From: Epithemia pelagica
Lineage: Eukaryota > Protista > Bacillariophyta
Direction of reading: 5' to 3'
Length of the DNA stretch: 64,000 nucleotides
Assembly (NCBI GenBank): GCA_946965045.2
Contig: OX337240.1
Location: 744,001-808,000 of the forward strand
The stretch's first letter is position 1; each line of letters starts with the position of its first letter. The position numbers and the translations under genes are program-made. This document shows, in pieces, positions 1 through 64,000 of the stretch. Below the pieces are notes generated by a model. That model had not been told where the DNA came from, searched no databases, and saw only the letters and a program-made list of their open reading frames with translations.

Positions 1-11
1 AAAGAAGAACC

Positions 12-1621
12 ATGGTTGCCCCCAGCGATGAGAAGCTCAACAGGCATGCGGATCATGCAGATCCTGCCACGACCGGCACGGATGGAACGATTGATTTTCC
101 ACCTTGTACGGCAGAGAAATGCAGCGTAGATGCCGAAGAAAAGAAAGCGTCTAGTTCCAAGTCAAGGCCGTCCTGTGAAATGACAGAAAAGTGCGTGAAT
201 GCATGTGCTGCCTACGGCCGTGTCTGTCCCTGTGCCGCACGCATCTCGGCCAATGCAGCCTGTGACGCTATGCAAGAGCTTCAGAAGGACTCCAAAATCT
301 TTGCCGCTGGGAAACCTGACTTCACCTATTTGAACGCCGATGATATTCAAATTGGCAAGAAATTGGGGGAAGGTGGCTTTTCGAATGTGAACGAGTGCAC
401 CGTGACAGCGGAGAATCACCCCGATGCCCATCAAGAACTTGCAGTCAAATATCTGAAACGTAAAGCAATGGTGGATTTGCACCATTTCAAACATGGAGCA
501 GCAGATCTAGCTGTGGAAGCCTATTTTTTGCAAGCTCTGGACCATCCAAATATTGTAAAATTACATGGTATCACAGCTGGATCTGTGGAAACTAACGTGG
601 CTACTGGCAAGGAATGCGGATTCTTCATACTGGTCGATCGACTCTATGACACTCTGGAGCACAAGATTGGTGCGTGGAGAAAGGAGCAAAATGAAAACGA
701 GTCACATACAAGTTTTATGGGGCGGCGCTCCCATGACTACAAGGAAGCCAAGCGAGCAGAATTGATTGAGCGGTGCAACATTGCGTTATCCATTGCTCGT
801 GGTATGCAATATTTGCATTCCCTCAATATCGTGTTCCGTGATTTGAAACCAGACAATATTGGTTTCGATAAGGATGGTGTCTTGAAATTATTTGACTTTG
901 GATTGGCGAAAGAGCTGAAGCACGCCCATGCCGATGGGACCTATGAACTTACCGGACATACAGGGTCTCGTCGCTACATGGTAAGTCGTTTGCAAACAAC
1001 TGAACTTTCCTTTTTGATGAAATTCTCTGTGAACAATTCCTCACGATACTTTATTCATTGTAGGCACCAGAAGTGGCCCAAGATCTTAGTTACAACCAGT
1101 CTGTGGATGTCTACAGTTTTGGCATTTTATTATGGGAGTTGTGCAGCGTGGAGAAACCGTTTTATGGTTACAGCAGTAACAAACACATGCAATTGGTTGT
1201 ATTAGGCGGGGAACGACCAAAGATGGACTCCGCCCATACGCAATTCTGGCCTGCTGCTCTGCAAAACTTGATGAAGAAGTGTTGGGCCGCGAATCCTCAG
1301 CGACGTCCAACCTTCACTCAGGTTATTCAAGTATTGGAACAAAAGATTTGCTCTCTCGGACCATCGCAAACGGGCTCGGACTTGAGTCTAGGATTGGAGG
1401 AATACCGGAGCGAACATGGTCGATCCGATGGAACCTCATCACCAAGTTCGAATCCAGCTCCTCGTGCATTCCCTCGACTGTTTCCGGCCAAACGAGCGGC
1501 CCGGTCGAAAAGCAACGAAGTGGTAGCTCCCCCGAGTGGCGCGACCTTGAAGGCCTTGAAACCGCCCACGCACAATACCCCCCGTGCTCGGACATGGGGG
1601 TTTGCAGGAGCAAGAAGATAG
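12..1621 (+). CDS. Ser/Thr protein kinase (TKL-like), join(12..980,1064..1621)
   Basis: Motifs LGEGGFSNV, AVK, FRDLKPDN, DFG. A GT-AG intron at 981..1063 joins RRYM to APEVAQD and links the ORFs 12..1205 and 1073..1621. Confidence 0.9.
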
Positions 1622-1754
1622 CTACGGGCTCCGATCAAACGGAGGAAATGATTTGCAGAAATAGAGAAAGAGACGAGATGTCTCTTCTCTACGTTTATAT
1701 TGTACTCCTATTTGTTTTGCGGCTGGAAATGTTACTGTTATACAACTACTCCTA

Positions 1755-2325
1755 CTCCCTCCTGAAAGAAAATACTTCACGATTTTACCAAAAAAGCGAT
1801 ATTTTCACGAGCGAACGTCCTTTTTCCATAAAATTTTTTTTGTTAGAAAGCCCTACTTATTAGCTCTATATTGGTGTATTATTTATATGTTCGATTCTTG
1901 CTTTGGAACGAGATACGATTGTTCAAAAGGCGTGATTTTGAGCATCGGTCTTCAGAGCCCACCGGTTGACACTTCTATGGCGGCTCCAAACACGTCCTCT
2001 TCAGGGCGGCCCCTCGAGGCATCAAAGAGTAGGAATATGCGTGCAACTGACAAGATTCGTGCCATTTCCATGCTGAATTCCATGGTCAACGACGGCACCT
2101 TTGGCCATGGTTCTGCTCACTCGTCGCACACAAAAGTTGTACTTTTCCTATAATAGTGTAGACTCGCGCATGTCAACCAATATGTTCCCCCATATTATTC
2201 TAAAATTTTTATACTCCGAATGAGCCGGCCGTCCTCCTGTAGAGTTGTACCAGATCCTACGTAATCTTTTTATGCGACTAAAATAACCCAAAAAAAAACG
2301 TGAAGTATTTTCTTTCAGGAGGGAG
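1755..2325. mobile_element. Stowaway-like (Tc1/mariner-type) MITE, 571 bp
   Basis: Perfect 27-bp TIRs CTCCCTCCTGAAAGAAAATACTTCACG (1755-1781 and 2299-2325) flanked by TA on both sides; no recognisable transposase inside. Confidence 0.85.
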
Positions 2326-2669
2326 TACCTAATAAACTTGCTACTTGCTACTTTAGCTACCACTGTTGCTGTGGGGCTCAGATGGTCCGTACGTCGTCAA
2401 GAGATGACGAGCATCTGCGGGGCAGATGGTAGGGTATCTTTCCTGTGTCTTTACGACACAATGACAGCAGCAATTTCTCCCAAATCACCAATCATTGCGC
2501 ATTTGTATTGTTGCGCCTTGCTTCTTTCCCCCTTCGAAAGCAGGTGGCTCATTTCGGAATTGGGAATCACAATCACATCATCACCGTCCATCGTCCATCC
2601 TTGTGCCATCAACTCTGTCGCCACAAAACACCTCTCGTCGATCGAATCTCTTCATTGGATACGTCTAGT

Positions 2670-3908
2670 ATGAAGTCGTTTATCTTTTCCTTTGCTTGGA
2701 TTGTTTCCGAGTCAGCATTGGTGAGCCATGCCTTTTCACGGTTGGGAATGGTGCAAAAACAACAACAAGGGCAGCAGCAGCGATCGTCGCGTCTCCATGT
2801 CGTTGGATTGATTTCCTCGACCGAACAAGATCGCATCAAGTCGGCAGGTGGTGGTCTGCCACTCACACCTGCTGGAGGAATGAGTGTCTTTGATCCGTCG
2901 ACAGCAGGAAAGATTGCGTCTTGTAACGAGCGAATCTTTTCCGGTTTCACCTACGACTACTTGCCCGTTCAAGCCCCTGTCGTGGTGCCTGAGAATCTCG
3001 AAGACGCGCAACATTTCCTGGAAGACATTACAGGTGCACCCTTTGCCAAGGCTTCTCAACCAGTCAAGGCGACAGTCTTGGGACGTGTGCCCTTGATTAG
3101 TGAAGATGCTCCTGGTGACATTCAGCACATTCTCTTGCAGTTACCAGAAGGAATGCACTACTTGGAAGGTCAGTCTATCTCGGTGATTCCTCCTGGAACC
3201 GATGATGCTGGAAAACCCTACAAGCCTCGCTTGTACAGTATTGCGTCCACTCGCTATGGAGAACTCTTGGACGGTTCCACAGTCTCCTTGTGCGTTCGTC
3301 GTGCCGAGTATATGGACCCCGAAACCGGCATTGTCGATCCTAGCAAGGCCGGCGTGTGCAGCAACTACTTGTGCAACCTTCATCCAGGTGAAGAAGTCCT
3401 CGTGGCTGGACCGGTCGGAAAGTCCATGCTCATGCCAGACGATGGCGACAAGGATATGATTCTCGTGGCAACAGGTACCGGCATTGCCCCCTTTCGGGCC
3501 TTTTTGCGTCGTTTGTTTGCCGAAAATACCGTCGCGCGACACATGTTTAATGGCCATGCCTGGCTCATTTTGGGAGTTCCCGTCACTGGTGGACTGTTGT
3601 ATGCCGATGAATTCAAGGAAATGCAGGAGCAAAACCCCGATCAGTTTGATGTGACCTATGCCATTAGTCGGGAAATGATGAATCGCAACGGAGGCAAGTT
3701 GTACGTTCAACATGTACTGACGGAAAATGCCACTCAAGTTTTGGAACGGTTGGATAAGGGTGCCCATATTTACTTTTGTGGACTCAAGGGTATGATGCCT
3801 GGCATTCTCGATGCTTTGGAGACTGTGGCCACTCAACGTGGTATTGTCTGGAAGGACTATCTGTCAAATTTGAAGAAGAACAACCAATGGCATGTCGAGG
3901 TGTACTAA
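2670..3908 (+). CDS. petH: Ferredoxin-NADP+ reductase (plastid-type FNR) with signal/transit peptide
   Basis: Motifs PRLYSIAS, GVCSNYLC, MVATGTGIAPF-like, YFCGLKGM and C-terminal WHVEVY. The ATG at 2670 gives a signal peptide ending in HA-F. Confidence 0.9.
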   Translation: MKSFIFSFAWIVSESALVSHAFSRLGMVQKQQQGQQQRSSRLHVVGLISSTEQDRIKSAGGGLPLTPAGGMSVFDPSTAGKIASCNERIFSGFTYDYLPVQAPVVVPENLEDAQHFLEDITGAPFAKASQPVKATVLGRVPLISEDAPGDIQHILLQLPEGMHYLEGQSISVIPPGTDDAGKPYKPRLYSIASTRYGELLDGSTVSLCVRRAEYMDPETGIVDPSKAGVCSNYLCNLHPGEEVLVAGPVGKSMLMPDDGDKDMILVATGTGIAPFRAFLRRLFAENTVARHMFNGHAWLILGVPVTGGLLYADEFKEMQEQNPDQFDVTYAISREMMNRNGGKLYVQHVLTENATQVLERLDKGAHIYFCGLKGMMPGILDALETVATQRGIVWKDYLSNLKKNNQWHVEVY

Positions 3909-4497
3909 AAGAAAACTATAATGTGACGTTCCGATAATCGTTCACAAACGGAATTGCTGGCCTCTTCATAATCAGCTCGGCAAAAGATTCATTCGGACCA
4001 ATTATCATCCCGGACACCTATTCAACACACATCTGCATTAATCTTAAAGCCAACAATGTCAGGAGCCAACGGATGGAAGAAAATAAGAGAGAGGGAGAGT
4101 CATAGGCAGATTATTGTTACTTTTAATTCAGATCGTTCTCTACTCTTGGACTTTTCGTAGATCTTGAGGCTTGGGAGGGTGAGACTAGAGGTGGTAGAGT
4201 AGCGAAATGTAACGTAGATCTACTTCTCCCTCTTTGTCCCGCGGGAATCGGAGGTCACAGGCGACAATCCCAAGCGCCCACATAACCTATACTCTTAATT
4301 GAAGTTTGCTTATAAATTTATGGAATGGTCTTTCACGATCGGTTGTCTAAAGATTTTTATCGCCACACCCACAACACACACCCAAACCGTGTTCTTTTCT
4401 CCGGCGACGTTGTTATGAATGATTGTGCAGCATACCAGAAATCAGAATAAGCAATCGACGCCCCTTGTTTTGAATCTTTATACATTAATCATTTAAA

Positions 4498-5257
4498 ATG
4501 ACAGCAGAAGAGGAGCCTCGACCATCTCAAGATCCGGATGAAGACCCCGACGATGTGGGAGATGACGATGATGACGATGTTGGTAATGGCGACTCAAAGG
4601 CCCGAAAGCGAAAGGAGAGACTCGAACAAAACCGTATTTCGGCTCGAGAGTCACGAAAGCGAAAGAAAACCATGATTGAAGAATTGCAAAGGACGGTTAT
4701 TACGCTTTCCCGTGAAAATAAGGATTTGAATGAGAGAAATGAACAGCTGAGGCGACAGCTCGTTGAAATTGGAAATAAGGTAGGTGAACCCATTGTCTGC
4801 CATGTCCTTACAGGTGCATAGATTACGTTGTGTACTATTCAATTGGCAATGAATGGTCGGCCTCTTCAATTGAAACCATATTGACAGTGATAGCAATCAA
4901 TATCTCACATGTGTTTTGCAAACCATCATGAAAAATTAGTACCCAAACGTTGTCCCACTGCAAGCCATTGTCGATCAAGCAACGCAGACGGTTGCAGCTG
5001 CTGCCGCATCAACCTCTGTCTCTGGTGACAGCACGGCATCAGCGGAGAATGCCGCAGAGGGGTCCAGCAATGCGACAGGTGGGGGATCATCGGCCGCCAA
5101 TGGTGGAACCAACGCAAGTTCGACCCCCAATCCAGTGGCCTGGCTGACGGGTGGAGGATCCTCGGCCAATTCTACCAGTGCAAAATCAGAGGAAGGCGCG
5201 GCAGCCGCAGCTGTTGCGGCCGCAGCAGCAGCCACCATGGCACAAAACAATTCCTAG
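4498..5257 (+). CDS. bZIP transcription factor, join(4498..4779,4940..5257)
   Basis: Basic region RLEQNRISARESRKRKK followed by a leucine heptad. A GT-AG intron at 4780..4939 leads to an Ala/Ser/Gly-rich exon. An upstream exon is not excluded. Confidence 0.8.
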
Positions 5258-5906
5258 TGTGTCGTGAGATTTGTAGCGATTTGCGTCCAGGACGACTGAA
5301 GGTTGTTTGTGCAACGTTCCTGTCCTCCAGTGACTGCTTGCAATAGGGGGTGTATTTCTTCGTCGACCAATTTGTGAGGTTTTCTGGTGTACACACGTCG
5401 GTTATTCATTTATTTCATCACTCATGTACTTTGACATACATAATCGTTCACGGTCGCACCTGTCTCCAGAGGCGTTGGTTGAAGTATTGGGAGTGAATTC
5501 CCGGTGAAAACCTTTAGGAAAAGTTAGATTAAATGATTGTTAACGTGGGATAAGCTGCATAAGGTGACTTGAGCATTCAAGACTCCAGTGATAAGGGATA
5601 CTAGTCTACCATCTTGGGAAGGACAAGGTTTGTTAGTCGAGTTGATCACCGCAGGCATTCCAAGGGAAGAATACCGCCCGAATAACTTTTTCCTCCATGG
5701 TACTGTATTGCAACTTTTGGAGACACTAAAGGCTGGTGAAATGCGCTTCGTCTCTTCTATAACGAAGCAATCAACAAACGAAACACATTCGATGCTGGAT
5801 TTGACTAGATGTGAGCGTAAGATTAGGGTTTCATCAGTCCTAGTTCCTGGCATTTTCATGCCCACATGTATTCAAGCTTTATGCGTTGTGAATACGGATT
5901 AGTCTA

Positions 5907-5936
5907 GTCATGTCATGTCATGCCATGTCATGTCAT
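5907..5936. repeat. (TGTCA)n pentanucleotide microsatellite
   Basis: gtca tgtca tgtca tgcca tgtca tgtca. Confidence 0.7.
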
Positions 5937-6160
5937 CAATGGGACAAAGCAAGGAAGGATACAAGAGGATAAGGATGGGATGTTCTTACATCGTCGAGCA
6001 TTGCATAGCACGGGTAGCTGCTTAGTCAGGATCGTGCGTAGGATAGCGTGGCGAGTGGCGATCCAAAGCATGACAGCTCACCCAAAGATCTCTGTTGCAC
6101 CATGATCATACAAAAGGAGATTGAGCGAACCGAAAGTATTTGAACTACTTGACTTTTGGG

Positions 6161-7342
6161 ATGAATAGATTCTTGCGAGTATCTGTAATTCAGCTTGTCA
6201 TGATGATACTGTTATCGTCAGTTGCTCGAAGATCAGCTCTTAGCACAACACAGCTTCGCCTCTTCAGTCCAAAACTCCCCGATTTCTTCTCGAGCATGTC
6301 TACCATGGCAGGCAGTGGCAGTGAGTACTACACCATTGGTGTTACTGGATCATCTGGCCTAGTTGGAAACGCCTTGCGCGACGAACTGACGAAGCATGAG
6401 CAGATCAATGGAAAGCCCGTTCGTGTGGTGCGTTTGATCCGCGGCGATGAAGCCGAAGACAAGGATTTGAATGCTGAAACTGGAAAGGATATCACTCTTA
6501 CGTGGAATCCTAATGGCTCATCACCCAGTGAGATTATGAATCTCGACGCAGCTGCTTCCATGGATGCAATTGTTCATCTTTCAGGTGAAAATGTTGCTAC
6601 TGGCATTGGTCCTTTGGGTTTCATTGGGCTTCGACCTTGGACTGACCAAAAGAAGAAGGAGATTTTGGATTCTCGGGTTGTTACAACCAATGCCTTAGCA
6701 AGTGTAGTCGCTGCATCCCCAAGTCCAAAGTCGTTTCTTGTGGCCTCTGGAATCGGTGCTTATGGAGACAACTTTGTGGGCGATGTCAGCGCTGTTGACG
6801 AAAGTTTCGATGTCTCCCAAAGTAAGGGCTTTTTGGCGGATGTATCAAGACGTTGGGAAGATGCAACCAGTCCTGCAACGACAGCATCGAAACAAAAACA
6901 CCGTGTGGTGAACATGAGATTTGGAGTTGTCATGTCCACCAAAGGAGGTGCCTTGGCAAAGCTTTATCCTATCTTCTTTGTGGGAGGCGGTGGAAATGTT
7001 GGCTCTGGACGTCAATACTTTAGCTTCATTTCTGCCCGAGACCATGCCAGAGCGATTGTTCACACCATTGAATCGAAGCAACTCTCGGGACCAGTGAACT
7101 TTTGCGCTCCTGAACCATGCACAAACGCTGAATTCACCCAAGCCTTGGGGAAAGCGATCAGTCGACCCACGTTGATCCCTCTTCCTGAGTTTGCAGTCTC
7201 CCTATTGTTTGGAGAGATGGGTAATGAGATGTTGCTAGGTGGTACTCGAGCATTGCCTTCGAAACTTCTCAAAAGCGGGTTCAAGTTTGAGCATCCGTCT
7301 ATTGATGAAGCACTTGATAGTGCTCTAAAAGAGAACATCTAG
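6161..7342 (+). CDS. NAD-dependent epimerase, TIGR01777/YfcH/SDR39U1 family
   Basis: Motifs IGVTGSSGLVG, HLSGENV, WTDQKKKEILDSRV, MRFGVVMS, GGNVGSGRQYFSFI, ALPSKLLKSGFKF. Start codon approximate. Confidence 0.9.
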   Translation: MNRFLRVSVIQLVMMILLSSVARRSALSTTQLRLFSPKLPDFFSSMSTMAGSGSEYYTIGVTGSSGLVGNALRDELTKHEQINGKPVRVVRLIRGDEAEDKDLNAETGKDITLTWNPNGSSPSEIMNLDAAASMDAIVHLSGENVATGIGPLGFIGLRPWTDQKKKEILDSRVVTTNALASVVAASPSPKSFLVASGIGAYGDNFVGDVSAVDESFDVSQSKGFLADVSRRWEDATSPATTASKQKHRVVNMRFGVVMSTKGGALAKLYPIFFVGGGGNVGSGRQYFSFISARDHARAIVHTIESKQLSGPVNFCAPEPCTNAEFTQALGKAISRPTLIPLPEFAVSLLFGEMGNEMLLGGTRALPSKLLKSGFKFEHPSIDEALDSALKENI

Positions 7343-7406
7343 CTAGCTCTGACTTGGTCCAATTCAGTATTAGATACTGGATGGTGATTCGACTACCCTT
7401 CACTTT

Positions 7407-9179
7407 CTAGTAGCTTCGCTCCGACTCATTGTCGTCACGAAGTGTGTTTTGGAACGCACGGTCGTCGTCCGAAGAGAAAGCTCCATCATCATCGTTCGTT
7501 TGCAGTTTCTCTTTCAGTCGCTCCTCCTTGATGCGTTTGTGCTTGCTTCGACTTCGAGATTTGGCCTTTGCCTTCCGTGTCGCAGCCTTTTGTTCCGCAA
7601 CTACCTTCTTGCTCTGGCTTCCATTCAAAAATTCATCGAGTTTTTGACGCAACCTCCGCCGAGCAATTTTACGGTTTTGTGGCAAAGATCGTGTTTCTTG
7701 ACACTGGACGCGCAATTGTGTAGGAATATGGAGAAGGTCAACGCAGTTGTTTGTCTTGTTGATTTTTTGACCTCCAGGACCTGAACCTCTCACATAGGTT
7801 TCCTCCAAATCGGATTCCTTAAGCTCGGGGAGTGGCCGGTTCTTGGACAAATTGGCCTTTTGTCGATTGCGACTACCCGTGGATTCATCCATCCGTTCAT
7901 TTATCTCCTTTAGAAAAACCTGTTTTATCTGAGCCATCTCTGGTGCCAGCACAATCCATTCTGATAGCAAATCAAGTGCGTCGTAATCATTTGTTGGGAT
8001 CAATGTCGAGTCTAAGCTGACATCAGGTTTCTGGCGAACATCCTTGAGAAGTTGTCCAGCATCATTCACGAATCTTTCGACATCGAGCTTGCTGATTAGA
8101 GGAACAGAGCCTTTATTATTGGACTTTATATTCGGAGTTGAATCACTGCTTGACTGAACGTTGTTCGTGATGGACTTGACGAGGTTTTCGTACTGGGCAT
8201 ACATGTCGAGACCCAGAATCATACGAAGTTGATTCGAAACTTGGCTCCATCTTTGTTGCGATAGTTGCATCTCCGCGTCGCGTTGCCTTTTCCATTCGTC
8301 GTAAGTGGCAACGACTTGATGAATGCCCTGCCCATCACCATCATCCTTGCCAAATACAAGATCAAGCCGTTGTCGTCGATCCCAAACAACACGTTCACGA
8401 AACTTGATCGCCAAAATACGATGCTCGGGAAGAGCGTCGACCAGACGAGTTTCACGGCCAGAAATATTCTCGTTGGCCGCATCGAACGGTGATTCGACAA
8501 TGGTTTCGTCGACGCGGTCAAAGTGCAGCACGGAAAAGTCCGAAGAATCTAGTTCGTAATCCCACTGTATCCGTCTGAGAACCTGTCCCGCTGGTACAAG
8601 CTTTTTCTTACTTTCCTCGACGCTTTCAGTGTCCTTTCTCTCTGATCTGCCTTGAGATTTGGGTGCACATTTTAGTTTCGACTGAACAAAGAGACGAGCA
8701 TATGCAGCACTGTCGACATCTCGCAGCTTTTCCAAACGAGCTTGCACTCCACCCAAACCTCTTCCAAGTAGCACCGCTAATTCAATATTTGACTTTTTCT
8801 CTGTTTCATAGCCATACCAAAGGGACTGATCGTCTTCCAATGTCCATTCTTGATAGATATTTGTCATTTCTAGTGATGAGGCTGTTATGGGCGGAACTGT
8901 CGACTTGTCTGTTGTCGAATCCGTCGATTCTTCTTGGTCCTTACTTGATGAGCTCATCAACCTGGTCGTGGATGAAAATTCAAAGATGTGGTTTCTTGAA
9001 TAATCTTTTACTACAGGTTTGGGTGTGCGGTCGATGGATCCTCTACTCGGAGCCGACGTTTGTGTACGGATATGGAAGTTTCGAGTGAGTGCCGGCGGTG
9101 GAGCCATAACTTCGAATCCCTGGACGGAGGAAACCAAAGTCCGGGCCCAACACAAAAGGAAGATTGACGTTGACTTCAT
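7407..9179 (-). CDS. Fusion protein: presequence + Myb-like HTH + MJ1316/DUF504-like domain + class I release-factor GGQ domain (C12orf65/ArfB-like)
   Basis: GSGPGGQKINKT..V.L.H.PT...V.CQETRSL.QNR motif (GGQ at 7767-7775) with a basic C-tail; VLRRIQWD...LPEHRILAIKF..RVVWDR (about 8360-8600); WTLEDD...LA..LGRG.GGV.ARL (about 8720-8848). Confidence 0.8.
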   Translation of the reverse strand: MKSTSIFLLCWARTLVSSVQGFEVMAPPPALTRNFHIRTQTSAPSRGSIDRTPKPVVKDYSRNHIFEFSSTTRLMSSSSKDQEESTDSTTDKSTVPPITASSLEMTNIYQEWTLEDDQSLWYGYETEKKSNIELAVLLGRGLGGVQARLEKLRDVDSAAYARLFVQSKLKCAPKSQGRSERKDTESVEESKKKLVPAGQVLRRIQWDYELDSSDFSVLHFDRVDETIVESPFDAANENISGRETRLVDALPEHRILAIKFRERVVWDRRQRLDLVFGKDDGDGQGIHQVVATYDEWKRQRDAEMQLSQQRWSQVSNQLRMILGLDMYAQYENLVKSITNNVQSSSDSTPNIKSNNKGSVPLISKLDVERFVNDAGQLLKDVRQKPDVSLDSTLIPTNDYDALDLLSEWIVLAPEMAQIKQVFLKEINERMDESTGSRNRQKANLSKNRPLPELKESDLEETYVRGSGPGGQKINKTNNCVDLLHIPTQLRVQCQETRSLPQNRKIARRRLRQKLDEFLNGSQSKKVVAEQKAATRKAKAKSRSRSKHKRIKEERLKEKLQTNDDDGAFSSDDDRAFQNTLRDDNESERSY

Positions 9180-10031
9180 CCGGTTGGCATGGCCTCCAAC
9201 TCCAAACGACAATGGCGGTCGGGCGGCAGCGACTCGTGTGTTCAACACCAGTGACATGATACAGCAACGAACATTGCGATTCCCTCGATTTGTGACTGCT
9301 CCTCGTGGACGAGAGCGTGGAATATGATGACCCTAAGAAGACAGAGTGTATGCTTTATTCAAACACGCTCCAACAAATGGAAGTGTTGGACCTGTTCTTC
9401 GAATGCCCTTTGTCCATCTCGTCAAAGAAAGTGAGAACTGCGACTGACTCGTTCCGAGTAGTGCGTCATCACGCGCCAAAACACATGTGAATCGTGAACC
9501 AACTAGGTAGGTAGGTTTACTAGAGAGAGTACTACGCCTAGGACCACCCATCCATCGAAGCAGTCACCCTTCTAAGGCTCCTTTCTTTGGTCAAAGAACC
9601 AACGCAACCAGGCAACAGATACCCAATCGCTGGCCCCGACAATTGGAGCCTCAGACGATGCACTGTCTGTGAGAAGAAGCAGTGATTCCGAGCATCTTTG
9701 ACGCATGTACCAAGCCGGCCAAAAAAGTGTTCGAACGAGAAGATCTTTCCATTTACCTTCGAAGAAGACCTTCAACGATAACTTTAGACACAGAAGATGT
9801 GTTTCTTCGAAGATAATGCATTTGTGAAACTTCGTCCATGGCTGGTTTCATCGATGAATTTCATCGATACAGATTTGCTTTCGAGATTACCATAACCTCG
9901 TAATAGGTGTTAAAGAGAGGGGAAGGAGCAACAACGCATTCATCAAGGCGATCGTCTGATGTGTGTGGCAACAAGATTAGAGTGAAGCGAAAGTCAGGTC
10001 GTCCCTCAGTCCGGGATCAAATGAAAAGGAA

Positions 10032-11111
10032 CTATTCCAGCTTTTGTTTGGACAAGAATTCAAATTGTCCTTCTTCTTCCATGCGTTTCGCATATTGCTT
10101 GCCTTGTTCCAAAATTTGCCGAATGCTATCGGGTGTAATCACCTTCACGGCATCTAACAAAGTTCGATCTTGAAACTGTGGGTCTTTGGAATAATCCACC
10201 ACTAAAATGTTGCGGTCTTGATTATCATTGTTTGGTGAGTTGATCTCGTTCTTGCGCTTGGGCAAAAAGAGTTGAGGATCTTGAAACAACCAAAAGCTTC
10301 CATCCACGTAGGGTTTCCCTCGTAATGTGGCTGTCCATTTACTATCCAAAAACCATGGAATATGGACACTGGCGAGATTGCATTCAATTAGATCGTCTCG
10401 ACTTTCAAAGACATCAATGCGTTCTTTTTGTAACAAAGGTATCTGCGTGACAATCAGGGACAATTCTGCCTCGTGTGCCATGGCAACGGCCTTGTCCTGT
10501 TCCGGTAACAAGGTTTCCAACCAGTTACGAATGACTGGTCCCCAAATCCCTTGTAATCCTTGGGGCCGGTCCCATACACCCACTTCACGACACATATCCA
10601 ATGCAAGCTCCATGGCCTCATAAAAATCCACATTGGTTGCCGTCAAGGTTGCAGTCAAGGCGCCAGCTGACGCCCCGGCTACGGTGGCACCGTGGGGCCC
10701 ATTCAACAAGTAGCCCTGTTCTCGTAAATAGGTAATGACACCAGCTTGCCAGTAAAAGAACAAACCACCACCCGGAAATATCAAATGAGGTCGTACTTCC
10801 TTGGATTGGTTGCTCTCGTCGTCGTAATTATTCTTGGTTGAGGAGGAAACTGAATCCTCCACAATTGTGACCGATTCAGTAGTGGTACTAGCGAGGGCTG
10901 ATGTAGAGTCATGATAGAAACGGTCGAACCGACTTTCAAGGAGACTGGGATTTGGGTTCTGGTCGACGACGAACCTTGCGTTCGGTCGGTGAGCAATTGT
11001 AGGAGAGACGACGGGGATCGTCCATGCTTCCACTCCCGACGATGAAAATGGCAGCGTCACGATGATCGAACACACTGCCGCTGATAAGACGAATATCCAC
11101 CTCGCTGACAT
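10032..11111 (-). CDS. Patatin-like phospholipase, probably plastid/secretory targeted
   Basis: Motifs FPGGGLFFYWQAG, GASAG (GxSxG), ASVHIPWF and YVDGS; N-terminal signal peptide. Confidence 0.85.
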   Translation of the reverse strand: MSARWIFVLSAAVCSIIVTLPFSSSGVEAWTIPVVSPTIAHRPNARFVVDQNPNPSLLESRFDRFYHDSTSALASTTTESVTIVEDSVSSSTKNNYDDESNQSKEVRPHLIFPGGGLFFYWQAGVITYLREQGYLLNGPHGATVAGASAGALTATLTATNVDFYEAMELALDMCREVGVWDRPQGLQGIWGPVIRNWLETLLPEQDKAVAMAHEAELSLIVTQIPLLQKERIDVFESRDDLIECNLASVHIPWFLDSKWTATLRGKPYVDGSFWLFQDPQLFLPKRKNEINSPNNDNQDRNILVVDYSKDPQFQDRTLLDAVKVITPDSIRQILEQGKQYAKRMEEEGQFEFLSKQKLE

Positions 11112-11457
11112 GGAGGCAATTGCTTCAAATGCATGACGGTAGTTTCTCATGATTGACGATGACCAAGACACGAAAGAAAATGAGAAATGTGGTCAATCGT
11201 CGATAGAGAAGAATATGTGGGCGTGTTCTGACGTGTCTGACGTAAGTCTGCGCCATGACACGGGAGATTTCCGAGTCCTTCCACGACTCACATTCTTCCG
11301 CGACTGATGGCCAGGATCTCAAAACTTCATTCCAACACACATCTCTTTAAACCTTACAGAAAATTTGCTTCCAAGACCACAGCCTCAAACGAGACGAATG
11401 GGATCATAAAACGCAAACCGTGAAATCGCAAGCCATTCGTGTCAAGAAAATTTCCAA

Positions 11458-12345
11458 ATGAAGATCACCACTCATCAAACAATTCAGCATTTGGAAGATG
11501 CCAAACAAGTCCTCTTGGATATCGAAGCTATTCGAACCACCCTTCCCAAGCTCCAGATGGAGGCACTCGACTACCAAGCCAAGATCCATGACGCCAAACT
11601 GGAGTTGAAGGACATTCTGGAGCAAGTGTCCCGAGCCAAGGAAGAAGCCGACCAGAATTTTCTGGCAATCTCTCGACCTGAATCATCTACTTTGATTACG
11701 GAGGCATCCTCTGTGAACTTGGATCAAGAAGCAACTGTCGGTACGACTGTGGTCAATCAGTCGGACAACGAGGATGACGACGTCTGTATGCCTGATCTCG
11801 TAACGGAAAGTGTTAATCCAGTGGAAGACAGTCAAGATGAAGAAGATGAACAGGACAACCAAAACAATGTGCATAGTAGTGTTCCGTCATTGACACAAGA
11901 TGACGGCTTTCTTGAAAGTGCCGGTACAGAGGATCACCGCAACAAAATGGTTAACTGTTCGCAGTCATCGTCCACAACCTTGTCTTCGTCGTGTTTGATT
12001 GCGGATCTCGAGAAACAGCCGGAACAGAATGATGAAACGACTCCAGGTGACAACTCCAATGACATCAGAGGTTTCACAACTCCCCCTCGTGCAACAGTTT
12101 GTATGATTGAAGACGACATTGATGTTCTGAACAAGCAGTACCCAGAGGAGGAGGAAAAAGAAGAAGTGGATGGTCATTCCTCGATACTTTCCTCCTTGTC
12201 GAGTTCTTCCCCCTCCTCGTGTTGTGCGACGACGCAAAAGAAAAAGGCCCATCGCCTACGTCGTCGTTGGTCGTCACCCAAAAAGTGGCGGCGAATGATT
12301 CGAACCAATCGGCTTCAATCCATTTACCTCCGCCACTCATGTTAA
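11458..12345 (+). CDS. Hypothetical protein (N-terminal coiled coil, acidic/Ser low-complexity body, basic tail)
   Basis: 295-aa open frame with a heptad-like N-terminus; no family recognised. Confidence 0.55.
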   Translation: MKITTHQTIQHLEDAKQVLLDIEAIRTTLPKLQMEALDYQAKIHDAKLELKDILEQVSRAKEEADQNFLAISRPESSTLITEASSVNLDQEATVGTTVVNQSDNEDDDVCMPDLVTESVNPVEDSQDEEDEQDNQNNVHSSVPSLTQDDGFLESAGTEDHRNKMVNCSQSSSTTLSSSCLIADLEKQPEQNDETTPGDNSNDIRGFTTPPRATVCMIEDDIDVLNKQYPEEEEKEEVDGHSSILSSLSSSSPSSCCATTQKKKAHRLRRRWSSPKKWRRMIRTNRLQSIYLRHSC

Positions 12346-12877
12346 TCGAACGGCCCCAACTTTCGTACTAATCACGTATACTATCACCACACTTCAACAT
12401 ACATCAACTGCTATGGTTAATTCTAGAAACAATGATACTATACTGTCCGAACCTTGTCTAGGTCATGACTTTGTCTGTGGTGCCACACTGTTCATGACCA
12501 TATCTTAAGGTCGGTTCCCTCGGGCAACGACGGAAAAAAGATGAGTCGTGTATTCACTGTTTGTATCACATCCGGCTGGAAAGGCTGGCGTGATTTGGCA
12601 GTTGGAAGATGGCTGGCGTTCTGCTCAACAAGACTCAAACTATTCCTGTTCGTTCAGGAGAGTCATAAAATCAATGGGTGTTTACTGAAAGTGCAATGGA
12701 CACAAACATAAACACAAACTCAACCATTAGGTTTAAGTTTAAGTTTATCGTATGTCCTGAATACAAAATAGGTCAAATCCAATAAAAACACAACCTATCT
12801 TTGGATACACGTGTACACGCATGCCTAATCTCCCCCAATGCTCATTCGTCTCCCTCCACCATACAAGAACTAAGACA

Positions 12878-14038
12878 ATGGAGGAAGCTTCCATTCTGAT
12901 GATGTTGCTTCTCCAGCAACAGAACAACAACGAAATAGACGAATACAACCAACTGCGTAGGTCCGTAATCCGCAGAAATGCGTTACATGACCCCCTTAAC
13001 TCTGCATTTATGCACCTCTATAGGTCAATGCAGGATGATGCGTTAATCACCCTTTGTGGTTTTGATCATGCAGCGTTCAATCGGCTTCTAACCCTGTTCA
13101 GACCAATGTTCAAAGCCTACACTCCTTACCCACAGTCACATAACAATCGGGGACACATGCGACGACTTACAAGGAGGAATCATGGTAGGCGCAGGAAAAT
13201 AACAGCGATCATGTGTCTAGGACTTGTGCTGGCATGGACCCGTACTCGAGTATCCAGGAAAGTACTACAATTGATATTCGGCTTCACAGCCAACCCGTTA
13301 TCAGTGTGGCTTAGATTCGGAAGGAGGATCCTGGTCAAGGTCCTTGCCAAGCATCCAGACGCCAAGGTAGAGCTTCCAACACCTGAAGAAATTGCTGTAT
13401 TCAAACAGTCAATCCAAGCCAAATACCCCTGTCTTGCCAACATTTGGGCAGCCATGGATGGTTTGAAGCTCTGTGTTGCCGCAAATCCGTTGACACAAAA
13501 CATGTTTTACAATGGATGGACTCACGACCACTATGTGTCCAATCTCTTTGTCTACTCACCGGATGGCAAAATCCGTGCTTGTTTTATAAACGCTCCAGGT
13601 TCATGGCATGACTCTACACTTGCCTCTATTTCAAACATCTACAACAAGTTAGATGAACTACATGAGCGGGAGAGAGATAATGGTGGAGCCCGTGTGGTAG
13701 TTGATTCTGCCTTTGGAAGGGAAAACCGTCCCTCCTTGCTTAAGTTGCATCAGTCAAATTTTGACAACGATGGTAATGTGCGGATGAGACGCGTAGTGTT
13801 CCGTGCCGCAACTTCTGTTCGGCAATTGTCGGAGTGGGGGATGAGAGGTCTACAGGCATCTTTCCCTCGCCTCAAAGACCGTCTCCCCTATGAAGAGGTT
13901 GGAGAGCGCCGAGTGATTCTACGGTTGATTGCTCTTCTTTACAACTTTAGAGCATCAACTGTTGGATTTAATCAAATCCAGACGACATACATGCCACAAC
14001 TCCGTCAAAATGCTGCTCGTGCCACTAGTAATTTCTAG
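12878..14038 (+). CDS. Harbinger-type DDE transposase (DDE_Tnp_4-like)
   Basis: Motifs WAAMDG, FYNGW, PGSWHDS, VVDSAF, RQLSEWGMR.LQ.SFPRL. Confidence 0.9.
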   Translation: MEEASILMMLLLQQQNNNEIDEYNQLRRSVIRRNALHDPLNSAFMHLYRSMQDDALITLCGFDHAAFNRLLTLFRPMFKAYTPYPQSHNNRGHMRRLTRRNHGRRRKITAIMCLGLVLAWTRTRVSRKVLQLIFGFTANPLSVWLRFGRRILVKVLAKHPDAKVELPTPEEIAVFKQSIQAKYPCLANIWAAMDGLKLCVAANPLTQNMFYNGWTHDHYVSNLFVYSPDGKIRACFINAPGSWHDSTLASISNIYNKLDELHERERDNGGARVVVDSAFGRENRPSLLKLHQSNFDNDGNVRMRRVVFRAATSVRQLSEWGMRGLQASFPRLKDRLPYEEVGERRVILRLIALLYNFRASTVGFNQIQTTYMPQLRQNAARATSNF

Positions 14039-14086
14039 AATATCCTTTCAATGGAACTCTTACTAAATTTTATTTGATTGTTATCC

Positions 14087-15367
14087 TTAATTTTCTTCGT
14101 GATCTTGATAGTCATTGTGTCCTCCATGGTCATTGTGCTCATTTTCTCCTTCTTCTTCCGCTCCTTCTTCTTCACGGCTTCGTTTCTTCTTTGAATTATG
14201 ATTGTTGTCGGCGTTCTTTCCAAACATACCAGCCATAAACATCATGAACTGTTGTTGATCTTGTTGGCGCTGTTGTGCCGCAAGTGTGGCCTGCTGTTGG
14301 GCCATTGTTGCTTGCTGTTGCATCTGTTGGAAGAGCAGCTGTTGCATTGTTGCATTTTGCTGGGCCTCTTTTGCACGCTCTTTCCTGTCTTCGTCGTCCT
14401 TCTCCTGCTTTTTGTTCATGCTCATGATGAGCCAGGTCATGAGGTCCTTCTGCTCTTGGGCCTGTTCTTGTTTGGGTGACCTCCTACGTGGAGTTCGTCC
14501 GGATTTAAGGGAACGTACCGTGGAAATTGAAGATTCTGTAATATTGGTGGCTTCTGCGTCACCAGTCTTGAATAAGTTCGTCGGGATCCTTGTAGGTTGT
14601 TCGTCCTCTTCTTCTTCGTCTTCTTCTATTCCAAGGTCGTCTTCATCAACATCACCACCAGCATCAACTTTTGCGCAGATCAAACCAATGACCATCTTGG
14701 CCCTTTCCACATCCTCGGGCATTGTGGGGTTTCCTGTGGGTACCTTCTTGTTGTGTAAGGTGTTGAATTTTCGTCGCAACGAGTCTCTGTCTCGTTCACG
14801 ACCTGGAAACTGCTTGTTGTACTCTTGAGTGACGATGTCCCATTCATCAGAACAGGCTGGCTTCAGGTCTTCTAACAGATCTAGGAGAAAGTCAACTTCC
14901 CCTTTCTTGTAGGTTGGTCCTTTGCTCCGCCCTGCCCCACCATTTCCTCCTTTTTTCTTGTTTGCCGACATAGGGGGTGGTTTGGTCGTCTTGGTACTTG
15001 TCTTTGCAGGTTGTGTTGTCCTCGCAGGTTGTGTTGTCGCCCTCGCGGCTTGTGTTGTCGCCTTCAAGTTAGTTGGATTGTTGCTGCGCTTGGACTTCTT
15101 GATAGCCGCAGCGACCGAAGCAGCTATATCCTCACGCTTTTTTGCAAGACGGGGAGACTCACGGCGCCTCATAGGCAAGTTTCCTTCTCCTGGAGAGGAT
15201 CGAAGCTCGTCCAGTCGTCGCATCTCTGCCGAGACATCAATTTCTTCGTTGTCATCTACCACTTGCTCTTCTTCAACCCCTTCTTCAGCTGCAACTGGTG
15301 TCGGCATGATGGTAGATTCATCAGAGGAAGAGTCTGGAGACAAGGAAGCTGGACGAAACTCCTCCAT
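14087..15367 (-). CDS. Harbinger ORF2, Myb/SANT-like DNA-binding protein
   Basis: YKKGEVDFLLDLLE..P....W..V...YN.....R...SLRRKF.TL....PTG.P..P..V.RAK core, Gln/Glu-rich tail and a short ARTTQP tandem; lies inside the TIRs. Confidence 0.8.
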   Translation of the reverse strand: MEEFRPASLSPDSSSDESTIMPTPVAAEEGVEEEQVVDDNEEIDVSAEMRRLDELRSSPGEGNLPMRRRESPRLAKKREDIAASVAAAIKKSKRSNNPTNLKATTQAARATTQPARTTQPAKTSTKTTKPPPMSANKKKGGNGGAGRSKGPTYKKGEVDFLLDLLEDLKPACSDEWDIVTQEYNKQFPGRERDRDSLRRKFNTLHNKKVPTGNPTMPEDVERAKMVIGLICAKVDAGGDVDEDDLGIEEDEEEEDEQPTRIPTNLFKTGDAEATNITESSISTVRSLKSGRTPRRRSPKQEQAQEQKDLMTWLIMSMNKKQEKDDEDRKERAKEAQQNATMQQLLFQQMQQQATMAQQQATLAAQQRQQDQQQFMMFMAGMFGKNADNNHNSKKKRSREEEGAEEEGENEHNDHGGHNDYQDHEEN

Positions 15368-16525
15368 GGTGATTCAACCATGAGAGAGAGAAGGAGGAGG
15401 GTGGAGGCGGAGGTGCAAACCACAACCAAGGAATTTCTTTGTTTGGGGGGTTGCAAGATGTATATCTTATACGAATACATATATATCTATAGAGGTGGCA
15501 AGGTGTCTTACGTGCGTTGAGGATGTTGTGTTTAGGGTGTTTCGTTTGCTCGGCAGTCCGAGGTGCCGAGCATTTCTTGGCTGTATCTTAACATAAGCAT
15601 CCAATGAGCAGGTTATGGGTACAAAATATTTGAGTTTGTGTTCGTCCGTTAAGTCTGTTAACTACTTTCAGTAAACACCCAATGCCGCAACAAAATGAGA
15701 CCAAACCAAACCCCAAAACGGCCTCATGCTTCGTTACTGAGCTCTGAGCATGTCATCTTTGTCCGCATGGTAAGTTCCGGACGGCCTAATCCCTGCAGTG
15801 TAATGGACCATGGTTTGGGTTACGTTCTCACTTCTTTGCCACACTTTCAAGTGTTTGTGCCGTTCAACATCCATTTTTGGTCCATTCAATGGGCGGCAGC
15901 TAAAATCAAATGTAGGATTCTTCTAACATGTCATTCGTAGGAGTAGAATTTTCAACCTCAGTAAGATAGGATTAGTGGAACCATTCCTTTCTCATCTGTT
16001 GCTCAGTTTGAGTCTTTAGTGTCTTGTGTTGTCGACTTGCGCCTCTTGGTCGTTTTTTTTGCCAGGAGTATCTCATGTGTTTCTCAGCAGCATGTGGGAC
16101 TCTGCATACTCCATGACACAAGCAGGAAGAGATTCATTCTAAAAGAGGTGGTAGTAGGTCAAGCTCATTTGCTCGCAAAGAGACAAGCCTACGGCATAGA
16201 CAAACAAGGTGTGCGGATGTGGATGAAGGTGTGCTTTTAAACCGAGAACTACACGAGAACAAAGAACACTAGAAAAAGGAGGGAAGGGGGCACAGCCAAA
16301 CACTATCTATGGTCTTTGCATGTCGAATGTCAGTGATACACAAATGATGCAGAATGCATGTTCATGGTGCATGTCCATGACAAACACCTAAAAGAGAAAA
16401 GACGAAGTGACAAAATTTGTGAGGAGTGTTGGAATGAAAGGGAAAAGGGAAGACCAACGGTCAAAGCGCGCACGGCTTCTCACAAGAATTCGAAAGGATG
16501 ATCCAGAAGACCGGCGTGATCATTT

Positions 16526-17524
16526 TCATTTTGACCAGAAATTTTCTTCATAAACGACAAAAAACGAAAATAAAAATGATTGGTCGCGGAGAGCGGCCGG
16601 ACGGCTAAGAAGCGGACACCTAGTCGGAGGGTTCTCCCGCTCAGGACTAGAAACTAGGGTTGGCCATCCGTGGATCTTGATCGACAGATTCACGGGTGGT
16701 TCTATTTCCGGTGGGCTCCCGACGTGAACTCCAATACACTTACCAGCATCTTCTCCTTCAAGAAGAAAAGTTATGGCCCCAGCACATCCCCGGTAGCTAT
16801 TCATATCATGCATAAAATATTGTTCTCCAATACCCGTAATAGTTCCAGTGTAGATACTGATTTCATCGGTTGGTCCGTATACTTTTTCCAGGTCTACGGT
16901 ACGCCTGTCGTTGATCCGTGCAGACTCTTCCGTGGCTTTCTGCTTTGCAAAAATAGCCATTGCAATTCTCGTCCCAATTGAATACTCATAAGTCTTTGGA
17001 ACAGGTTTAAAAACGTGAAAGTTGTCGCGAGTAGACACAGGAGATGGATTCTCGACAAAACGCCCATGGGCAATGTCAACTCCATACTCCCAATTGATCG
17101 AAGTATCGCCGATGGTGATCACCAACGGTTGGATTTTCGCCTTCTGTAGTCCCAGATGCTGAAATTCAACTTGAAACGACAAGTTGTGACGATTCCCGCA
17201 AAACGTACATGAGAGGGCAAACGGGGTACTGCCGCTGTGTGCAACGACGTTGTGAAGAGCAGTGACCGCGGTCGTTGGTCCGTCATCACCATCTAGTGCA
17301 ACCATTCCCATCTGACCTTCTGACGTATTCTGATAGCTGGTGTAAACAGTGAGTAATTGAGCAGCACCATTGAACAGTTTATGGAACAACTGCTCATAAA
17401 GTTCATATTCCTTCGCAGTGCCTACGTCGGTGGAGAATGGCTTTCCGCGTCTGCGAATCATTTCTCTCTCTTGGATGTATGCTTCCGCCCCATCGTCGTA
17501 GTCTTCCCATTCGCAATCATTCAT
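16526..17524 (-). CDS. Trypsin/chymotrypsin-fold protein, catalytic Ser apparently replaced by Ala
   Basis: TALHNV (His), VDIA (Asp), NSYRGCAGA (GxSG position = GCAG) and IGVHVG. Confidence 0.6.
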   Translation of the reverse strand: MNDCEWEDYDDGAEAYIQEREMIRRRGKPFSTDVGTAKEYELYEQLFHKLFNGAAQLLTVYTSYQNTSEGQMGMVALDGDDGPTTAVTALHNVVAHSGSTPFALSCTFCGNRHNLSFQVEFQHLGLQKAKIQPLVITIGDTSINWEYGVDIAHGRFVENPSPVSTRDNFHVFKPVPKTYEYSIGTRIAMAIFAKQKATEESARINDRRTVDLEKVYGPTDEISIYTGTITGIGEQYFMHDMNSYRGCAGAITFLLEGEDAGKCIGVHVGSPPEIEPPVNLSIKIHGWPTLVSSPERENPPTRCPLLSRPAALRDQSFLFSFFVVYEENFWSK

Positions 17525-17548
17525 GGTTGCAACAGAATAAAGTTAATC

Positions 17549-17786
17549 TGCGAGTATAGCTAGGGTAGCAAGCTTATACTCGGCAACAAGACTCATCAAT
17601 CACGAATGATGAGCGACGTAAATGTGAACGAGTGGATGGAATGACTCATCCAAAAGATATTGAAGAAAAGATCCAAGTGAATTTAGTGAGAATTTAGGAC
17701 TAACATAATAGTGATTATCAGAATAAGTATCCTTTTTACGGATTGTTCAATGGGAAAGAGACCGCCGTTCTTTTCCACTACTCGCA
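17549..17786 (+). repeat. 5' LTR of copia A
   Basis: TGCGAGTA...TACTCGCA termini; matches the 3' LTR. Confidence 0.95.
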
Positions 17787-17798
17787 GGTTATGAGCCC
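17787..17798 (+). promoter_or_regulatory. Primer-binding site, half-tRNA-iMet type
   Basis: GGTTATGAGCCC directly after the LTR; its reverse complement GGG-CTCATAA-CC is the anticodon arm of initiator tRNA-Met, as in Drosophila copia half-tRNA priming. Confidence 0.8.
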
Positions 17799-17888
17799 AA
17801 GTATTACGCTGTAGAAGGTTTCCCAAGGTCGTACGGTGTCAAGGGAGTGAGTGCTCTGGCGAGATAGGACAGAGAGAAGGTGAGAACA

Positions 17889-19631
17889 ATGGCGCGAGCA
17901 GAAGACTCGGCAAATGTTTCACCCGCTTCAGGAGCAGCACCGGCTAACACGGGAGACGATGAGGACTATCAAGACGCCTCAGCGGAAGACCAGACTGGAA
18001 CCGACAATCGAGAATCCGACTTTGGATTCCGAACACTCGACGAAACGCTTCAGGGTCTTAATGAGAGAAGACAGAGAAGAACAAGCGATGAAAACAACTC
18101 GGATAAGAGTTCAAAGAGCGATGACTACCCGTTAGATACAGATACCCGATTCATGGTTGGGGGACTGGCAATTGAACTGGTGGAACCAGGTTCAAGGGGA
18201 TATGGTGTCGCAGATCAAGGACCTTTATATCGGAAAGAAAACAGGGAGAAGATGTCCTCGGAGAAGAAACAAGATCTCTTCAAGGAAGCCGTGAAGACAT
18301 CGCAAACAAAATATACTTTCACGAGTATGAGTTTGACCGATGAAAAGAAGTTGGATGAGTGTTATAACACTGCCATCATGATTTCCAAGACCAAGGACAC
18401 GCACATGGTTTATGATATGCATGACGTGTTCACGATTGTGTTTCCCAAGTTGAAAGGATCCCGGAGCATCGAATCTCGTACTGTAGATCTATATTTAAAT
18501 TATGAGGAAGTTACTCCTGATGAAGTTGCAGCAAGTTGTGAATGGTATCGCCGCTGGACCAAGAAGGATTGGTACCGGGAGAATTTGGTACTAACCTACA
18601 AGCATCTGGAAAATAACATGACTCAAAGTCTGTTTGAAAAATGCTACGAGCAGTTTGAGACTTACCCTACCATTCAACAAGGGGGTCCTCTGCTCTTCGT
18701 CATTATGATGAACATCCTGGTTTCAAGTTCGGAAGCCGCTATTGATCACTTGAAAGATTTGGTTAAGAATTTGAAGATTAATGAGTTTCAGGGTGAAAAT
18801 GTTCTTCGTGTTGTAAGTTTGATCCGTGGTGCACACAAGCGCTTGAAATGGGTCAAGAAAGTTCCAGAGCGCTTTAATCAGCAGGTGCTAAAAGTCATGC
18901 AAACTTCATCCGTTGGCAAATTTAACTCTTACTTCCGCTATATCGAGCAAACTTACACAATGGCACGGGACATTGGGAAACTTCAAGGGGATCCTGATGA
19001 CACTGGTGGTTTGGAAGTTGATGTTCTACTTCGCTTAGCCAAAACTAAGTATAATGAATTATGCAGCAGCAATGACTGGCACGGTTCTAAAACGAAAGGA
19101 AAGAACTCTGTGTTCAATGCCCAAGAAGATGCCAAGAAAGCTGCCAATACTGCCTCTTCTGGCAATGGCAAGCCCCAACCAATTTGTTGGAATTGTGGAA
19201 AGCCGGGACATACGGCACCGAAGTGCACGGAACCCCGCAACGAACAGAAGATTGCTGCGAACAAAGAGAAGTTTGGTTCGAAAAAGGCAGCCAATGGGAC
19301 GAGTTCCTCAAATTCTGGAGCAGGTGGTGCATCCGGAAAATGGGCGCCTCCAAAGTCGGACGAACGAAATCGACGCGTAATTGATGGAAAACATATGTTT
19401 TACAACCATCGCACGCGTCGCTGGGTTCCGGATCGGACGCATTCTTCAAACCAAGATGCGAGTGCTCATGCCGCGCGAGCCGACAACGCCAGCACGACCA
19501 GCACGCTCACTGGAGCGACTGGTACTGTGGCTGGTTCTACTGTCAATCGCGCTGAGCTCGATGCTGCAGTCGCAAACGTGGCACGCTCCGTCGATCAGTC
19601 GCTCCGCAGTCTCGTGGAGCATTTCTCCTGA
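17889..19631 (+). CDS. gag: Gag of copia A
   Basis: CWNCGKPGHTAPKC zinc knuckle; ends at TGA 19629-31, in frame with the downstream ORFs. Confidence 0.9.
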   Translation: MARAEDSANVSPASGAAPANTGDDEDYQDASAEDQTGTDNRESDFGFRTLDETLQGLNERRQRRTSDENNSDKSSKSDDYPLDTDTRFMVGGLAIELVEPGSRGYGVADQGPLYRKENREKMSSEKKQDLFKEAVKTSQTKYTFTSMSLTDEKKLDECYNTAIMISKTKDTHMVYDMHDVFTIVFPKLKGSRSIESRTVDLYLNYEEVTPDEVAASCEWYRRWTKKDWYRENLVLTYKHLENNMTQSLFEKCYEQFETYPTIQQGGPLLFVIMMNILVSSSEAAIDHLKDLVKNLKINEFQGENVLRVVSLIRGAHKRLKWVKKVPERFNQQVLKVMQTSSVGKFNSYFRYIEQTYTMARDIGKLQGDPDDTGGLEVDVLLRLAKTKYNELCSSNDWHGSKTKGKNSVFNAQEDAKKAANTASSGNGKPQPICWNCGKPGHTAPKCTEPRNEQKIAANKEKFGSKKAANGTSSSNSGAGGASGKWAPPKSDERNRRVIDGKHMFYNHRTRRWVPDRTHSSNQDASAHAARADNASTTSTLTGATGTVAGSTVNRAELDAAVANVARSVDQSLRSLVEHFS

Positions 19632-20108
19632 TGGGGTGGCCACTGGGTGGCGTCTTTGGACGGTCCATCTGGTGTAGGCCGCCCCTATCATCGCTATGGT
19701 CCCAGGAGGGAAACCTGGGTGACCTCTATCTTCTCATCCTTACTCGACTGTGCGCTCATGAGGGGGATGGGAGACCTATTTTGGCTTTCTCTACCGTGGT
19801 TATTCCTACTGTATCTCGCCTTGTTCATAGGCCTTTGTTGTGCCATGAGCTTGGTCGAGCAAGACTCCAAGTCCGGAGCCACAGCTGCTCATGCTGTGAG
19901 CACTCCACCAAGACCGCCGAAACCTCGTTTGAGACAGTCGGTACGCTCCTATGACCTCAAAATGAAAGCAAGACGTCGAGTCCATCGTGTGATCTGGCGC
20001 AACAACCGTCCTTGTCTTTGGTACAACACGGACGACTGGGATAACTGGACCAACCCGAGAATGTCGTCTCCAGAGGGAGCGACAAACGACACGACGAAGA
20101 TTCTTTGA
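19632..20108 (+). CDS. In-frame spacer ORF between gag and pol of copia A, with a hydrophobic segment
   Basis: Same frame as gag and pol, bounded by two TGA codons; contains LFWLSLPWLFLLYLALFIGLCCAM. Confidence 0.45.
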   Translation, partial: WGGHWVASLDGPSGVGRPYHRYGPRRETWVTSIFSSLLDCALMRGMGDLFWLSLPWLFLLYLALFIGLCCAMSLVEQDSKSGATAAHAVSTPPRPPKPRLRQSVRSYDLKMKARRRVHRVIWRNNRPCLWYNTDDWDNWTNPRMSSPEGATNDTTKIL

Positions 20109-23100
20109 GACCAAATCTTTGGTGGATTGTCGCTTTGGAGTTTGGCCCTGAAGGACGATTCCTTGATACCACAAGTCGATCCAGTTCGTCAGTGGCAGAC
20201 AATCAAATTGTTGAGTCATGGTGCGTGGCTTGGAGCTGACCTTACAAGACGAAAGACCCCTTGGAAACTGATGTTGCGACAAAGCATGGTTGCAGCAGCC
20301 AATTTTGGACAACTGAAAAGTTTTCAAGCCGTCACTGTCCCGTTGGACCAGGTTGATTGTTCTGGTTTGAATAGTGAGACCATTGGCGAATTGTCACGTC
20401 GCATGACGGTGTACATGAGCCAACGAGAACAAGATATGCTCCCCATTGTGATCGATTCCGGAGCATCCAAATCGTTGACGCCAAATCTCCAAGACTTCGT
20501 CGGACCAATTCAACCGGCCGAAATCTCATCGTTGAATGGATTGTCTGGAACGACAGCAGTCCGAGGTTTTGGCACGGTCCAATGGATGGTGAGAGACGTT
20601 ATGGGGGTAGCTCGAACGATCAAGACGAAAGCATACTACGTACCAGAAGCCTCGATTCGCTTGTTCAGCCCGCAAACGTTCTTTCAAGAGCAGCAAGCTG
20701 GAAAACTGGTACTCGACCACAAGAAAACGCAGTTGCAAATCCCAGATGGGACATGGTTAGAATTTCCATATAACTCCAGTAGTAATCTTCCCTTTATGCT
20801 CACAGGGAATGTGAATCACATGGGACTTACCTTCGAAGATGCAACGATGCTGGGTGATGGATATTCCGTCAAGTCGGCCTTGTCCACGGCAAATCACAGT
20901 GGCTTGATGAATGTGGCCGACGAGACTAACCAGAACTTGACGGCATCGCAAAAGGAGCTCTTGCTGTGGCACTGGAAGCTTGGCCATGCCAACATGCAAT
21001 GGATTCAGACGCTCTGTCGAGATCCAAAAGCAAACAGTCGACGGTTAGTGTTGGAGACAAAAGAAGCAAAGACAACAAGTTGCGTCATACCTTTATGCGC
21101 CGCTTGTATGCTCGGGAAGCAACATCGCCGGACGCCTCATTCGAATCACGGTGGATTGGTGGATGGGAAAGACAGTATGCTCAAGAGGGAGCACCTTCAA
21201 CCAGGAGATTGTGTTTCGATTGATCAATACGAATCCACGATTCGTGGCCGTCTTCCTCACACGTATGGCAAAGAGAGGACCGAAGAACAGTATAGAGGGG
21301 GAACTCTGTTTGTCGATCATGCCTCTGGCATGATCTTCTTGGCAAACCAAGTGTCCCTTCGCGTTGGTGAGACGATCAGTTCGAAGAAGAAGTTTGAGCG
21401 GTTCGCGGATGAATACGGTGTCAAGATACGAGAGTACCGCGCCGATAATGCTCCGTTTGGCCGAGAAGAATTTCTGAACCATGTACACGGAAATGGTCAA
21501 CGTATCAGCTTCTCAGGCGTTGGGGCACATCACCAGAATGGAGTCGCGGAAAGGGCAGTAAAGACCACGATGTCTTGGGCCCGTACTATGTTACTACACG
21601 CGACCATTCACTGGCCCGAGCAAATGCACTTGCACCTTTGGCCCTTTGCCGTTGAGCACGCCGTCTGGCTATGGAACCACCTTCCGAATCGCCGGACGAA
21701 CATCGCTCCACTCGAAATCTTCTCTGGCATCACATTCTCCGATTTTCACCACCTTCAGCGGAGTCACGTATGGGGATGTCCTGTGTATGTCCTGGACCCC
21801 AAGCTTCAAGACGGCAAGAAGTTGCCTAAATGGCAAGCCAAGGCACGACGTGGTCAGTTTCTTGGGATCTCGCCCGACCATTCTACTACTGTTGGTCGCA
21901 TACTCAATCTTCGTTCGGGATTCATCAGCTCACAATATCATGTGGTCTACGATGATTTATTTTCTACGGTCCCTAATGCCGATTCTGGCGGACTCTTAGA
22001 TGAGCCAAATTTGAACGGTGACTTTTGGCAACGCCTGCTAGCGGCGGGCACTGAATCTAACCTGCCTGACGAGGATGATGATGATGGTACTTTGGAGCTT
22101 GGAGACGAGTGGATGACCGATTCCGAGATTGCGGAACGGCATGCCCGACGTCAGTCACGTCCTCCTCGTCCCTTGCCCACTCCTCCTTTACCCATTGTTC
22201 CTGTTCCACCGTCTGTTGACGGGGGGAGAGGCCGAGCCACAAGGAACCATGTCCGATTCCAACCTCCACTGGAACAGCCAACAGAGCGAGGGCAAGAACC
22301 AGAACCACCTGCAGAACCCGGTGAATTGCCAAGTCAAGATCAAACAGGTGGATTGTTGCCTCCAGAGGGAGCTTCAAATGGTGAATTGTTGCCTCCAGAG
22401 GGAGAAGCCGACGAAGCAGAACATGAGATCGTTTTCGAAGACGACTCCGACGATGACAGCACGACAAGACAAGAAGAGATTGAACGCCGTAATAGGCATT
22501 TTGCCGAACCCGATCCAGAATCACATGGGAGAGGCAAAAGAGAACGTCGTCCCAATCGTCACTTGTTCGATGAGCGATTGTGGGCATCGACTGCTTACTT
22601 TCCTCGTGGGTCAACAAGGCCAAAGCAAAAAGTGAGACGAGAGCTGTTAAATGCACAGTTCCTCCAATCCCTTACCTGGGACACTCTGACCAGCGCAATC
22701 GCGTCCAAATCCAAAGACCTATTGGCAATGGACCTGTGGCTGGATCGTCATACGGATCCGGACACACGCTGGATTGAAGAGATGCATCCTATGGCATTGG
22801 CAACCAAGGCCGATGCTGCAGACAATCCTTCATGGGAACAAGCCATGAACGGTCCCGATAAAGACGGGTACTGGGAGGCTTGCAAGAAAGAATACAACAC
22901 GCTTCATGAGAAGATGAAAGCATGGGAAGTCGTGGCAAGAGAGACATGGATGAATGTCTTACCTGGCACATGGGCGTTCAAGTGCAAACGGTATCCCGAT
23001 GGATCCGTACGCAAATTGAAAGCACGGTTTTGTGCACGGGGGGACAAACAAGTTGAAGGCGTCGATTTCTTCGACACGTTTGCACCCGTTGTGAATTGGA

Positions 23101-24452
23101 CGACTGTGCGCCTGATGATGATTCTTTCCATCATTTTGAATCTGTCCACGGTACAAGTGGATTACACGGCAGCATTTGTACATGCGCCGATTGACAAGGA
23201 TCCCAATTGGGATAAGATGACAGAAGCAGAACAAAAGAAAAGTGGCGTGTATGTTGAGATGCCGAGAGGGTTTGCGCAACCAGGGAAAGTCTTGAAACTT
23301 ACACGATCGTTGTATGGCCTAAAGCAGGCGCCACGCAACTTCTTCCTTCATCTGAAAAGCAAATTGGAACAAGTCGGACTCAAGTCGCAGGAACACATCG
23401 ATCCGTGCCTGTTTATGTCCGACAAAATCATCGTGCTGGTCTATGTGGACGACACATTGATTTACAGCCCCAAACGCGAGTGGATTGATGAGTTTCTTGG
23501 GAAACTCCAGAATCAACAAAACGTGACACTCGAGATCGAAGACAGTGTAGCCGGATTTCTCGGCGTACACATTGAACGCAACGATAGTGATGGTACTATC
23601 ACGTTGACGCAGAAGGGCCTTATCAAGCGAATTGTAGAGGCTCTCCAACTTGGAGACAAACCCATGAAAAGGACACCAGCATCGAAGGATCCTCTGGTGG
23701 CAAACAAAAATGGGACTCCAGCACAGTGCAAATTCAGCTATCCAAGCGTTATTGGAATGCTGCAATACTTGCAAGCACATTCAAGACCCGACATCACATA
23801 TGCCGTCAGTCAATGTGCACGATACACCCATGATCCTAAGACAACACACGAAGAAGCGTTAGAGAGGATTGGGCAATATCTGAAAGGAACAATGGAGAAA
23901 GGGCTCATTCTCCGTCCAACTTACGACAATCTCAACGTTGATTGTTACGTTGATGCAGACTTCGCGGGTCTGTGGCCACATGAGGATAAGATGGATCCGT
24001 CATGTGTCAAGAGCCGAACTGGGTTTGCCATCTGCATCGCAAACTGTCCAGTTATTTGGCAAAGCAAGTTGCAATCGGATATTGCAACATCAACAATGGA
24101 GGCGGAATACACAGCGCTCAGTGTGGCGATGAAATCTGTGTTGCCTCTTTTGGATCTTTTGAAAACTGTGGCACGAGGTGTCGGCATGACAGAAGATCAG
24201 AGAACGAAATTCAAGACCACAGTGTGGGAAGATAACAATGGTGCCCTGACGCTCGCGAATATGGAGCCGGGCAGGTTTACACCAAGATCAAAGTTCTATG
24301 CGATACGAATGCACTGGTTTCGATCGCACTTAAAGCCAAATCGAGTCACGGTTGAAAAGATCGAGACATCGAAACAACGGGCAGACATCATGACAAAGGG
24401 TCTGACGAAAGATACATTTGAAACAATTCGGAAGCTACTGTGTGGATGGTAG
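20109..24452 (+). CDS. pol: Pol of copia A (protease, integrase, RT, RNase H)
   Basis: IVIDSGAS; WHWKLGH..C..C; SIDQ/ADN/AER integrase triad; KARFCARG, LYGLKQAP, YVDD; YVDADFAG, WEDN, ADIMTK. Confidence 0.95.
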   Translation, partial: DQIFGGLSLWSLALKDDSLIPQVDPVRQWQTIKLLSHGAWLGADLTRRKTPWKLMLRQSMVAAANFGQLKSFQAVTVPLDQVDCSGLNSETIGELSRRMTVYMSQREQDMLPIVIDSGASKSLTPNLQDFVGPIQPAEISSLNGLSGTTAVRGFGTVQWMVRDVMGVARTIKTKAYYVPEASIRLFSPQTFFQEQQAGKLVLDHKKTQLQIPDGTWLEFPYNSSSNLPFMLTGNVNHMGLTFEDATMLGDGYSVKSALSTANHSGLMNVADETNQNLTASQKELLLWHWKLGHANMQWIQTLCRDPKANSRRLVLETKEAKTTSCVIPLCAACMLGKQHRRTPHSNHGGLVDGKDSMLKREHLQPGDCVSIDQYESTIRGRLPHTYGKERTEEQYRGGTLFVDHASGMIFLANQVSLRVGETISSKKKFERFADEYGVKIREYRADNAPFGREEFLNHVHGNGQRISFSGVGAHHQNGVAERAVKTTMSWARTMLLHATIHWPEQMHLHLWPFAVEHAVWLWNHLPNRRTNIAPLEIFSGITFSDFHHLQRSHVWGCPVYVLDPKLQDGKKLPKWQAKARRGQFLGISPDHSTTVGRILNLRSGFISSQYHVVYDDLFSTVPNADSGGLLDEPNLNGDFWQRLLAAGTESNLPDEDDDDGTLELGDEWMTDSEIAERHARRQSRPPRPLPTPPLPIVPVPPSVDGGRGRATRNHVRFQPPLEQPTERGQEPEPPAEPGELPSQDQTGGLLPPEGASNGELLPPEGEADEAEHEIVFEDDSDDDSTTRQEEIERRNRHFAEPDPESHGRGKRERRPNRHLFDERLWASTAYFPRGSTRPKQKVRRELLNAQFLQSLTWDTLTSAIASKSKDLLAMDLWLDRHTDPDTRWIEEMHPMALATKADAADNPSWEQAMNGPDKDGYWEACKKEYNTLHEKMKAWEVVARETWMNVLPGTWAFKCKRYPDGSVRKLKARFCARGDKQVEGVDFFDTFAPVVNWTTVRLMMILSIILNLSTVQVDYTAAFVHAPIDKDPNWDKMTEAEQKKSGVYVEMPRGFAQPGKVLKLTRSLYGLKQAPRNFFLHLKSKLEQVGLKSQEHIDPCLFMSDKIIVLVYVDDTLIYSPKREWIDEFLGKLQNQQNVTLEIEDSVAGFLGVHIERNDSDGTITLTQKGLIKRIVEALQLGDKPMKRTPASKDPLVANKNGTPAQCKFSYPSVIGMLQYLQAHSRPDITYAVSQCARYTHDPKTTHEEALERIGQYLKGTMEKGLILRPTYDNLNVDCYVDADFAGLWPHEDKMDPSCVKSRTGFAICIANCPVIWQSKLQSDIATSTMEAEYTALSVAMKSVLPLLDLLKTVARGVGMTEDQRTKFKTTVWEDNNGALTLANMEPGRFTPRSKFYAIRMHWFRSHLKPNRVTVEKIETSKQRADIMTKGLTKDTFETIRKLLCGW

Positions 24453-24468
24453 CCGAGATATTGCGCTT

Positions 24469-24477
24469 GAGAGGGAG
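24469..24477 (+). promoter_or_regulatory. Polypurine tract of copia A
   Basis: GAGAGGGAG immediately before the 3' LTR. Confidence 0.8.
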
Positions 24478-25059
24478 TGCGAGTATAGCTAGGGTAGCAA
24501 GCTTATACTCGGCAACAAGACTCATCAATCACGAATGATGAGCGACGTAAATAAGACTGTTTCCATTGTGGGCAGGGATATTTCAGAGGGGTCCCAATTT
24601 GAGTTCGTTACATAGATCAACTCGTCTTTGAATGCTCTTTCGATTGGTTCAATATATGCCTCGCCAAATTAAGATATACACTTTGAAATATTGGACTAAA
24701 GTATGGCCGGAAAAATTTTAGTACTCAAAACCCTAATGTGAGATGTGCTAGAAGGTACGTAAAAACGGTACTGCAGTCGCGCACGTGAATGACAATAGGG
24801 GTATATAGCGCGCATACCGCGCAAAACTTTCAAGCTTGATTTCTCGAAAAGTGGATTTTTCAAATATCCCTGGTGACGATGGAATCAGTCTTAAATGTGA
24901 ACGAGTGGATGGAATGACTCATCCAAAAGATATTGAAGAAAAGATCCAAGTGAATTTAGTGAGAATTTAGGACTAACATAATAGTGATTATCAGAATAAG
25001 TATCCTTTTTACGGATTGTTCAATGGGAAAGAGACCGCCGTTCTTTTCCACTACTCGCA
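24478..25059 (+). repeat. 3' LTR of copia A, interrupted by a 340-bp insertion
   Basis: 238 + 340 + 4 = 582 bp; both halves match the 5' LTR exactly. Confidence 0.95.
24553..24892. mobile_element. MITE nested in the 3' LTR
   Basis: Imperfect TIRs of about 31 bp, AAGACTG(T/A)TTCCAT(T/C)GT...CAGGGATATTT, with a duplicated AAAT target (24549-52 and 24893-96); absent from the 5' LTR. Confidence 0.9.
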
Positions 25060-25659
25060 TAATCAATGATAAGGTTAACGGGACCAAACCATCAACGTAC
25101 GACGTACGGACTCAATGCACGGCATACTATATTCACGGGATAAGGAGGCAACTTGTGCAACTTGAGGCAACCGAGGTGATCAAGCTCTTTGCAACAAGTT
25201 GGCTGTAGTAGGCTGCAGACAATAGGAGTTGAGTTGCTTTGGACAACTTTCTTATATTGTGAGCTTTTACCTAAAATGGGTCCTTGTCCACAAGCGAAGC
25301 GATGCTCCACACTCCGCATAGTACATGGAGTGAAATTTCCGGCGGGGGAGATGTTCCGTTCGTTAGACGTCTCTTCACGTTTTGACGTTGGCTCTGGGTG
25401 TTGTCGGGAGTATATTCGGAGAGTTATAGGTGACATAGCTACCTAGGTTGGTGACGCAGTTGGTTTCGCAGTCGGCATTTACTTTTGTGCCTGAAAACAG
25501 AGTCACCTTGGTCTTCCACCAGCAAATCCTTGATCGAGACAAACTAAGCTACGGATACATGAGCAAGTAGGGTCATAGCTATATACGGAGACCAACAACA
25601 CTTACGTTGTTTATAACCTTATGAAACAGAATCAATGGTCCAGCTGTGACAACCTGTGG

Positions 25660-27929
25660 CTAGAGTTCATCGGCCGATTGGTCCAGATTTCGAGTTGGCA
25701 CGTCGAGATGGTGTGGGTGAGAAACCTGTGGCCTCTCATCGATTTCTTCATAAGTCCGAGCCCCCCGTTCTTTCAAAAACGCCACGACTGCATCTCCTTG
25801 GTCCAAAATTTCCGGGTCCTCGACATCGGCATCGACATACCAGTAATCCCAGGCCCAATCCAAGGGTGTTGCATACCATTCCTCCTCCTCTTCTTCTTCT
25901 TCGTCTTCGTTGTCCGACTCGCACACCATATTCACATTGTAGTTTAGCATGTCGATCAAAAACTCCAACACAAACAAAGCGCTGGTAGAGGGAAATTCCA
26001 TTCGTTCGTAAATGGCGGCTTGCATGACGTTGCATCGATAATCGGATAGGAGGTCGTCGGTCGAAAGGGCCGTTTCTTCTTCATGTGCATCCTTCAAGTC
26101 GTTTCGAGTTTGCGCATTGTTGTGTAGCAGGTAACTCCATACATAATCATGCACATGCAACATTTCATCGTCGTCGTTCGGAACCTGGTGATCTGGGTGA
26201 TCGTAAAAGGTACGGCGGACATCTTTGGGTGTCTGCCGTTGTTTTGGACTACTGCGGGAATAGTCTGGACAAACCATGTTGAGATCGTATTCCAACACTT
26301 CAAACAGAAAGGCCATGAGATCCTGAGCCGCCAGGAGAATCTCCTCCTCTTCTTCTTCGTCCCATACCAAACTACCGCCATTGTACCGAAACACGACAAG
26401 ACGCAAGACATCGCAACGGTCGTCCGCAACTTGTTCTTGTTCGGGATGTTGAGCAATAAGGTCCGTGTAGTGCAACGCACCATTCGACCGCAAATACTCC
26501 ACCATTGGATCGTCGTGGTCCTCAAACTGTCGTTCGGCCGAATCCAAGGGCGTTCGTGCGGAACAGACCATATTAATGTTGTAGCCGAGTTGAGTGACAA
26601 AATAGTCCACGACGGAAATTTGCCGCGTGCGCATCGCGGCCAACAACAGTCGACATTGTTTGCCTGGCAAGGTCGTGTCGGCATGCAAGACGGAACTGTC
26701 GCGTTGTGCCACATATTGCAAGGTATACAAATCTCCTCGTCGGGCCAACAATTCTAAATCCTGCAACAAGGTCCATCCCTGCGGAAACCTGTCCACATAG
26801 GTTTCCTGGGCCCAGTCCGATTCTGGTATCAGGTAGGGTGGCAAGCTTCCTGGTTCCGGCAAGGGTTCTGTCGAATCCTTGTCTCCCATGGGTTCAAAAT
26901 GTACAAAGATATTGGCATAGTACTTGCCCTTGAGGGGAAAGGGTCGTCCGTGAATGACGGAATGGCTTTCGTACAGTACCATATCCCCTGGAAGCATGGT
27001 CACATTGGTAGCCTTGCCGTCGTGGCCATAGACTTCCAACACCCAATCTTCTTCGACGTCTTGAGCCACATTGATAATGGCCGAGGAGACTGAATGTACA
27101 GCAAATCACAACCACAAACCTGTGAGTAAGAAAAAGACAACCAGTCACATGCACCAAACTACTGGTCGTCGTCTACAAGAAGGAGCAACGTACCCAGTGG
27201 CAATCGATCCACATGCGGTGTCAAAATGGATTGATTGTGATACAATCGAATGCCATAGACCGAACTTCCGGCCAAGGTTTGTCCCGTCCAGTCTTCCAAA
27301 ATATCCCGAGCGGCATTCCAGACGGCCGCACTCAAATTCCATCCTCCTCCAATAAAGTGATCGAGTTCCGTTTTGAGCAGAGACGTAGGGACTTCCCACG
27401 TATTTTGAAAGGGCGAAACATCGTCCGATTCCAAGACCTCACGGCCCTTGTTGGCCTCCCAAAAATCGGACAGCAATTGAAACAAGGCGGGAGGCGCACG
27501 AATCTTGCGAAAGCCGGTCGACGTGTAATTAATAACGGCGGGTGGTTGCCGAACATTCATGTGCAAACGGGCGTCTTCGGTCGATCGACAATGGGGGTCC
27601 AAGTCGACACATTCTTTCATAAATTTGTCATAGCGCGCTTGATGTTCCGGATGCGACAAGTGAGGAGACGAGACGGCCCATGAAAAATCGTCAAAGGGCG
27701 TGTACACGAATGGATTTGTCAACGTCTGGTTGTTGGCGTGGCTGTGGGAGACGGTCGATGGGGTGTCAACTTCGGCTTCCACGGAAAGATGTACATGAGA
27801 CGACGAAGTCGTATCATCCTTGTGAACACTCGTGACTCCAGTCCAGGAAGTCGATACCAAAAGCAACCAAAGGAACCTCCGTCGGTTCCGCTTGGTCGAA
27901 CAACTACCAGCTTGTTCGGTTGCCATCAT
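25660..27929 (-). CDS. Secreted 2OG-Fe(II) oxygenase (prolyl-4-hydroxylase-like) with ankyrin-like repeats, complement(join(25660..27089,27194..27929))
   Basis: Signal peptide; YGIRLY..SIL.PHVDRLPLVSSAIINVAQ, GDMVLYESHSVIHGRPFPL.G.YYANIFVHF; intron 27090..27193 restores the frame (722 codons). Confidence 0.85.
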
Positions 27930-28704
27930 CTTCCAGCGTTTGGCAAAGAGGAGGAATCAATGAAGCTTCAATCTGGCCACTGGATTTGTGGGACTTGAAA
28001 CGTATCTCCTTGCCATGAACTACGGCAAGCCAAGGTCCTGAAAGTTCGCGTTTTTGTCAATATTGATCATCTCCCTTGTGGCTTGTGGATCCATATAGTG
28101 CATCGACTCGGATGCAGGAGGACATTCCAAAATGGCGCGAACACGAGCAAAAATGTCCAATGGCGAGTCTGTTGTGGGGTTGGGATATGAAAGGTCTTCA
28201 CGCCGGCCATGCATATGTTCCGCGCTTGCCACCCCGGGTTAGGCCCCGAACCGGAAACGCATCGGTCGACTGTATGGGTTCCTTCTTGGATTTTCGTGGG
28301 AACAACTATGCATTCTATGTATGTGTACGCCGTATGCCATCATCCTCTAGGAGTCGTTGTTAGAGGCAATTCTTACACTTTTTACTACCTAGGACTTAGG
28401 TAGCAGTACTCTAGTTTTTATCATCAGATGATTGTTCTTGATTGGTCCAGTCCATCCACCATCCACCATGGTGAGGAGTAAAACAACTTTCACTATAGGC
28501 TATGGACTGCTAGAAGATTAAGACGAGCTATCGCGTGCACGATTATCGAGACCTGCAGTCCATAGAAATAGAAAACCAGAAAGGCGTTGAGCAACTATTG
28601 AAGTTCCTCGGTATGCAGCTGTTTGTGGTTTGTGGGCCTCTCGCGTGTGTCCCGTTGTGTTTGGAACGTGGGATTGGTTGCGGTTGAGAGCTACGACAAG
28701 ACCA

Positions 28705-28792
28705 GCCGCCTTGGTCGAATGGTTCGGGCCTTTGCTCATGATGGTCTCGGTTCCTAAGTGTCCAGGGTTCGAGTCCGCTGTGATAAGGTAGT
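28705..28792 (+). other. Degenerate tRNA-like sequence / Pol III A and B boxes (possible tRNA pseudogene or SINE head)
   Basis: A-box TGGTCGAATGG at 28712-22 and B-box GGTTCGAGTCC at 28766-76; stems are imperfect. Confidence 0.4.
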
Positions 28793-29632
28793 TGGGATGG
28801 CTAGGTGTGGGGCCCGAAAAAACGGTTCGTCTGTTCGTCTATGTGGCCCCTTGTTACAAGCGGGCTGTCCCCCCGCTCCCCCGAGTGTCATGGCGCCAGG
28901 GCAGTCGGTCGGCGTCACGTTGCGACGTGCGTGCGGCAGCTGGAAGAATAGATCTCAAATCTCAACCCTTTTTAATAGGTCGACCATGGCACGCAAATCG
29001 GACGTGCGCGGCATATAGTCAATCGTCGCCGGGGTGCGCCTTGAGTACCCTTGTTCTGACCATGCCTAAGACTTTCCCATTCCCAGGCGCCACCCAGCGA
29101 CAATTGATTATATCATCCGTCATTCGGGATCACCCTTTTTCCATTTCACCACGAAGGAAGCCAAAAAAATGTGGGGAGCCCTGTCAGAAGACTAAATTTT
29201 ACTATAGTAGTGTAAAAGGTTCGTATACACGCGCGCGCACGAGAGAAATAGTGTGGGGCATAAAAAATACAAATGTGAGGATGCGTGTCACAATGGGAGC
29301 GCCCATCAGTGCAAGTGTGCGTTTCAGGAAGTTCCCCCGGCGCGCACAACAGAGTCAATCTGTGCGACCAGCATGGGACGACAGGCCAGTGTCATATATT
29401 TTATGTATTGTATTATTAAGATATGGGGAAATTTCATATCACGTGTTTGAAAAGCCCCTCTAGGGAATTCCCCCGGCGCGCACAAACAGTAGCCAACCCT
29501 CAACATCATACCTCTCACAACTTTTCTCCGTCGCCCCTCTTCTCGGTTGATCTGTTCCTCTCACACCAAGACAACTACTTCTTGAGTTGTTCATTCTCCG
29601 TGTGGGTCCAAGAACGAGATACAGCAGGAGGG

Positions 29633-30691
29633 ATGCCTGTCCCCCGAAAACGGGTGGCCTTTGGTGTTGTGGCAGCCGCTGCATTTCTTCATGTCGCGAC
29701 TCTAATGATACAACAATCCTGGTTCCTGTCGTCCATCATCATAAGTAATGGCGTAGGATCGGGTGACTGCGGAGAAATGCCTGCCGTTCACGACCAGGTA
29801 GAGGATCTCCAACCTTTGGTCGGGTCGTCGTTACAGACAGATGATCCCGTACAGGATGGTTCATCGATCTAGTCTTCCCCGACAGTCCCATTTACCGTGT
29901 ACGGCCATTTGCATTATGCCAAAACGGGAGGTTCGACCATCAACGGCATGTTGGCGGCCAAGTACGAACGCGTGTGTGGGCACAAGGGATACAGCTACGA
30001 TGCTTACCAGTTCAACAAAGGAGTGGAGCAGCAAATGCAACAGCAAAATGTCAGCGCCATTGATTCCTCATCAGCCGGAGGCAATGATGTCATTCGAAAA
30101 TCATACAGAAAGAATTGGAATCGAGGACGAGTACCTCCGCGTGTCATGGATGAAATTGGTTACGAAAATTGCGATTACATTAGCTTGGAAGATAGTTGGT
30201 CTGCTTGGAATCGAATGGATGACATTTGGAATTTTGAACTTCATGTTCCCTGTCGTGATCCAATCGATCACCTCCTGTCCCAGTGCAACCACCAAAGAAA
30301 AACATTTGACTGTCAAGCGAATGATGTAGCAAAGGAAGTTCAATCCTGTTTTGTCGAACCCAACCGATTTGGTCCCAAATTGGTACAGAAACACCAACCA
30401 CACTTCAAGAACCATTCGGTCAAATGTTTCAATCCGATTCCGGTGCAGCCATATTTGGCCTACATGGATCAGCGTCTCCAACACAAACGCATGCCGGCAG
30501 TTTATATGAGTCGCTCTACCAATCAAAAGCGTCACCAAGCAAGAGAATGTTTGTATCATGAAAACAACACTGAGATTGCCAACAAGGTTAGGCAATACTT
30601 GGTGCAAAAGGTTCCGTATTATCGATGGTGTCATCAATGTTTGATGGACCCTGACAAGAACTTACTGTTCCATGTTAATACAAAGGGATGA
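29633..30691 (+). CDS. Type II membrane sulfotransferase-like protein; in-frame TAG at 29870-72 (possible intron 29798..29872 or nonsense)
   Basis: N-terminal TM helix in the same frame as ORF 29897..30691 with HLHYAKTGGSTI (PAPS-loop-like) and PCRDP. Confidence 0.65.
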
Positions 30692-30982
30692 GGACAGATC
30701 AAGAACGAATCATAACACGAGAAAGAATCTGTCATTCTACAATGTCAATCGACTAAAGTTCTGGTGCACGTCATCATTGATTGCAAGAAGTAAAAAGAAC
30801 CACCATGACGAAAGGCATACATGACGAGAGATAGCAGTACCTCTTGTTCCTCATCCCCAGCAATCAAAACTAGCCAAATACATTTTATTCTACGTGTAGT
30901 ATGTGGATTTGGCACGGGGTTGTCGTACCAAAGCAATAAAAAACGAACCACTTTACCTCCTCCAGAAAACATCCCACTACAT

Positions 30983-32996
30983 CTAGCTTTTACGATTGGC
31001 AAACGAGCAAAACTCAATTTTGGCCCTGCCCTCTTCCACAAATGCCGTGCCAACCAAGACCTCGCCATAAAGTGGCAGAGTCCTGTACTGAGGCTCCTCT
31101 TTGACAATCAGTCCGGCTTTCTTGGCCTTTTCGAGGGCGCCAAAGACGTCGGCCACCGAGATTGTCATGGCGTTGAGATGCTGGCTTTCACCGCAGACAG
31201 TTTCGGGTTTGACCCACTGCATGAGACACGCCCAGAAACTGTCGCCGGGTAACTTGCAGCCTCGAATACGTTCAATGTGGCTGCCTTCCGCTGGAATGTT
31301 GAAGGCAGGCAGCATATCATACTGCACGCCAACCTCGGTGCTGTCAAAAACCTTTTCAAAGCCAAGCTCTTCAAAGACGGAGATAGCCTTCTTGGCGTCC
31401 ATCAAGTTGATGGTGAAGTGGAGTAGGTTGGGACTCTTCTTTCGATTCCACCAGTTCATACCACGAATCATTAGCTGAATGGGATTTTCGAATTGAATCA
31501 AGTAGACGGTAAAGCCATCGGGATCTTTGTAGACCGCGATGCTACCGGCAGGAGTTTTCACAGGCTTGACAATGGGCTCCAAACCTTTGGCGGCCGAGAG
31601 TTGCTCCACATCGGCATCCAGAGTCGTGGTTAAAATGGCCAGTCGCGTCATGCCCGCATGCCAGCACTCTCCACGCGTGGGCATTCCCTTGGTTTCACGC
31701 AGCAACACCAGTGTGGGCCAGCCCGACTTGGAGGTGCCCGACTGCAAAAACTGTTGACCCTGCACCGTGGGACCATACAACTCCAGACCAAAGGCTTGGT
31801 AAAAGGGCAAAGCCTTTTCGAGTGACGACACGTCAATCGTCACATGCGAAACCACATTGAGTGGTGGAAGGTCAAGAGCTTTGGGAGTGAAACGGAACAA
31901 GCGTTTCAAATTATCGGCCACATGAGTCGGAAGAGAATGCAGGGCTTTCCAAAGAGTGTGCGCATCCATCCCAATCCAATAATGGCTTTTGATTTGTGTG
32001 TCTGGTAATTGTAGAATTTCTTGAATAGCTTTGATTACCAGTTGTGGGTCGGCGGCTGGTCCTTTTCCACTGGCCATGGCAGAGAGCGTTTTCTCTACAT
32101 TGGAACGAAAGGCATCGCCCCCGTACAGACCCTTGACATAATCCGAGGCGGCGTCATAATTTTTGAGATAATTCTTGGCCCAATCGGATTGAATGTCGGT
32201 ACTAATTTGCCCCGGTCGAATCTTGACCACGTTCACCCCAAACTGTTCCAATTCCAGACGCAAGGAATCACTCCAGGCTTCCACGGCAAACTTGCTAGCG
32301 TTGTAGGCCGAATTGGACGGATTCGCCGACGCCCCACACACGGAACTGAGATTCAAAATGCGGGCGCCCGTTGCGAGTGTGCGAGACGTTCGCAGGATGA
32401 GTGGTACAAACGCCTGTGTCACACGCACTTGGCCCATAAAGTTCACGTCCATGACGCGAGAAAAGATTTCCAAATCCTTGTAAAACAAAAAATCACCTGG
32501 ATCAGCAATGCCTGGGCAAATGTTTGGAATATTGTGTGAGGGAAATTGACACCCGAAAACGCAACGCACGAGTTGAACGCTTACCAGCATTGTTAATGAG
32601 CGCAAAGAGGACAGCCTGCTTCGGGTTTAAGATCTCTTGTTCCGTATAGGTCACTGCAGCTTCAATGTCGGTAGTCGACGTGACATCACATTTTAGGGCA
32701 AAGAGGGTGGAGCGTCCCAATTGACGCAATTCTTGAGCCGCATCCTCGGTCCGTGTCAGGGCCAAGAACAAGTAGGGCTTGCCATCCGTGTCGCACAATT
32801 CCTGCTCCGCCAAGAGACGACCAAACCCACGGTCACAGCCTGTGACGACGACCAGTTTCGAGCGGGTATCCTTCACCGTAGTTTTGGGGGCGGCCTTGAT
32901 AGGAGCCAGGTAGTGCGCCGCGTAAGCTGTGGCACAGACAGTGGAAAACAGGGCCAAGTGGGCCGCGGATTCCAGAAACGATGGACGGGCGCTCAT
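30983..32996 (-). CDS. Short-chain dehydrogenase/reductase fused to two glyoxalase/VOC domains, complement(join(30983..32511,32585..32996))
   Basis: TGCDRGFG, NNAG, YNASK; then SHVTIDVSSLEKALPFY..FGL, YKDPDGFTVYL and LHFTINLMD. Intron 32512..32584. Confidence 0.85.
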
Positions 32997-33559
32997 GGTT
33001 GGGTCTGTATAAGGTATGGAATGTGGGTTACGGGAGGGAAGATTCGTTGTTGTCTTGATGGAATGCTTTTTTCTTTTCCGTTTTTCGACACAAGATGAGT
33101 CAACGCGAATAAGACGAATGACGTCATTTCTTTAGAGATATTATTTCCCCAGTCCGTCCCCAGTTCCCAATCCTCCTCCGATCCAATCGTTAACCTTATA
33201 GGAGTAAACCTTAGCTACATTGGTGACGAAGTTTTAGTACTAATACGAGAGTAGGAGTAGCAAATACTCCTCTAGGAGTATGAGTAATGAGTACTTTCAT
33301 CATTGATCATGTCCTAGATCGGCAGACCAGAGACCATACCACGCCGGTCCGTCCGACAGTGCATGAACCAAAACCTAAGCATCCCACTAGTAGAGAAACT
33401 CAGTAATAAGAATCTTTCACTTCTATGAATCGACTACAGTTCTGGCCCAGTCTTCAAGTCGGAAGCGCTCCCTCAACACCTTACCAAGGATCCGGGTGGT
33501 CTCGGAACAACTATACCCAAAAGAACCGAACACCATACCAGGCTTGGTTGCTGTATATC

Positions 33560-33612
33560 CTCAAGCCATTTCTTCGATTCGTACGAAGTGCGATTCGAGA
33601 AACAGCCGTCAT
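33560..33612 (-). promoter_or_regulatory. SECIS element of GPx copy B (3' UTR)
   Basis: Minus strand AUGAC-GGCUGUUUCUCG-AA(loop)-CGAAGAAAUGGCU-UGAG: GA quartet, helix of about 12 bp and an AA apical motif. Confidence 0.85.
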
Positions 33613-33727
33613 TCCGAGCCTCTCCCTTCCCTGTCCACCCAACCAAACACCAACAGTCCCATTCACAGCCACGACAAGTCTTCTACAAGCAGTATTCATG
33701 GCATCAGCATATTGAAAGGAAATCGCG

Positions 33728-34431
33728 TTACGATGCCGCACAGGTTTCCTTCTTTTTCAAAAGCTCCTCAATGGCCGGTTTCATGGCTTTTGGATCACTG
33801 GTGAATCGTTGGAAGGACTTGCCCTCGTGATCGACCAGGAATTTCGCTGCGATCAACACAAACATTCATAAGTACAGGTTCACGAATCATTCTCGCCTCC
33901 ATGTGCGTGCGCAAGACCATGACCAACGTACCAAAATTCCAACGGATATCCGTCGATCCATCATCATTGGGAGCTTGTGGTTTGATGAATCGGTAGACCT
34001 CCCGTGCGTTGGAACCATTGACATCATTCTTTTCAAAAAAGATGAGTTTGTCTGGGATAGTAGGGTCAATGCCCTTGACAAATTCGATAATTTCTTCATG
34101 AGTTCCAGGCTCTTCTAGCGCAAATTGATTGCAAGGAAAGGCCAGAATCTACACATGTCAGGGAGCGAGGAGACGAGAGAGAAACACGTTAGAGTTGGAC
34201 CACAAATACCAGCAACAGAGACAACACCACGAAGCCAGGCGAGTTTGTACGCACCTTGAAGCCACGCGTTCCGTATTCTTCGGCCAGTTTGGGTAGTTGG
34301 GTATAGTTTACTTCGGTGAGACCTCAGTAGCTGGCCACATTGACCAACAAGAGGACATCACCCTTGTACTTGGACATGGGGACTGGGGTTCCGTCCATAT
34401 AGCGATCGGTACAATCGTAAAAACTCGCCAT
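33728..34431 (-). CDS. GPX: Selenocysteine glutathione peroxidase, copy B, complement(join(33728..33846,33932..34148,34255..34431))
   Basis: NVASY-TGA(34324-26)-GLT, ILAFPCNQF, IRWNFAKFLVD; two GT-AG introns; 171 codons; SECIS downstream. Confidence 0.88.
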
Positions 34432-34935
34432 TGTGTTGCTGGTCCAGATTCTTTTCAATAGGTCATAGTCCTGCCAGGATATTACGGTTACGGGGGAGGC
34501 TGAACTTTTCGTGGCGGCCTGTTTTTGGAAGGTTAAGTCGGTAGTCGGTAGGTGACGCCGGTTAACAGTCCGTAATCTGTCCGTAACCTGTCGGTGTCGG
34601 TAGTGGTGAGGCGTAAGGAGTCACGGTTCCCCTACCTGGATTTTCGTGGGAACAAACTACCACTCCTACCTAATCAGCAATCAATAGAGATGCTTCCGTC
34701 TGACAAGTAATCCTACTCCTAGGAGTAAGACCGGATGAATCAAACACTGAGAATCTCACAAAAGACACAAGAAGAAGAATCTGTCATTACCATGTGAATC
34801 AACTACAGTTTTGGCCCAGTCTCCAAGTTGGAAGCGCTCCCTCAACACCTTACCAAGGATCCGGATGGTCTCGGAATAACTATACCCAAAAGAACCGATT
34901 TCCATACCAGACACCCTAGCAGGTTGCTGTATATC

Positions 34936-34988
34936 CTCAAACCATTTCTTCGATTCGTACGACGTGCGATTCGAGAAACAGCCGTCAT
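34936..34988 (-). promoter_or_regulatory. SECIS element of GPx copy A (3' UTR)
   Basis: Minus strand AUGAC-GGCUGUUUCUCG-AA(loop)-CGAAGAAAUGGUU-UGAG. Confidence 0.85.
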
Positions 34989-35103
34989 TCCGAGCCTCTC
35001 CCTTCCCTGTCCACCCAGCCAAACATCAACAGTACCATTCACAGTCACGACAAGTCTTCTAGACGCAGTATTCACCGCATCAGCATATTGATATGAAATC
35101 GTG

Positions 35104-35847
35104 TTACGATGCCGCACATGTTTCCTTCTTTTTCAAAAGCTCCTCAATGGCCGGTTTCATGGCTTTCGGATCACTGGTGAATCGTTGGAAGGACTTGCCT
35201 TCGTGATCGACCAAGAATTTCGCTACGACAAACAAACAACCATGAGGTCCACGAATCCACAGCAAAAAAGTCTGTGTGACTAAAACGTACCAAAGTTCCA
35301 ACGAATATCCGTCGATCCATCCTCATTGGGGGCTTGTGGCTTGATGAATCGGTAGACCTCCCGTGCGTTGGCACCATTGACATCATTCTTTTCAAAGAAA
35401 ATGAACTTGTCCGGAATGGTAGGGTCAATGCCCTTGACAAATTCGATAATTTGTTCATGAGTTCCAGGCTCTTGCAGTCCAAATTGATTGCAAGGAAAGG
35501 CCAGAATCTATGCATGTCACAACAAGAGTGAGAAACAAGGGAAAGTTGAACGCACAGCAACCTGTGAAACCAAGCGAGTGTGTACACACCTTGAAGCCGC
35601 GTGCTCCGTATTCTTCGGCCAGTTTGGGTAGTTGGGTATAGTTTGCTTTTGTAAGACCTCATTTGCTGGCCACATTGACCAACAAGAGGACGTCGCCCTT
35701 GTACTGGGACATGGGGACTGGCGTCCCGTCCATGCTGCGATCGGTGCACTCGTAGAAACTCATGGGTACAGATCCAGATTCTTTTCCATAGGCCATGCGG
35801 GTGACAGTATCCTGGGCCCGTCCAAACATGCGGGAGACAAAGCTCAT
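35104..35847 (-). CDS. GPX: Selenocysteine glutathione peroxidase, copy A, complement(join(35104..35222,35291..35507,35590..35847))
   Basis: NVASK-TGA(35659-61)-GLT, FPCNQFGLQEP, WNFAKFLVD; two GT-AG introns; 198 codons; SECIS downstream. Confidence 0.92.
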
Positions 35848-36044
35848 GGAGGTGTCTTATGAGACGAACTTTTTGCGCCTGTTCCTCAGTGTTCGACCAT
35901 CTTTGATGGATTGCTCTGACTCATCGTTAACTCGGTAGGTGACGTCGGTTAACAGTCCGTCATCTGTCAGTAAAATGTAGGTAGCCCATATGAAGAGTCG
36001 CGGACCGGTCGCGGAGCAAACATTTTGCAGAACTACCTAAGCCA

Positions 36045-37715
36045 ATGCTTCGGAAGCAGAAAGCACCCTCGTTCAAGACGTTCCTGAGGAAACGAATAAT
36101 GCAACAGATCCAACAAATGCTATGGTGTGGTGGAAATTACTGGAGAAGAGGACCAAAGCTCCGTGGCCGCTTTTTTATGCCTTATAACGTCGTTGGCACT
36201 TGTTTTTCGTTGGTTCGAACACGAACCACAGCATCAACCGTAATACAGGGGAGTTGGAGTGAATCTAGACTACCAGTGTACAGGAGGCTTCAAGTAAATG
36301 TTGCTGGAAGAAATTTATGCAATTTCAGGACTAAACACAGATACACAGCGATTTCTATTCGCAGTTTTGCCTCCAGCGCTGCGACGTCAATACCGAACAG
36401 CAAGGACGAATCCTTGTTGGACCGTTACCAAAGGCTGGTGGGAGAAGGTCAGGTTCACCATGATACTCATCAAATGGAAGCCCTCGAGTTCTTGGAGCAC
36501 TTGCGTATGGAACTATTGGCTTACAATCTGCCTCCCCTCCCCAAGGAAACTTCGTCCACAAGTGGTGATGAAGGATCCTTCTCGAGTTGGTTTGGTTTTG
36601 GGGGTTCTAACACGAGTGGGGCCAACCAAAGTGTAATGAAAACAGCAATGAACTGGAAAAGTACTGTTCCAAGAGGGGTCTATTTGCATGGAGGAGTGGG
36701 TTCTGGCAAGACCATGCTCATGAATCTATTTTATGATTCTTTGACAGAAGAACCGTGGGCTTCGGAAAAGCAAAAGATTCACTATCACAAATTCATGGCC
36801 ACAATTCACAAGGAAATGCACCGAGCACGGAACAACCAGAGTGGCCAACACGTGAGTGACGCTGTCTTGCCAGCCGTGATTGCCGAAACGGCGCGCAATG
36901 GCCGTTTGATTTGTTTGGATGAGTTTCAAGTCACAGATGTGGCTGACGCCTTGATTTTACAACGACTCTTTACAGGGTTGTGGAAAGACCAAGGATGTAT
37001 TGTCGTGGCAACTTCGAATCGTGCACCGTGCGATTTGTATTTTGGTGGGCTGCAACGGGATCGATTTCTACCCTTTATTGACTTGTTGCAGGAATCTTGT
37101 CACGAAGTGAGTTTGTGGGATTCGGCAGTAGATTATCGATTGATTCAAAAGGTGGAATCGGGAGAAATGGCCAGTCTGTGGTTTGTGGGAACTCAGGGAG
37201 AAGCCGAGTTGGATCATCTGTTTCGACAAGAACTGGTTGGACCGGTCAATACGACGCGTTCATTGGACTTGCCCGTATCCAGCGAAAGCCAACGTACCAT
37301 TCCTGTTCCTCAAGCGAATCAAGCTCGAAGAATTGCTCGTTTTTCCTTTGCGGACATTTGCCAAACAGCCATGGGTGCGTCGGATTACCTAGTGATTGGG
37401 GAGCACTTTTCCACAGTCGTTGTGGACCAAATTCCGACCTTGACCTTGAATGAATTGAATTGGGTCCGTCGTTTCATCCTGCTGGTGGATGCCCTGTATG
37501 AATCCAACGTGAAGCTCATTCTACACTGTCACGAGGCGACACAGGCATCCGACATTTTTGTCGTACAGGATCGAGAATCGGTGGTTGCCAATCACGACGA
37601 GGTCTTTGCATTTGACCGCACCGTCTCGCGATTACAAGAAATGTCCAGCCGAACCTATCTACATCGCAAATGGACTGGACGAACGAGGACAAAGCACAGT
37701 GAAATGGATCAATGA
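36045..37715 (+). CDS. AFG1: AFG1/LACE1/ZapE-family ATPase
   Basis: GVYLHGGVGSGKT, ICLDEFQVTDVADA, VATSNRAP..LY.GGLQR, RRFILLVDALYE, FAFDRTVSRLQEM. Confidence 0.92.
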   Translation: MLRKQKAPSFKTFLRKRIMQQIQQMLWCGGNYWRRGPKLRGRFFMPYNVVGTCFSLVRTRTTASTVIQGSWSESRLPVYRRLQVNVAGRNLCNFRTKHRYTAISIRSFASSAATSIPNSKDESLLDRYQRLVGEGQVHHDTHQMEALEFLEHLRMELLAYNLPPLPKETSSTSGDEGSFSSWFGFGGSNTSGANQSVMKTAMNWKSTVPRGVYLHGGVGSGKTMLMNLFYDSLTEEPWASEKQKIHYHKFMATIHKEMHRARNNQSGQHVSDAVLPAVIAETARNGRLICLDEFQVTDVADALILQRLFTGLWKDQGCIVVATSNRAPCDLYFGGLQRDRFLPFIDLLQESCHEVSLWDSAVDYRLIQKVESGEMASLWFVGTQGEAELDHLFRQELVGPVNTTRSLDLPVSSESQRTIPVPQANQARRIARFSFADICQTAMGASDYLVIGEHFSTVVVDQIPTLTLNELNWVRRFILLVDALYESNVKLILHCHEATQASDIFVVQDRESVVANHDEVFAFDRTVSRLQEMSSRTYLHRKWTGRTRTKHSEMDQ

Positions 37716-38094
37716 TTTCTTTATGTATGTGACAAGTAAACATGTTCACAGTACGTGACGCCGGGTTTTCAAGTCATGGACAAATGAACCCCCTTTAAGT
37801 GGAAGCTTAACACGTCGACTTAAATTGCTTGTGAGGTTACCTACCTGACTGATGATATGACGTTGAAGTTACAATGTCATCTTGTGCCAACTGATAACAT
37901 ATCCATGGGACTCCTTCCTCCTACTCCTACTCCTTTTACCCCTTCAACAGTTCGATCTGCATCTTTCCAGGAGTAGGTAGCTTGCTCTTTGACATCGATA
38001 GCTCACTCCCCCACTTCATCTGGGGGAGACTTCTTGCCCCCGTTTGCGTTTGATCCTGGGTATCTTTTTGGCCCTGGCAAAACCGAGAGAGACC

Positions 38095-41000
38095 ATGGCC
38101 ATCAGCCAAAGATCAAGACAAACGGAAACGAGTGTCACTGTGGCCTTGGGATCAAAACGAACGCGATGGAAATGTTGTCAATCACTAGGATTCATAGTTT
38201 TGATCGGCTTGGCCATGAAGAGGGCAGCTTCCGAAACAAGACGTTTGCACCACGGATGGAAAGCATGTCGTTTGGCTGCATTCTTGGAGAGTGACCAGGG
38301 GAAATGTCCAGAAGATCAGCTTCTCAATGTTCCATCGCTTCCTACTACCGCCCTGTGTAAGTTTTTGATTCCAGGGATGCTTGTGGATGAGGGCTTTCGA
38401 GCAAGAACATGATTCACCATCTCATGATCAGTGTTCCGCCCTACTGTTTGGTGTTGTGTCTTGTTCAACGAACAGCCGTGCTGTTGGACAATGAAAAGAT
38501 TCCAGGCCTCGAAGGTTTCCACTCTGAAGACATTTATTTTTCGACAAATCTGGCGTTGATGCCGGATATTTCAACGGTGGGGCGAGAATACTATACTCTT
38601 GTCTACCAGATAGAACTTCCAAACTCCACACACTTGAACCCTCGGTCAATGTTTCGCAAACAACCAAACGAAACAAGAAAAACGCTACGCATTTCTGGTG
38701 TCAATTATCGGGCCCATGCCTATCTGAATGGAATGCTTATTCGGGAATTGTCCAGTCATTCGTACGATGGAATGTTTCGTCGCCGCTCCTTTGATGTTAC
38801 AACAGGAGGCCTGTTTCAGATTGTGATTGAACCTCCACTACACCCTGGAAGCTTTTCACCGGATGATTCTTCTAGTGACGAAATCAAAATGTTTCCGTAC
38901 AGCAACTTGCGTCAACAGGGTGGAAATCATGAACTGGCCAAAGATGGTCCTACCGCTCAATTCATGTTGGGATGGGATTGGTGCCAGGCAATGCCCGATC
39001 GTGCCACTGGATTTTATGGATCCGTCTTACTGGAAGAATCTGGTCCTGCCGCACTTGTGGATCCTGCCATTCAAACCCTATCAGTCACATGCCATACTGT
39101 GGAATATGATCCAGTTCATCAAGTTAGGGGAAGTAACTGTTCTCATGTTGGCTTGTCTGCGTTGGTTCATATTGAATGCCCAGCGTGTGGTAATAACAAT
39201 CAGACAGGAAGGCTTCGAATTGTATCTGACTGGGAAGAGACCTGGGAGTCTACGTTGAAACTTAGTGATGCCATGGATCTGCGCCGAGTCCTTCCGGTCC
39301 ATCATCCGGAAAAAGTGCAACTGTGGTGGCCTCATGGGATTGGAATAAACCCTGCAATGGTGGCTCACATGCATACTTTTACATTTTTCATGGAGATTTT
39401 TGGCAATGACGACACACTTGTACTTTCGGATGCGACGTCGATTCGTGTTGGTGTTCGACAGGTTGACACATGGTTGGATACAGAGCTGCAAGGACAAACC
39501 TTTGCTGTCAATGGGCACCGATTTTACGTTGTTGGAGGGAATTGGATTTCTCCCGATCAAGCCTTGAGGTATTCGGCATCGCGTAGACGCTATTGTCACG
39601 AGCTAGCGTTGCATGTCCATGCCGGGTTCAATTTAATTCGTGTCTGGGGTGGAGCCATGGCTGAAACCGAAGACTTTTATCATTGTGCCAACGAGCTTGG
39701 GTTGTTGGTCTTTCAAGAATTTTGGATGACGGGAGATAACAACGGACGATGGGCGGGAAATGCCACGTGGCCTTTGGACCATGAAACATACTTGGCCAAT
39801 GTCAGAGATACGGTTCGCCGATTAAGAAATCACCCTTCGCTCCTGTTGTATGGAGGTTGCAATGAATGTTTTGGAAGACAGTGGACCGATTCCCCTCCTG
39901 GAAACATTGATCATGGAATTCGGGAGATCTTGCACGAGTTAGATCCAGGACGCTTCTATATTCCTTCTTCGAGTAAGTTTGTGCGGTTTTGTTGGGAAAA
40001 TCGGGGAACAGGATTTCTAACAGCCCACTTTTCTTGTTTTGACAGTGGGCGGGATGAACCGATCCTTTAGCCTCGCCTTTGCAGATGGTACGTATATGCA
40101 AAAATGTTCTTCAGGCTTCCCAGTGAATTTGTGCCACAATTTCTTACGAACTCGTTTACAATGCATGCAGGTCCATACGGTATGCTTCTCCCTCCAACTA
40201 TGTTCAAGCGAAATCCTGGTTTGCAACTGAAACGGCCTCATATTCGCATTGGTTTCCAACCAGAAATTGGAAGTACAAGCGCACCTACTTACAAAGGCTT
40301 ACTTCGATTTATGGGAAAGGAAGAAGCCGACGGAGGTTACCCTGGCCAAGGTTCTGATACGGATGGAGTCGGTCCATCTTGGGACTTCCATAAATTCCAA
40401 TCGTGGTACATTCGAAATAGTGACAACAGCTCATACGACTTTGTGTACAGCTATTTCGAAGACAGTTATCGCGTCAACGCTTCGGAATGGTGCGCCGCCG
40501 CCCAACTCGCTGCACACGTGCAATATCAAACCATGTTCAGTGCATTCATTGGACGCGCTTTTCAGTATACCACTGGCGTCGTTCTTTGGAAAAGCCAATC
40601 TCCGTGGCCTGCATTACGTGGCTTCCTGTATGATTGGTATCTCGAATCTACTGGCACCCTACGGGGTGTACGAGCGGCTTTGCAAAGTTCTGTGTCCGTT
40701 GCTCTTGATATGTCCCTGTGGAGGACCCGCATCATTAACCGTCGGATAGATCCATTGACATCATCCGAAAGGATTGGAGCTAGATACGATTGGATATCTT
40801 TAAACGGAGAAATTCTGGAATCTGGAGAAGTCCTGGTTGCTGAGGGCAGCTCCGTTGTTCCTCCCATGTCTTCTGCATTGCTGGGGGCGGAAGCCTTGAA
40901 ATGGCCAAGAAAATGCTCTGATGTATGCTTTCTGAAGCTACAACCCCTCCCGTCAACTTTAAATTTTGAAGCTGGTCATTCTCCAACGTGGTATTGGTTG

Positions 41001-41387
41001 ACTAATCCAAATCTCTCTAGCGAGAGTGACTTCTCGGCACTGGGTGCCATGCGACGACGCCAGGCAGTGACGGCCCGACTATCTGTGCCAAATTGTACCA
41101 TTTCCCATTCCAGTTCAATTTACTGGGTTGTCATTCAAGTTGAACCGTTGGCTCAAGATGCTCTGTTCTATCCTTTTTTATCAGTCAACGCAGTCGGTAT
41201 CGGTCCTCTTCTTCCAATAATTGATGACCATGAAACGGACGTTGTAATCGTCCCCGGTGAATCGCAAACTCGGCGTTTAGTTTTCCCGGGGACTGGTTTA
41301 CCATCTGACAGTCAAGTCCAAGTTACAATGGACAGTTGGAATGCACCTTCTTCTGCCACTTTCGCAACGTGCTCTACAATCAAATAG
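38095..41387 (+). CDS. Glycoside hydrolase family 2 (endo-beta-mannosidase-like), join(38095..38356,38476..39972,40046..40087,40171..41387)
   Basis: LGWDW, GGNWI, FNLIRVWGG, GLLVFQEFW, RLRNHPSL..YGGCNE, DGPYG, WKSQSPWP..RG.LYD. Three GT-AG introns give 1006 codons; start codon inferred. Confidence 0.85.
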
Positions 41388-41409
41388 TGACTGCAGCTAG
41401 CGCCTTCTC

Positions 41410-41608
41410 CAGGTTACACATTTGGCTGCAGGTTCGCAACACGTTTGGAGTGTCGGGTTTGTGCAGGTTTGGCGTTGCATCTTTGCTTTACGATCGATGA
41501 AACTAATGCAGGTTACACATTTGGATGCAGGTTCGAAACACGTTTGGGAGTGGCGGGTTGATGCAGGTTTGGCTGGCGCTGCGTCTTTGCTTTACGATCG
41601 ATGAAACT
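41410..41608. repeat. Two-copy tandem repeat, period about 99 bp, with internal GCAGGTT sub-repeats
   Basis: caggttacacatttgg...ctttgctttacgatcgatgaaact starts at 41410 and again at 41509. Confidence 0.85.
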
Positions 41609-41708
41609 CATATTTTTTTAAACCACAACAAACTGAAACAACACAACACATCAAAATCAAACCTCAAGTCTCTTTGTTCACAAAGAGAAATTTTGAATTC
41701 ACCAGTTA

Positions 41709-42962
41709 ATGCAATCAGGAGACACGGAAAACGGTTCCCCCGCTGTTATTGAAAAGACCAATTCCACAGACGATAGTCATGAAGCTGCAACGACTTCGCC
41801 AGAAGACTCTGGGATCGATGCAACCGAAGACTTCGAAGATATGAATCTACCAGAAGATTTACTTCGTGGAGTGTTTTCGTATGGTTTCGAGAAGCCCTCG
41901 GCCATTCAACAACGGGCAATCTTACCCATGATAAGTGGGCGAGATTTGATAGCCTAGGCTCAATCGGGGACGGGCAAAACTGGCACGTTTGCAATCGGAG
42001 CCCTTGCCTCGATTGACACGAAACAGAAGGGTTGCCAATGCATCATACTTTCGCCTACCCGTGAACTTGCGAAGCAGAGCAAAAATGTTGTCGAAGCCCT
42101 GAGCAACTTTATGAGCGTCAACATCCGTGCATGTATTGGTGGTCGAGAGTTCCCTGTGCGTGAAGACTGCGGTGCCCTCAGTCGCGGTGGTGTTCATGTT
42201 GTCGTTGGTACGCCAGGGCGTGTCCTCGATCTGGTGGAACGTGGAGCTCTTCGTATGGATGCCATTCGCCAAGTGATTTTGGACGAAGCTGATGAAATGC
42301 TTTCCCGTGGGTTTCGTGAGCAGATCTACCAGATATTCAAGTACTTACCAGAAACTGCGCAGATTTGCCTGTTCTCTGCCACTTTACCGTTGGATATCCT
42401 TGATATCAGCGAACGTTTCCTCCAAAACCCTATCCGTGTTCTTGTCAAGAAGGATGAGCTAACGCTACTTGGAATCAAGCAATTTTACATTGCTGTTGAC
42501 CGCGAAGATCACAAGTTGAGCACGCTTTGCGATCTCTATGAGGAGCTAACGATCTGTCAAGCCATGATCTATTGTAACACGAAGCACAAAGTGGAGTGGC
42601 TGCGTGACGAACTTCAAAGCCGGGATTTCACTGTTTCCTGTATTCATGGCGAGTTGGAACAAGAAGAGCGATCTCGTGTTTTGCAAGACTTTCGCTCTGG
42701 CTTGTCTCGTGTCTTGATTAGTACGGACCTTCTTGCCAGAGGCATTGATGTGCATCAAGTCTCCTTGGTTATCAATTATGACATACCCACCAACCGAGAG
42801 AACTACATTCACCGCATTGGGCGCTCCGGTCGTTATGGACGAAAAGGAGTGGCCATTAACTTGCTTGCCAATCGTGACTTTCTCAGCATCCGTGACATTG
42901 AGCAGTTCTATCACACAGAAATCTCCGAAATGCCTGCCGATATTGGCGGCCACTTTGAGTAG
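41709..42962 (+). pseudogene. eIF4A: eIF4A-like DEAD-box helicase with an in-frame TAG at 41955-57
   Basis: [56 protein letters not shown] all in one frame; the stop replaces the conserved Gln. Confidence 0.8.
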
Positions 42963-43126
42963 TCAACGAACCATGGTGCATTGTAGTAGAGGAAACCTTG
43001 CTTACATTTCTTGATAACTTCATATAATGATCGAGCATCTCTATAATTAACAGGCTACCTCAAACTCAAGAGTTGTCGTTTAAAGTTCTTACTATGACCT
43101 TTTTCCAGTCGTATCGTTTACAGCCG

Positions 43127-44743
43127 CTACTTTACGTGTTCCCAATTGTGGACCATGATTTTGGAAACACACTGAAGCGCATGACGTTGGAGTTCAGGGT
43201 TTTCGTGCTCGATTAGGGCCATGACCAATTCCTTGGCACCCAATCGTTTCGCAATAGCACGGCCATTTGGATAATGACGCACGAATTCTCCAATATCGTA
43301 ACAAGCAATGGCCGCCACTTCTTCATCACGGCTACTGCCCAACAAGGTGATCAAAACCTTGACCAAATGGAAATCTCCATCCGTACCTTCCATCATACGA
43401 GCATTCTCTTTGAAAAAGGCTTCGGTGTGAGTGGAACCCCATTGCAAATGGCCGGATTCTACTTCATTCTTGTAGACCTCCCAACGGCTCATCTCCTTGT
43501 AGTTCTCCTGCAAGAGTTTATGCAGTGTGTTGACATCTTCGACGAGATCAGGGTCTGTAAATTGTCGATCGCGCAAGTGGTCAATGGCCTTCATAAGACC
43601 ACAGGCAATCATTTCTGACAAAAAGGTTTTGCCAGTGATAGGAGGACCCGCAGGTGTGTTTCCACTTCCCGGAAGAGGCTCGTTGTCTTCGGGAACGCAA
43701 GTGGCAAGGTTGCGCAAACAGGAAAGGGCAACTCGGACCACCTTTTCTCTCGGTGCCACCGAAACCAAGTCTACCAAAGCGGACACAGCAAGCGTATCCT
43801 TGGAAAAGTCGGAACGGATCGCAGCGGATCGGTTCAATTCGTAGGTGAGGATCCACATGCAAAATGTGATTTCGTACAACTGTTGAACGGACGCTTGACC
43901 CATCTTCTTCTTGTCGGCCGTGGCAAGATTCTTTGCCTTTGAACCAACTCGGAGTTGGCGAGACATGTACTTGATGCCTCCGGATTTGCAAAACAAATTT
44001 CGCGTTTCAGGAGCATCCATAAGGATTTTGAGTGCAGGAGTGCAAATCGCAACAAGTGTTCCGGAAGCATTCTTTAGCTGAGAGACAATCCAAGCAGTAA
44101 TGGCTTCCAAAGGTTCAATCGCTGACGCGTACTGAATAGGACGAGAAGGTTTTCCGTCAATGCTTTGCAAGGCGGCGCGCTGGCTAGGACAAGCTGTGAC
44201 AAGGATCTTTGTAAGACAAAGGGCTGCAACCTTTTGAGCAAAAATGTCTCCCTTCCCACCCTTGTTAAGACAACGCAACAAAGCTTTCCATTGATCCACC
44301 AGAACGCCCTCTTTTCCAACGTAAAAGACACTGGCAATCGTAACACCCTTTACACCACCTTGAAGAGTGGCCAGAATTTCCAAGAGTTTGGTCAAGGAAT
44401 AGTGAGCAACAATGCCCAAGGGATCCGTTTCCAAAAGTTTGAGAGCGTCCTCTTTGGTCATTGCTACCGCACCATCAGAAGTTATTTTGGAGACTTCTCC
44501 AGCCCCTGCTCCAGCAGTATTGGCTTCTGCTAGCAACTTCAACAGCACTCGCGCATACATTGAGGCATCACGGCTATCGGCCAACGTGTAATCCATTGGA
44601 TTGGTCTCCGCCATGCGAAGCAGCGCTGTCTCTTGCGCCGTCAGCTTCAGCGTCGACAACGAGTCCCACTGAATCTGAGCAAAAGCATCCGCTACCGGTG
44701 ACTTGATACCCAAGTCGGATAACTTGGATAGGGAACTCGTCAT
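43127..44743 (-). CDS. ATP6V1H: V-type proton ATPase subunit H
   Basis: C-terminal SGHLQWGSTHTE.FFKENA, IACYDIGEFVRHYPNG, AKELVMAL..HEN..LQRHALQCVSKIM. Confidence 0.9.
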   Translation of the reverse strand: MTSSLSKLSDLGIKSPVADAFAQIQWDSLSTLKLTAQETALLRMAETNPMDYTLADSRDASMYARVLLKLLAEANTAGAGAGEVSKITSDGAVAMTKEDALKLLETDPLGIVAHYSLTKLLEILATLQGGVKGVTIASVFYVGKEGVLVDQWKALLRCLNKGGKGDIFAQKVAALCLTKILVTACPSQRAALQSIDGKPSRPIQYASAIEPLEAITAWIVSQLKNASGTLVAICTPALKILMDAPETRNLFCKSGGIKYMSRQLRVGSKAKNLATADKKKMGQASVQQLYEITFCMWILTYELNRSAAIRSDFSKDTLAVSALVDLVSVAPREKVVRVALSCLRNLATCVPEDNEPLPGSGNTPAGPPITGKTFLSEMIACGLMKAIDHLRDRQFTDPDLVEDVNTLHKLLQENYKEMSRWEVYKNEVESGHLQWGSTHTEAFFKENARMMEGTDGDFHLVKVLITLLGSSRDEEVAAIACYDIGEFVRHYPNGRAIAKRLGAKELVMALIEHENPELQRHALQCVSKIMVHNWEHVK

Positions 44744-45504
44744 TGTTAAAAGTTATTTGTTTCAAAAATTACCTGCAAGAAGCATAGAGAGATCAGATAA
44801 GAAAATGACGCCCTCACCAAAACAGCGCAACATCCTTCACGAAACAGTAGTACATGTATCTCAACAATGAATCACTCCTTTGATTCAAAAATCAATTTCG
44901 CCACCACCAGGTATAACACTCTCTCGGCCTTAACCTCATTGGAATCGCATTGCTGGCTAAATAGCGTTGTTCATTGAGGGAAGCATCACACTGCTCTGCT
45001 CAACGTAGGGCATCGATTCATGATCCATGATATTCCCATCCAAACACGTCCTGAAAGACTCCTTCGACATATATTCACAACAACGGCATTCATCCACTTA
45101 CAAGGCGAAAATCAATCGGGAGGCAAACGCCATGTTCCGTTGACATTTCCAACCACTACGAAAAAATCGACTTTTGAACAACCTCTCGTCCCAATTCTAT
45201 GATGTACTTTCTGATCTTTAGCAGTACATCCTCTCTCCCGGAGAAGAGTAGTCCATTCGGCGTGGCTGGGCGGGCGCGGCTTCAACGGATCTCTTCTTTT
45301 TCATCAATTTTCCAACATTTTTCAGTTTCGACTATACATGATAAAGTATAACACAAAGTAAAAAGTGAATTTTAAGGCGTTTTTCCATTTATTTTGTACG
45401 ACACGAAACAACATCCACCCCACTTTTGGACTGGGGGTCCGGGGTCTGGGGGGAGACAAACGCTATCTTCTTCATTCCAGTCCAGCATCCAAGAGAAGAC
45501 GACC

Positions 45505-46476
45505 ATGGAGGAAGACGAAGCAACAAACTCTACATCGCCATCATCTCAGGTGCATAAACGCCCTCGCATGGAGAAGCGACCACCACAAGCCTGCCCTCAA
45601 AATGACGATTGGGTGCTGCTGTCGCAAGGTGCAGAAGCACGAGTTTGGAAAGTCCCTCGAAGAAAAGAGGACAGTCTGCAGTCTTTTAACGAATTCATGA
45701 TTGTCAAGGAACGATTTTCCAAGGCCTATCGTCATCCGATATTGGACGAACGATTGATCCGACAACGATGTCGTATGGAAGGTCGATTGTTGGAAAAATG
45801 TCAACAATTACCCTCTCTGGCCGGCCGTATTCCCCGCGTCTTGAGAGTCGAGTCTCCCTTTCTCTATTTGGAATATATTGAAGGCCTTACAGTCAAAGAA
45901 TTCATCAATACAATTCATCAAAAGTCGTGGGACAAGGAATCGCAATCGACATGTTTGACAAAAATATCAATCGAAATGGGCCGTTTGATTGGAACTCTCC
46001 ATGGGGCAGGTGTTGTTCATGGCGATTTGACAACATCCAACATTCTGATCAAAGACGTGGATCCAAAGGCACTTGTTGCAAACACAAACAACGAAAATCC
46101 CTCTGCAGAATCTTGTGGCCATAATGACCCAATAGTTATGTATCTCATTGACTTTGGCCTCGCCAAGCAACTGAATCAACAAAAGAAACATAAGCTTCAT
46201 GCCAACACGACACGGTTGGAAGAAATGGCCGTTGATTTATACGTGCTGGAACGTGCCTTACAATCCACTCATCCACAACTGTCCCCGTCCTTTTGGAATG
46301 ACCTTGTAGAAGCCTATGTCTCCGCGTCTTTCAATGCCGAAGAGGACGACAACCTGGATCCAACCAAAACGAATGATACAAACAAGAACAAGGATCAGAT
46401 GCTAAAGGACAACCCTGTACTTAAGCGATTGGACCAAGTGCGACAACGAGGTCGGAAACGTGAATGTTTTGGCTAA
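45505..46476 (+). CDS. BUD32: KEOPS complex kinase Bud32/PRPK
   Basis: SQGAEARV, KERFSKAYRHP.LD, VHGDLTTSN, IDFGL, AVDLYVLERA and C-terminal VRQRGRKR. Confidence 0.93.
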   Translation: MEEDEATNSTSPSSQVHKRPRMEKRPPQACPQNDDWVLLSQGAEARVWKVPRRKEDSLQSFNEFMIVKERFSKAYRHPILDERLIRQRCRMEGRLLEKCQQLPSLAGRIPRVLRVESPFLYLEYIEGLTVKEFINTIHQKSWDKESQSTCLTKISIEMGRLIGTLHGAGVVHGDLTTSNILIKDVDPKALVANTNNENPSAESCGHNDPIVMYLIDFGLAKQLNQQKKHKLHANTTRLEEMAVDLYVLERALQSTHPQLSPSFWNDLVEAYVSASFNAEEDDNLDPTKTNDTNKNKDQMLKDNPVLKRLDQVRQRGRKRECFG

Positions 46477-46719
46477 TAAGGATGGGTTTTGTTTTAGATT
46501 GATTTACTGTTCATTTGTATTGTTACTACCTTGGTCATGAAGGATTCTAGAGGTTTTGCGAGGCGAAGTACTCACGTTCACCTACACCATGGTTTTCCTA
46601 CCTCCCCTTCCTTAATGAAGAGATGGATCGAACAGTTTGAGACGATGATGAGTAATGTGCGTAGATGCAAATTCTTGCGATAGAAAGGAATGATTGGATT
46701 TTTTAGATGGTGATTCGAA

Positions 46720-47160
46720 CTAGGCTCTCAATAGGCAAGCTCCACCGGCTGCCTTTATTTTCTTTTCTGCCAACTTGGAGAAATATTTCGCCTTGACAAT
46801 TACAGGAACAGTGATTTGACCACCTCCCAAAAGCTTGAAGTATCCCTTTTCCACCAAATCGATCACGGGAGCCTTGCCGTCACCGTTCTTGGCAGCTTCG
46901 TACACACCATCCCCAGCAACATTGAAAAGCTTATCCAAGTTCATTGTTGGAGTGTAGCTGCGGTTTCTCAAGACATGAAACTGTCGCATACCAATCTTTC
47001 CAAAGTAACCCGGGTGAAATTTATCAAACAAAATACGGTGGTGATGTTGACCTCCAGCATTACCACGACCACCGGGATGCTTACGGTGCTTTCCAATACG
47101 ACCGTGACCAGCCGAAACGTGGCCTCTCTTCTTTCTGTTCTTGTGCAAGCGGGTCGGCAT
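46720..47160 (-). CDS. RPL27A: 60S ribosomal protein L27a (uL15)
   Basis: [42 protein letters not shown]...[12 protein letters not shown]. Confidence 0.97.
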
Positions 47161-47867
47161 GGTCTGTTCGTACAAAACAAGGACCAAGGAGAGGTTGTGT
47201 GAGAATGGATCGATCCCTCTCGTTGTCGCGTTATTTTGCGCTCATATGGCACTCCAATCTCTCTCAACGTCCCTCTCTACGATACTTCGTTCGAATACAA
47301 GGAAAACTACAGACGCAGAACTTTCTCAAAGGAACTGGGCTTCATCTTACCTCTCTATGTCGGGTGTCGGGCTTATTGGTCCAAACGACTCTGTTACATG
47401 CGGCGTCAAAACACACCACTTACCGCCTTACTAACAAAAGTTCGATCCGTGTCTCAAAAGTACGACTGAAATATTTGTCCCTGTCGCGACCTACCCACTG
47501 TTGACCGCTACAGATAGGAGTACCCATCAGATGAAGTGGCTACTATACTCCTACTATATTCCTGAATGCTTTCAAATCATCCATCAACTGGACACTCCGA
47601 GAGCCTATTGATCTACAACAGATTGAACAGATGGGTTGGATGGTGGTTCTGTTGTGGCACAAGCTGGGTCTCTTCCCTCTCCGCCTGAACACTTTCTTGT
47701 GTCGTAATTGCTAAACTATACTACCATTTCTCGAACGTGATTGGACCTCCTCTTGCGTTGCTTATCACGACAGAATAAATGTGTATAGCATTCTATTACA
47801 TAGGATCAATCCAGAATATTGTCAGTTTAGGTTGAAATATACAGCCTTACGTTCTATTTCGTTGAAA

Positions 47868-50800
47868 CTAGTCTTCGACGACTCGTCCGTAGAACTTGAC
47901 AGATTCACGGATTTTACCACGACATTCAGGACACTTGTAACGAAGTTTCTTCAGGGTCTTGGATGTTGCACAGGTTTGACAAAGACATGGATGCCCACAT
48001 GGTACGAGGATATGCGAAACAGGATTTTCCCAACAAATGACACACATCTTTGTGTTCGCCGAACTCTCGCTCGGGGAAGAGGAAGCTTGTTTACTCGCTG
48101 GTGACTTTTCCCGAACTAGCAGAGAATCCATTTCCTTGACTAACGTGTTCGCTTCATCGGAGACACGTCCACTACGTGCTACCTGCCCTCCCGCTGGTCG
48201 ACGAGAGGAAGCATGGGTTGGTGTCCTTTGTACCGTCCTTGACGCTCTTGGAGAGTCAAGAAGTGGGGACGTGTGCTGACTTGATGCCAGTGAAGATTGA
48301 GGAATCCTCGCTCGATGTCGTGTATTTCTAATGGTGTGTTCGTGACCTCCCATGTTACTTCTATTGGATCCACTTCTGTTCGATTCTGTTGCAGATTGCT
48401 GTTCAACGTTCGGGACTCTCCTCTGCTCAAACTGCACATTTGATGAATATTGTTGTTGATGCACTCTTTGAGACTGTCTGCGTCCAGCAACCGCGACATC
48501 TGTTGCGGCTGAATCGTCCGTGTTTGAATTTAAGGACGATTGCCTGTTGACCGCAGGGACTCTTCTGGTCGGTCGTTCTCGTATAGTATTCACCGGAGAA
48601 CCGGCTGGGCTTGAAAGAACACGCGTGTGGTGGTGCTGGCGACGGTAATTTGAATTACGAGAACGCCGTGGTCTAGTTCCGTAGGCACCACCTGGAAAAT
48701 AATTGGTCGTAGGCACAGTCCCCCCTGGGCTTTGACCGGGTTGCCTTCTTGCTCTCACAATACGGCGAGATGATGAGCTCAGGACTCGATAGGTAATCAC
48801 GTACTCGGGAAAAGATTGAGACGGTCTGCGAATGGAATAAATTTTGCTTTGGTTGGCCCCCCGTTTGCACGTGGAATGATAGTGAAGTTCATGAGGTGGT
48901 ACATCGGGTTCATTAATTTCCCTCTCGTCAACCCTTCCCAATGCCACCCTGGACAACACAAGCTGACGAATTTCACCCCCATTGTTTGGCATAAGGTACG
49001 CATTCTGGTGACTTGACGCCGAACTCTCAACCAGGAAAAAGCCTTGAGTAGTTGAGAAAAGCTCGTCGTATTTGCTGATGGAATAAACCAAGTCAGGTAT
49101 TGGAGACTCTGTCAGAGTGCCAAGGAATAGACGCTTTTCGTTGACAATTCCCCAGTTTTGTTCTGCCACTCGCTCACGTTGAGAGGCATATCGCTTCCAC
49201 ATTGCCGCTGATTGAACCCTCTTGATCGATTCGACTCTACACGCCATTGTATCCATGCCGCCCACGATGGAGTGGAACGGTTTCAGAACTAACTCTCGTT
49301 CGTTCGTGTCCACAACCTCAACCAAAACACCATTGTTCATTTCCCAAGAATCAGGTGGAGGAATTGGTTTTCGAGGTGGAACTCCTCGTGCCAAATGCAC
49401 AGGTGCGTTAGGTATTCCAACAGGTATAGGGGGAATGACACGTTTCACTTTGGGTGCCACAAAAACCATGTTGTTGTTTCTTTCATGCACCCCGACAACG
49501 ACAAAACAACCGTAGATGGTTTGTCCCAATGAGAGATTCGTATTGGCATCTCCCTTAAGGACGATACCATTGGCCATTCTTGTTTCACTTCCAGCGACCG
49601 ATTCCGGGCCAACCCTAAGCTCATACTTATTTCTGGCACCAATTCGACAGCAGATTGCTTTAGGCACTTCTAAAACTGACATTGGTGGGAATGCAACATC
49701 AGTGTATCCTCCGTCTGGATCAAGCCTGACAACAACGCCAATGCTCCCATTTTCTGGTTGGTAGGAATCGGTTTCAGTTGGAGTCCAATCCGGTCCACTT
49801 TGTACAAACATTCCGAGCTGTACATTGTCGATTGTCACTGGAGCACCAGGCAAGGCGGTCTTTGCGGCCACCACTGTATCCGCTAGCAAAGGACTGCGTG
49901 GATCTTCTTGGAGTGGTTTTTCAATCTGAGAGGGTGCCCACCGTTCGGTGGGCATGGGATCCAGCAATAACTTGACAAGGTTTCGAAGAGCATCCGAGTA
50001 TCCGACAATATGTCGTTGGCTGTTTCCATCAGTACCATTATTCCTGTTTGGTTGCGGAAGCCATGGTAGTCGCAGACACGGTAAGTCGAGAGCGGCATTC
50101 ACCGATTGTCTCTCATTGATATACTCTGCCAACGTTTGTTCGTCCGTCAGATCCACAAGCTTTTTACAGCAAAGCATTTCATACATGATACAGCCAAGAC
50201 CAAAGGCATCAATTTTCTCCACATCCAAACCGGAGTAGTCACTTCGTGCATGGGCGGCTTGAAGTTCCGGAGAGGCGTAAATCTCGGAAAACCCAACACT
50301 TTCTTCTCCAGGCGCCACAGCACTGCCAAAATCCGCAAGAAGGAGCTTGCCTCCGTCGGATCGATCAATGAGAACATTGGAGCTCTTGACGTCATGATGT
50401 GCCACACCTCTTTCATGCGCAAAGGCCAGTGCGGAACTAAGCTGAAGTGCATACCACGCAATTCTTCGTTCTGCATAGGGATCTTGATCTAGCTTGGACT
50501 CAATCTCTTGCGCCAATGTCCCCCCATCGGCATATTTCATGACAAAACAGCCAAATCCTGGACCAGTGAACCAATCTTCAAAGAATACAATAGACAGAGC
50601 TCGGTTCTCGTCACTGGATGAGGCATGGTCGTCATCTAATTGCGAAACCGAATCCAATTCCCTGTTGAATTTCTCTTCCTCCTCCTCCTCATCCCCATCC
50701 AATTCAAACCTCATAAACTTTAACGCTACGAGACGACCAGACCTCTTCTTGGCCAGAAACACACTTCCAAAAGCTCCATGTCCTAGGCATCGGACTTGTT

Positions 50801-50930
50801 GAAACTCCTGATCAATCTGTGCCAGTTGCGTATGTTCGGGGCTTTCTTCCAACTCTACGGAAGAGTCATTCTGGGGTGATCCTGCAGGAGATGTCCCTTC
50901 TTGTTGCCCAGACACTGCCCTTGTCGCCAT
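47868..50930 (-). CDS. Multidomain protein: kinase + MIB/HERC2-like + PARP-catalytic-like + disordered linker + RING (C3HC4)
   Basis: LGHGAFGSV/VALK/HHDVKSSN/DFG/SPE; GMFVQSGPDW..G..G.V..CRIG..NKYEL; IKRVQ...W.RY...NEKRLFLGT..RVALG..Q.FPEYVITY; CVICW..PCGH.C.C..C...CPECR. Confidence 0.8.
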   Translation of the reverse strand: MATRAVSGQQEGTSPAGSPQNDSSVELEESPEHTQLAQIDQEFQQVRCLGHGAFGSVFLAKKRSGRLVALKFMRFELDGDEEEEEEKFNRELDSVSQLDDDHASSSDENRALSIVFFEDWFTGPGFGCFVMKYADGGTLAQEIESKLDQDPYAERRIAWYALQLSSALAFAHERGVAHHDVKSSNVLIDRSDGGKLLLADFGSAVAPGEESVGFSEIYASPELQAAHARSDYSGLDVEKIDAFGLGCIMYEMLCCKKLVDLTDEQTLAEYINERQSVNAALDLPCLRLPWLPQPNRNNGTDGNSQRHIVGYSDALRNLVKLLLDPMPTERWAPSQIEKPLQEDPRSPLLADTVVAAKTALPGAPVTIDNVQLGMFVQSGPDWTPTETDSYQPENGSIGVVVRLDPDGGYTDVAFPPMSVLEVPKAICCRIGARNKYELRVGPESVAGSETRMANGIVLKGDANTNLSLGQTIYGCFVVVGVHERNNNMVFVAPKVKRVIPPIPVGIPNAPVHLARGVPPRKPIPPPDSWEMNNGVLVEVVDTNERELVLKPFHSIVGGMDTMACRVESIKRVQSAAMWKRYASQRERVAEQNWGIVNEKRLFLGTLTESPIPDLVYSISKYDELFSTTQGFFLVESSASSHQNAYLMPNNGGEIRQLVLSRVALGRVDEREINEPDVPPHELHYHSTCKRGANQSKIYSIRRPSQSFPEYVITYRVLSSSSRRIVRARRQPGQSPGGTVPTTNYFPGGAYGTRPRRSRNSNYRRQHHHTRVLSSPAGSPVNTIRERPTRRVPAVNRQSSLNSNTDDSAATDVAVAGRRQSQRVHQQQYSSNVQFEQRRVPNVEQQSATESNRSGSNRSNMGGHEHTIRNTRHRARIPQSSLASSQHTSPLLDSPRASRTVQRTPTHASSRRPAGGQVARSGRVSDEANTLVKEMDSLLVREKSPASKQASSSPSESSANTKMCVICWENPVSHILVPCGHPCLCQTCATSKTLKKLRYKCPECRGKIRESVKFYGRVVED

Positions 50931-51517
50931 GGCCTTCGACAAACTCGTTTCTTCAAACTTTGCTGAAAATCTGTGCTCAACGGCAGAAGAAATCTTCCTC
51001 ACCCGTCTTTTCGAGTGAATGGAAAGAACTTCAACAGAAGTTAAAGGTTGATGGAATGGTTTATTGTAATCCTCTGGTATCGGTTTCTCGAGAGATTGTT
51101 TCGGTTCCTATAACCACGTCTCCAAACAAATCCCTCCACAACCAAGACCACAAACAACAAAGAAGAGCTTTCGGAGATTTGTTTGCAAAACTGACAACGG
51201 GGGAGGAGAAGGGCCATCTCTCCAGATTCCTCGCTTCTCTTTGTCTGTTCTGGCTTTCTTTGGATGTGACTGCGGTGATCCCCCCACGCGCGTGCAGGCA
51301 AGCCGGCATCTCTCGTGCGTTGAAACGGATGGAAAGCGCGCACCTACCGACTACATAATTCACAGCTTTTCTTTGAGATGCGCTGCCCCCCCTCTTTTTT
51401 GACACACCCCTGGATCAGAAACACGATTCGGAAAAAGGTGTTCCACCTTCCGTCCCATTTCATCATCTCTCTCTTGCTGTCAACATCTCTCTAGAGAATC
51501 ATATCATTTTGCACAAG

Positions 51518-52180
51518 ATGTTGCGGTCCGTCTTTTGCCTTTTACTGCTTCTCTCCTTGCTGGAGTTGAGTCTCTGTCGATTGTCAGATTCCAGTCATGA
51601 GGATTCGCACGTCCCGATCGACCAACAGCGGAAGGATCTGTCCAAGAACACGACCTCCATGTGTGAACGCATCCATCCAGAAGATCTCCCGGAAGAATGT
51701 TCTTGTCATGATAAGCCACCGTTGGGATTGGTGGTCAATTGTTTGAAAGAGTTTGACTCGGAATTTTTCAATGACACGATTGGCATGTCCATTGATGTGG
51801 ATCCCTGCAACCCCCAAGGATCCAGTGTTTCCGTCTATGTGACGGAATTGAATCATCATATCAGTTATGCGATTGCCTCGGTACGGGCAGGAGAAGAAAA
51901 GGATTTTCCCATTCCGGGCTTGTCCATTATTGTACCGGGTTTGGGTCACGTGGGCATTGATGTGGCCATTTTCATTGCGGGCAACCCGGACACGCTCTTG
52001 ATGAAGATTGGTTTGAATGCTTGTGCGGTAATGCCCCACAGGACCATTTGTGCGTCGTCCATTCCAGGACTCAATAACATTTTCCCTTGGTGGGTCTTGT
52101 CCGGAAGCTATCATTTTGGTGACATTTGTGAATCAGTCATGGCAGCCAAAGATATGGACATGGCTGTCGCCGAACAGTAA
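51518..52180 (+). CDS. Hypothetical secreted Cys-containing protein
   Basis: Hydrophobic signal peptide MLRSVFCLLLLLSLL and spaced cysteines; no family recognised. Confidence 0.65.
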   Translation: MLRSVFCLLLLLSLLELSLCRLSDSSHEDSHVPIDQQRKDLSKNTTSMCERIHPEDLPEECSCHDKPPLGLVVNCLKEFDSEFFNDTIGMSIDVDPCNPQGSSVSVYVTELNHHISYAIASVRAGEEKDFPIPGLSIIVPGLGHVGIDVAIFIAGNPDTLLMKIGLNACAVMPHRTICASSIPGLNNIFPWWVLSGSYHFGDICESVMAAKDMDMAVAEQ

Positions 52181-52599
52181 AGGATGCTCTATGAAAAAAG
52201 ACTTTCAGGACGTTCCATCGTGTAGTTGAAGGTGCGGAGTGGTGTCCATTTCTTGGGAACAGAAACAACCTCAAGAGGAACATTTCATCGGAGCTTTCTT
52301 GGACGTTCATATCCATGTTAATACATTATTTCTTGTGGAAAAAGGAGCATCACTGTATTAGTCTTTGCACTCTATATTATATCCTTCCAGAACATAGGAA
52401 CATGATGAAGAAGACGATCCTTCGACTACACAAGTGAAAGGAGCTGGACTAAGATGGAAATTGGATGGAGCGATAGATAAGGTAGCTCCTCATTGGATCG
52501 TTGGTTTCGGTGGCTCGTTGGTCGCGTACTGGAGAGTACGTCACGTGTGGTCATCCATCTTCCCAACTTGCACTTTTTCGAAGGGATGCGTTGCGCGAG

Positions 52600-52839
52600 T
52601 GAATAAATAATCACGGGCGCCCCCTTTGTAACCTACGAAGGGCCTCGCCATGCCTCGCTACGTACCGCCTGGCATCGCCCGGCCCCTAACTATGTGTTCG
52701 CTAGTGGGTACCGTGGTCGCTATTTGGCCCCTACGTGAGCGATTTGCCCCCAAAGGGCACCCCTAGTTTAGTTATCATAATTTCTGATAGTTTGATTGTT
52801 GCAAGCCGTATATTGCGTCTGGCTGTCAGTTTTTATTCA
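52600..52839 (+). repeat. 5' LTR of copia B
   Basis: 239/240 identical to 59767..60006. Confidence 0.95.
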
Positions 52840-53333
52840 GTTTATCAGACCCAAGTCTGTTGTTTCCCCACTGTTCGCCGGACGGCAAGCGCCTGATCAA
52901 CGCTCGGGAGTTGTTCGCGCTAAGCGGCTTCGTCACTCGCTCGCTTGCGTCATCTCTGTGACTTGTTTTGTCACTGTGGGACCCACTCGCTAATTTGTGA
53001 CTTGCGACTGCACAACGTATCGTGCACGTGCTCGTACACGTGGACCGTCCATCCACGCGCTCCGTACGACTCAATTATATAAGCCTTCTGGCTTTCGACA
53101 CGTGCCTGCTTGCTCGCGGAATCGCCGGTTCGCCGACTCGCGGATTCGCCGATCGCCAGCTCGCTCGCTCGCGGAATCGCCGGACGACTACTCGCCGATT
53201 CACTCGCAGATTGTTGGCTCACAGAAATTCGCTCCTCTCATCACAATTGCAAATTTCTGCACAAGAACAAGCCTTCCCTTGCCATCCGTTTGACCTTCTA
53301 CTACCCTCCTACCCTTCATCCGACCCTTGAACC

Positions 53334-55409
53334 ATGGCCGCAAATGCCTTCCGTACTGCACTGGGCCGCTGTGGCTACGATAATGCTACCGTTGGGTACC
53401 TAACGCAACAGGGCTTCACGACAACGGATCAGTTTCTGGAGTTTCCTATCAACGAAGTCAAGCCCATGCTGAAGACATTAGCCAAGAACCTACCTGACGG
53501 TGTCACCCTACCCTACCAATTCAACCTCAAGTTCCTTGGCTTCCGAATGTGGTTGGAATACCGTTCTGTCCGTGGTCAAGACCTTGATGCTGGTGCTTAT
53601 ACTGGTGACGTAATCACCAAGTGGATGAGACGCGTAACGGAACTCGCGAATGCCACCACCACTGATGGTCAGGATGACCCAGTACCACCCAAAAGGCTAA
53701 CGAACCTTGCCGATTGGGAACGTCACGACGGAATGTGGCGCACGTACTTGGGTCAGCACCGTAATCCGACGACGGGAGTGCCGCTCACCTACGTATTGCG
53801 TGAGGAGTCCGACGTACCGGACGACGCACTAACCGCCGATTACGACTGCATTGACGACGACCTAGTCGCGACCACTCGTCATGAGGGGGACCAGTACAAA
53901 GCCGACCGACGCAGAGTGTATGAGCTGTACTACCCTCTTATCTACGATGGTCCGGCGTGGACGTTTGCTAAAACGCACGCAAAATCGAAGGACGGCCGTG
54001 AGGCCTACCTAACCGTCAAGCGGCAAGCCACTGGACAGGCCGCGAGCATCCTGCGCAAGAAACAGGCTTATGCGCAGATCGCAAATGCTAAGTTTACAGG
54101 ACGAGGGAAGTACCGCTTCCATGACTACATTCACCGTCACCAACATGCGCACAACACCCTGGAAGAGCTTGGCGAAACGGTCGCGGAAACGAAAAAAGTG
54201 ACCGATTTCATGAATGGGATCACCGATCCGACGCTCGTCCAAGCAAAGACCGTCGTCAACGGTGACCAGGAGAAGTTGGAGAACTTTGAAGCGTGCCAGC
54301 AATACTTCTTGACTGTGCACAGTGCCGCCAAAACCGAAACGCAGGACGACTCTCGCAAGATCGCTGCTGCTAGTACCACCCCAAGCAAAGGAAAGGGCAA
54401 AGGGCGCAATCAGAAAAAGAGCAAGAAAAAGAAGGACCGCGTTCATGCTGGTCACTACGATGCCGACGAATGGGCAGACCTGACGGAGGACGAACGCAAA
54501 CAAGTCCAGGCTCTTCGCAAAGAGCGCAAAGAAAAGCGGAAGCTTGGATCCGTCACCACAGACGACTCTTCCAACGCATCGTCGAAGAGGTCGAAAACGT
54601 CGCATGGGAGTACTGCTGAGGACGCAATCTCAGTAGACATTGATAACGACGCTAAGCCTGAGGCTAAGACCAACGTATCGGTCATCATGGAAGTAGACGA
54701 GAACTTGCTTGACTCCTCTGTTGACAACGTACCGTCGCCAGACAAGCACTCCAAGTTCCGCGCTTCCGCCTCACCTGCAAAATCATCCGAAGATGATTCG
54801 CAGCCGACAAAGTCCTCAGCTGGCAACAGCTTTGGACGTTTCGCGCATAAGGCTAAAGCACAACCGAACGAACCCGGATCTGCGTCCGTCAAATCCGTAC
54901 GTACTCGCCCCATGGGGGAATACGAGACCTATCCACCGAAGTGGCAATGGGAAGAGGACGGACGTCCTGATATGAGTCATATGACCATCCCACCAGTCCC
55001 GGAACACGGTGACATCTTTGTAAAGCTGCCGCTACCGGTCAAAGGCAAGTTTGCTGAAGGGCCTCGCAACGTCCGCTCACTTACCAAGCATGACCAAAGT
55101 ATGCTGAAAGGAAGCTTCCGCGAAGAGATCGACACTATTGTACACAATAGTCCAGTTTGGTCTTGGCGCTGGTCTAAAATGTCAGGCTATGAACGAGAAG
55201 AGCGCCAAATGTACCATGTGTGCAGACGCTTAGCCGAGCACACGGAAGTGTTCGACGAAGCTTTGAAATACACTATGCTTGCCAATGGACAATTGGCTGC
55301 CGCAGAGCGAAGGCGCAATGTATGCGGTCGTTATTCCGCCGATCTTGAATTCGATGTCCGTGACCCGAATGTCTCTGACAAGTCTGCCGACAAGTCTAAT
55401 TCCTCCTGA
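53334..55409 (+). CDS. gag: Gag of copia B with C-terminal extension
   Basis: 691-aa ORF after the LTR/UTR; capsid-like region and Y...EW..L...E....V..LR motif; no CCHC knuckle. Confidence 0.85.
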   Translation: MAANAFRTALGRCGYDNATVGYLTQQGFTTTDQFLEFPINEVKPMLKTLAKNLPDGVTLPYQFNLKFLGFRMWLEYRSVRGQDLDAGAYTGDVITKWMRRVTELANATTTDGQDDPVPPKRLTNLADWERHDGMWRTYLGQHRNPTTGVPLTYVLREESDVPDDALTADYDCIDDDLVATTRHEGDQYKADRRRVYELYYPLIYDGPAWTFAKTHAKSKDGREAYLTVKRQATGQAASILRKKQAYAQIANAKFTGRGKYRFHDYIHRHQHAHNTLEELGETVAETKKVTDFMNGITDPTLVQAKTVVNGDQEKLENFEACQQYFLTVHSAAKTETQDDSRKIAAASTTPSKGKGKGRNQKKSKKKKDRVHAGHYDADEWADLTEDERKQVQALRKERKEKRKLGSVTTDDSSNASSKRSKTSHGSTAEDAISVDIDNDAKPEAKTNVSVIMEVDENLLDSSVDNVPSPDKHSKFRASASPAKSSEDDSQPTKSSAGNSFGRFAHKAKAQPNEPGSASVKSVRTRPMGEYETYPPKWQWEEDGRPDMSHMTIPPVPEHGDIFVKLPLPVKGKFAEGPRNVRSLTKHDQSMLKGSFREEIDTIVHNSPVWSWRWSKMSGYEREERQMYHVCRRLAEHTEVFDEALKYTMLANGQLAAAERRRNVCGRYSADLEFDVRDPNVSDKSADKSNSS

Positions 55410-58400
55410 TGGAGTGTGCCCTGTGCATCCGCTGCCGAAGCAGTAAAAATTGATAAAACGAATCTTATTGTTCATTCGAATGCACACGTAGGCACCCATT
55501 ATAGTTATTCGAAACGTTTCGCACATCGTCTATGTGCTATGAACACCGACGAATATGGTGTTGAGACCATTGAGCTCACCTGTGAGTTGGACTCACATGC
55601 GGACACCTGTGCCGTGGGAAGAGACTTCGTAATGCTCTCCGAAGCCCACCGCTATATCAGTGTGCATCCGTTCGCGGAAGAATATAACCCGCTGACCAAT
55701 GTCCCTATTGCGACTGTTGCTACTGTCTGGACTGACAGCGAAAACCAGTCTTACTTGCTTGTCATTCACCAAGCATTGTTTTTAGGAGACCGTATGGGCA
55801 GTTCGTTACTCTGTCCGAACCAGATGCGTGCCCATGGCATCGTTGTCAACGACGTACCTAAACAGTTTGACCCGCACAGCACGCATAGTATCCACGTACC
55901 GGATGCCGATCTCACTATCCCGCTCACCATGGCTGGTGTGATAAGTGGTTTCGCCACTCGCAAACCCACTTCTGACGAGCTGGAACACTTGCCACAAGTT
56001 GTGCTAACTGCCGATAGCCCATGGCAACCTCGTTCTACCGCCTTTGCGGACGCGGAGGAGAAACTGGGTGTAGCTGCCGCTACTGTCGTTCGCAATGGCG
56101 ATCCGAATTCGATTGCCGCATCCTCCATTCCACGACTCATCAAAGCAGTGCGAACGTACCAGCATGCTTTTGCCAATCCATCACCCGATCTGGACGCCGA
56201 CGCACAAGGCGACGACCTATACGAACGCTTGATAGCGACGGTCACTGTTCATCCAGAGAAGGAGGAGCCTGATGTAGTCCCGGAGGACAAACGTGAACGT
56301 CGGCTGTACATGATCAAGACTGCTAACGAGTCTTCCCCAGCCGATCCTGCTGGAAAGGGAGTGCTTGACGCAGCTGTACTGTCACAACGTTGGGGCATTG
56401 GTTTACCCAAAGCAAAGAATACGCTTAAAGTGACGACGCAGGCTGGAGTACGAAACGTATTAATCCCATCTGAGCGTAAGGTCCGTAAGAAGGCACCGTG
56501 GCTCAAATTCCCCAATGTGAAAGGCCGTTGGTTCTCGGACGAGATGTTTGCCAAGGAAGTTTCACTGAACGGGGACACGGGCGCCTCGATCTTTACAGAC
56601 GGCAAAGGATTCGACCACGTTTATCCCTGGAAGTCGAAAAAGCAACATCCTGAAGGATTGATGTCTTTGATTCACAATGTAGGGATTCCCCAAACAATGG
56701 TATCTGATGGTGCCCGAGAATTGTTCCTGGGGAAGTCCCGTGAAATATGCAACGAGTACCGCATAAAGATGGAGAAAACGGTTCCTTATAGTCCATGGCA
56801 GAACGCCGCCGAAGCGAGCATTCGTGAACTAAAGAAGGGAGTTGTCAAGATTATGAGGACGACCGGCGCACCACGACGCTTATGGAGCTATGCTCTTAAA
56901 TGGTGCTCACACGTACGGCAACTCACGGCATCCGATATCCCTGAATTAGATGGACGTACACCGTTCGAGCATGTAATTGGCTCAACGCCAGACATCTCTC
57001 CATTAGCCATGTTCCAATTCTATCAGCCGGTGTATTATCGCATGCCCATGGCACAGTTTCCCTTCGAAAAAAGACTGATTGGCCGATGGTTGGGTTTAGC
57101 CGATGATTGCACCGATGATATGGCCTATGAAATCCTAACGCAAGAGGGCAATCATGTCACACGGAAAGATGTGTGGGCCATTCCGGAAGACGACCTGAAG
57201 AATCCGACGATTCATCAGCAGTTGTTGGACTATGATGTCGCTATTCAAACGCAAATGAAAGAGCCGCCATCTGATGGCACAACTGGGAGCGATCCACCCC
57301 CAGACCTCTTTGACGAAGGTGAACTTCTAGAGCCCTTGTTCCCAGAGGCCGAATCCCTGGAATCCGACGCGTACACGCCGGAGGAACTAGACGAATATCT
57401 CACCGCTGAAGTCATGCTGCCGCGAGGAGGTGAAAGCGCTCGAGCGAAAATCATTGGACGCACGAAAGATGCTCATGGGCGACCTATTGGTGAGCGCGAC
57501 GCAAACCCAATCCTTGATACCCGGTACTACGATGTACAGTTTCCGGATGGATCGGTCGAGTCGTATGCAACCAATATGATCGCAGAGAATCTGTATTCGC
57601 AAGTTGACCCGGAGGGCAATGCGTTCAACACATTGAAAGCCATTGTGGGTCACCGCAGTGATGAGACCGCAGTTAAGCGAACAGACGCATCGTTCCTTGA
57701 CGGCACATCACACCACACAACGAAAGGCTGGGAATTACAATGTGAACTGTCCGATCAATCGACTGTTTGGCTGCCGCTCAAAGACGTCAAGAATGGAAAT
57801 ATGATTGAAGCCGCCGAATATGCAGTATCCACTGGCATCGCAAAAGAGCCTGCTTTCGCATGGTGGGTGCCACGTGCACTTCGCAAACGAGACCGCATTA
57901 TCAAAAAGGTAAAGTCACGTTATTGGAAGCGAACGCACAAGTATGGCATTGAGTTGCCCCACTCTGTGGAAGAAGCCCTGACGATTGACCGCCGAACGGG
58001 GACTGATTTCTGGCGTAAGGCTATTGAGAAAGAAATGAAGAACGTTGGCATTGCTTTCGAATTTCCAGCTGATGGCGAAGTGCCTTCTGGATACAAGCAT
58101 ATTCCCTGTCATATGGTTTTTGACATCAAATCAGACCTGCGACGAAAAGCACGGTTAGTGGCCGGAGGCCACAAAACTGATCCACCCAAAGAATCGACCT
58201 ATTCTAGTGTGGTATCACGCGATAGCGTACGCATTGCTTTTACTATCGCTGCACTAAATGGTCTAGATGTTCTCGTCGGGGACGTGCAAAACGCATATCT
58301 CAACGCACCGACTAAAGAGAAGACCTATACCACCGCGGGACTCGAATTTGGACCAGATAAGGTTGGACAACCTGCACTGATAGTGCGCGCATTATATGGT

Positions 58401-59645
58401 CTCAAAAGTTCTGCCGCAAGGTGGCGTGATCACATCGCCGCAACGCTCCGCGACATGGGATTTAAGATGTGTCAAGCTGATCCAGATGTATGGATTCGAG
58501 CGAACACTCGACCATCTGATGGGTTCCAGTATTACGAGTATGTTTTGGTCTATATTGATGATCTGCTGATTGTAAGTCATGATCCCAAAACCGTGATGCA
58601 GGACCTGCAGAGGCGCTATACAATCAAGCCCGACAGTATCAAACCACCAGACGAATACTTGGGATCCGAAATACGGCGTTATACCATACCCGACACGCAA
58701 GATCCGTCGAACCGTGATCGTTGGGCCATGTCCGCTGATAAGTATTGTAAGCGTGCTCTTGCCGAAGTCGAAACGGAACTGGAGAAATCCGGAGAAAAGC
58801 TGAAGTCAAAAGTGACGACGCCGATCGCCGATGGATATCGCCCGGAATTGGATGCGACTCCTGAACTCGACGCAAGACGTGCGAACTATTACCAAGGACT
58901 GATCGGTATCCTCCGTTGGATTGTTGAACTCGGTCGTATCGACATTACAACCGCAGTCTCCCATATGTCCCGTTTTATGGCGAATCCACGAGAAGGACAT
59001 CTCGAGCAAACGTTGCACATCTTCGCGTATCTGAAGAAGTACGATAAATCCGCCATTGTGTTCGACGACACAACCCCTGACTTCGACGAGTCACGTTTTA
59101 CTAGACCGGATTGGTCTGAGTATTATCCTGATGCTGCCGAGCCGATTCCGCCAAACGCACCAGCACCGCGTGGAAACGCTGTCACCACGACTTGCTTTGT
59201 CGATGCTGATCATGCTGGATGTCGTGTCACACGGCGCTCTCAAACAGGAGTCCTACTGTTCATGCAACGAGCACCGATCATGTGGTATTCAAAACGACAA
59301 AACACTGTTGAGACGTCTACATTTGGCAGTGAGTTCGTGGCGATGAAAACTGCCATTGAAATGATTGAAGCATTTCGTTATAAGTTGCGAATGATGGGTA
59401 TCCCGTTGGATGGAGAGACGAATGTGTTTTGCGACAATGAATCTGTGTTTAAGAACTCGACGCAGCCGGAATCAGTCCTAAAGAAGAAGCACAACGCAAT
59501 TGCTTATCATCGGACTCGTGAAGCGCAAGCTGCTGGACTTGTGCGCATTGCATGGGAAGAGGGTGAAACGAATCTTGCCGATATCCTGACCAAACTGCTA
59601 CCCGGACCTCGATTGCGATTCTTGGCCCAACGTATCATGTGGTAG
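55410..59645 (+). CDS. pol: Pol of copia B (protease, integrase, chromo-like module, RT, RNase H), in frame with gag
   Basis: ELDSHADT; FSD/VSDG/AE integrase; KARLVAGG, ALYGLKSS, YIDD; FVDADHAG, FCDN, ADILTK. Confidence 0.95.
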   Translation, partial: WSVPCASAAEAVKIDKTNLIVHSNAHVGTHYSYSKRFAHRLCAMNTDEYGVETIELTCELDSHADTCAVGRDFVMLSEAHRYISVHPFAEEYNPLTNVPIATVATVWTDSENQSYLLVIHQALFLGDRMGSSLLCPNQMRAHGIVVNDVPKQFDPHSTHSIHVPDADLTIPLTMAGVISGFATRKPTSDELEHLPQVVLTADSPWQPRSTAFADAEEKLGVAAATVVRNGDPNSIAASSIPRLIKAVRTYQHAFANPSPDLDADAQGDDLYERLIATVTVHPEKEEPDVVPEDKRERRLYMIKTANESSPADPAGKGVLDAAVLSQRWGIGLPKAKNTLKVTTQAGVRNVLIPSERKVRKKAPWLKFPNVKGRWFSDEMFAKEVSLNGDTGASIFTDGKGFDHVYPWKSKKQHPEGLMSLIHNVGIPQTMVSDGARELFLGKSREICNEYRIKMEKTVPYSPWQNAAEASIRELKKGVVKIMRTTGAPRRLWSYALKWCSHVRQLTASDIPELDGRTPFEHVIGSTPDISPLAMFQFYQPVYYRMPMAQFPFEKRLIGRWLGLADDCTDDMAYEILTQEGNHVTRKDVWAIPEDDLKNPTIHQQLLDYDVAIQTQMKEPPSDGTTGSDPPPDLFDEGELLEPLFPEAESLESDAYTPEELDEYLTAEVMLPRGGESARAKIIGRTKDAHGRPIGERDANPILDTRYYDVQFPDGSVESYATNMIAENLYSQVDPEGNAFNTLKAIVGHRSDETAVKRTDASFLDGTSHHTTKGWELQCELSDQSTVWLPLKDVKNGNMIEAAEYAVSTGIAKEPAFAWWVPRALRKRDRIIKKVKSRYWKRTHKYGIELPHSVEEALTIDRRTGTDFWRKAIEKEMKNVGIAFEFPADGEVPSGYKHIPCHMVFDIKSDLRRKARLVAGGHKTDPPKESTYSSVVSRDSVRIAFTIAALNGLDVLVGDVQNAYLNAPTKEKTYTTAGLEFGPDKVGQPALIVRALYGLKSSAARWRDHIAATLRDMGFKMCQADPDVWIRANTRPSDGFQYYEYVLVYIDDLLIVSHDPKTVMQDLQRRYTIKPDSIKPPDEYLGSEIRRYTIPDTQDPSNRDRWAMSADKYCKRALAEVETELEKSGEKLKSKVTTPIADGYRPELDATPELDARRANYYQGLIGILRWIVELGRIDITTAVSHMSRFMANPREGHLEQTLHIFAYLKKYDKSAIVFDDTTPDFDESRFTRPDWSEYYPDAAEPIPPNAPAPRGNAVTTTCFVDADHAGCRVTRRSQTGVLLFMQRAPIMWYSKRQNTVETSTFGSEFVAMKTAIEMIEAFRYKLRMMGIPLDGETNVFCDNESVFKNSTQPESVLKKKHNAIAYHRTREAQAAGLVRIAWEEGETNLADILTKLLPGPRLRFLAQRIMW

Positions 59646-59766
59646 CACCCCTTTTAGATCCAAAATGGGATCGCCCCTTTTGAAGAATAGTCCGACGTAC
59701 TGGACCGGCCTCTGCTGACATGACGAACTAAACGAAGTTGCCCACCCCGATTTTGTTCGCGGGGAC

Positions 59767-60006
59767 TGAATAAATAATCACGGGCGCCCCCTTTGTAACC
59801 TACGAAGGGCCTCGCCATGCCTCGCTACGTACCGCCTGGCATCGCCCGGCCCCTAACTATGTGTTCGCTAGTGGGTACCGTGGTCGCTATTTGGCCCCTA
59901 CGTGAGCGATTTGCCCCCAAAGGGCACCCCTAGTTTAGTTATCATAATTTCTGATAGTTTGATTGTTGCAAGCCGTATATTGCGTCTGGCCGTCAGTTTT
60001 TATTCA
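59767..60006 (+). repeat. 3' LTR of copia B
   Basis: Follows the PPT; matches the 5' LTR. Confidence 0.95.
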
Positions 60007-60198
60007 CGAGATTTGCCCGTTCACTTTATCAATCCAGTCAAAAGAGAAGCAAAGAACGAAACCAATCATCATACTCCCATCAGAGTACTTCCAACCATTT
60101 CCCGACCCTGTCCATACAACTACTCTCTCCTCTTCCAGTGTCAAGACTTTTTGAGAAGGTGTCAAGATATCAGAAGGATCCTTCTGTTGTTACCCATC

Positions 60199-61425
60199 AT
60201 GATGGCCATGTCGAATCAACGTCATCCTTTCGAAGCGAACCGGGCTCGCAGTCTGGTGGTCACATCCCTGTTATGGATGCTGCTCTGCAGTACCGCCCCT
60301 ATATCCACAGGGGCTCTTTTATTTGGCGCTCGTCGAAGAGCCGTACTGCCAACGAGTATCCTTTCCAACGGTGACCAGCACCGTCTGGTTTCTCCACCAG
60401 AAGTACGTTCGTCACTTTTTGGACCAAGTTCGACCGAGGCTTTCTCTCGCATTCATGCATCGTCCTTGTCCTCGAGTGATGCGGCTGCGTCGGCGTCTTC
60501 TCCGTCCGACACGGACTTGCAGGCACCGAATGGAGCAGGTGCTTTGGTTCGACAGGGCCGAACGTTGAGTGCCTGGCAATCGAGATTGACCCGTCTTGGC
60601 ATGATGGCCTACATTGCCTCGCTCTGTGTGTTGCTTCCCTTGACGTTGCTTCCACAGAGGCTGGTATACATGGCGGGTCTCATGACGAAGCAACAAAAAG
60701 AACATTACGCGGTGGCAACCTCGGCCTTTTGTTGCCGATGGATGTTACGCCTCATTCCCTTTTGTCGTTTGACCTTTTATCCCTATCATCATCCCAACCC
60801 GGTCGAATCTGTGTGGGTCTGTAACCATTCCAGTCTTTTGGATGTGTTCATTTTGCTAGCGTCCGATCGACAAATGCGAGGAACCACCCGACGTCCCATC
60901 AAGATTGTGTATTGGAAAGAACTGGAAAAGAATCCAATTTGCAACATTATGTTCAAGCAAGCCGGATTTATTCCGGTTCAAATGGCTGCCAACAAGGCCG
61001 GTGAAGACAATGACTACGACAAGTCATCCTTCAAGAAACTACTCAAGGATAGCAAACAAGCCTTTGCCGATGGTTTTGATATTGGAATCTTACCCGAAGG
61101 TCAATTGAACCCCACTCCCGAAAAGGGCTTGCTTCCCGTCTTTTCGGGTGCCTTTACCTTGGCCCGCATGAGTCGTCGACCGATCCAAATGATGGCACTC
61201 CATGGCGTCCACGACTTGTGGCATCCCGTGCATGGCATGCATTGTGTGAGCCGTCACATCAAGGCACGGGCCTATCCCTACATGTTCCGATTTGCCAACT
61301 CCAAGGATTTTGTCGAGACCTTCAAGACCATTATTGGACATTTTGCGTTGCACGGTCAAGACTTGAGCGAAGACGAACAAAACAAAGTGCTGAGCAAGGT
61401 GCTCCTGTCGAGTAACAACAAGTGA
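60199..61425 (+). CDS. plsC: 1-acyl-sn-glycerol-3-phosphate acyltransferase (LPAT/PlsC family), probably organelle-targeted
   Basis: VWVCNHSSLLD (NHxxxxD), GFIPV, ILPEG; N-terminal presequence. Start codon inferred. Confidence 0.85.
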   Translation: MMAMSNQRHPFEANRARSLVVTSLLWMLLCSTAPISTGALLFGARRRAVLPTSILSNGDQHRLVSPPEVRSSLFGPSSTEAFSRIHASSLSSSDAAASASSPSDTDLQAPNGAGALVRQGRTLSAWQSRLTRLGMMAYIASLCVLLPLTLLPQRLVYMAGLMTKQQKEHYAVATSAFCCRWMLRLIPFCRLTFYPYHHPNPVESVWVCNHSSLLDVFILLASDRQMRGTTRRPIKIVYWKELEKNPICNIMFKQAGFIPVQMAANKAGEDNDYDKSSFKKLLKDSKQAFADGFDIGILPEGQLNPTPEKGLLPVFSGAFTLARMSRRPIQMMALHGVHDLWHPVHGMHCVSRHIKARAYPYMFRFANSKDFVETFKTIIGHFALHGQDLSEDEQNKVLSKVLLSSNNK

Positions 61426-61980
61426 GGCGGAGGAGCCAGGGAGCGTGTGTGTATGTGTTCGTTCGGAGCACCACTAAAACTGTACAATATACGAAACGGA
61501 GCGGAGGAGACAATGATCAAATCACAAGGAATGCCGAAAACCAGTGGACCATGTCTCCTGACATGTTGCTGTCGGGCTACTTACTCTATTAGGAAGGCCG
61601 GCGACCCCTATTGACTAATAGAAGGTGTGTATGTACACTAAACAATCACAGGAGTGTGTATGAGGCTACGGGAAAGGGATACGACATGGAGCTATTACTC
61701 AAACTAAATCGTAGTCTTTCACCTTGACATGACTTGTAGGTTCCTGTACCACAATGAGAATAGAAGATTCTGGTGTAGCAAAGGCGCACAGATAAACAAT
61801 CACTCAACACCTATGGACATGGCGAAATGATCGTTTGTTCTTTTCTAGGGAGTCATAAAGAAGCCTAAATGAATAAAGGATGAATGCTACTCTACGGTTG
61901 AAAACTGACACGAGTGAACATATCCTATCTTTTTGTTTTCCGTCCAATGGCGAAAAGTTGAGTTGTTGTTGTTGTTGTTG

Positions 61981-64000
61981 TTAGTCCGTTCGACGAAGAA
62001 TCCCACTAATGGATTTTCGTCGTTTGGTCCCCTCCACGGCCGCTGTCTTGGGCGATAGCTGTGGTGTGGGACTACTACTCTCGTCCGGATCGTTCTTGTT
62101 GTTGTTGTGGAGGAGAAGATCTTGTCGGGCCGTTTCCAATTGGGGAATCGCCTTGAGGAGGGTCGGATTGAAAATGCGGGCCAAATCAAAGGGCGATTGT
62201 CCTGCGGTATTGCGCAAAAATATCGCTTCCGGAAAGCGTTCGGCCAAGAGTTTGACGACACGGACACTGGATTGCGATTGGGCACAGGCCATGTGCAAGG
62301 GTGTATCTCCCGCGACCGTGGCCGCCTCCAAGGACTTTTTCGTACGACTATTGGCCGCAGAGGCCCGAATGAGAGAGTGGCAAATGGTTTCCGATCGTTC
62401 TTGTTGCAAGGCCAAATGCAGGGGTAGGTAATTGCCATGGGAGGCAAGTTCCACCGCCTGGGGGTACACATCAATCAGTGACTGGACCATGGAACTGGAC
62501 ACGCTGGAATTGCAAATGGCCACGGCCAAGGGCGTTCGTCCTTGAGAATCTTGCGCGGCACAGGCGTGGGGGCCACACAACGCCAAGGCTTGGACCATGT
62601 CATGGGAACAAGGTTTTTGCGCACAGGCCATGTGCAAGGGTGTCACTCGTTCCGTCTGGGTGGACAACACACTGGCTTGGTGCATCCCTCGTGGCGATTT
62701 TTTGCGCCACACGTGGACCAAGCGTTCGGCGGCGGCCCCCAGTTTGGCACAATAATGCAAAGGCGACCAGTGTTGGTAATTCTGCAACAAGAGGGCACAG
62801 GTTGGGACCGTTGGGCTGCTACTATTGCTATTGCTGGTTGAGGAATCGATTCGAACACGGGTCGAAGGACTCGAACGTTTTCTTCCTTCCCGGGCGTTGC
62901 TGCTCCCCGAGTGCCACTCGGAGGTGGATTTGGACAACAATTCGGCCAGTTTGGCCGTATTGCGGTCGAGATAATACTTTGGCTGGTTCGAACCTGACGA
63001 CGACGAATGACCCATGGACCGTCGCGTTTTCTTGGGTTCCTTGTTCTTCTTCTTCTTCTTCTTCTTGTCGTGCGTCCGAATGCTTTTGGAAATGCGGGAC
63101 AAGAGCAAATGGAGGGGTGCATCGCCCGTGTCGTAGCTTTGCGCGACCAGGGCTTGCGGGTAGGCCGCAATCAAGTCGTGGCAAAAGGTCCAGGGAATGA
63201 GGCTCGGATGCACGGCGACATAGTGCAAGGGATACCACCCACGGACATCGGGCAAGGCCGCGGCATGTCGCAAGTGCTGCAACAATTGCACCAAGACGAG
63301 TTCATGGGCGCCCCGAGCAATGGCGCCATGCAACAGGGTCAGACCGCGTCGATTGGCGTGCACGGCGACGGATCGCGGAACGCGCTGCAAACATTGGCCC
63401 AGGACGTCGTGGGCGGCCAATTCGGCCGCCATGCAGGTTTCCGTACTCCGATGCTTGTATTTGGCCTTGCTCAAACCGGGACTGGCCACCAACAAATGCA
63501 AGGGCGTGTCCCCAAAGTGATTGGTCCGTTCCAACAAGTGCGGCGCCAACACGACGAGTTGTTGGAGAATGGAAAACTCCAAGACGGAAAACGAGTGAGG
63601 CGTCGTGGTGGTGGTTGTCGTGGATGGTACTTCGTGAATGGATTCCGCCGCTTCGGAGGGATGGGAGGATTCTGATTCATCAATGGGAATCAAGGCAGGC
63701 ATGGTCACACCACCATGACTGTGCGAATGTCGTCGTTTGGCTTTCGATTTGGACGACGACTTGGTGCAGGACGGAGTGGACTTTTCCGGGCGCTTGCTGC
63801 TGGAAGATGGAGGACGACTTTTGACACGACTTTGACGTTTGGCACCGTGTTTGCTGCTGCTGCTGCGGCGGCGGGGACTTTCACAACTCGAACTCCGCTT
63901 GTCCCCACGGGCGGGCGACTGGCTGTGGGGACGACTCCGACTCTTGTCACGAGGATACCGACGACTGGGTGGCCGAGACCGGGATCGTCGGGAGGACGAC
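61981..64000 (-). CDS. Ankyrin-repeat protein with an Arg/Ser-rich N-terminal region, 5'-partial
   Basis: Repeated GDTPLH/TPLH/LPLH motifs. The frame stays open from 63708 to the window edge (SSSRRSRSRPPSRR...). Confidence 0.85.
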   Translation of the reverse strand, partial: SSSRRSRSRPPSRRYPRDKSRSRPHSQSPARGDKRSSSCESPRRRSSSSKHGAKRQSRVKSRPPSSSSKRPEKSTPSCTKSSSKSKAKRRHSHSHGGVTMPALIPIDESESSHPSEAAESIHEVPSTTTTTTTPHSFSVLEFSILQQLVVLAPHLLERTNHFGDTPLHLLVASPGLSKAKYKHRSTETCMAAELAAHDVLGQCLQRVPRSVAVHANRRGLTLLHGAIARGAHELVLVQLLQHLRHAAALPDVRGWYPLHYVAVHPSLIPWTFCHDLIAAYPQALVAQSYDTGDAPLHLLLSRISKSIRTHDKKKKKKKNKEPKKTRRSMGHSSSSGSNQPKYYLDRNTAKLAELLSKSTSEWHSGSSNAREGRKRSSPSTRVRIDSSTSNSNSSSPTVPTCALLLQNYQHWSPLHYCAKLGAAAERLVHVWRKKSPRGMHQASVLSTQTERVTPLHMACAQKPCSHDMVQALALCGPHACAAQDSQGRTPLAVAICNSSVSSSMVQSLIDVYPQAVELASHGNYLPLHLALQQERSETICHSLIRASAANSRTKKSLEAATVAGDTPLHMACAQSQSSVRVVKLLAERFPEAIFLRNTAGQSPFDLARIFNPTLLKAIPQLETARQDLLLHNNNKNDPDESSSPTPQLSPKTAAVEGTKRRKSISGILRRTD

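Follow-up and report, generated by a model that had tools for sequence, protein, structure and literature searches.

A single-exon diatom gene predicted to encode a RING ubiquitin ligase that is coupled to a kinase and carries a non-catalytic PARP-like domain

The minus strand of the window (a 64,000-nucleotide stretch of the genome of the diatom Epithemia pelagica) carries a single-exon gene, 47868..50930, whose product joins a protein kinase, a MIB_HERC2-like barrel, a PARP-like domain and a RING. The domains are known ones in a new architecture, which, as far as sequence allows a judgement, is most likely that of an E3 ligase coupled to a kinase, its PARP-like module being non-catalytic. 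We consider it probable, though well short of certain, that a real diatom gene, present in one copy, encodes a RING ubiquitin ligase of that description. Judged by its domains, a single chain would both phosphorylate and ligate ubiquitin, and it carries a module derived from a PARP.

Searches of the literature returned no published description of a kinase combined with MIB_HERC2, a PARP fold and a RING, and plant KEG is the only well-studied precedent for a chain with kinase, RING and HERC2-like modules. A survey of PARP evolution lists the first sequenced diatoms as lacking PARPs (PMC2964712), and another places diatom PARPs in Thalassiosira oceanica only (PMC4245714). The family described below indicates that a divergent PARP fold is widespread in diatoms, inside proteins annotated as plain kinases.

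Four domains in one reading frame

The open reading frame runs without interruption over 47868..51002 of the minus strand and would specify 1044 amino acids if started at an upstream GTG; the ATG at 50930 gives 1020 amino acids and a stop codon, and an identical 1020-residue product is recorded as P0001. A sequence-only reading of the window had proposed that kinase, MIB/HERC2-like, PARP-like and RING modules lie in one chain, and all four were found where it had placed them. The features described below all lie on the minus strand and are given in order from the N-terminus.

The Ser/Thr protein kinase domain (49923..50801) matches Pfam Pkinase (PF00069) with 116.3 bits against a gathering cut-off of 31.7 (E 2e-33). 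It had been taken to be intact and is so in every catalytic motif: the Gly-rich loop GHGAFGSV (50760-50783), VALK (50715-50729), the alphaC Glu within FNRE, HHDVKSSN (50376-50399), DFG (50322-50333) and ASPE at the APE position (50265-50276). The HxD box reads HHD, which makes the kinase a non-RD type. Its relatives of known structure are generic kinases (AKT and Aurora, at approximately 1e-18), and in word searches the family is followed only by bacterial Hanks-type kinases at about 30% identity; the label "NEK6-subfamily" found in the source records is thus unsupported. A conserved connector (49815..49922; 60% mean identity to relatives) leads from the kinase to the next domain.

That domain, 49611..49814, with a GPDW motif at 49785-49796, is in our assignment a divergent MIB_HERC2 (SH3-like) barrel. 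The isolated segment gave no Pfam match even at E<=10, and so does not approach the 33.5-bit gathering score of MIB_HERC2 (PF06701); accordingly, the assignment rests on homologues and fold models. MIB_HERC2 matches occur in 25 of 36 homologues at E<0.01, with P0035 (40.9 bits) alone above the cut-off among the nine homologues tabulated, and in the seven for which coordinates were taken they fall on residues 397-464 of the reading frame. When an AF2 model of the region (pLDDT 86) was compared with 48,161 chains using VIA-align, the top two neighbors were MIB1 (4xi6, Z 7.6) and HECTD1 (2dk3, Z 6.5), with HERC2 (9l8y) at Z 5.4; these values are modest, in a range where small SH3-like barrels match generically. 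Identity to the MIB1 MZM, HECTD1 and HERC2 Mib-herc2 domains is 21-23%. Foldseek with the 157-residue model ranked the neighbors less clearly and returned nothing at E<=0.001, its top match being again 2dk3 (0.022). A genome-wide Pfam search for MIB_HERC2 found no match, and neither did that search's controls. Taken together, homologous columns and a modelled fold closest to solved Mib-herc2 domains bear out the GPDW-containing MIB/HERC2-like module of the sequence-only reading. Between the barrel and the PARP fold lie a small beta sub-domain and a Pro-rich spacer (49371..49610), in which the strands are confidently modelled and mean identity to relatives is 29%.

The PARP catalytic-fold domain (48777..49361; residues 548-742 of the reading frame) was recognized from phmmer, Foldseek and alignments. 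In isolation it scores 20.0 bits against PARP (PF00644; E 5e-4), below the gathering cut-off of 26.7, while relatives score 64.9 (P0035) and 29.4 bits (P0034). For both middle segments, then, profile matches are weak in the window protein and clear by way of homologues and fold models. By phmmer the solved relatives span 7e-7 to 3e-5, from tankyrase-2 (7e-7) through PARP12 and PARP15 (5e-6), and include PARP14; a model of the domain (pLDDT 85) finds tankyrase-1 by Foldseek at 1.7e-12 (TM 0.69). The domain had been described as of PARP12/14 type. PARP12, PARP14 and PARP15 do rank next, but tankyrase is closest in both sequence and fold. The ESM Atlas added PARP clusters that are weak (0.85) and can serve as no more than a lead.

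Beyond the PARP fold, a Ser/Arg/Gln/Pro-rich linker of some 230 residues and variable length (48057..48743) is delimited by its composition (of 235 residues, 37 are Ser and 36 Arg) and low conservation (relatives align to it at 18% identity, with an occupancy of 34%). It has no match in Pfam and is probably disordered. The sole conserved element of the linker region is the basic motif RRIVRARR (48744..48767; family consensus RRxVxARRP), a candidate nuclear-localisation or docking motif, which is also seen in the tail of P0040, a relative without a RING.

The chain ends in a RING and a short conserved tail, ...YGRVVED (47871..48056). The core (47922-48044; CVIC...CGH...CQTC...CPEC) has eight of eight zinc ligands in C3HC4 spacing and matches zf-C3HC4_3 (PF13920) with 41.7 bits against a cut-off of 27 (1e-10), in agreement with the C3HC4 RING that had been read from the letters. 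Its best solved relatives are CGRRF1 (5.7e-9), MEX3C (2.4e-8) and cIAP1 (3e-8), with MGRN1, MDM2 and XIAP also found; by sequence the RING is of the cIAP/MDM2/MEX3C type.

The diatom family and its NAD+ site

Relatives share a fixed order of Ser/Thr kinase, MIB_HERC2 barrel, PARP-fold domain, long Ser/Arg-rich linker and C-terminal RING. Searches with the middle region recovered 35 proteins of this four-domain architecture, and searches with the kinase region about 78. Every named relative is a diatom, centric or pennate (Epithemia, Seminavis, Bacillariaceae, Skeletonema, Thalassiosira, Chaetoceros and a eukprot CCRYP gene model); the restriction to diatoms is thus a statement about the named matches of word searches alone. 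Complete MMETSP transcripts (P0068, P0111, P0117 and P0119) place the domains on one mRNA in relatives. The architecture had not been recognized in the sequence-only reading, and it is indeed not widely annotated: relatives are labelled "serine/threonine protein kinase", "NEK6-subfamily protein kinase" or "hypothetical protein". In its own 60.5-Mb genome the gene is the sole family member, a paralogue search with the middle region and with P0035 as queries having returned only the gene itself and unrelated kinases.

The NAD+ site of the PARP fold is degenerate. In alignments the catalytic triad of the window protein reads L-F-E rather than H-Y-E (or H-Y-x). The signature LFHGT is LFLGT (49116-49130), with Leu in place of the triad His at codon 49122-49124, exactly as had been claimed; the Tyr position is Phe, within GFFLVE (49026-49043), and the Glu is retained within PEYVITY (48789-48809). 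Also kept are the Gly after the His position and a Ser-rich stretch aligned to tankyrase S1068. The His and Tyr orient NAD+, and PARP9 and PARP13, which lack the His, are inactive (PMC5322727); functional pseudo-PARPs are known in TASOR, ZAP and RCD1 (PMC7532188). The ART fold is real, and with both NAD+-orienting residues missing the domain is probably a pseudo-PARP and not an enzyme. Its conservation (37% identity, compared to 18% for the linker) suggests that it has been retained for something other than catalysis.

A tree of the family, with 35 rows in a RING clade and seven in a RING-less clade (P0035 and P0037-P0042), separates the two with 100% support. All seven RING-less proteins have H-Y-E and end some 10 residues past the PARP fold, without linker or RING; they share kinase, MIB_HERC2 and PARP domains in the same order with the window protein, of which they are the nearest evolutionary relatives (36% full-length identity), but their kinase catalytic loop has decayed in one sub-clade. 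In the RING clade, by contrast, the kinase catalytic residues and the Glu of PEY are nearly invariant, while the NAD+-orienting residues are not. Presence and absence of the His switch at least eight times on the tree, and all rows without it belong to the RING clade, where it is gone from several separate lineages and kept in about half of the members, among them the window protein's nearest relative, P0002 (H-Q-E). In its place stand Leu, Ile, Met, Phe, Asn, Ala, Cys or Trp; the Tyr survives in two of 35 rows. The tree thus amounts to a natural experiment: where the RING is present the NAD+ site decays, whereas proteins without a RING keep the site, and in one of their sub-clades it is the kinase that decays. 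This opens the role of a PARP fold after loss of enzyme activity to direct testing in algae that can be transformed. The E. pelagica genome has no RING-less partner that a search with P0035 could find, and it also encodes a canonical WWE-WGR-PARP enzyme.

Several alternatives to a non-catalytic module bear consideration. The domain might still use nucleotide, either reading ADP-ribose or NAD+ or, with the RING, joining ubiquitin to ADP-ribose in a Deltex-like manner, in which case ADP-ribosylation would be tied to both ubiquitination and phosphorylation by this one protein. We regard this as unlikely. The near-invariance of the PEY Glu, the retained Gly and Ser-rich stretch, a canonical PARP enzyme that could write the mark and the precedent of cross-talk between PARP and E3 in PARP9-DTX3L (PMC5322727) are in its favor, but the NAD+-orienting pair is Leu and Phe in the window protein, and loss of His in several separate lineages, and of Tyr in 33 of 35 members, is the pattern expected if nucleotide binding is unselected. 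Moreover, known PARPs without the His are inactive (PMC5322727, PMC7532188), and conservation of PEY may be structural. The same scattered loss of His and near-total loss of Tyr argue against the need for nucleotide that the ADP-ribose or NAD sensing suggested in the sequence-only reading would imply. For the family at large, a residual nucleotide-related role may persist, given the near-invariant Glu and a His in about half of the RING clade.

A more elaborate version, to which we give still less credence, treats the sister clades as a diverged writer/effector pair linking ADP-ribosylation to ubiquitination in diatoms. The RING-less H-Y-E clade, its kinase often decayed, would write ADP-ribose, and the RING clade, to which the window protein belongs, would keep its kinase and use the decayed pocket, with the conserved Glu, beside the RING to recognise or ubiquitinate ADP-ribosylated clients. 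The arrangement would be the counterpart, in one chain and with kinase input, of tankyrase-RNF146 or PARP9-DTX3L.

It is very improbable that full mono- or poly-ADP-ribosyltransferase activity survives with L-F-E, which would give one protein three enzymatic writers; no member of the PARP family is known to us to work as an enzyme once the His is gone. In favor are a fold close to that of tankyrase, the kept Glu, the conservative exchange of Tyr for Phe and an H-Y-E sister clade that looks active; however, PARP9 and PARP13 are precedents for inactivity once the His is lost (PMC5322727), and eight different residues at that position point to drift, not to a functional substitute. Finally, the frame might be artefactual, with neighboring genes (two or more) running together into a single reading, or it might be a pseudogene in decay. 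This view has nothing to commend it beyond the unusual domain mix and the low-complexity linker of about 230 residues, and is effectively ruled out by 1044 codons without a stop, by conserved kinase and RING residues, and by an identical domain order in about 78 relatives, some of them complete transcripts on contigs of roughly 2.8 kb, which together argue for one gene.

Proposed action and known systems

If the PARP-like domain is non-catalytic, then it and the MIB_HERC2 barrel would provide client-docking surfaces. The kinase would phosphorylate the client, the protein's own Ser-rich linker, or both, and the RING, possibly dimeric by way of the C-terminal tail, would recruit E2~ubiquitin so that the client is marked. 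In this scheme the PARP-like domain would have a scaffolding or interaction role like that of its counterparts in ZAP/PARP13, TASOR and plant RCD1, and would not act as an ADP-ribosyltransferase; the barrel of Mind bomb is a peptide-binding module. It is the domain content that suggests the coupling of kinase, docking domains and RING. The resemblance to an innate-immune or stress signalling hub, raised when the sequence was first read, is no more than an analogy.

Of the systems known, plant KEG, Mind bomb and the pseudo-PARPs (ZAP, TASOR and RCD1) come closest, and the window protein belongs to none of them. Arabidopsis KEG (KEEP ON GOING) unites RING, kinase, ankyrin and HERC2-like repeats in one chain (PMC3697954) and provides the precedent for a kinase-coupled monomeric RING ligase. 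However, its RING is N-terminal, it has ankyrin repeats and many HERC2-like repeats and it lacks a PARP fold, whereas the window protein has a kinase, one MIB barrel, a PARP fold and a C-terminal RING, with no ankyrin match in Pfam. The top 120 matches of the kinase domain include no KEG-like architecture, and common descent with KEG is therefore not indicated.

Mind bomb is laid out as MIB_HERC2-ZZ-MIB_HERC2, REP, ankyrin and several C-terminal RINGs. Along with HECTD1 and HERC2, MIB1 is among the best structural neighbors of the window protein's barrel; it too ends in RINGs of the zf-C3HC4_3 type, and its barrel binds substrate tails (title of 4xi7). The window protein differs in its single barrel and one RING, in the lack of a REP and of any ZZ or ankyrin match in Pfam, and in the addition of a kinase and a PARP fold.

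Among pseudo-PARPs, ZAP/PARP13, PARP9, TASOR and RCD1/SRO carry zinc fingers, macro, WWE or RST domains, and to our knowledge none shares its chain with a kinase or a RING. PARP9, with DTX3L, acts together with a RING ligase. All keep a PARP fold that has lost NAD+-binding residues and is put to non-catalytic use (PMC5322727, PMC7532188), as we propose for the window protein, in which the Glu is kept and the His and Tyr are lost.

The tankyrase-RNF146 axis is the paradigm for coupling ADP-ribose to RING ubiquitination. Tankyrase, PARP12, PARP14 and PARP15, to which the PARP part is closest among solved structures in both sequence and fold, have an intact H-Y-E or H-Y-[ILY], and there writer and E3 are separate proteins.

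Reading frame, kinase and RING

The minus strand carries, at 47868..51002, a single unbroken reading frame of 1044 codons, counted from an upstream GTG. The product on record, P0001, begins at an ATG at 50930 and comprises 1020 residues; residue numbers here are those of the reading frame, that is, P0001 numbering plus 24. The kinase domain (residues 68-360, minus strand; Pfam Pkinase, 2e-33, 116 bits, cut-off 31.7) has a complete set of catalytic motifs – GHGAFGSV, VALK, the alphaC Glu in FNRE, HHDVKSSN, DFG and ASPE – which are nearly invariant across the homologues with a C-terminal RING (the RING clade). The HxD box reads HHD in P0001 (50376-50399, minus strand) and HRD in none of 41 aligned relatives, which defines a non-RD kinase family. 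Solved-structure relatives are generic (AKT and Aurora, ~1e-18), and a word search with the kinase only returns ~78 family members before a drop from ~1e-38 to ~1e-25, below which bacterial Hanks-type kinases begin at ~30% identity; accordingly, the kinase is not placeable in a named group. The label 'NEK6-subfamily', which appears in source annotation, is unsupported, the relatives being generic and then bacterial Hanks-type.

The zf-C3HC4_3 RING (residues 984-1033, minus strand; Pfam 1e-10, 41.7 bits, cut-off 27) retains all eight zinc ligands. The nearest solved RINGs are those of CGRRF1, MEX3C, cIAP1/2, MGRN1, MDM2 and XIAP, in several of which a short C-terminal tail serves both dimerisation and engagement of E2~Ub; the tail of the present family (...YGRVVED) is kept across its members. 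Judged by these residues, both the kinase and the RING of P0001 are intact.

The barrel and the PARP fold

A Pfam scan of the MIB segment of P0001 gave no match at all; the MIB_HERC2 profile is matched (E<0.01) by 25 of 36 homologues. Among nine that were tabulated, the RING-less relative P0035 alone exceeds the gathering score (40.9 bits vs 33.5), and all seven homologues for which match coordinates were taken place the domain at residues 397-464 (nt 49611-49814), including GPDW. Residues 384-540, modelled with AF2 (pLDDT 86), were compared with 48,161 representative chains: MIB1 ranked best, through the first of its Mib-herc2 domains (Z 7.6, 23% identity), followed by the Mib-herc2 domain of HECTD1 (Z 6.5), with HERC2 at Z 5.4; the best Foldseek match was likewise HECTD1. 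Sequence transitivity and fold rank together indicate that the modelled barrel is of Mib-herc2 type, the Z-scores being modest, for a small SH3-like barrel. A short beta sub-domain 3' of it (nt 49371-49610, minus strand) is barely covered by the fold searches.

The Pfam PARP profile scores below threshold on P0001 (20 bits vs 26.7, E 5e-4) and reaches 64.9 bits on P0035. Searches of solved structures with phmmer returned tankyrase-2 (7e-7) and PARP12/15 (5e-6), and Foldseek matched residues 360-760, modelled with AF2 (pLDDT 85), to tankyrase-1 catalytic domains (E 1.7e-12, TM 0.69), with tankyrase-2 close behind. Where tankyrase-2 has His in LFHGS, P0001 has Leu (LFLGT, codon 49122-49124), and where it has Tyr in GIYFAE, P0001 has Phe (GFFLVE); the Glu of PEYLITY is retained (PEYVITY). 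We conclude that the PARP fold is real and is without the His and Tyr of the catalytic triad (H-Y-E). These two residues orient NAD+, and PARP9 and PARP13, which are without the His, are inactive (PMC5322727); functional pseudo-PARPs include ZAP, RCD1 and TASOR (PMC7532188).

Triad decay and the proposed function

A second word search, seeded with P0035 as the most canonical family member, yielded a sister group (P0035, P0037-P0042) with kinase, MIB_HERC2 and PARP domains, which ends ~10 residues past PEYLITY without linker or RING and is absent from the E. pelagica genome. In a maximum-likelihood tree built on the MIB-PARP region (42 rows, 374 columns; quick method, all rows kept), 35 RING-bearing rows part from seven RING-less ones with 100% support. 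H-Y-E is intact in all seven of the latter. Presence of the His switches at least eight times on the tree: the 16 rows without it all lie inside the RING clade and have Leu, Ile, Met, Phe, Asn, Ala, Cys or Trp in its place. P0001 itself reads L-F-E; its sister from Epithemia, P0002 (H-Q-E), keeps the His. Only 2 of the 35 RING-clade rows still have the Tyr, the Glu hardly varies, and across the whole clade the catalytic loop of the kinase is intact. The PARP-like domain is nonetheless conserved well above the linker (37% vs 18% identity), and we read loss of the His and Tyr with the fold kept as a sign that selection on nucleotide chemistry has relaxed, a pattern typical of pseudo-enzymes. The RING-less sub-clade P0035/37/38 presents a mirror image, with H-Y-E intact and the kinase catalytic loop decayed (HYNLNPKG, YYDLNPQS, SYDLNPHR).

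P0001 is, in our judgement, probably a kinase-coupled E3 whose PARP module is non-catalytic. The barrel and pseudo-PARP would dock clients (the Mind bomb barrel is used for substrate tails, to go by the titles of structures 4xi6 and 4xi7), the kinase would phosphorylate the client, the Ser-rich linker or both, and the RING would ubiquitinate the client. It is unlikely, if still worth weighing, that the PARP-like domain keeps a residual nucleotide- or ADP-ribose-related role; the conserved Glu favors this, as does a canonical 664-aa PARP elsewhere in the genome (C7:1933391-1935385, plus strand; WWE, WGR, PARP_reg and PARP catalytic domains, 142.6 bits). The latter enzyme contrasts with the PARP-less diatoms of early surveys: one detected none in either Phaeodactylum tricornutum or Thalassiosira pseudonana (Citarelli et al. 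2010, PMC2964712), and another reported PARPs from T. oceanica only (Perina et al. 2014, PMC4245714). That a domain reading L-F-E should be a fully active transferase is highly improbable.

Ser, Arg, Gln and Pro abound in the linker (residues 746-982), which is variable in length and poorly aligned among relatives (34% occupancy). Its sole conserved element, the basic motif RRIVRARR (48744-48767, minus strand), directly follows the PARP fold and may serve in nuclear localisation or docking; it is present too in the tail of RING-less P0040. The disordered linkers of three RING-clade proteins (P0027, P0032 and P0034) contain a Nup98 GLEBS (Rae1/Gle2-binding) motif (E 1.2e-13; residues 922-943 in P0034), which Pfam did not detect in P0001.

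Known systems, distribution and genomic setting

The nearest architectural analogue is Arabidopsis KEG, which combines a RING and a kinase with ankyrin and HERC2-like repeats (PMC3697954); P0001, however, has another domain order, no ankyrin, and a PARP fold that KEG is missing, and no KEG-like protein is among the best matches to its kinase. Mind bomb shares the barrel and RING type, but P0001 is without its ZZ, REP and ankyrin parts. The pseudo-PARPs ZAP, PARP9-DTX3L, TASOR and RCD1 have a similarly decayed pocket, but no fused kinase or RING. P0001 falls outside all of these families: it combines known domains in a new architecture, and literature searches found no description of the kinase-MIB-PARP-RING combination.

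The same domain order occurs in 35 relatives by middle-region search and ~78 by kinase-region search. In the word searches every homologue bearing an organism name (a minority of matches) is from a diatom, and the named sources span centric and pennate forms: Epithemia clementina (58% identity in the middle region, 75% in the kinase), Seminavis robusta (two copies), Bacillariaceae MAGs, Skeletonema menzelii, a eukprot CCRYP gene model, Thalassiosira profunda, T. exigua and Chaetoceros tenuissimus. Source annotations of relatives read 'serine/threonine protein kinase', 'NEK6-subfamily protein kinase', 'RECEPTOR-LIKE PROTEIN KINASE-like 1' or 'hypothetical protein'; none of the names mentions PARP or MIB. 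Four relatives (P0068, P0111, P0117 and P0119) come from MMETSP as transcripts labelled 'type:complete', with contigs ~2.8 kb long, showing that in relatives the four domains lie on one mRNA; that the four-domain gene is an artefact is scarcely credible.

A genome search found the gene to be single-copy in the 60.5-Mb assembly (23 contigs; the window is C16:744001-808000), and the surrounding DNA is eukaryotic. Directly downstream on the same strand, a 155-aa frame (46720-47187, minus strand) resembles, by our reading, cytosolic ribosomal protein uL15/L27a. Upstream and divergent lies a 223-aa frame (51509-52180, plus strand) whose N-terminus is hydrophobic, like a signal peptide, and which contains several Cys.

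Follow-up and report, generated by a model that had tools for sequence, protein, structure and literature searches.

In the window, the 64,000-nt stretch of the Epithemia pelagica genome analyzed here, two LTR retrotransposons raise the same question: how is Pol made when a stop codon separates it from Gag? In each element, gag and pol lie in one frame and are split by a TGA (55407-09 in copia B; 19629-31 in copia A), an arrangement predicted at the outset and with which the translations agree. Both were assigned to Ty1/copia on the basis of their flanking LTRs, RVT_2 matches and the domain order PR-IN-RT-RH, the order being taken from translations. The features of copia B are as follows.

52597 to 52839, + strand: 5′ LTR, a direct repeat with 59764-60006 (99% identical)
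53334 to 55406, + strand: gag ORF, 691 aa (ORF list, translation)
55407 to 55409, + strand: UGA that ends gag, candidate site of read-through
55410 to 55415, + strand: spacer UGGAGU, six bases from stop to stem (first paired base at +10 in constrained folds)
55410 to 59645, + strand: pol frame, 1411 codons in gag's frame, with PR, IN, RT and RNase H (translation, RVT_2 match)
55416 to 55495, + strand: predicted structured domain 3′ of the stop, in which 55416-55428 pairs with 55480-55495 to form a long-range stem around small hairpins, including 55431-55444
55590 to 55607, + strand: DSHADT, the active-site motif of the protease, with its first residue at codon 61 past the stop
59764 to 60006, + strand: 3′ LTR, a direct repeat with 52597-52839 (99% identical)

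Copia A comprises the following features.

17549 to 17786, + strand: 5′ LTR, with two repeat blocks common to 24478-25059
17889 to 19628, + strand: gag ORF, 580 aa, with a CCHC zinc knuckle (translation, Pfam zinc-knuckle match)
19629 to 19631, + strand: UGA that ends gag, candidate site of read-through
19632 to 19637, + strand: spacer UGGGGU, six bases
19632 to 24452, + strand: pol frame in gag's frame, 1606 codons in intact copies (translation)
19638 to 19680, + strand: candidate read-through stem-loop, with a GGCC base, a 13-bp upper helix, a 3′-side bulge of 3 nt (GUA) and GGCC
19701 to 19719, + strand: second conserved hairpin, CCCAGG-AGGGAAA-CCUGGG
20106 to 20108, + strand: second in-frame TGA, private to the window copy and one other (14-copy alignment)
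24478 to 25059, + strand: 3′ LTR, with about 344 extra bases relative to the 5′ LTR

A Pfam search with copia B Gag returned no match, and homologs of this protein were found in Epithemia clementina, Fragilaria crotonensis and metagenomes. Copia A Gag has 34 homologs, many of which share the C-terminal sequence ...LVNQFS, and copia A pol matches RVT_2, Pol_BBD, gag_pre-integrs and SH3_retrovirus in Pfam. Other genomic copies of copia A carry 1606-aa open frames. The second in-frame TGA of the window copy, which had been overlooked in the original prediction, is absent from 12 of the 14 aligned copies, the window copy being among the 14.

The stop codon at the junction is conserved. UGA is kept in all 30 genomic copies of copia B and in all 17 of copia A, an 88% relative included, and pattern matches extended this to a third family (18 copies) and a fourth (about 30); altogether, about 100 copies in the Epithemia pelagica genome have UGA at the gag/pol junction. 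We tabulated stop contexts in diatom copia relatives, as had been proposed, and found UGA and a shared gag/pol frame in 20/20 lineages of both Gag lineages, drawn from this genome, other diatoms and metagenomes. These include all intact lineage-A relatives and the ten lineage-B junctions examined (the window family, a 74% relative in this genome and eight loci elsewhere). The pol frames, by contrast, terminate in a mixture of TAG, TAA and TGA, and host ORFs within the window are mostly TAG-terminated.

Frame 0 is open directly after the stop, for hundreds to 1418 codons where the copy is intact, and frames +1 and +2 mostly close within about 20 codons. In the copia B pol frame, sites varying among copies favor the third codon position. 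The lineage-B peptide that follows the stop is conserved (W[SH]VPC, GCVPS or RFAPA, then DKTNLI) with synonymous changes. Further along, 52-62 codons after the stop, DSHADT is invariant in eight lineage-B relatives, seven of which have ELDSHADT. Close to the stop (the first 43 codons past it in copia B, and much of the first 158 in copia A), variable sites are not clearly concentrated at third codon positions, and protein-level constraint there is therefore weak.

The two elements are distantly related copia members whose LTRs and Gag proteins lack recognizable similarity, as had been noted: BLASTP of Gag A against Gag B gave no similarity, and comparison of the LTRs and internal DNA gave no nucleotide match. 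Their Pol proteins are 24% identical, across RT/RNase H only. We confirmed that the junctions nonetheless share 16 of 18 nt (ATTCCTCC-TGA-TGGAGTG in copia B and ATTTCTCC-TGA-TGGGGTG in copia A). The original prediction took this linear word, UCC-UGA-UGG-RGU-G, to be a new diatom-specific read-through signal to which any structures are secondary. Several observations favor this reading. Among 99 cross-lineage junction pairs, the next best match after that of copia A and copia B is 12/18, with a mode of 9; UGA-UGG-NGU-G occurs in five (sub)families of the Epithemia pelagica genome (A, B, C-a, C-b and C-c), with all four bases at N; and UGG follows the stop in 4/20 lineages, compared to 1.8% Trp codons in pol frames (p = 4e-4, uncorrected for phylogeny). 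A genomic search with TCCTGATGGRGTG gave 51 matches and its reversed control none; 47 of the matches are copies of copia A or B and four are due to chance.

However, the codon before the stop (UCC, GCC, ACC, GAA, GCU, GAU and others) and the six bases after it (CUUCUU, CUACUU, CGAUUC, CGGGUC, CAACCU, GGCUGU and AAGUUA) vary within lineages, and the word does not hold up as a conserved motif. Relatives at 35-52% Gag identity retain the UGA and the stem but differ in spacer and preceding codon, the first spacer triplet being CUU, CUA, CGG, CAA, GGC or UGG across lineages. UCC precedes the stop in only 3/20 lineages, and a sister family of copia B, with about 30 copies in the same genome, has UGA-GGC-UGU. 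Part of the match reflects lineage-specific coding, since copia A Gag ends in a conserved Phe-Ser, from which its UCC follows, and copia B Pol starts W-x-V-P-C, with GUGCC encoding the conserved Val-Pro. Another part is explained by the base of the stem (GGCC in copia A; GUGCC in copia B). We consider it unlikely that the linear word itself is the signal; the conserved signal is the UGA, a 6-nt spacer and a stem-loop from +10. The 16/18 match as a whole is an outlier.

The context had also been described as unlike the familiar CARYYA and UGA-CUA. This is correct for UGGAGU and UGGGGU in that none of the linear leaky hexanucleotides (stop-CARYYA, UGA-CUA(G) or UGA-CGG) directly follows the stop in the window elements, and some relatives carry CUA, CGG or CAACCU at this position. 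UGA-CGG and UGA-CUA are also viral read-through contexts, and UGA-UGG, although unusual, has a precedent in a furovirus, sorghum chlorotic spot virus (PMC3159437).

The structural component of the signal is clearest in lineage A. The copia A stem-loop has a predicted energy of -21.2 kcal/mol, and the 62-nt fold a z of -4.8. Of 11 independent lineage-A junctions, single-sequence folds place the first pair at +10 in eight and at +9 in another two. A covariance model, R1, built from five lineage-A sequences located unseeded members precisely at their junctions. Across ten diverse members, 99.1% of cells can pair, compared to 15-41% with partners slid. The covariation analysis that had been suggested for the 3′ hairpin gave a strong result in this lineage: in an alignment fitted to the structure of the model, both sides have changed in 33 cells (9.1 in shuffles), with a covariation score of 0.881 (0.222 in shuffles), neither value being reached in any of 500 shuffles. 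RNAalifold on a structure-blind MAFFT alignment recovered the base helix with CG/GC/UA covariation. Lineage A carries a stem-loop 6-9 nt after the stop that is backed by compensatory substitutions. The second hairpin lies 54-72 nt after the stop in seven lineage-A members and sits in a nearly invariant stretch of the copia A family; in L074 and L075, three of its pairs are changed on both sides and the loop AGGGAWA is retained.

For copia B, two small hairpins had been proposed after the stop (55411-55430, and 55431-55444 with a CGAA loop). Both appear in a 44-nt fold, and the second persists inside the larger domain, but in longer folds and in relatives the first is supplanted by the long-range stem. 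This domain has a predicted energy of -22.2 kcal/mol, and the 94-nt fold a z of -3.0. The stem starts at +9 to +14 in all lineage-B members and is of two types: B1, to which the window copy belongs, has GUGCC...GGCAC, and B2 pairs CCGGCUCUUG with CAAGAG-G-CCGG. The four B1 relatives all keep the GUGCC/GGCAC base, and the sequence of the upper helices differs among them. Within the copia B family, pair 55426:55482 is C-G in eight copies, U-G in 17 and U-A in five. Most paired columns in lineage B are invariant, which leaves the formal covariation weak, and the fold of L055, a broken copy and 74% relative of copia B, is not significant (z 0.15). Taking all lineages together, stems of at least 8 bp that start at +9 to +11 with an energy of -10 kcal/mol or lower occur at 12/20 junctions, compared to 14% among 760 codon positions taken as controls (p = 2.5e-6).

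Pol could also be reached without passing the UGA as a sense codon. It might come from a separate transcript or from internal initiation past the stop, for instance from a junction promoter or, in copia B, from the first in-frame ATG (55539-41); each element has an in-frame ATG 5-91 codons past the UGA. At the Candida albicans Tca2 junction, a minor internal promoter has been found (PMC2194720). The ATG of copia B, however, lies only 17 codons upstream of DSHADT. In lineage B as a whole, the position of the first in-frame Met is not conserved: this Met precedes the motif by 1-17 codons in 6/8 relatives and by 42 in L101, and in L097 it follows the motif. A start so near the catalytic Asp leaves no whole protease, and lineage B has no usable Met between the stop and the protease motif. 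Such a route also gives no role to a covarying stem 6 nt after the stop and does not fit a frame that is open, and a peptide that is conserved, right from the stop. We regard it as improbable. Splicing or editing that strips the stop from some transcripts, fusing gag and pol, appears less probable still. In plant copia elements, the Gag:Pol ratio is set by splicing. Drosophila copia also sets its ratio this way (PMC2194720), but the known copia splicing removes pol to give a gag mRNA from a single ORF and is unneeded here. Moreover, no conserved GT...AG pair brackets the stop, and the sequence after it is coding and conserved in frame 0. In sequencing runs X1-X3, apparently of DNA (their kind is absent from the record), contigs are without change at the copia B TGA, and those of X1 and X2 span the junction with the TGA intact.

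We find hardly any room for a UGA that encodes selenocysteine or that serves, as UCC-UGA-U, in an antizyme-like +1 frameshift. UCC-UGA-U is the antizyme shift site, which speaks for a frameshift, but the scarcity of UCC before the stop speaks against it, and the +1 frame runs into a stop after 11 codons in copia B and 8-20 in most relatives, while pol is in frame 0. For selenocysteine, the stem 6 nt after the UGA resembles the SEPN1 redefinition element, a conserved stem-loop with a 6-nt spacer whose stimulation of read-through does not require a SECIS (PMC3159437). The SEPN1 gene, however, encodes a cellular selenoprotein and has a SECIS, whereas Rfam (E ≤ 1) found neither a SECIS nor any other family in copia A or copia B.

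Close parallels exist in viruses. Read-through in alphaviruses, furoviruses, tobraviruses and pecluviruses (Firth et al. 2011, PMC3159437) likewise involves an in-frame UGA, a short spacer and a conserved stem with compensatory changes. In alphaviruses, stem-loops 7-9 nt after the UGA increase read-through by as much as 10-fold or more (3- to 14-fold depending on virus and assay), and stem-loops so placed are predicted in several plant virus genera. As at the copia junctions, the viral loop may be short or about 100 nt long and may encode protein. The present elements differ in residing in a diatom host as DNA-integrated LTR retrotransposons, in their 6-nt rather than 7-9-nt spacer, and in the compact lineage-A hairpin (30-45 nt) with a 2-3-nt 3′ bulge above a GSSC base; copia A and B have no sequence or Rfam similarity to the viral elements. 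Murine leukaemia virus is likewise a retroelement with gag and pol in one frame, a single stop and a nearby 3′ structure that sets the Gag:Gag-Pol ratio, but it uses UAG, an 8-nt purine-rich spacer and a pseudoknot, whereas copia A and B have UGA and a 6-nt spacer of unconserved sequence. We rejected a site of this type on its stop and spacer and on the lack of a match (E ≤ 1) to the Rfam gag/pol read-through family.

Within Ty1/copia, Tca2 also has an in-frame gag-UGA-pol junction with a predicted 3′ structure, in this case a pseudoknot. The original statement that read-through is known in Tca2 was too strong: Forbes et al. found local Tca2 sequences insufficient for read-through in S. cerevisiae (PMC2194720). 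The Tca2 mechanism is unsettled, whereas the structure described here, recognized from sequence alone, has covariation across many lineages. The diatom CoDi elements belong to the same superfamily and the same host group, and their description covers neither stop identity, context nor RNA structure (Maumus et al. 2009, PMC2806351).

The best reading is that programmed UGA read-through probably joins Gag and Pol in both families, and the original prediction of such a mechanism is well supported by the fixed UGA and the open frame 0. From the observed anatomy, conservation, frame continuity and covariation, we infer read-through by ribosomes, together with its efficiency and the inserted amino acid. 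Termination at the UGA would yield Gag, and decoding of the UGA by a near-cognate tRNA would yield a smaller amount of Gag-Pol. The stimulator would be the RNA stem-loop, with its first pair 6 nt after the stop, at +10; with the UGA in the A site, this structure would lie at the ribosomal mRNA entry channel and disfavor release-factor action. The stimulator predicted for lineage A is a compact hairpin with a GSSC base, a 6-13-bp helix of free sequence and a 2-3-nt bulge on the 3′ side, and that predicted for lineage B is a longer-range stem of type B1 or B2. The 6-nt spacer would be interchangeable, UGG-NGU being one recurrent solution and C-starting spacers the other.

The mechanism is a known one; the signal is previously undescribed in diatoms. 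We also entertain, as a possibility that we think doubtful, that the cassette is one ancient homologous RNA element of deeply diverged diatom copia lineages and that UGA-UGG-NGU is a true second class of read-through context. Its layout would tentatively consist of the UGA, a 6-nt spacer, a stem base of the form G-N-N-C spanning +10 to +13 and a 3′ strand preceded by an R-U-A bulge, which is seen as GUA-GGCC in copia A and GUA-GGCAC in copia B. If true, tRNA-Trp, for example, might read both codons, UGA and UGG, and this would account for the 16/18 identity of two otherwise unalignable elements.

In the window, gag and pol lie in one frame split by TGA in both Ty1/copia LTR retrotransposons, copia A and copia B, as originally predicted. 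The source genome comprises 60.5 Mb in 23 contigs, the window being positions 744001-808000 of its contig, and the features considered here are as follows.

Features of the window
7407-9257, minus strand, ordinary host gene
17549-17786 and 24478-25059, copia A LTRs
17889-19628, copia A gag, with CCHC knuckle
19629-31, TGA terminating copia A gag; pol continues in gag's frame up to 24452
19638-19680, copia A stem-loop, -21.2 kcal/mol
36045-37715, plus strand, ordinary host gene
43127-44743, minus strand, ordinary host gene
47868-51002, minus strand, ordinary host gene
52597-52839 and 59764-60006, copia B LTRs, 99% identical
53334-55406, copia B gag, 691 codons
55407-09, TGA terminating copia B gag, between gag and pol
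55410, start of the copia B pol frame, 1411 codons in gag's own frame

The host genes encode an RF-1-domain protein, an AFG1-like ATPase, V-ATPase subunit H and a kinase with a RING finger, and none of these ORFs is interrupted by copia A or copia B. Host ORFs of the window mostly end in TAG and some in TGA, so nothing suggests an altered host genetic code. Intact copia A copies carry a 1606-codon open frame past the first TGA. The window copy has a second in-frame TGA (20106-08) in its Pol frame, shared with another genomic copy, L042, and absent from 12 of 14 aligned copies, yet its LTRs agree at 100% in the parts they have in common, pointing to a defective copy that inserted recently, perhaps mobilised in trans. 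Its 3′ LTR exceeds the 5′ LTR by about 344 nt (24553-24891), and the blocks common to both are spaced by 6929 and 7273 nt, indicating an insertion in the former or a deletion in the latter. Genome-wide, there are at least 898 RVT_2 candidates, and the open frames around them measure either ~1420-1720 aa (pol only, with a stop in front) or ~2170-2925 aa (gag and pol fused in one ORF), so both architectures coexist.

The gag terminator is retained within families: every fetched copy, 30 of B and 17 of A including a relative at 88% identity, preserves the TGA and the sequence around it. Variable sites in copia B concentrate at third codon positions, both upstream (22/17/48 at positions 1/2/3) and downstream (22/18/45) of the stop. 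Within-family diversity of 2.5-2.8% is too low to reveal extra conservation of a motif. More distant junctions were drawn from other diatom assemblies and metagenomes through 12 look-ups of encoding contigs and one metagenome scan with a Gag-A alignment; other copia families of the source genome were seen only through pattern and model matches. Gag B homologs have 35-45% identity and include Epithemia clementina and Fragilaria crotonensis, which places the host among the diatoms, and Gag A homologs have 27-54%. All 20 junction lineages with sequence beyond gag end it with UGA and continue in frame 0, which stays open for up to 1418 codons, whereas frames +1 and +2 mostly shut within 20. Pol frames, unlike gag with its constant UGA, end in TAG, TAA or TGA. 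Separately, four metagenome relatives of Gag A (L087:3073, L088:2825, L095:1455 and L096:1455, from Ga0075154, Ga0075156 and Ga0209277) have an in-frame TGA inside a conserved Gag motif, just ahead of GGPLFF, a position occupied by Gln in the relative L090; the copies may be defective, or their host may use another genetic code.

The original prediction held that an 18-nt word around the UGA is a conserved diatom read-through motif. The 18-nt contexts of A and B are indeed identical at 16 positions, and the elements are otherwise dissimilar: their Gag proteins lack BLASTP similarity, their LTRs and internal DNA lack any nucleotide match, and their Pol proteins share 24% identity in RT/RNase H only. 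Across the 20 lineages, however, the flanking codons vary, and the word is not borne out as a conserved signal: in the table of stop contexts the UGA is constant, but neither UCC nor UGG is. UCC precedes the stop in 3/20 lineages (elsewhere GAA, GCU, GCC, ACC, GAU, AUC, CAU or GCA), and the +4 base, counted from the U of UGA as +1, is C in 11, U in 6, A in 2 and G in 1. What is conserved instead is G at +10 (17/20) and C at +13 (20/20).

UGG is the first codon past the stop in 4 of the 20 lineages, compared to 1.8% Trp codons (p = 4e-4, uncorrected for relatedness); the others have UGU, UGC, CUU, CUC, CUA, CGA, CGG, CAA, AAG, AAU or GGC. UGA-UGG-NGU-G is recurrent in the source genome, where three subfamilies of a third family, 18 copies in all and with an A-type hairpin, show UCU-UGA-UGG-UGU-GGCC, UCU-UGA-UGG-CGU-GGCC and CCG-UGA-UGG-UGU-GGCC. 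Epithemia's B relative and one lineage-A element from another sequencing run likewise have UGG directly after the stop. A strict requirement for UGG is opposed by a sister family of B in the source genome, with ~30 copies reading UGA-GGC-UGU-GUGCC and thus G at +4. We conclude that UGG-NGU is probably one of at least two interchangeable spacer types.

The 16/18 agreement is explained in part by GGCC in A and GUGCC in B being stem bases, by UUC-UCC in A encoding the conserved Phe-Ser end of lineage-A Gag, and by GUG-CC in B encoding a conserved Val-Pro. Even so, it is an outlier: among 99 cross-lineage junction pairs, the next best match is 12/18 and the mode is 9. It may reflect common ancestry of the cassette, convergence, or exchange of a short segment between RNAs packaged together. 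The pattern TCCTGATGGRGTG occurs 51 times in the genome compared to none for its reversed control; 47 occurrences are A or B copies, and the other 4, about the chance number, have no open frames around them. A motif scan of IMG/VR gave 88 matches, roughly the chance number, none with open frames both before and after the TGA.

The feature that recurs past the stop is structural. In lineage A, UGA is followed by six bases and a GGCC, GGGC or GGUC stem base, an upper helix of 6-13 bp whose sequence differs wholly among relatives, a loop and the 3′ strand, which carries a 2-3 nt bulge (GUA, AUA, AAA, GCA or AU) before the closing GGCC, GCCC or GACC. A covariance model of this stem-loop (R1), built from five lineage-A members, recovers unseeded members at their junctions (L083, L090, L087/88, L095/96 and L066) and, with filters off, also L069, L074, L075 and L072. 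The model has 21 further genomic matches scoring 31-37 bits; in three cases an RVT_2 match follows 3.3 kb downstream on the same strand.

Covariation analysis of ten diverse members, in an alignment fitted to the model, supports this hairpin: 33 cells are changed on both sides compared to 9.1 ± 2.7 in shuffles, with 21 further pair types compared to 14.1 and a covariation score of 0.881 compared to 0.222, and none of 500 shuffles reaches the observed value on any of the three measures. Standard pairs make up 99.1% of cells, a share that drops to 15-41% if the 3′ partners are offset by 1-3 columns. Two checks avoid model-fit bias: single-sequence folds agree with the hairpin, and the base helix also emerges when RNAalifold is run on a plain MAFFT alignment, its third pair being CG, GC or UA. 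As an RNA family, the lineage-A hairpin is well supported, and it is absent from Rfam.

A subclade of lineage A has a second hairpin 54-72 nt past the stop (19701-19719 in the window, CCCAGG-AGGGAAA-CCUGGG). In two metagenome relatives, L074 and L075, it lies 54-66 nt past the gag stop with the loop AGGGAWA kept and the stem replaced by CCUGGA/UCCAGG, three pairs having changed on both sides; the encoded peptide differs (PRRETW and PGRDIQ) despite the conserved fold. Candidate roles are as part of the stimulator or as a packaging or dimerisation signal. Pairing of its purine-rich loop with UUUCUCCU just ahead of the stop was dropped, as it is not conserved in relatives. The 158 codons from stop to protease in lineage A (19632-20105; also in L065, L068, L069 and L083) are poorly conserved in sequence, and they always include, at the start of the read-through part, a strongly hydrophobic, membrane-helix-like segment, such as LFLLYLALFIGLCCAM.

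Lineage-B structures are larger than those of A and enclose coding sequence. In subgroup B1 (window copia B and the relatives L060, L061 and L097), GUGCC at +10 pairs with GGCAC 60-85 nt downstream beneath differing upper helices (UGUGCAU/AUGCACA, AGUGA/UCACU and GGGUAGUUU/AAACUAC-CC); in subgroup B2, CCGGCUCUUG pairs with CAAGAG-G-CCGG. One pair varies within family B (55426:55482, C-G in 8 copies, U-G in 17 and U-A in 5), but formal covariation is weak because most pairs never vary, and RNAalifold finds invariant pairs only. Of two small hairpins proposed earlier for B, 55411-55430 is superseded by the long-range stem, while 55431-55444 is kept inside the domain as a family-specific element. 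Across both lineages, pairing starts at +9 to +11 in 16/20 junctions when the first 8 nt are held open in the fold. A stem of at least 8 bp from +9 to +11 and -10 kcal/mol or below is found at 12/20 junctions compared to 14% of 760 control codon positions inside the same pol frames, a crude control (p = 2.5e-6).

Pol might instead be made by internal initiation or from a promoter at the junction, for example from the ATG at 55539. The position of the protease motif and the covarying stem speak against this. In lineage B, the peptide directly past the stop is W[SH]VPC, GCVPS or RFAPA and then (I)DKTNLI, with synonymous differences, and an invariant DSHADT (ELDSHADT in 7/8) follows 52-62 codons past the stop. 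The first in-frame Met lies only 1-17 codons ahead of DSHADT in 6/8 members, 42 ahead in L101 and after the motif in L097, which disfavors such initiation. An AlphaFold model of the first 180 residues past the B stop, built to show that the protease fold requires the residues ahead of this Met, reached a mean pLDDT of 41.5 and was set aside. The active-site motif D-S-H-A-D-T itself (55590-55607) is invariant in the window and 8 relatives; the usual retropepsin motif is D-S/T-G-A.

Removal of the stop by splicing lacks support, as there is no conserved splice pair. A search for sequencing runs covering the window turned up no RNA run; the three runs that matched (kind unrecorded, DNA-like, with contigs to 509 kb) gave only copy variants and a small number of low-depth, short-anchor joints. 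An antizyme-like +1 shift fails, since the +1 frame closes after 11 codons, and decoding of the UGA as selenocysteine lacks support, with no SECIS in either element.

The junctions of A and B, with UGA, six bases and a stable stem, appear to share the known geometry of structure-stimulated read-through, and this match points to Gag-Pol production by stem-stimulated, near-cognate decoding of the UGA. A near-cognate tRNA would decode the UGA to yield Gag-Pol, and the stem, positioned at the mRNA entry channel of the ribosome, would stimulate this decoding. MuLV uses UAG, an 8-nt spacer and a pseudoknot. In alphaviruses, a stem 7-9 nt past the UGA boosts read-through by as much as 10-fold or more (3- to 14-fold depending on virus and assay); stems of this kind, with compensatory changes, are also predicted in furo-, tobra- and pecluviruses (PMC3159437). 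One furovirus has UGA-UGG, as do window A and B, and the SEPN1 element sits 6 nt past its UGA (PMC3159437), the spacing of the A and B stems. Tca2 has gag-UGA-pol and a predicted pseudoknot, and its local signal failed in S. cerevisiae (PMC2194720).

The original prediction considered the signal undescribed. Consistent with this, our literature search found no description of a diatom copia read-through signal, and Rfam models had no match in the window at gathering score, nor in either element at E ≤ 1; the window contains no tRNA genes. The mechanism is already known, and to recoding specialists it will be expected rather than surprising; what is new is the RNA element and the host group in which it occurs. 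Several kinds of spacer (UGG-NGU, CUN, CGN, CAA and GGC) naturally precede one conserved structure, a ready experiment on context and structure in UGA read-through, and diatom engineering could make use of the cassette for tunable read-through. Copia elements are the main transposons of diatom genomes, and gene callers split such Gag-Pol products into two genes; a model of the lineage-A RNA family could guide annotation of intact elements and of the Gag-Pol products they really encode. For diatom copia elements, the junction provides a concrete, testable signal of ~50-100 nt for setting the Gag:Gag-Pol ratio.
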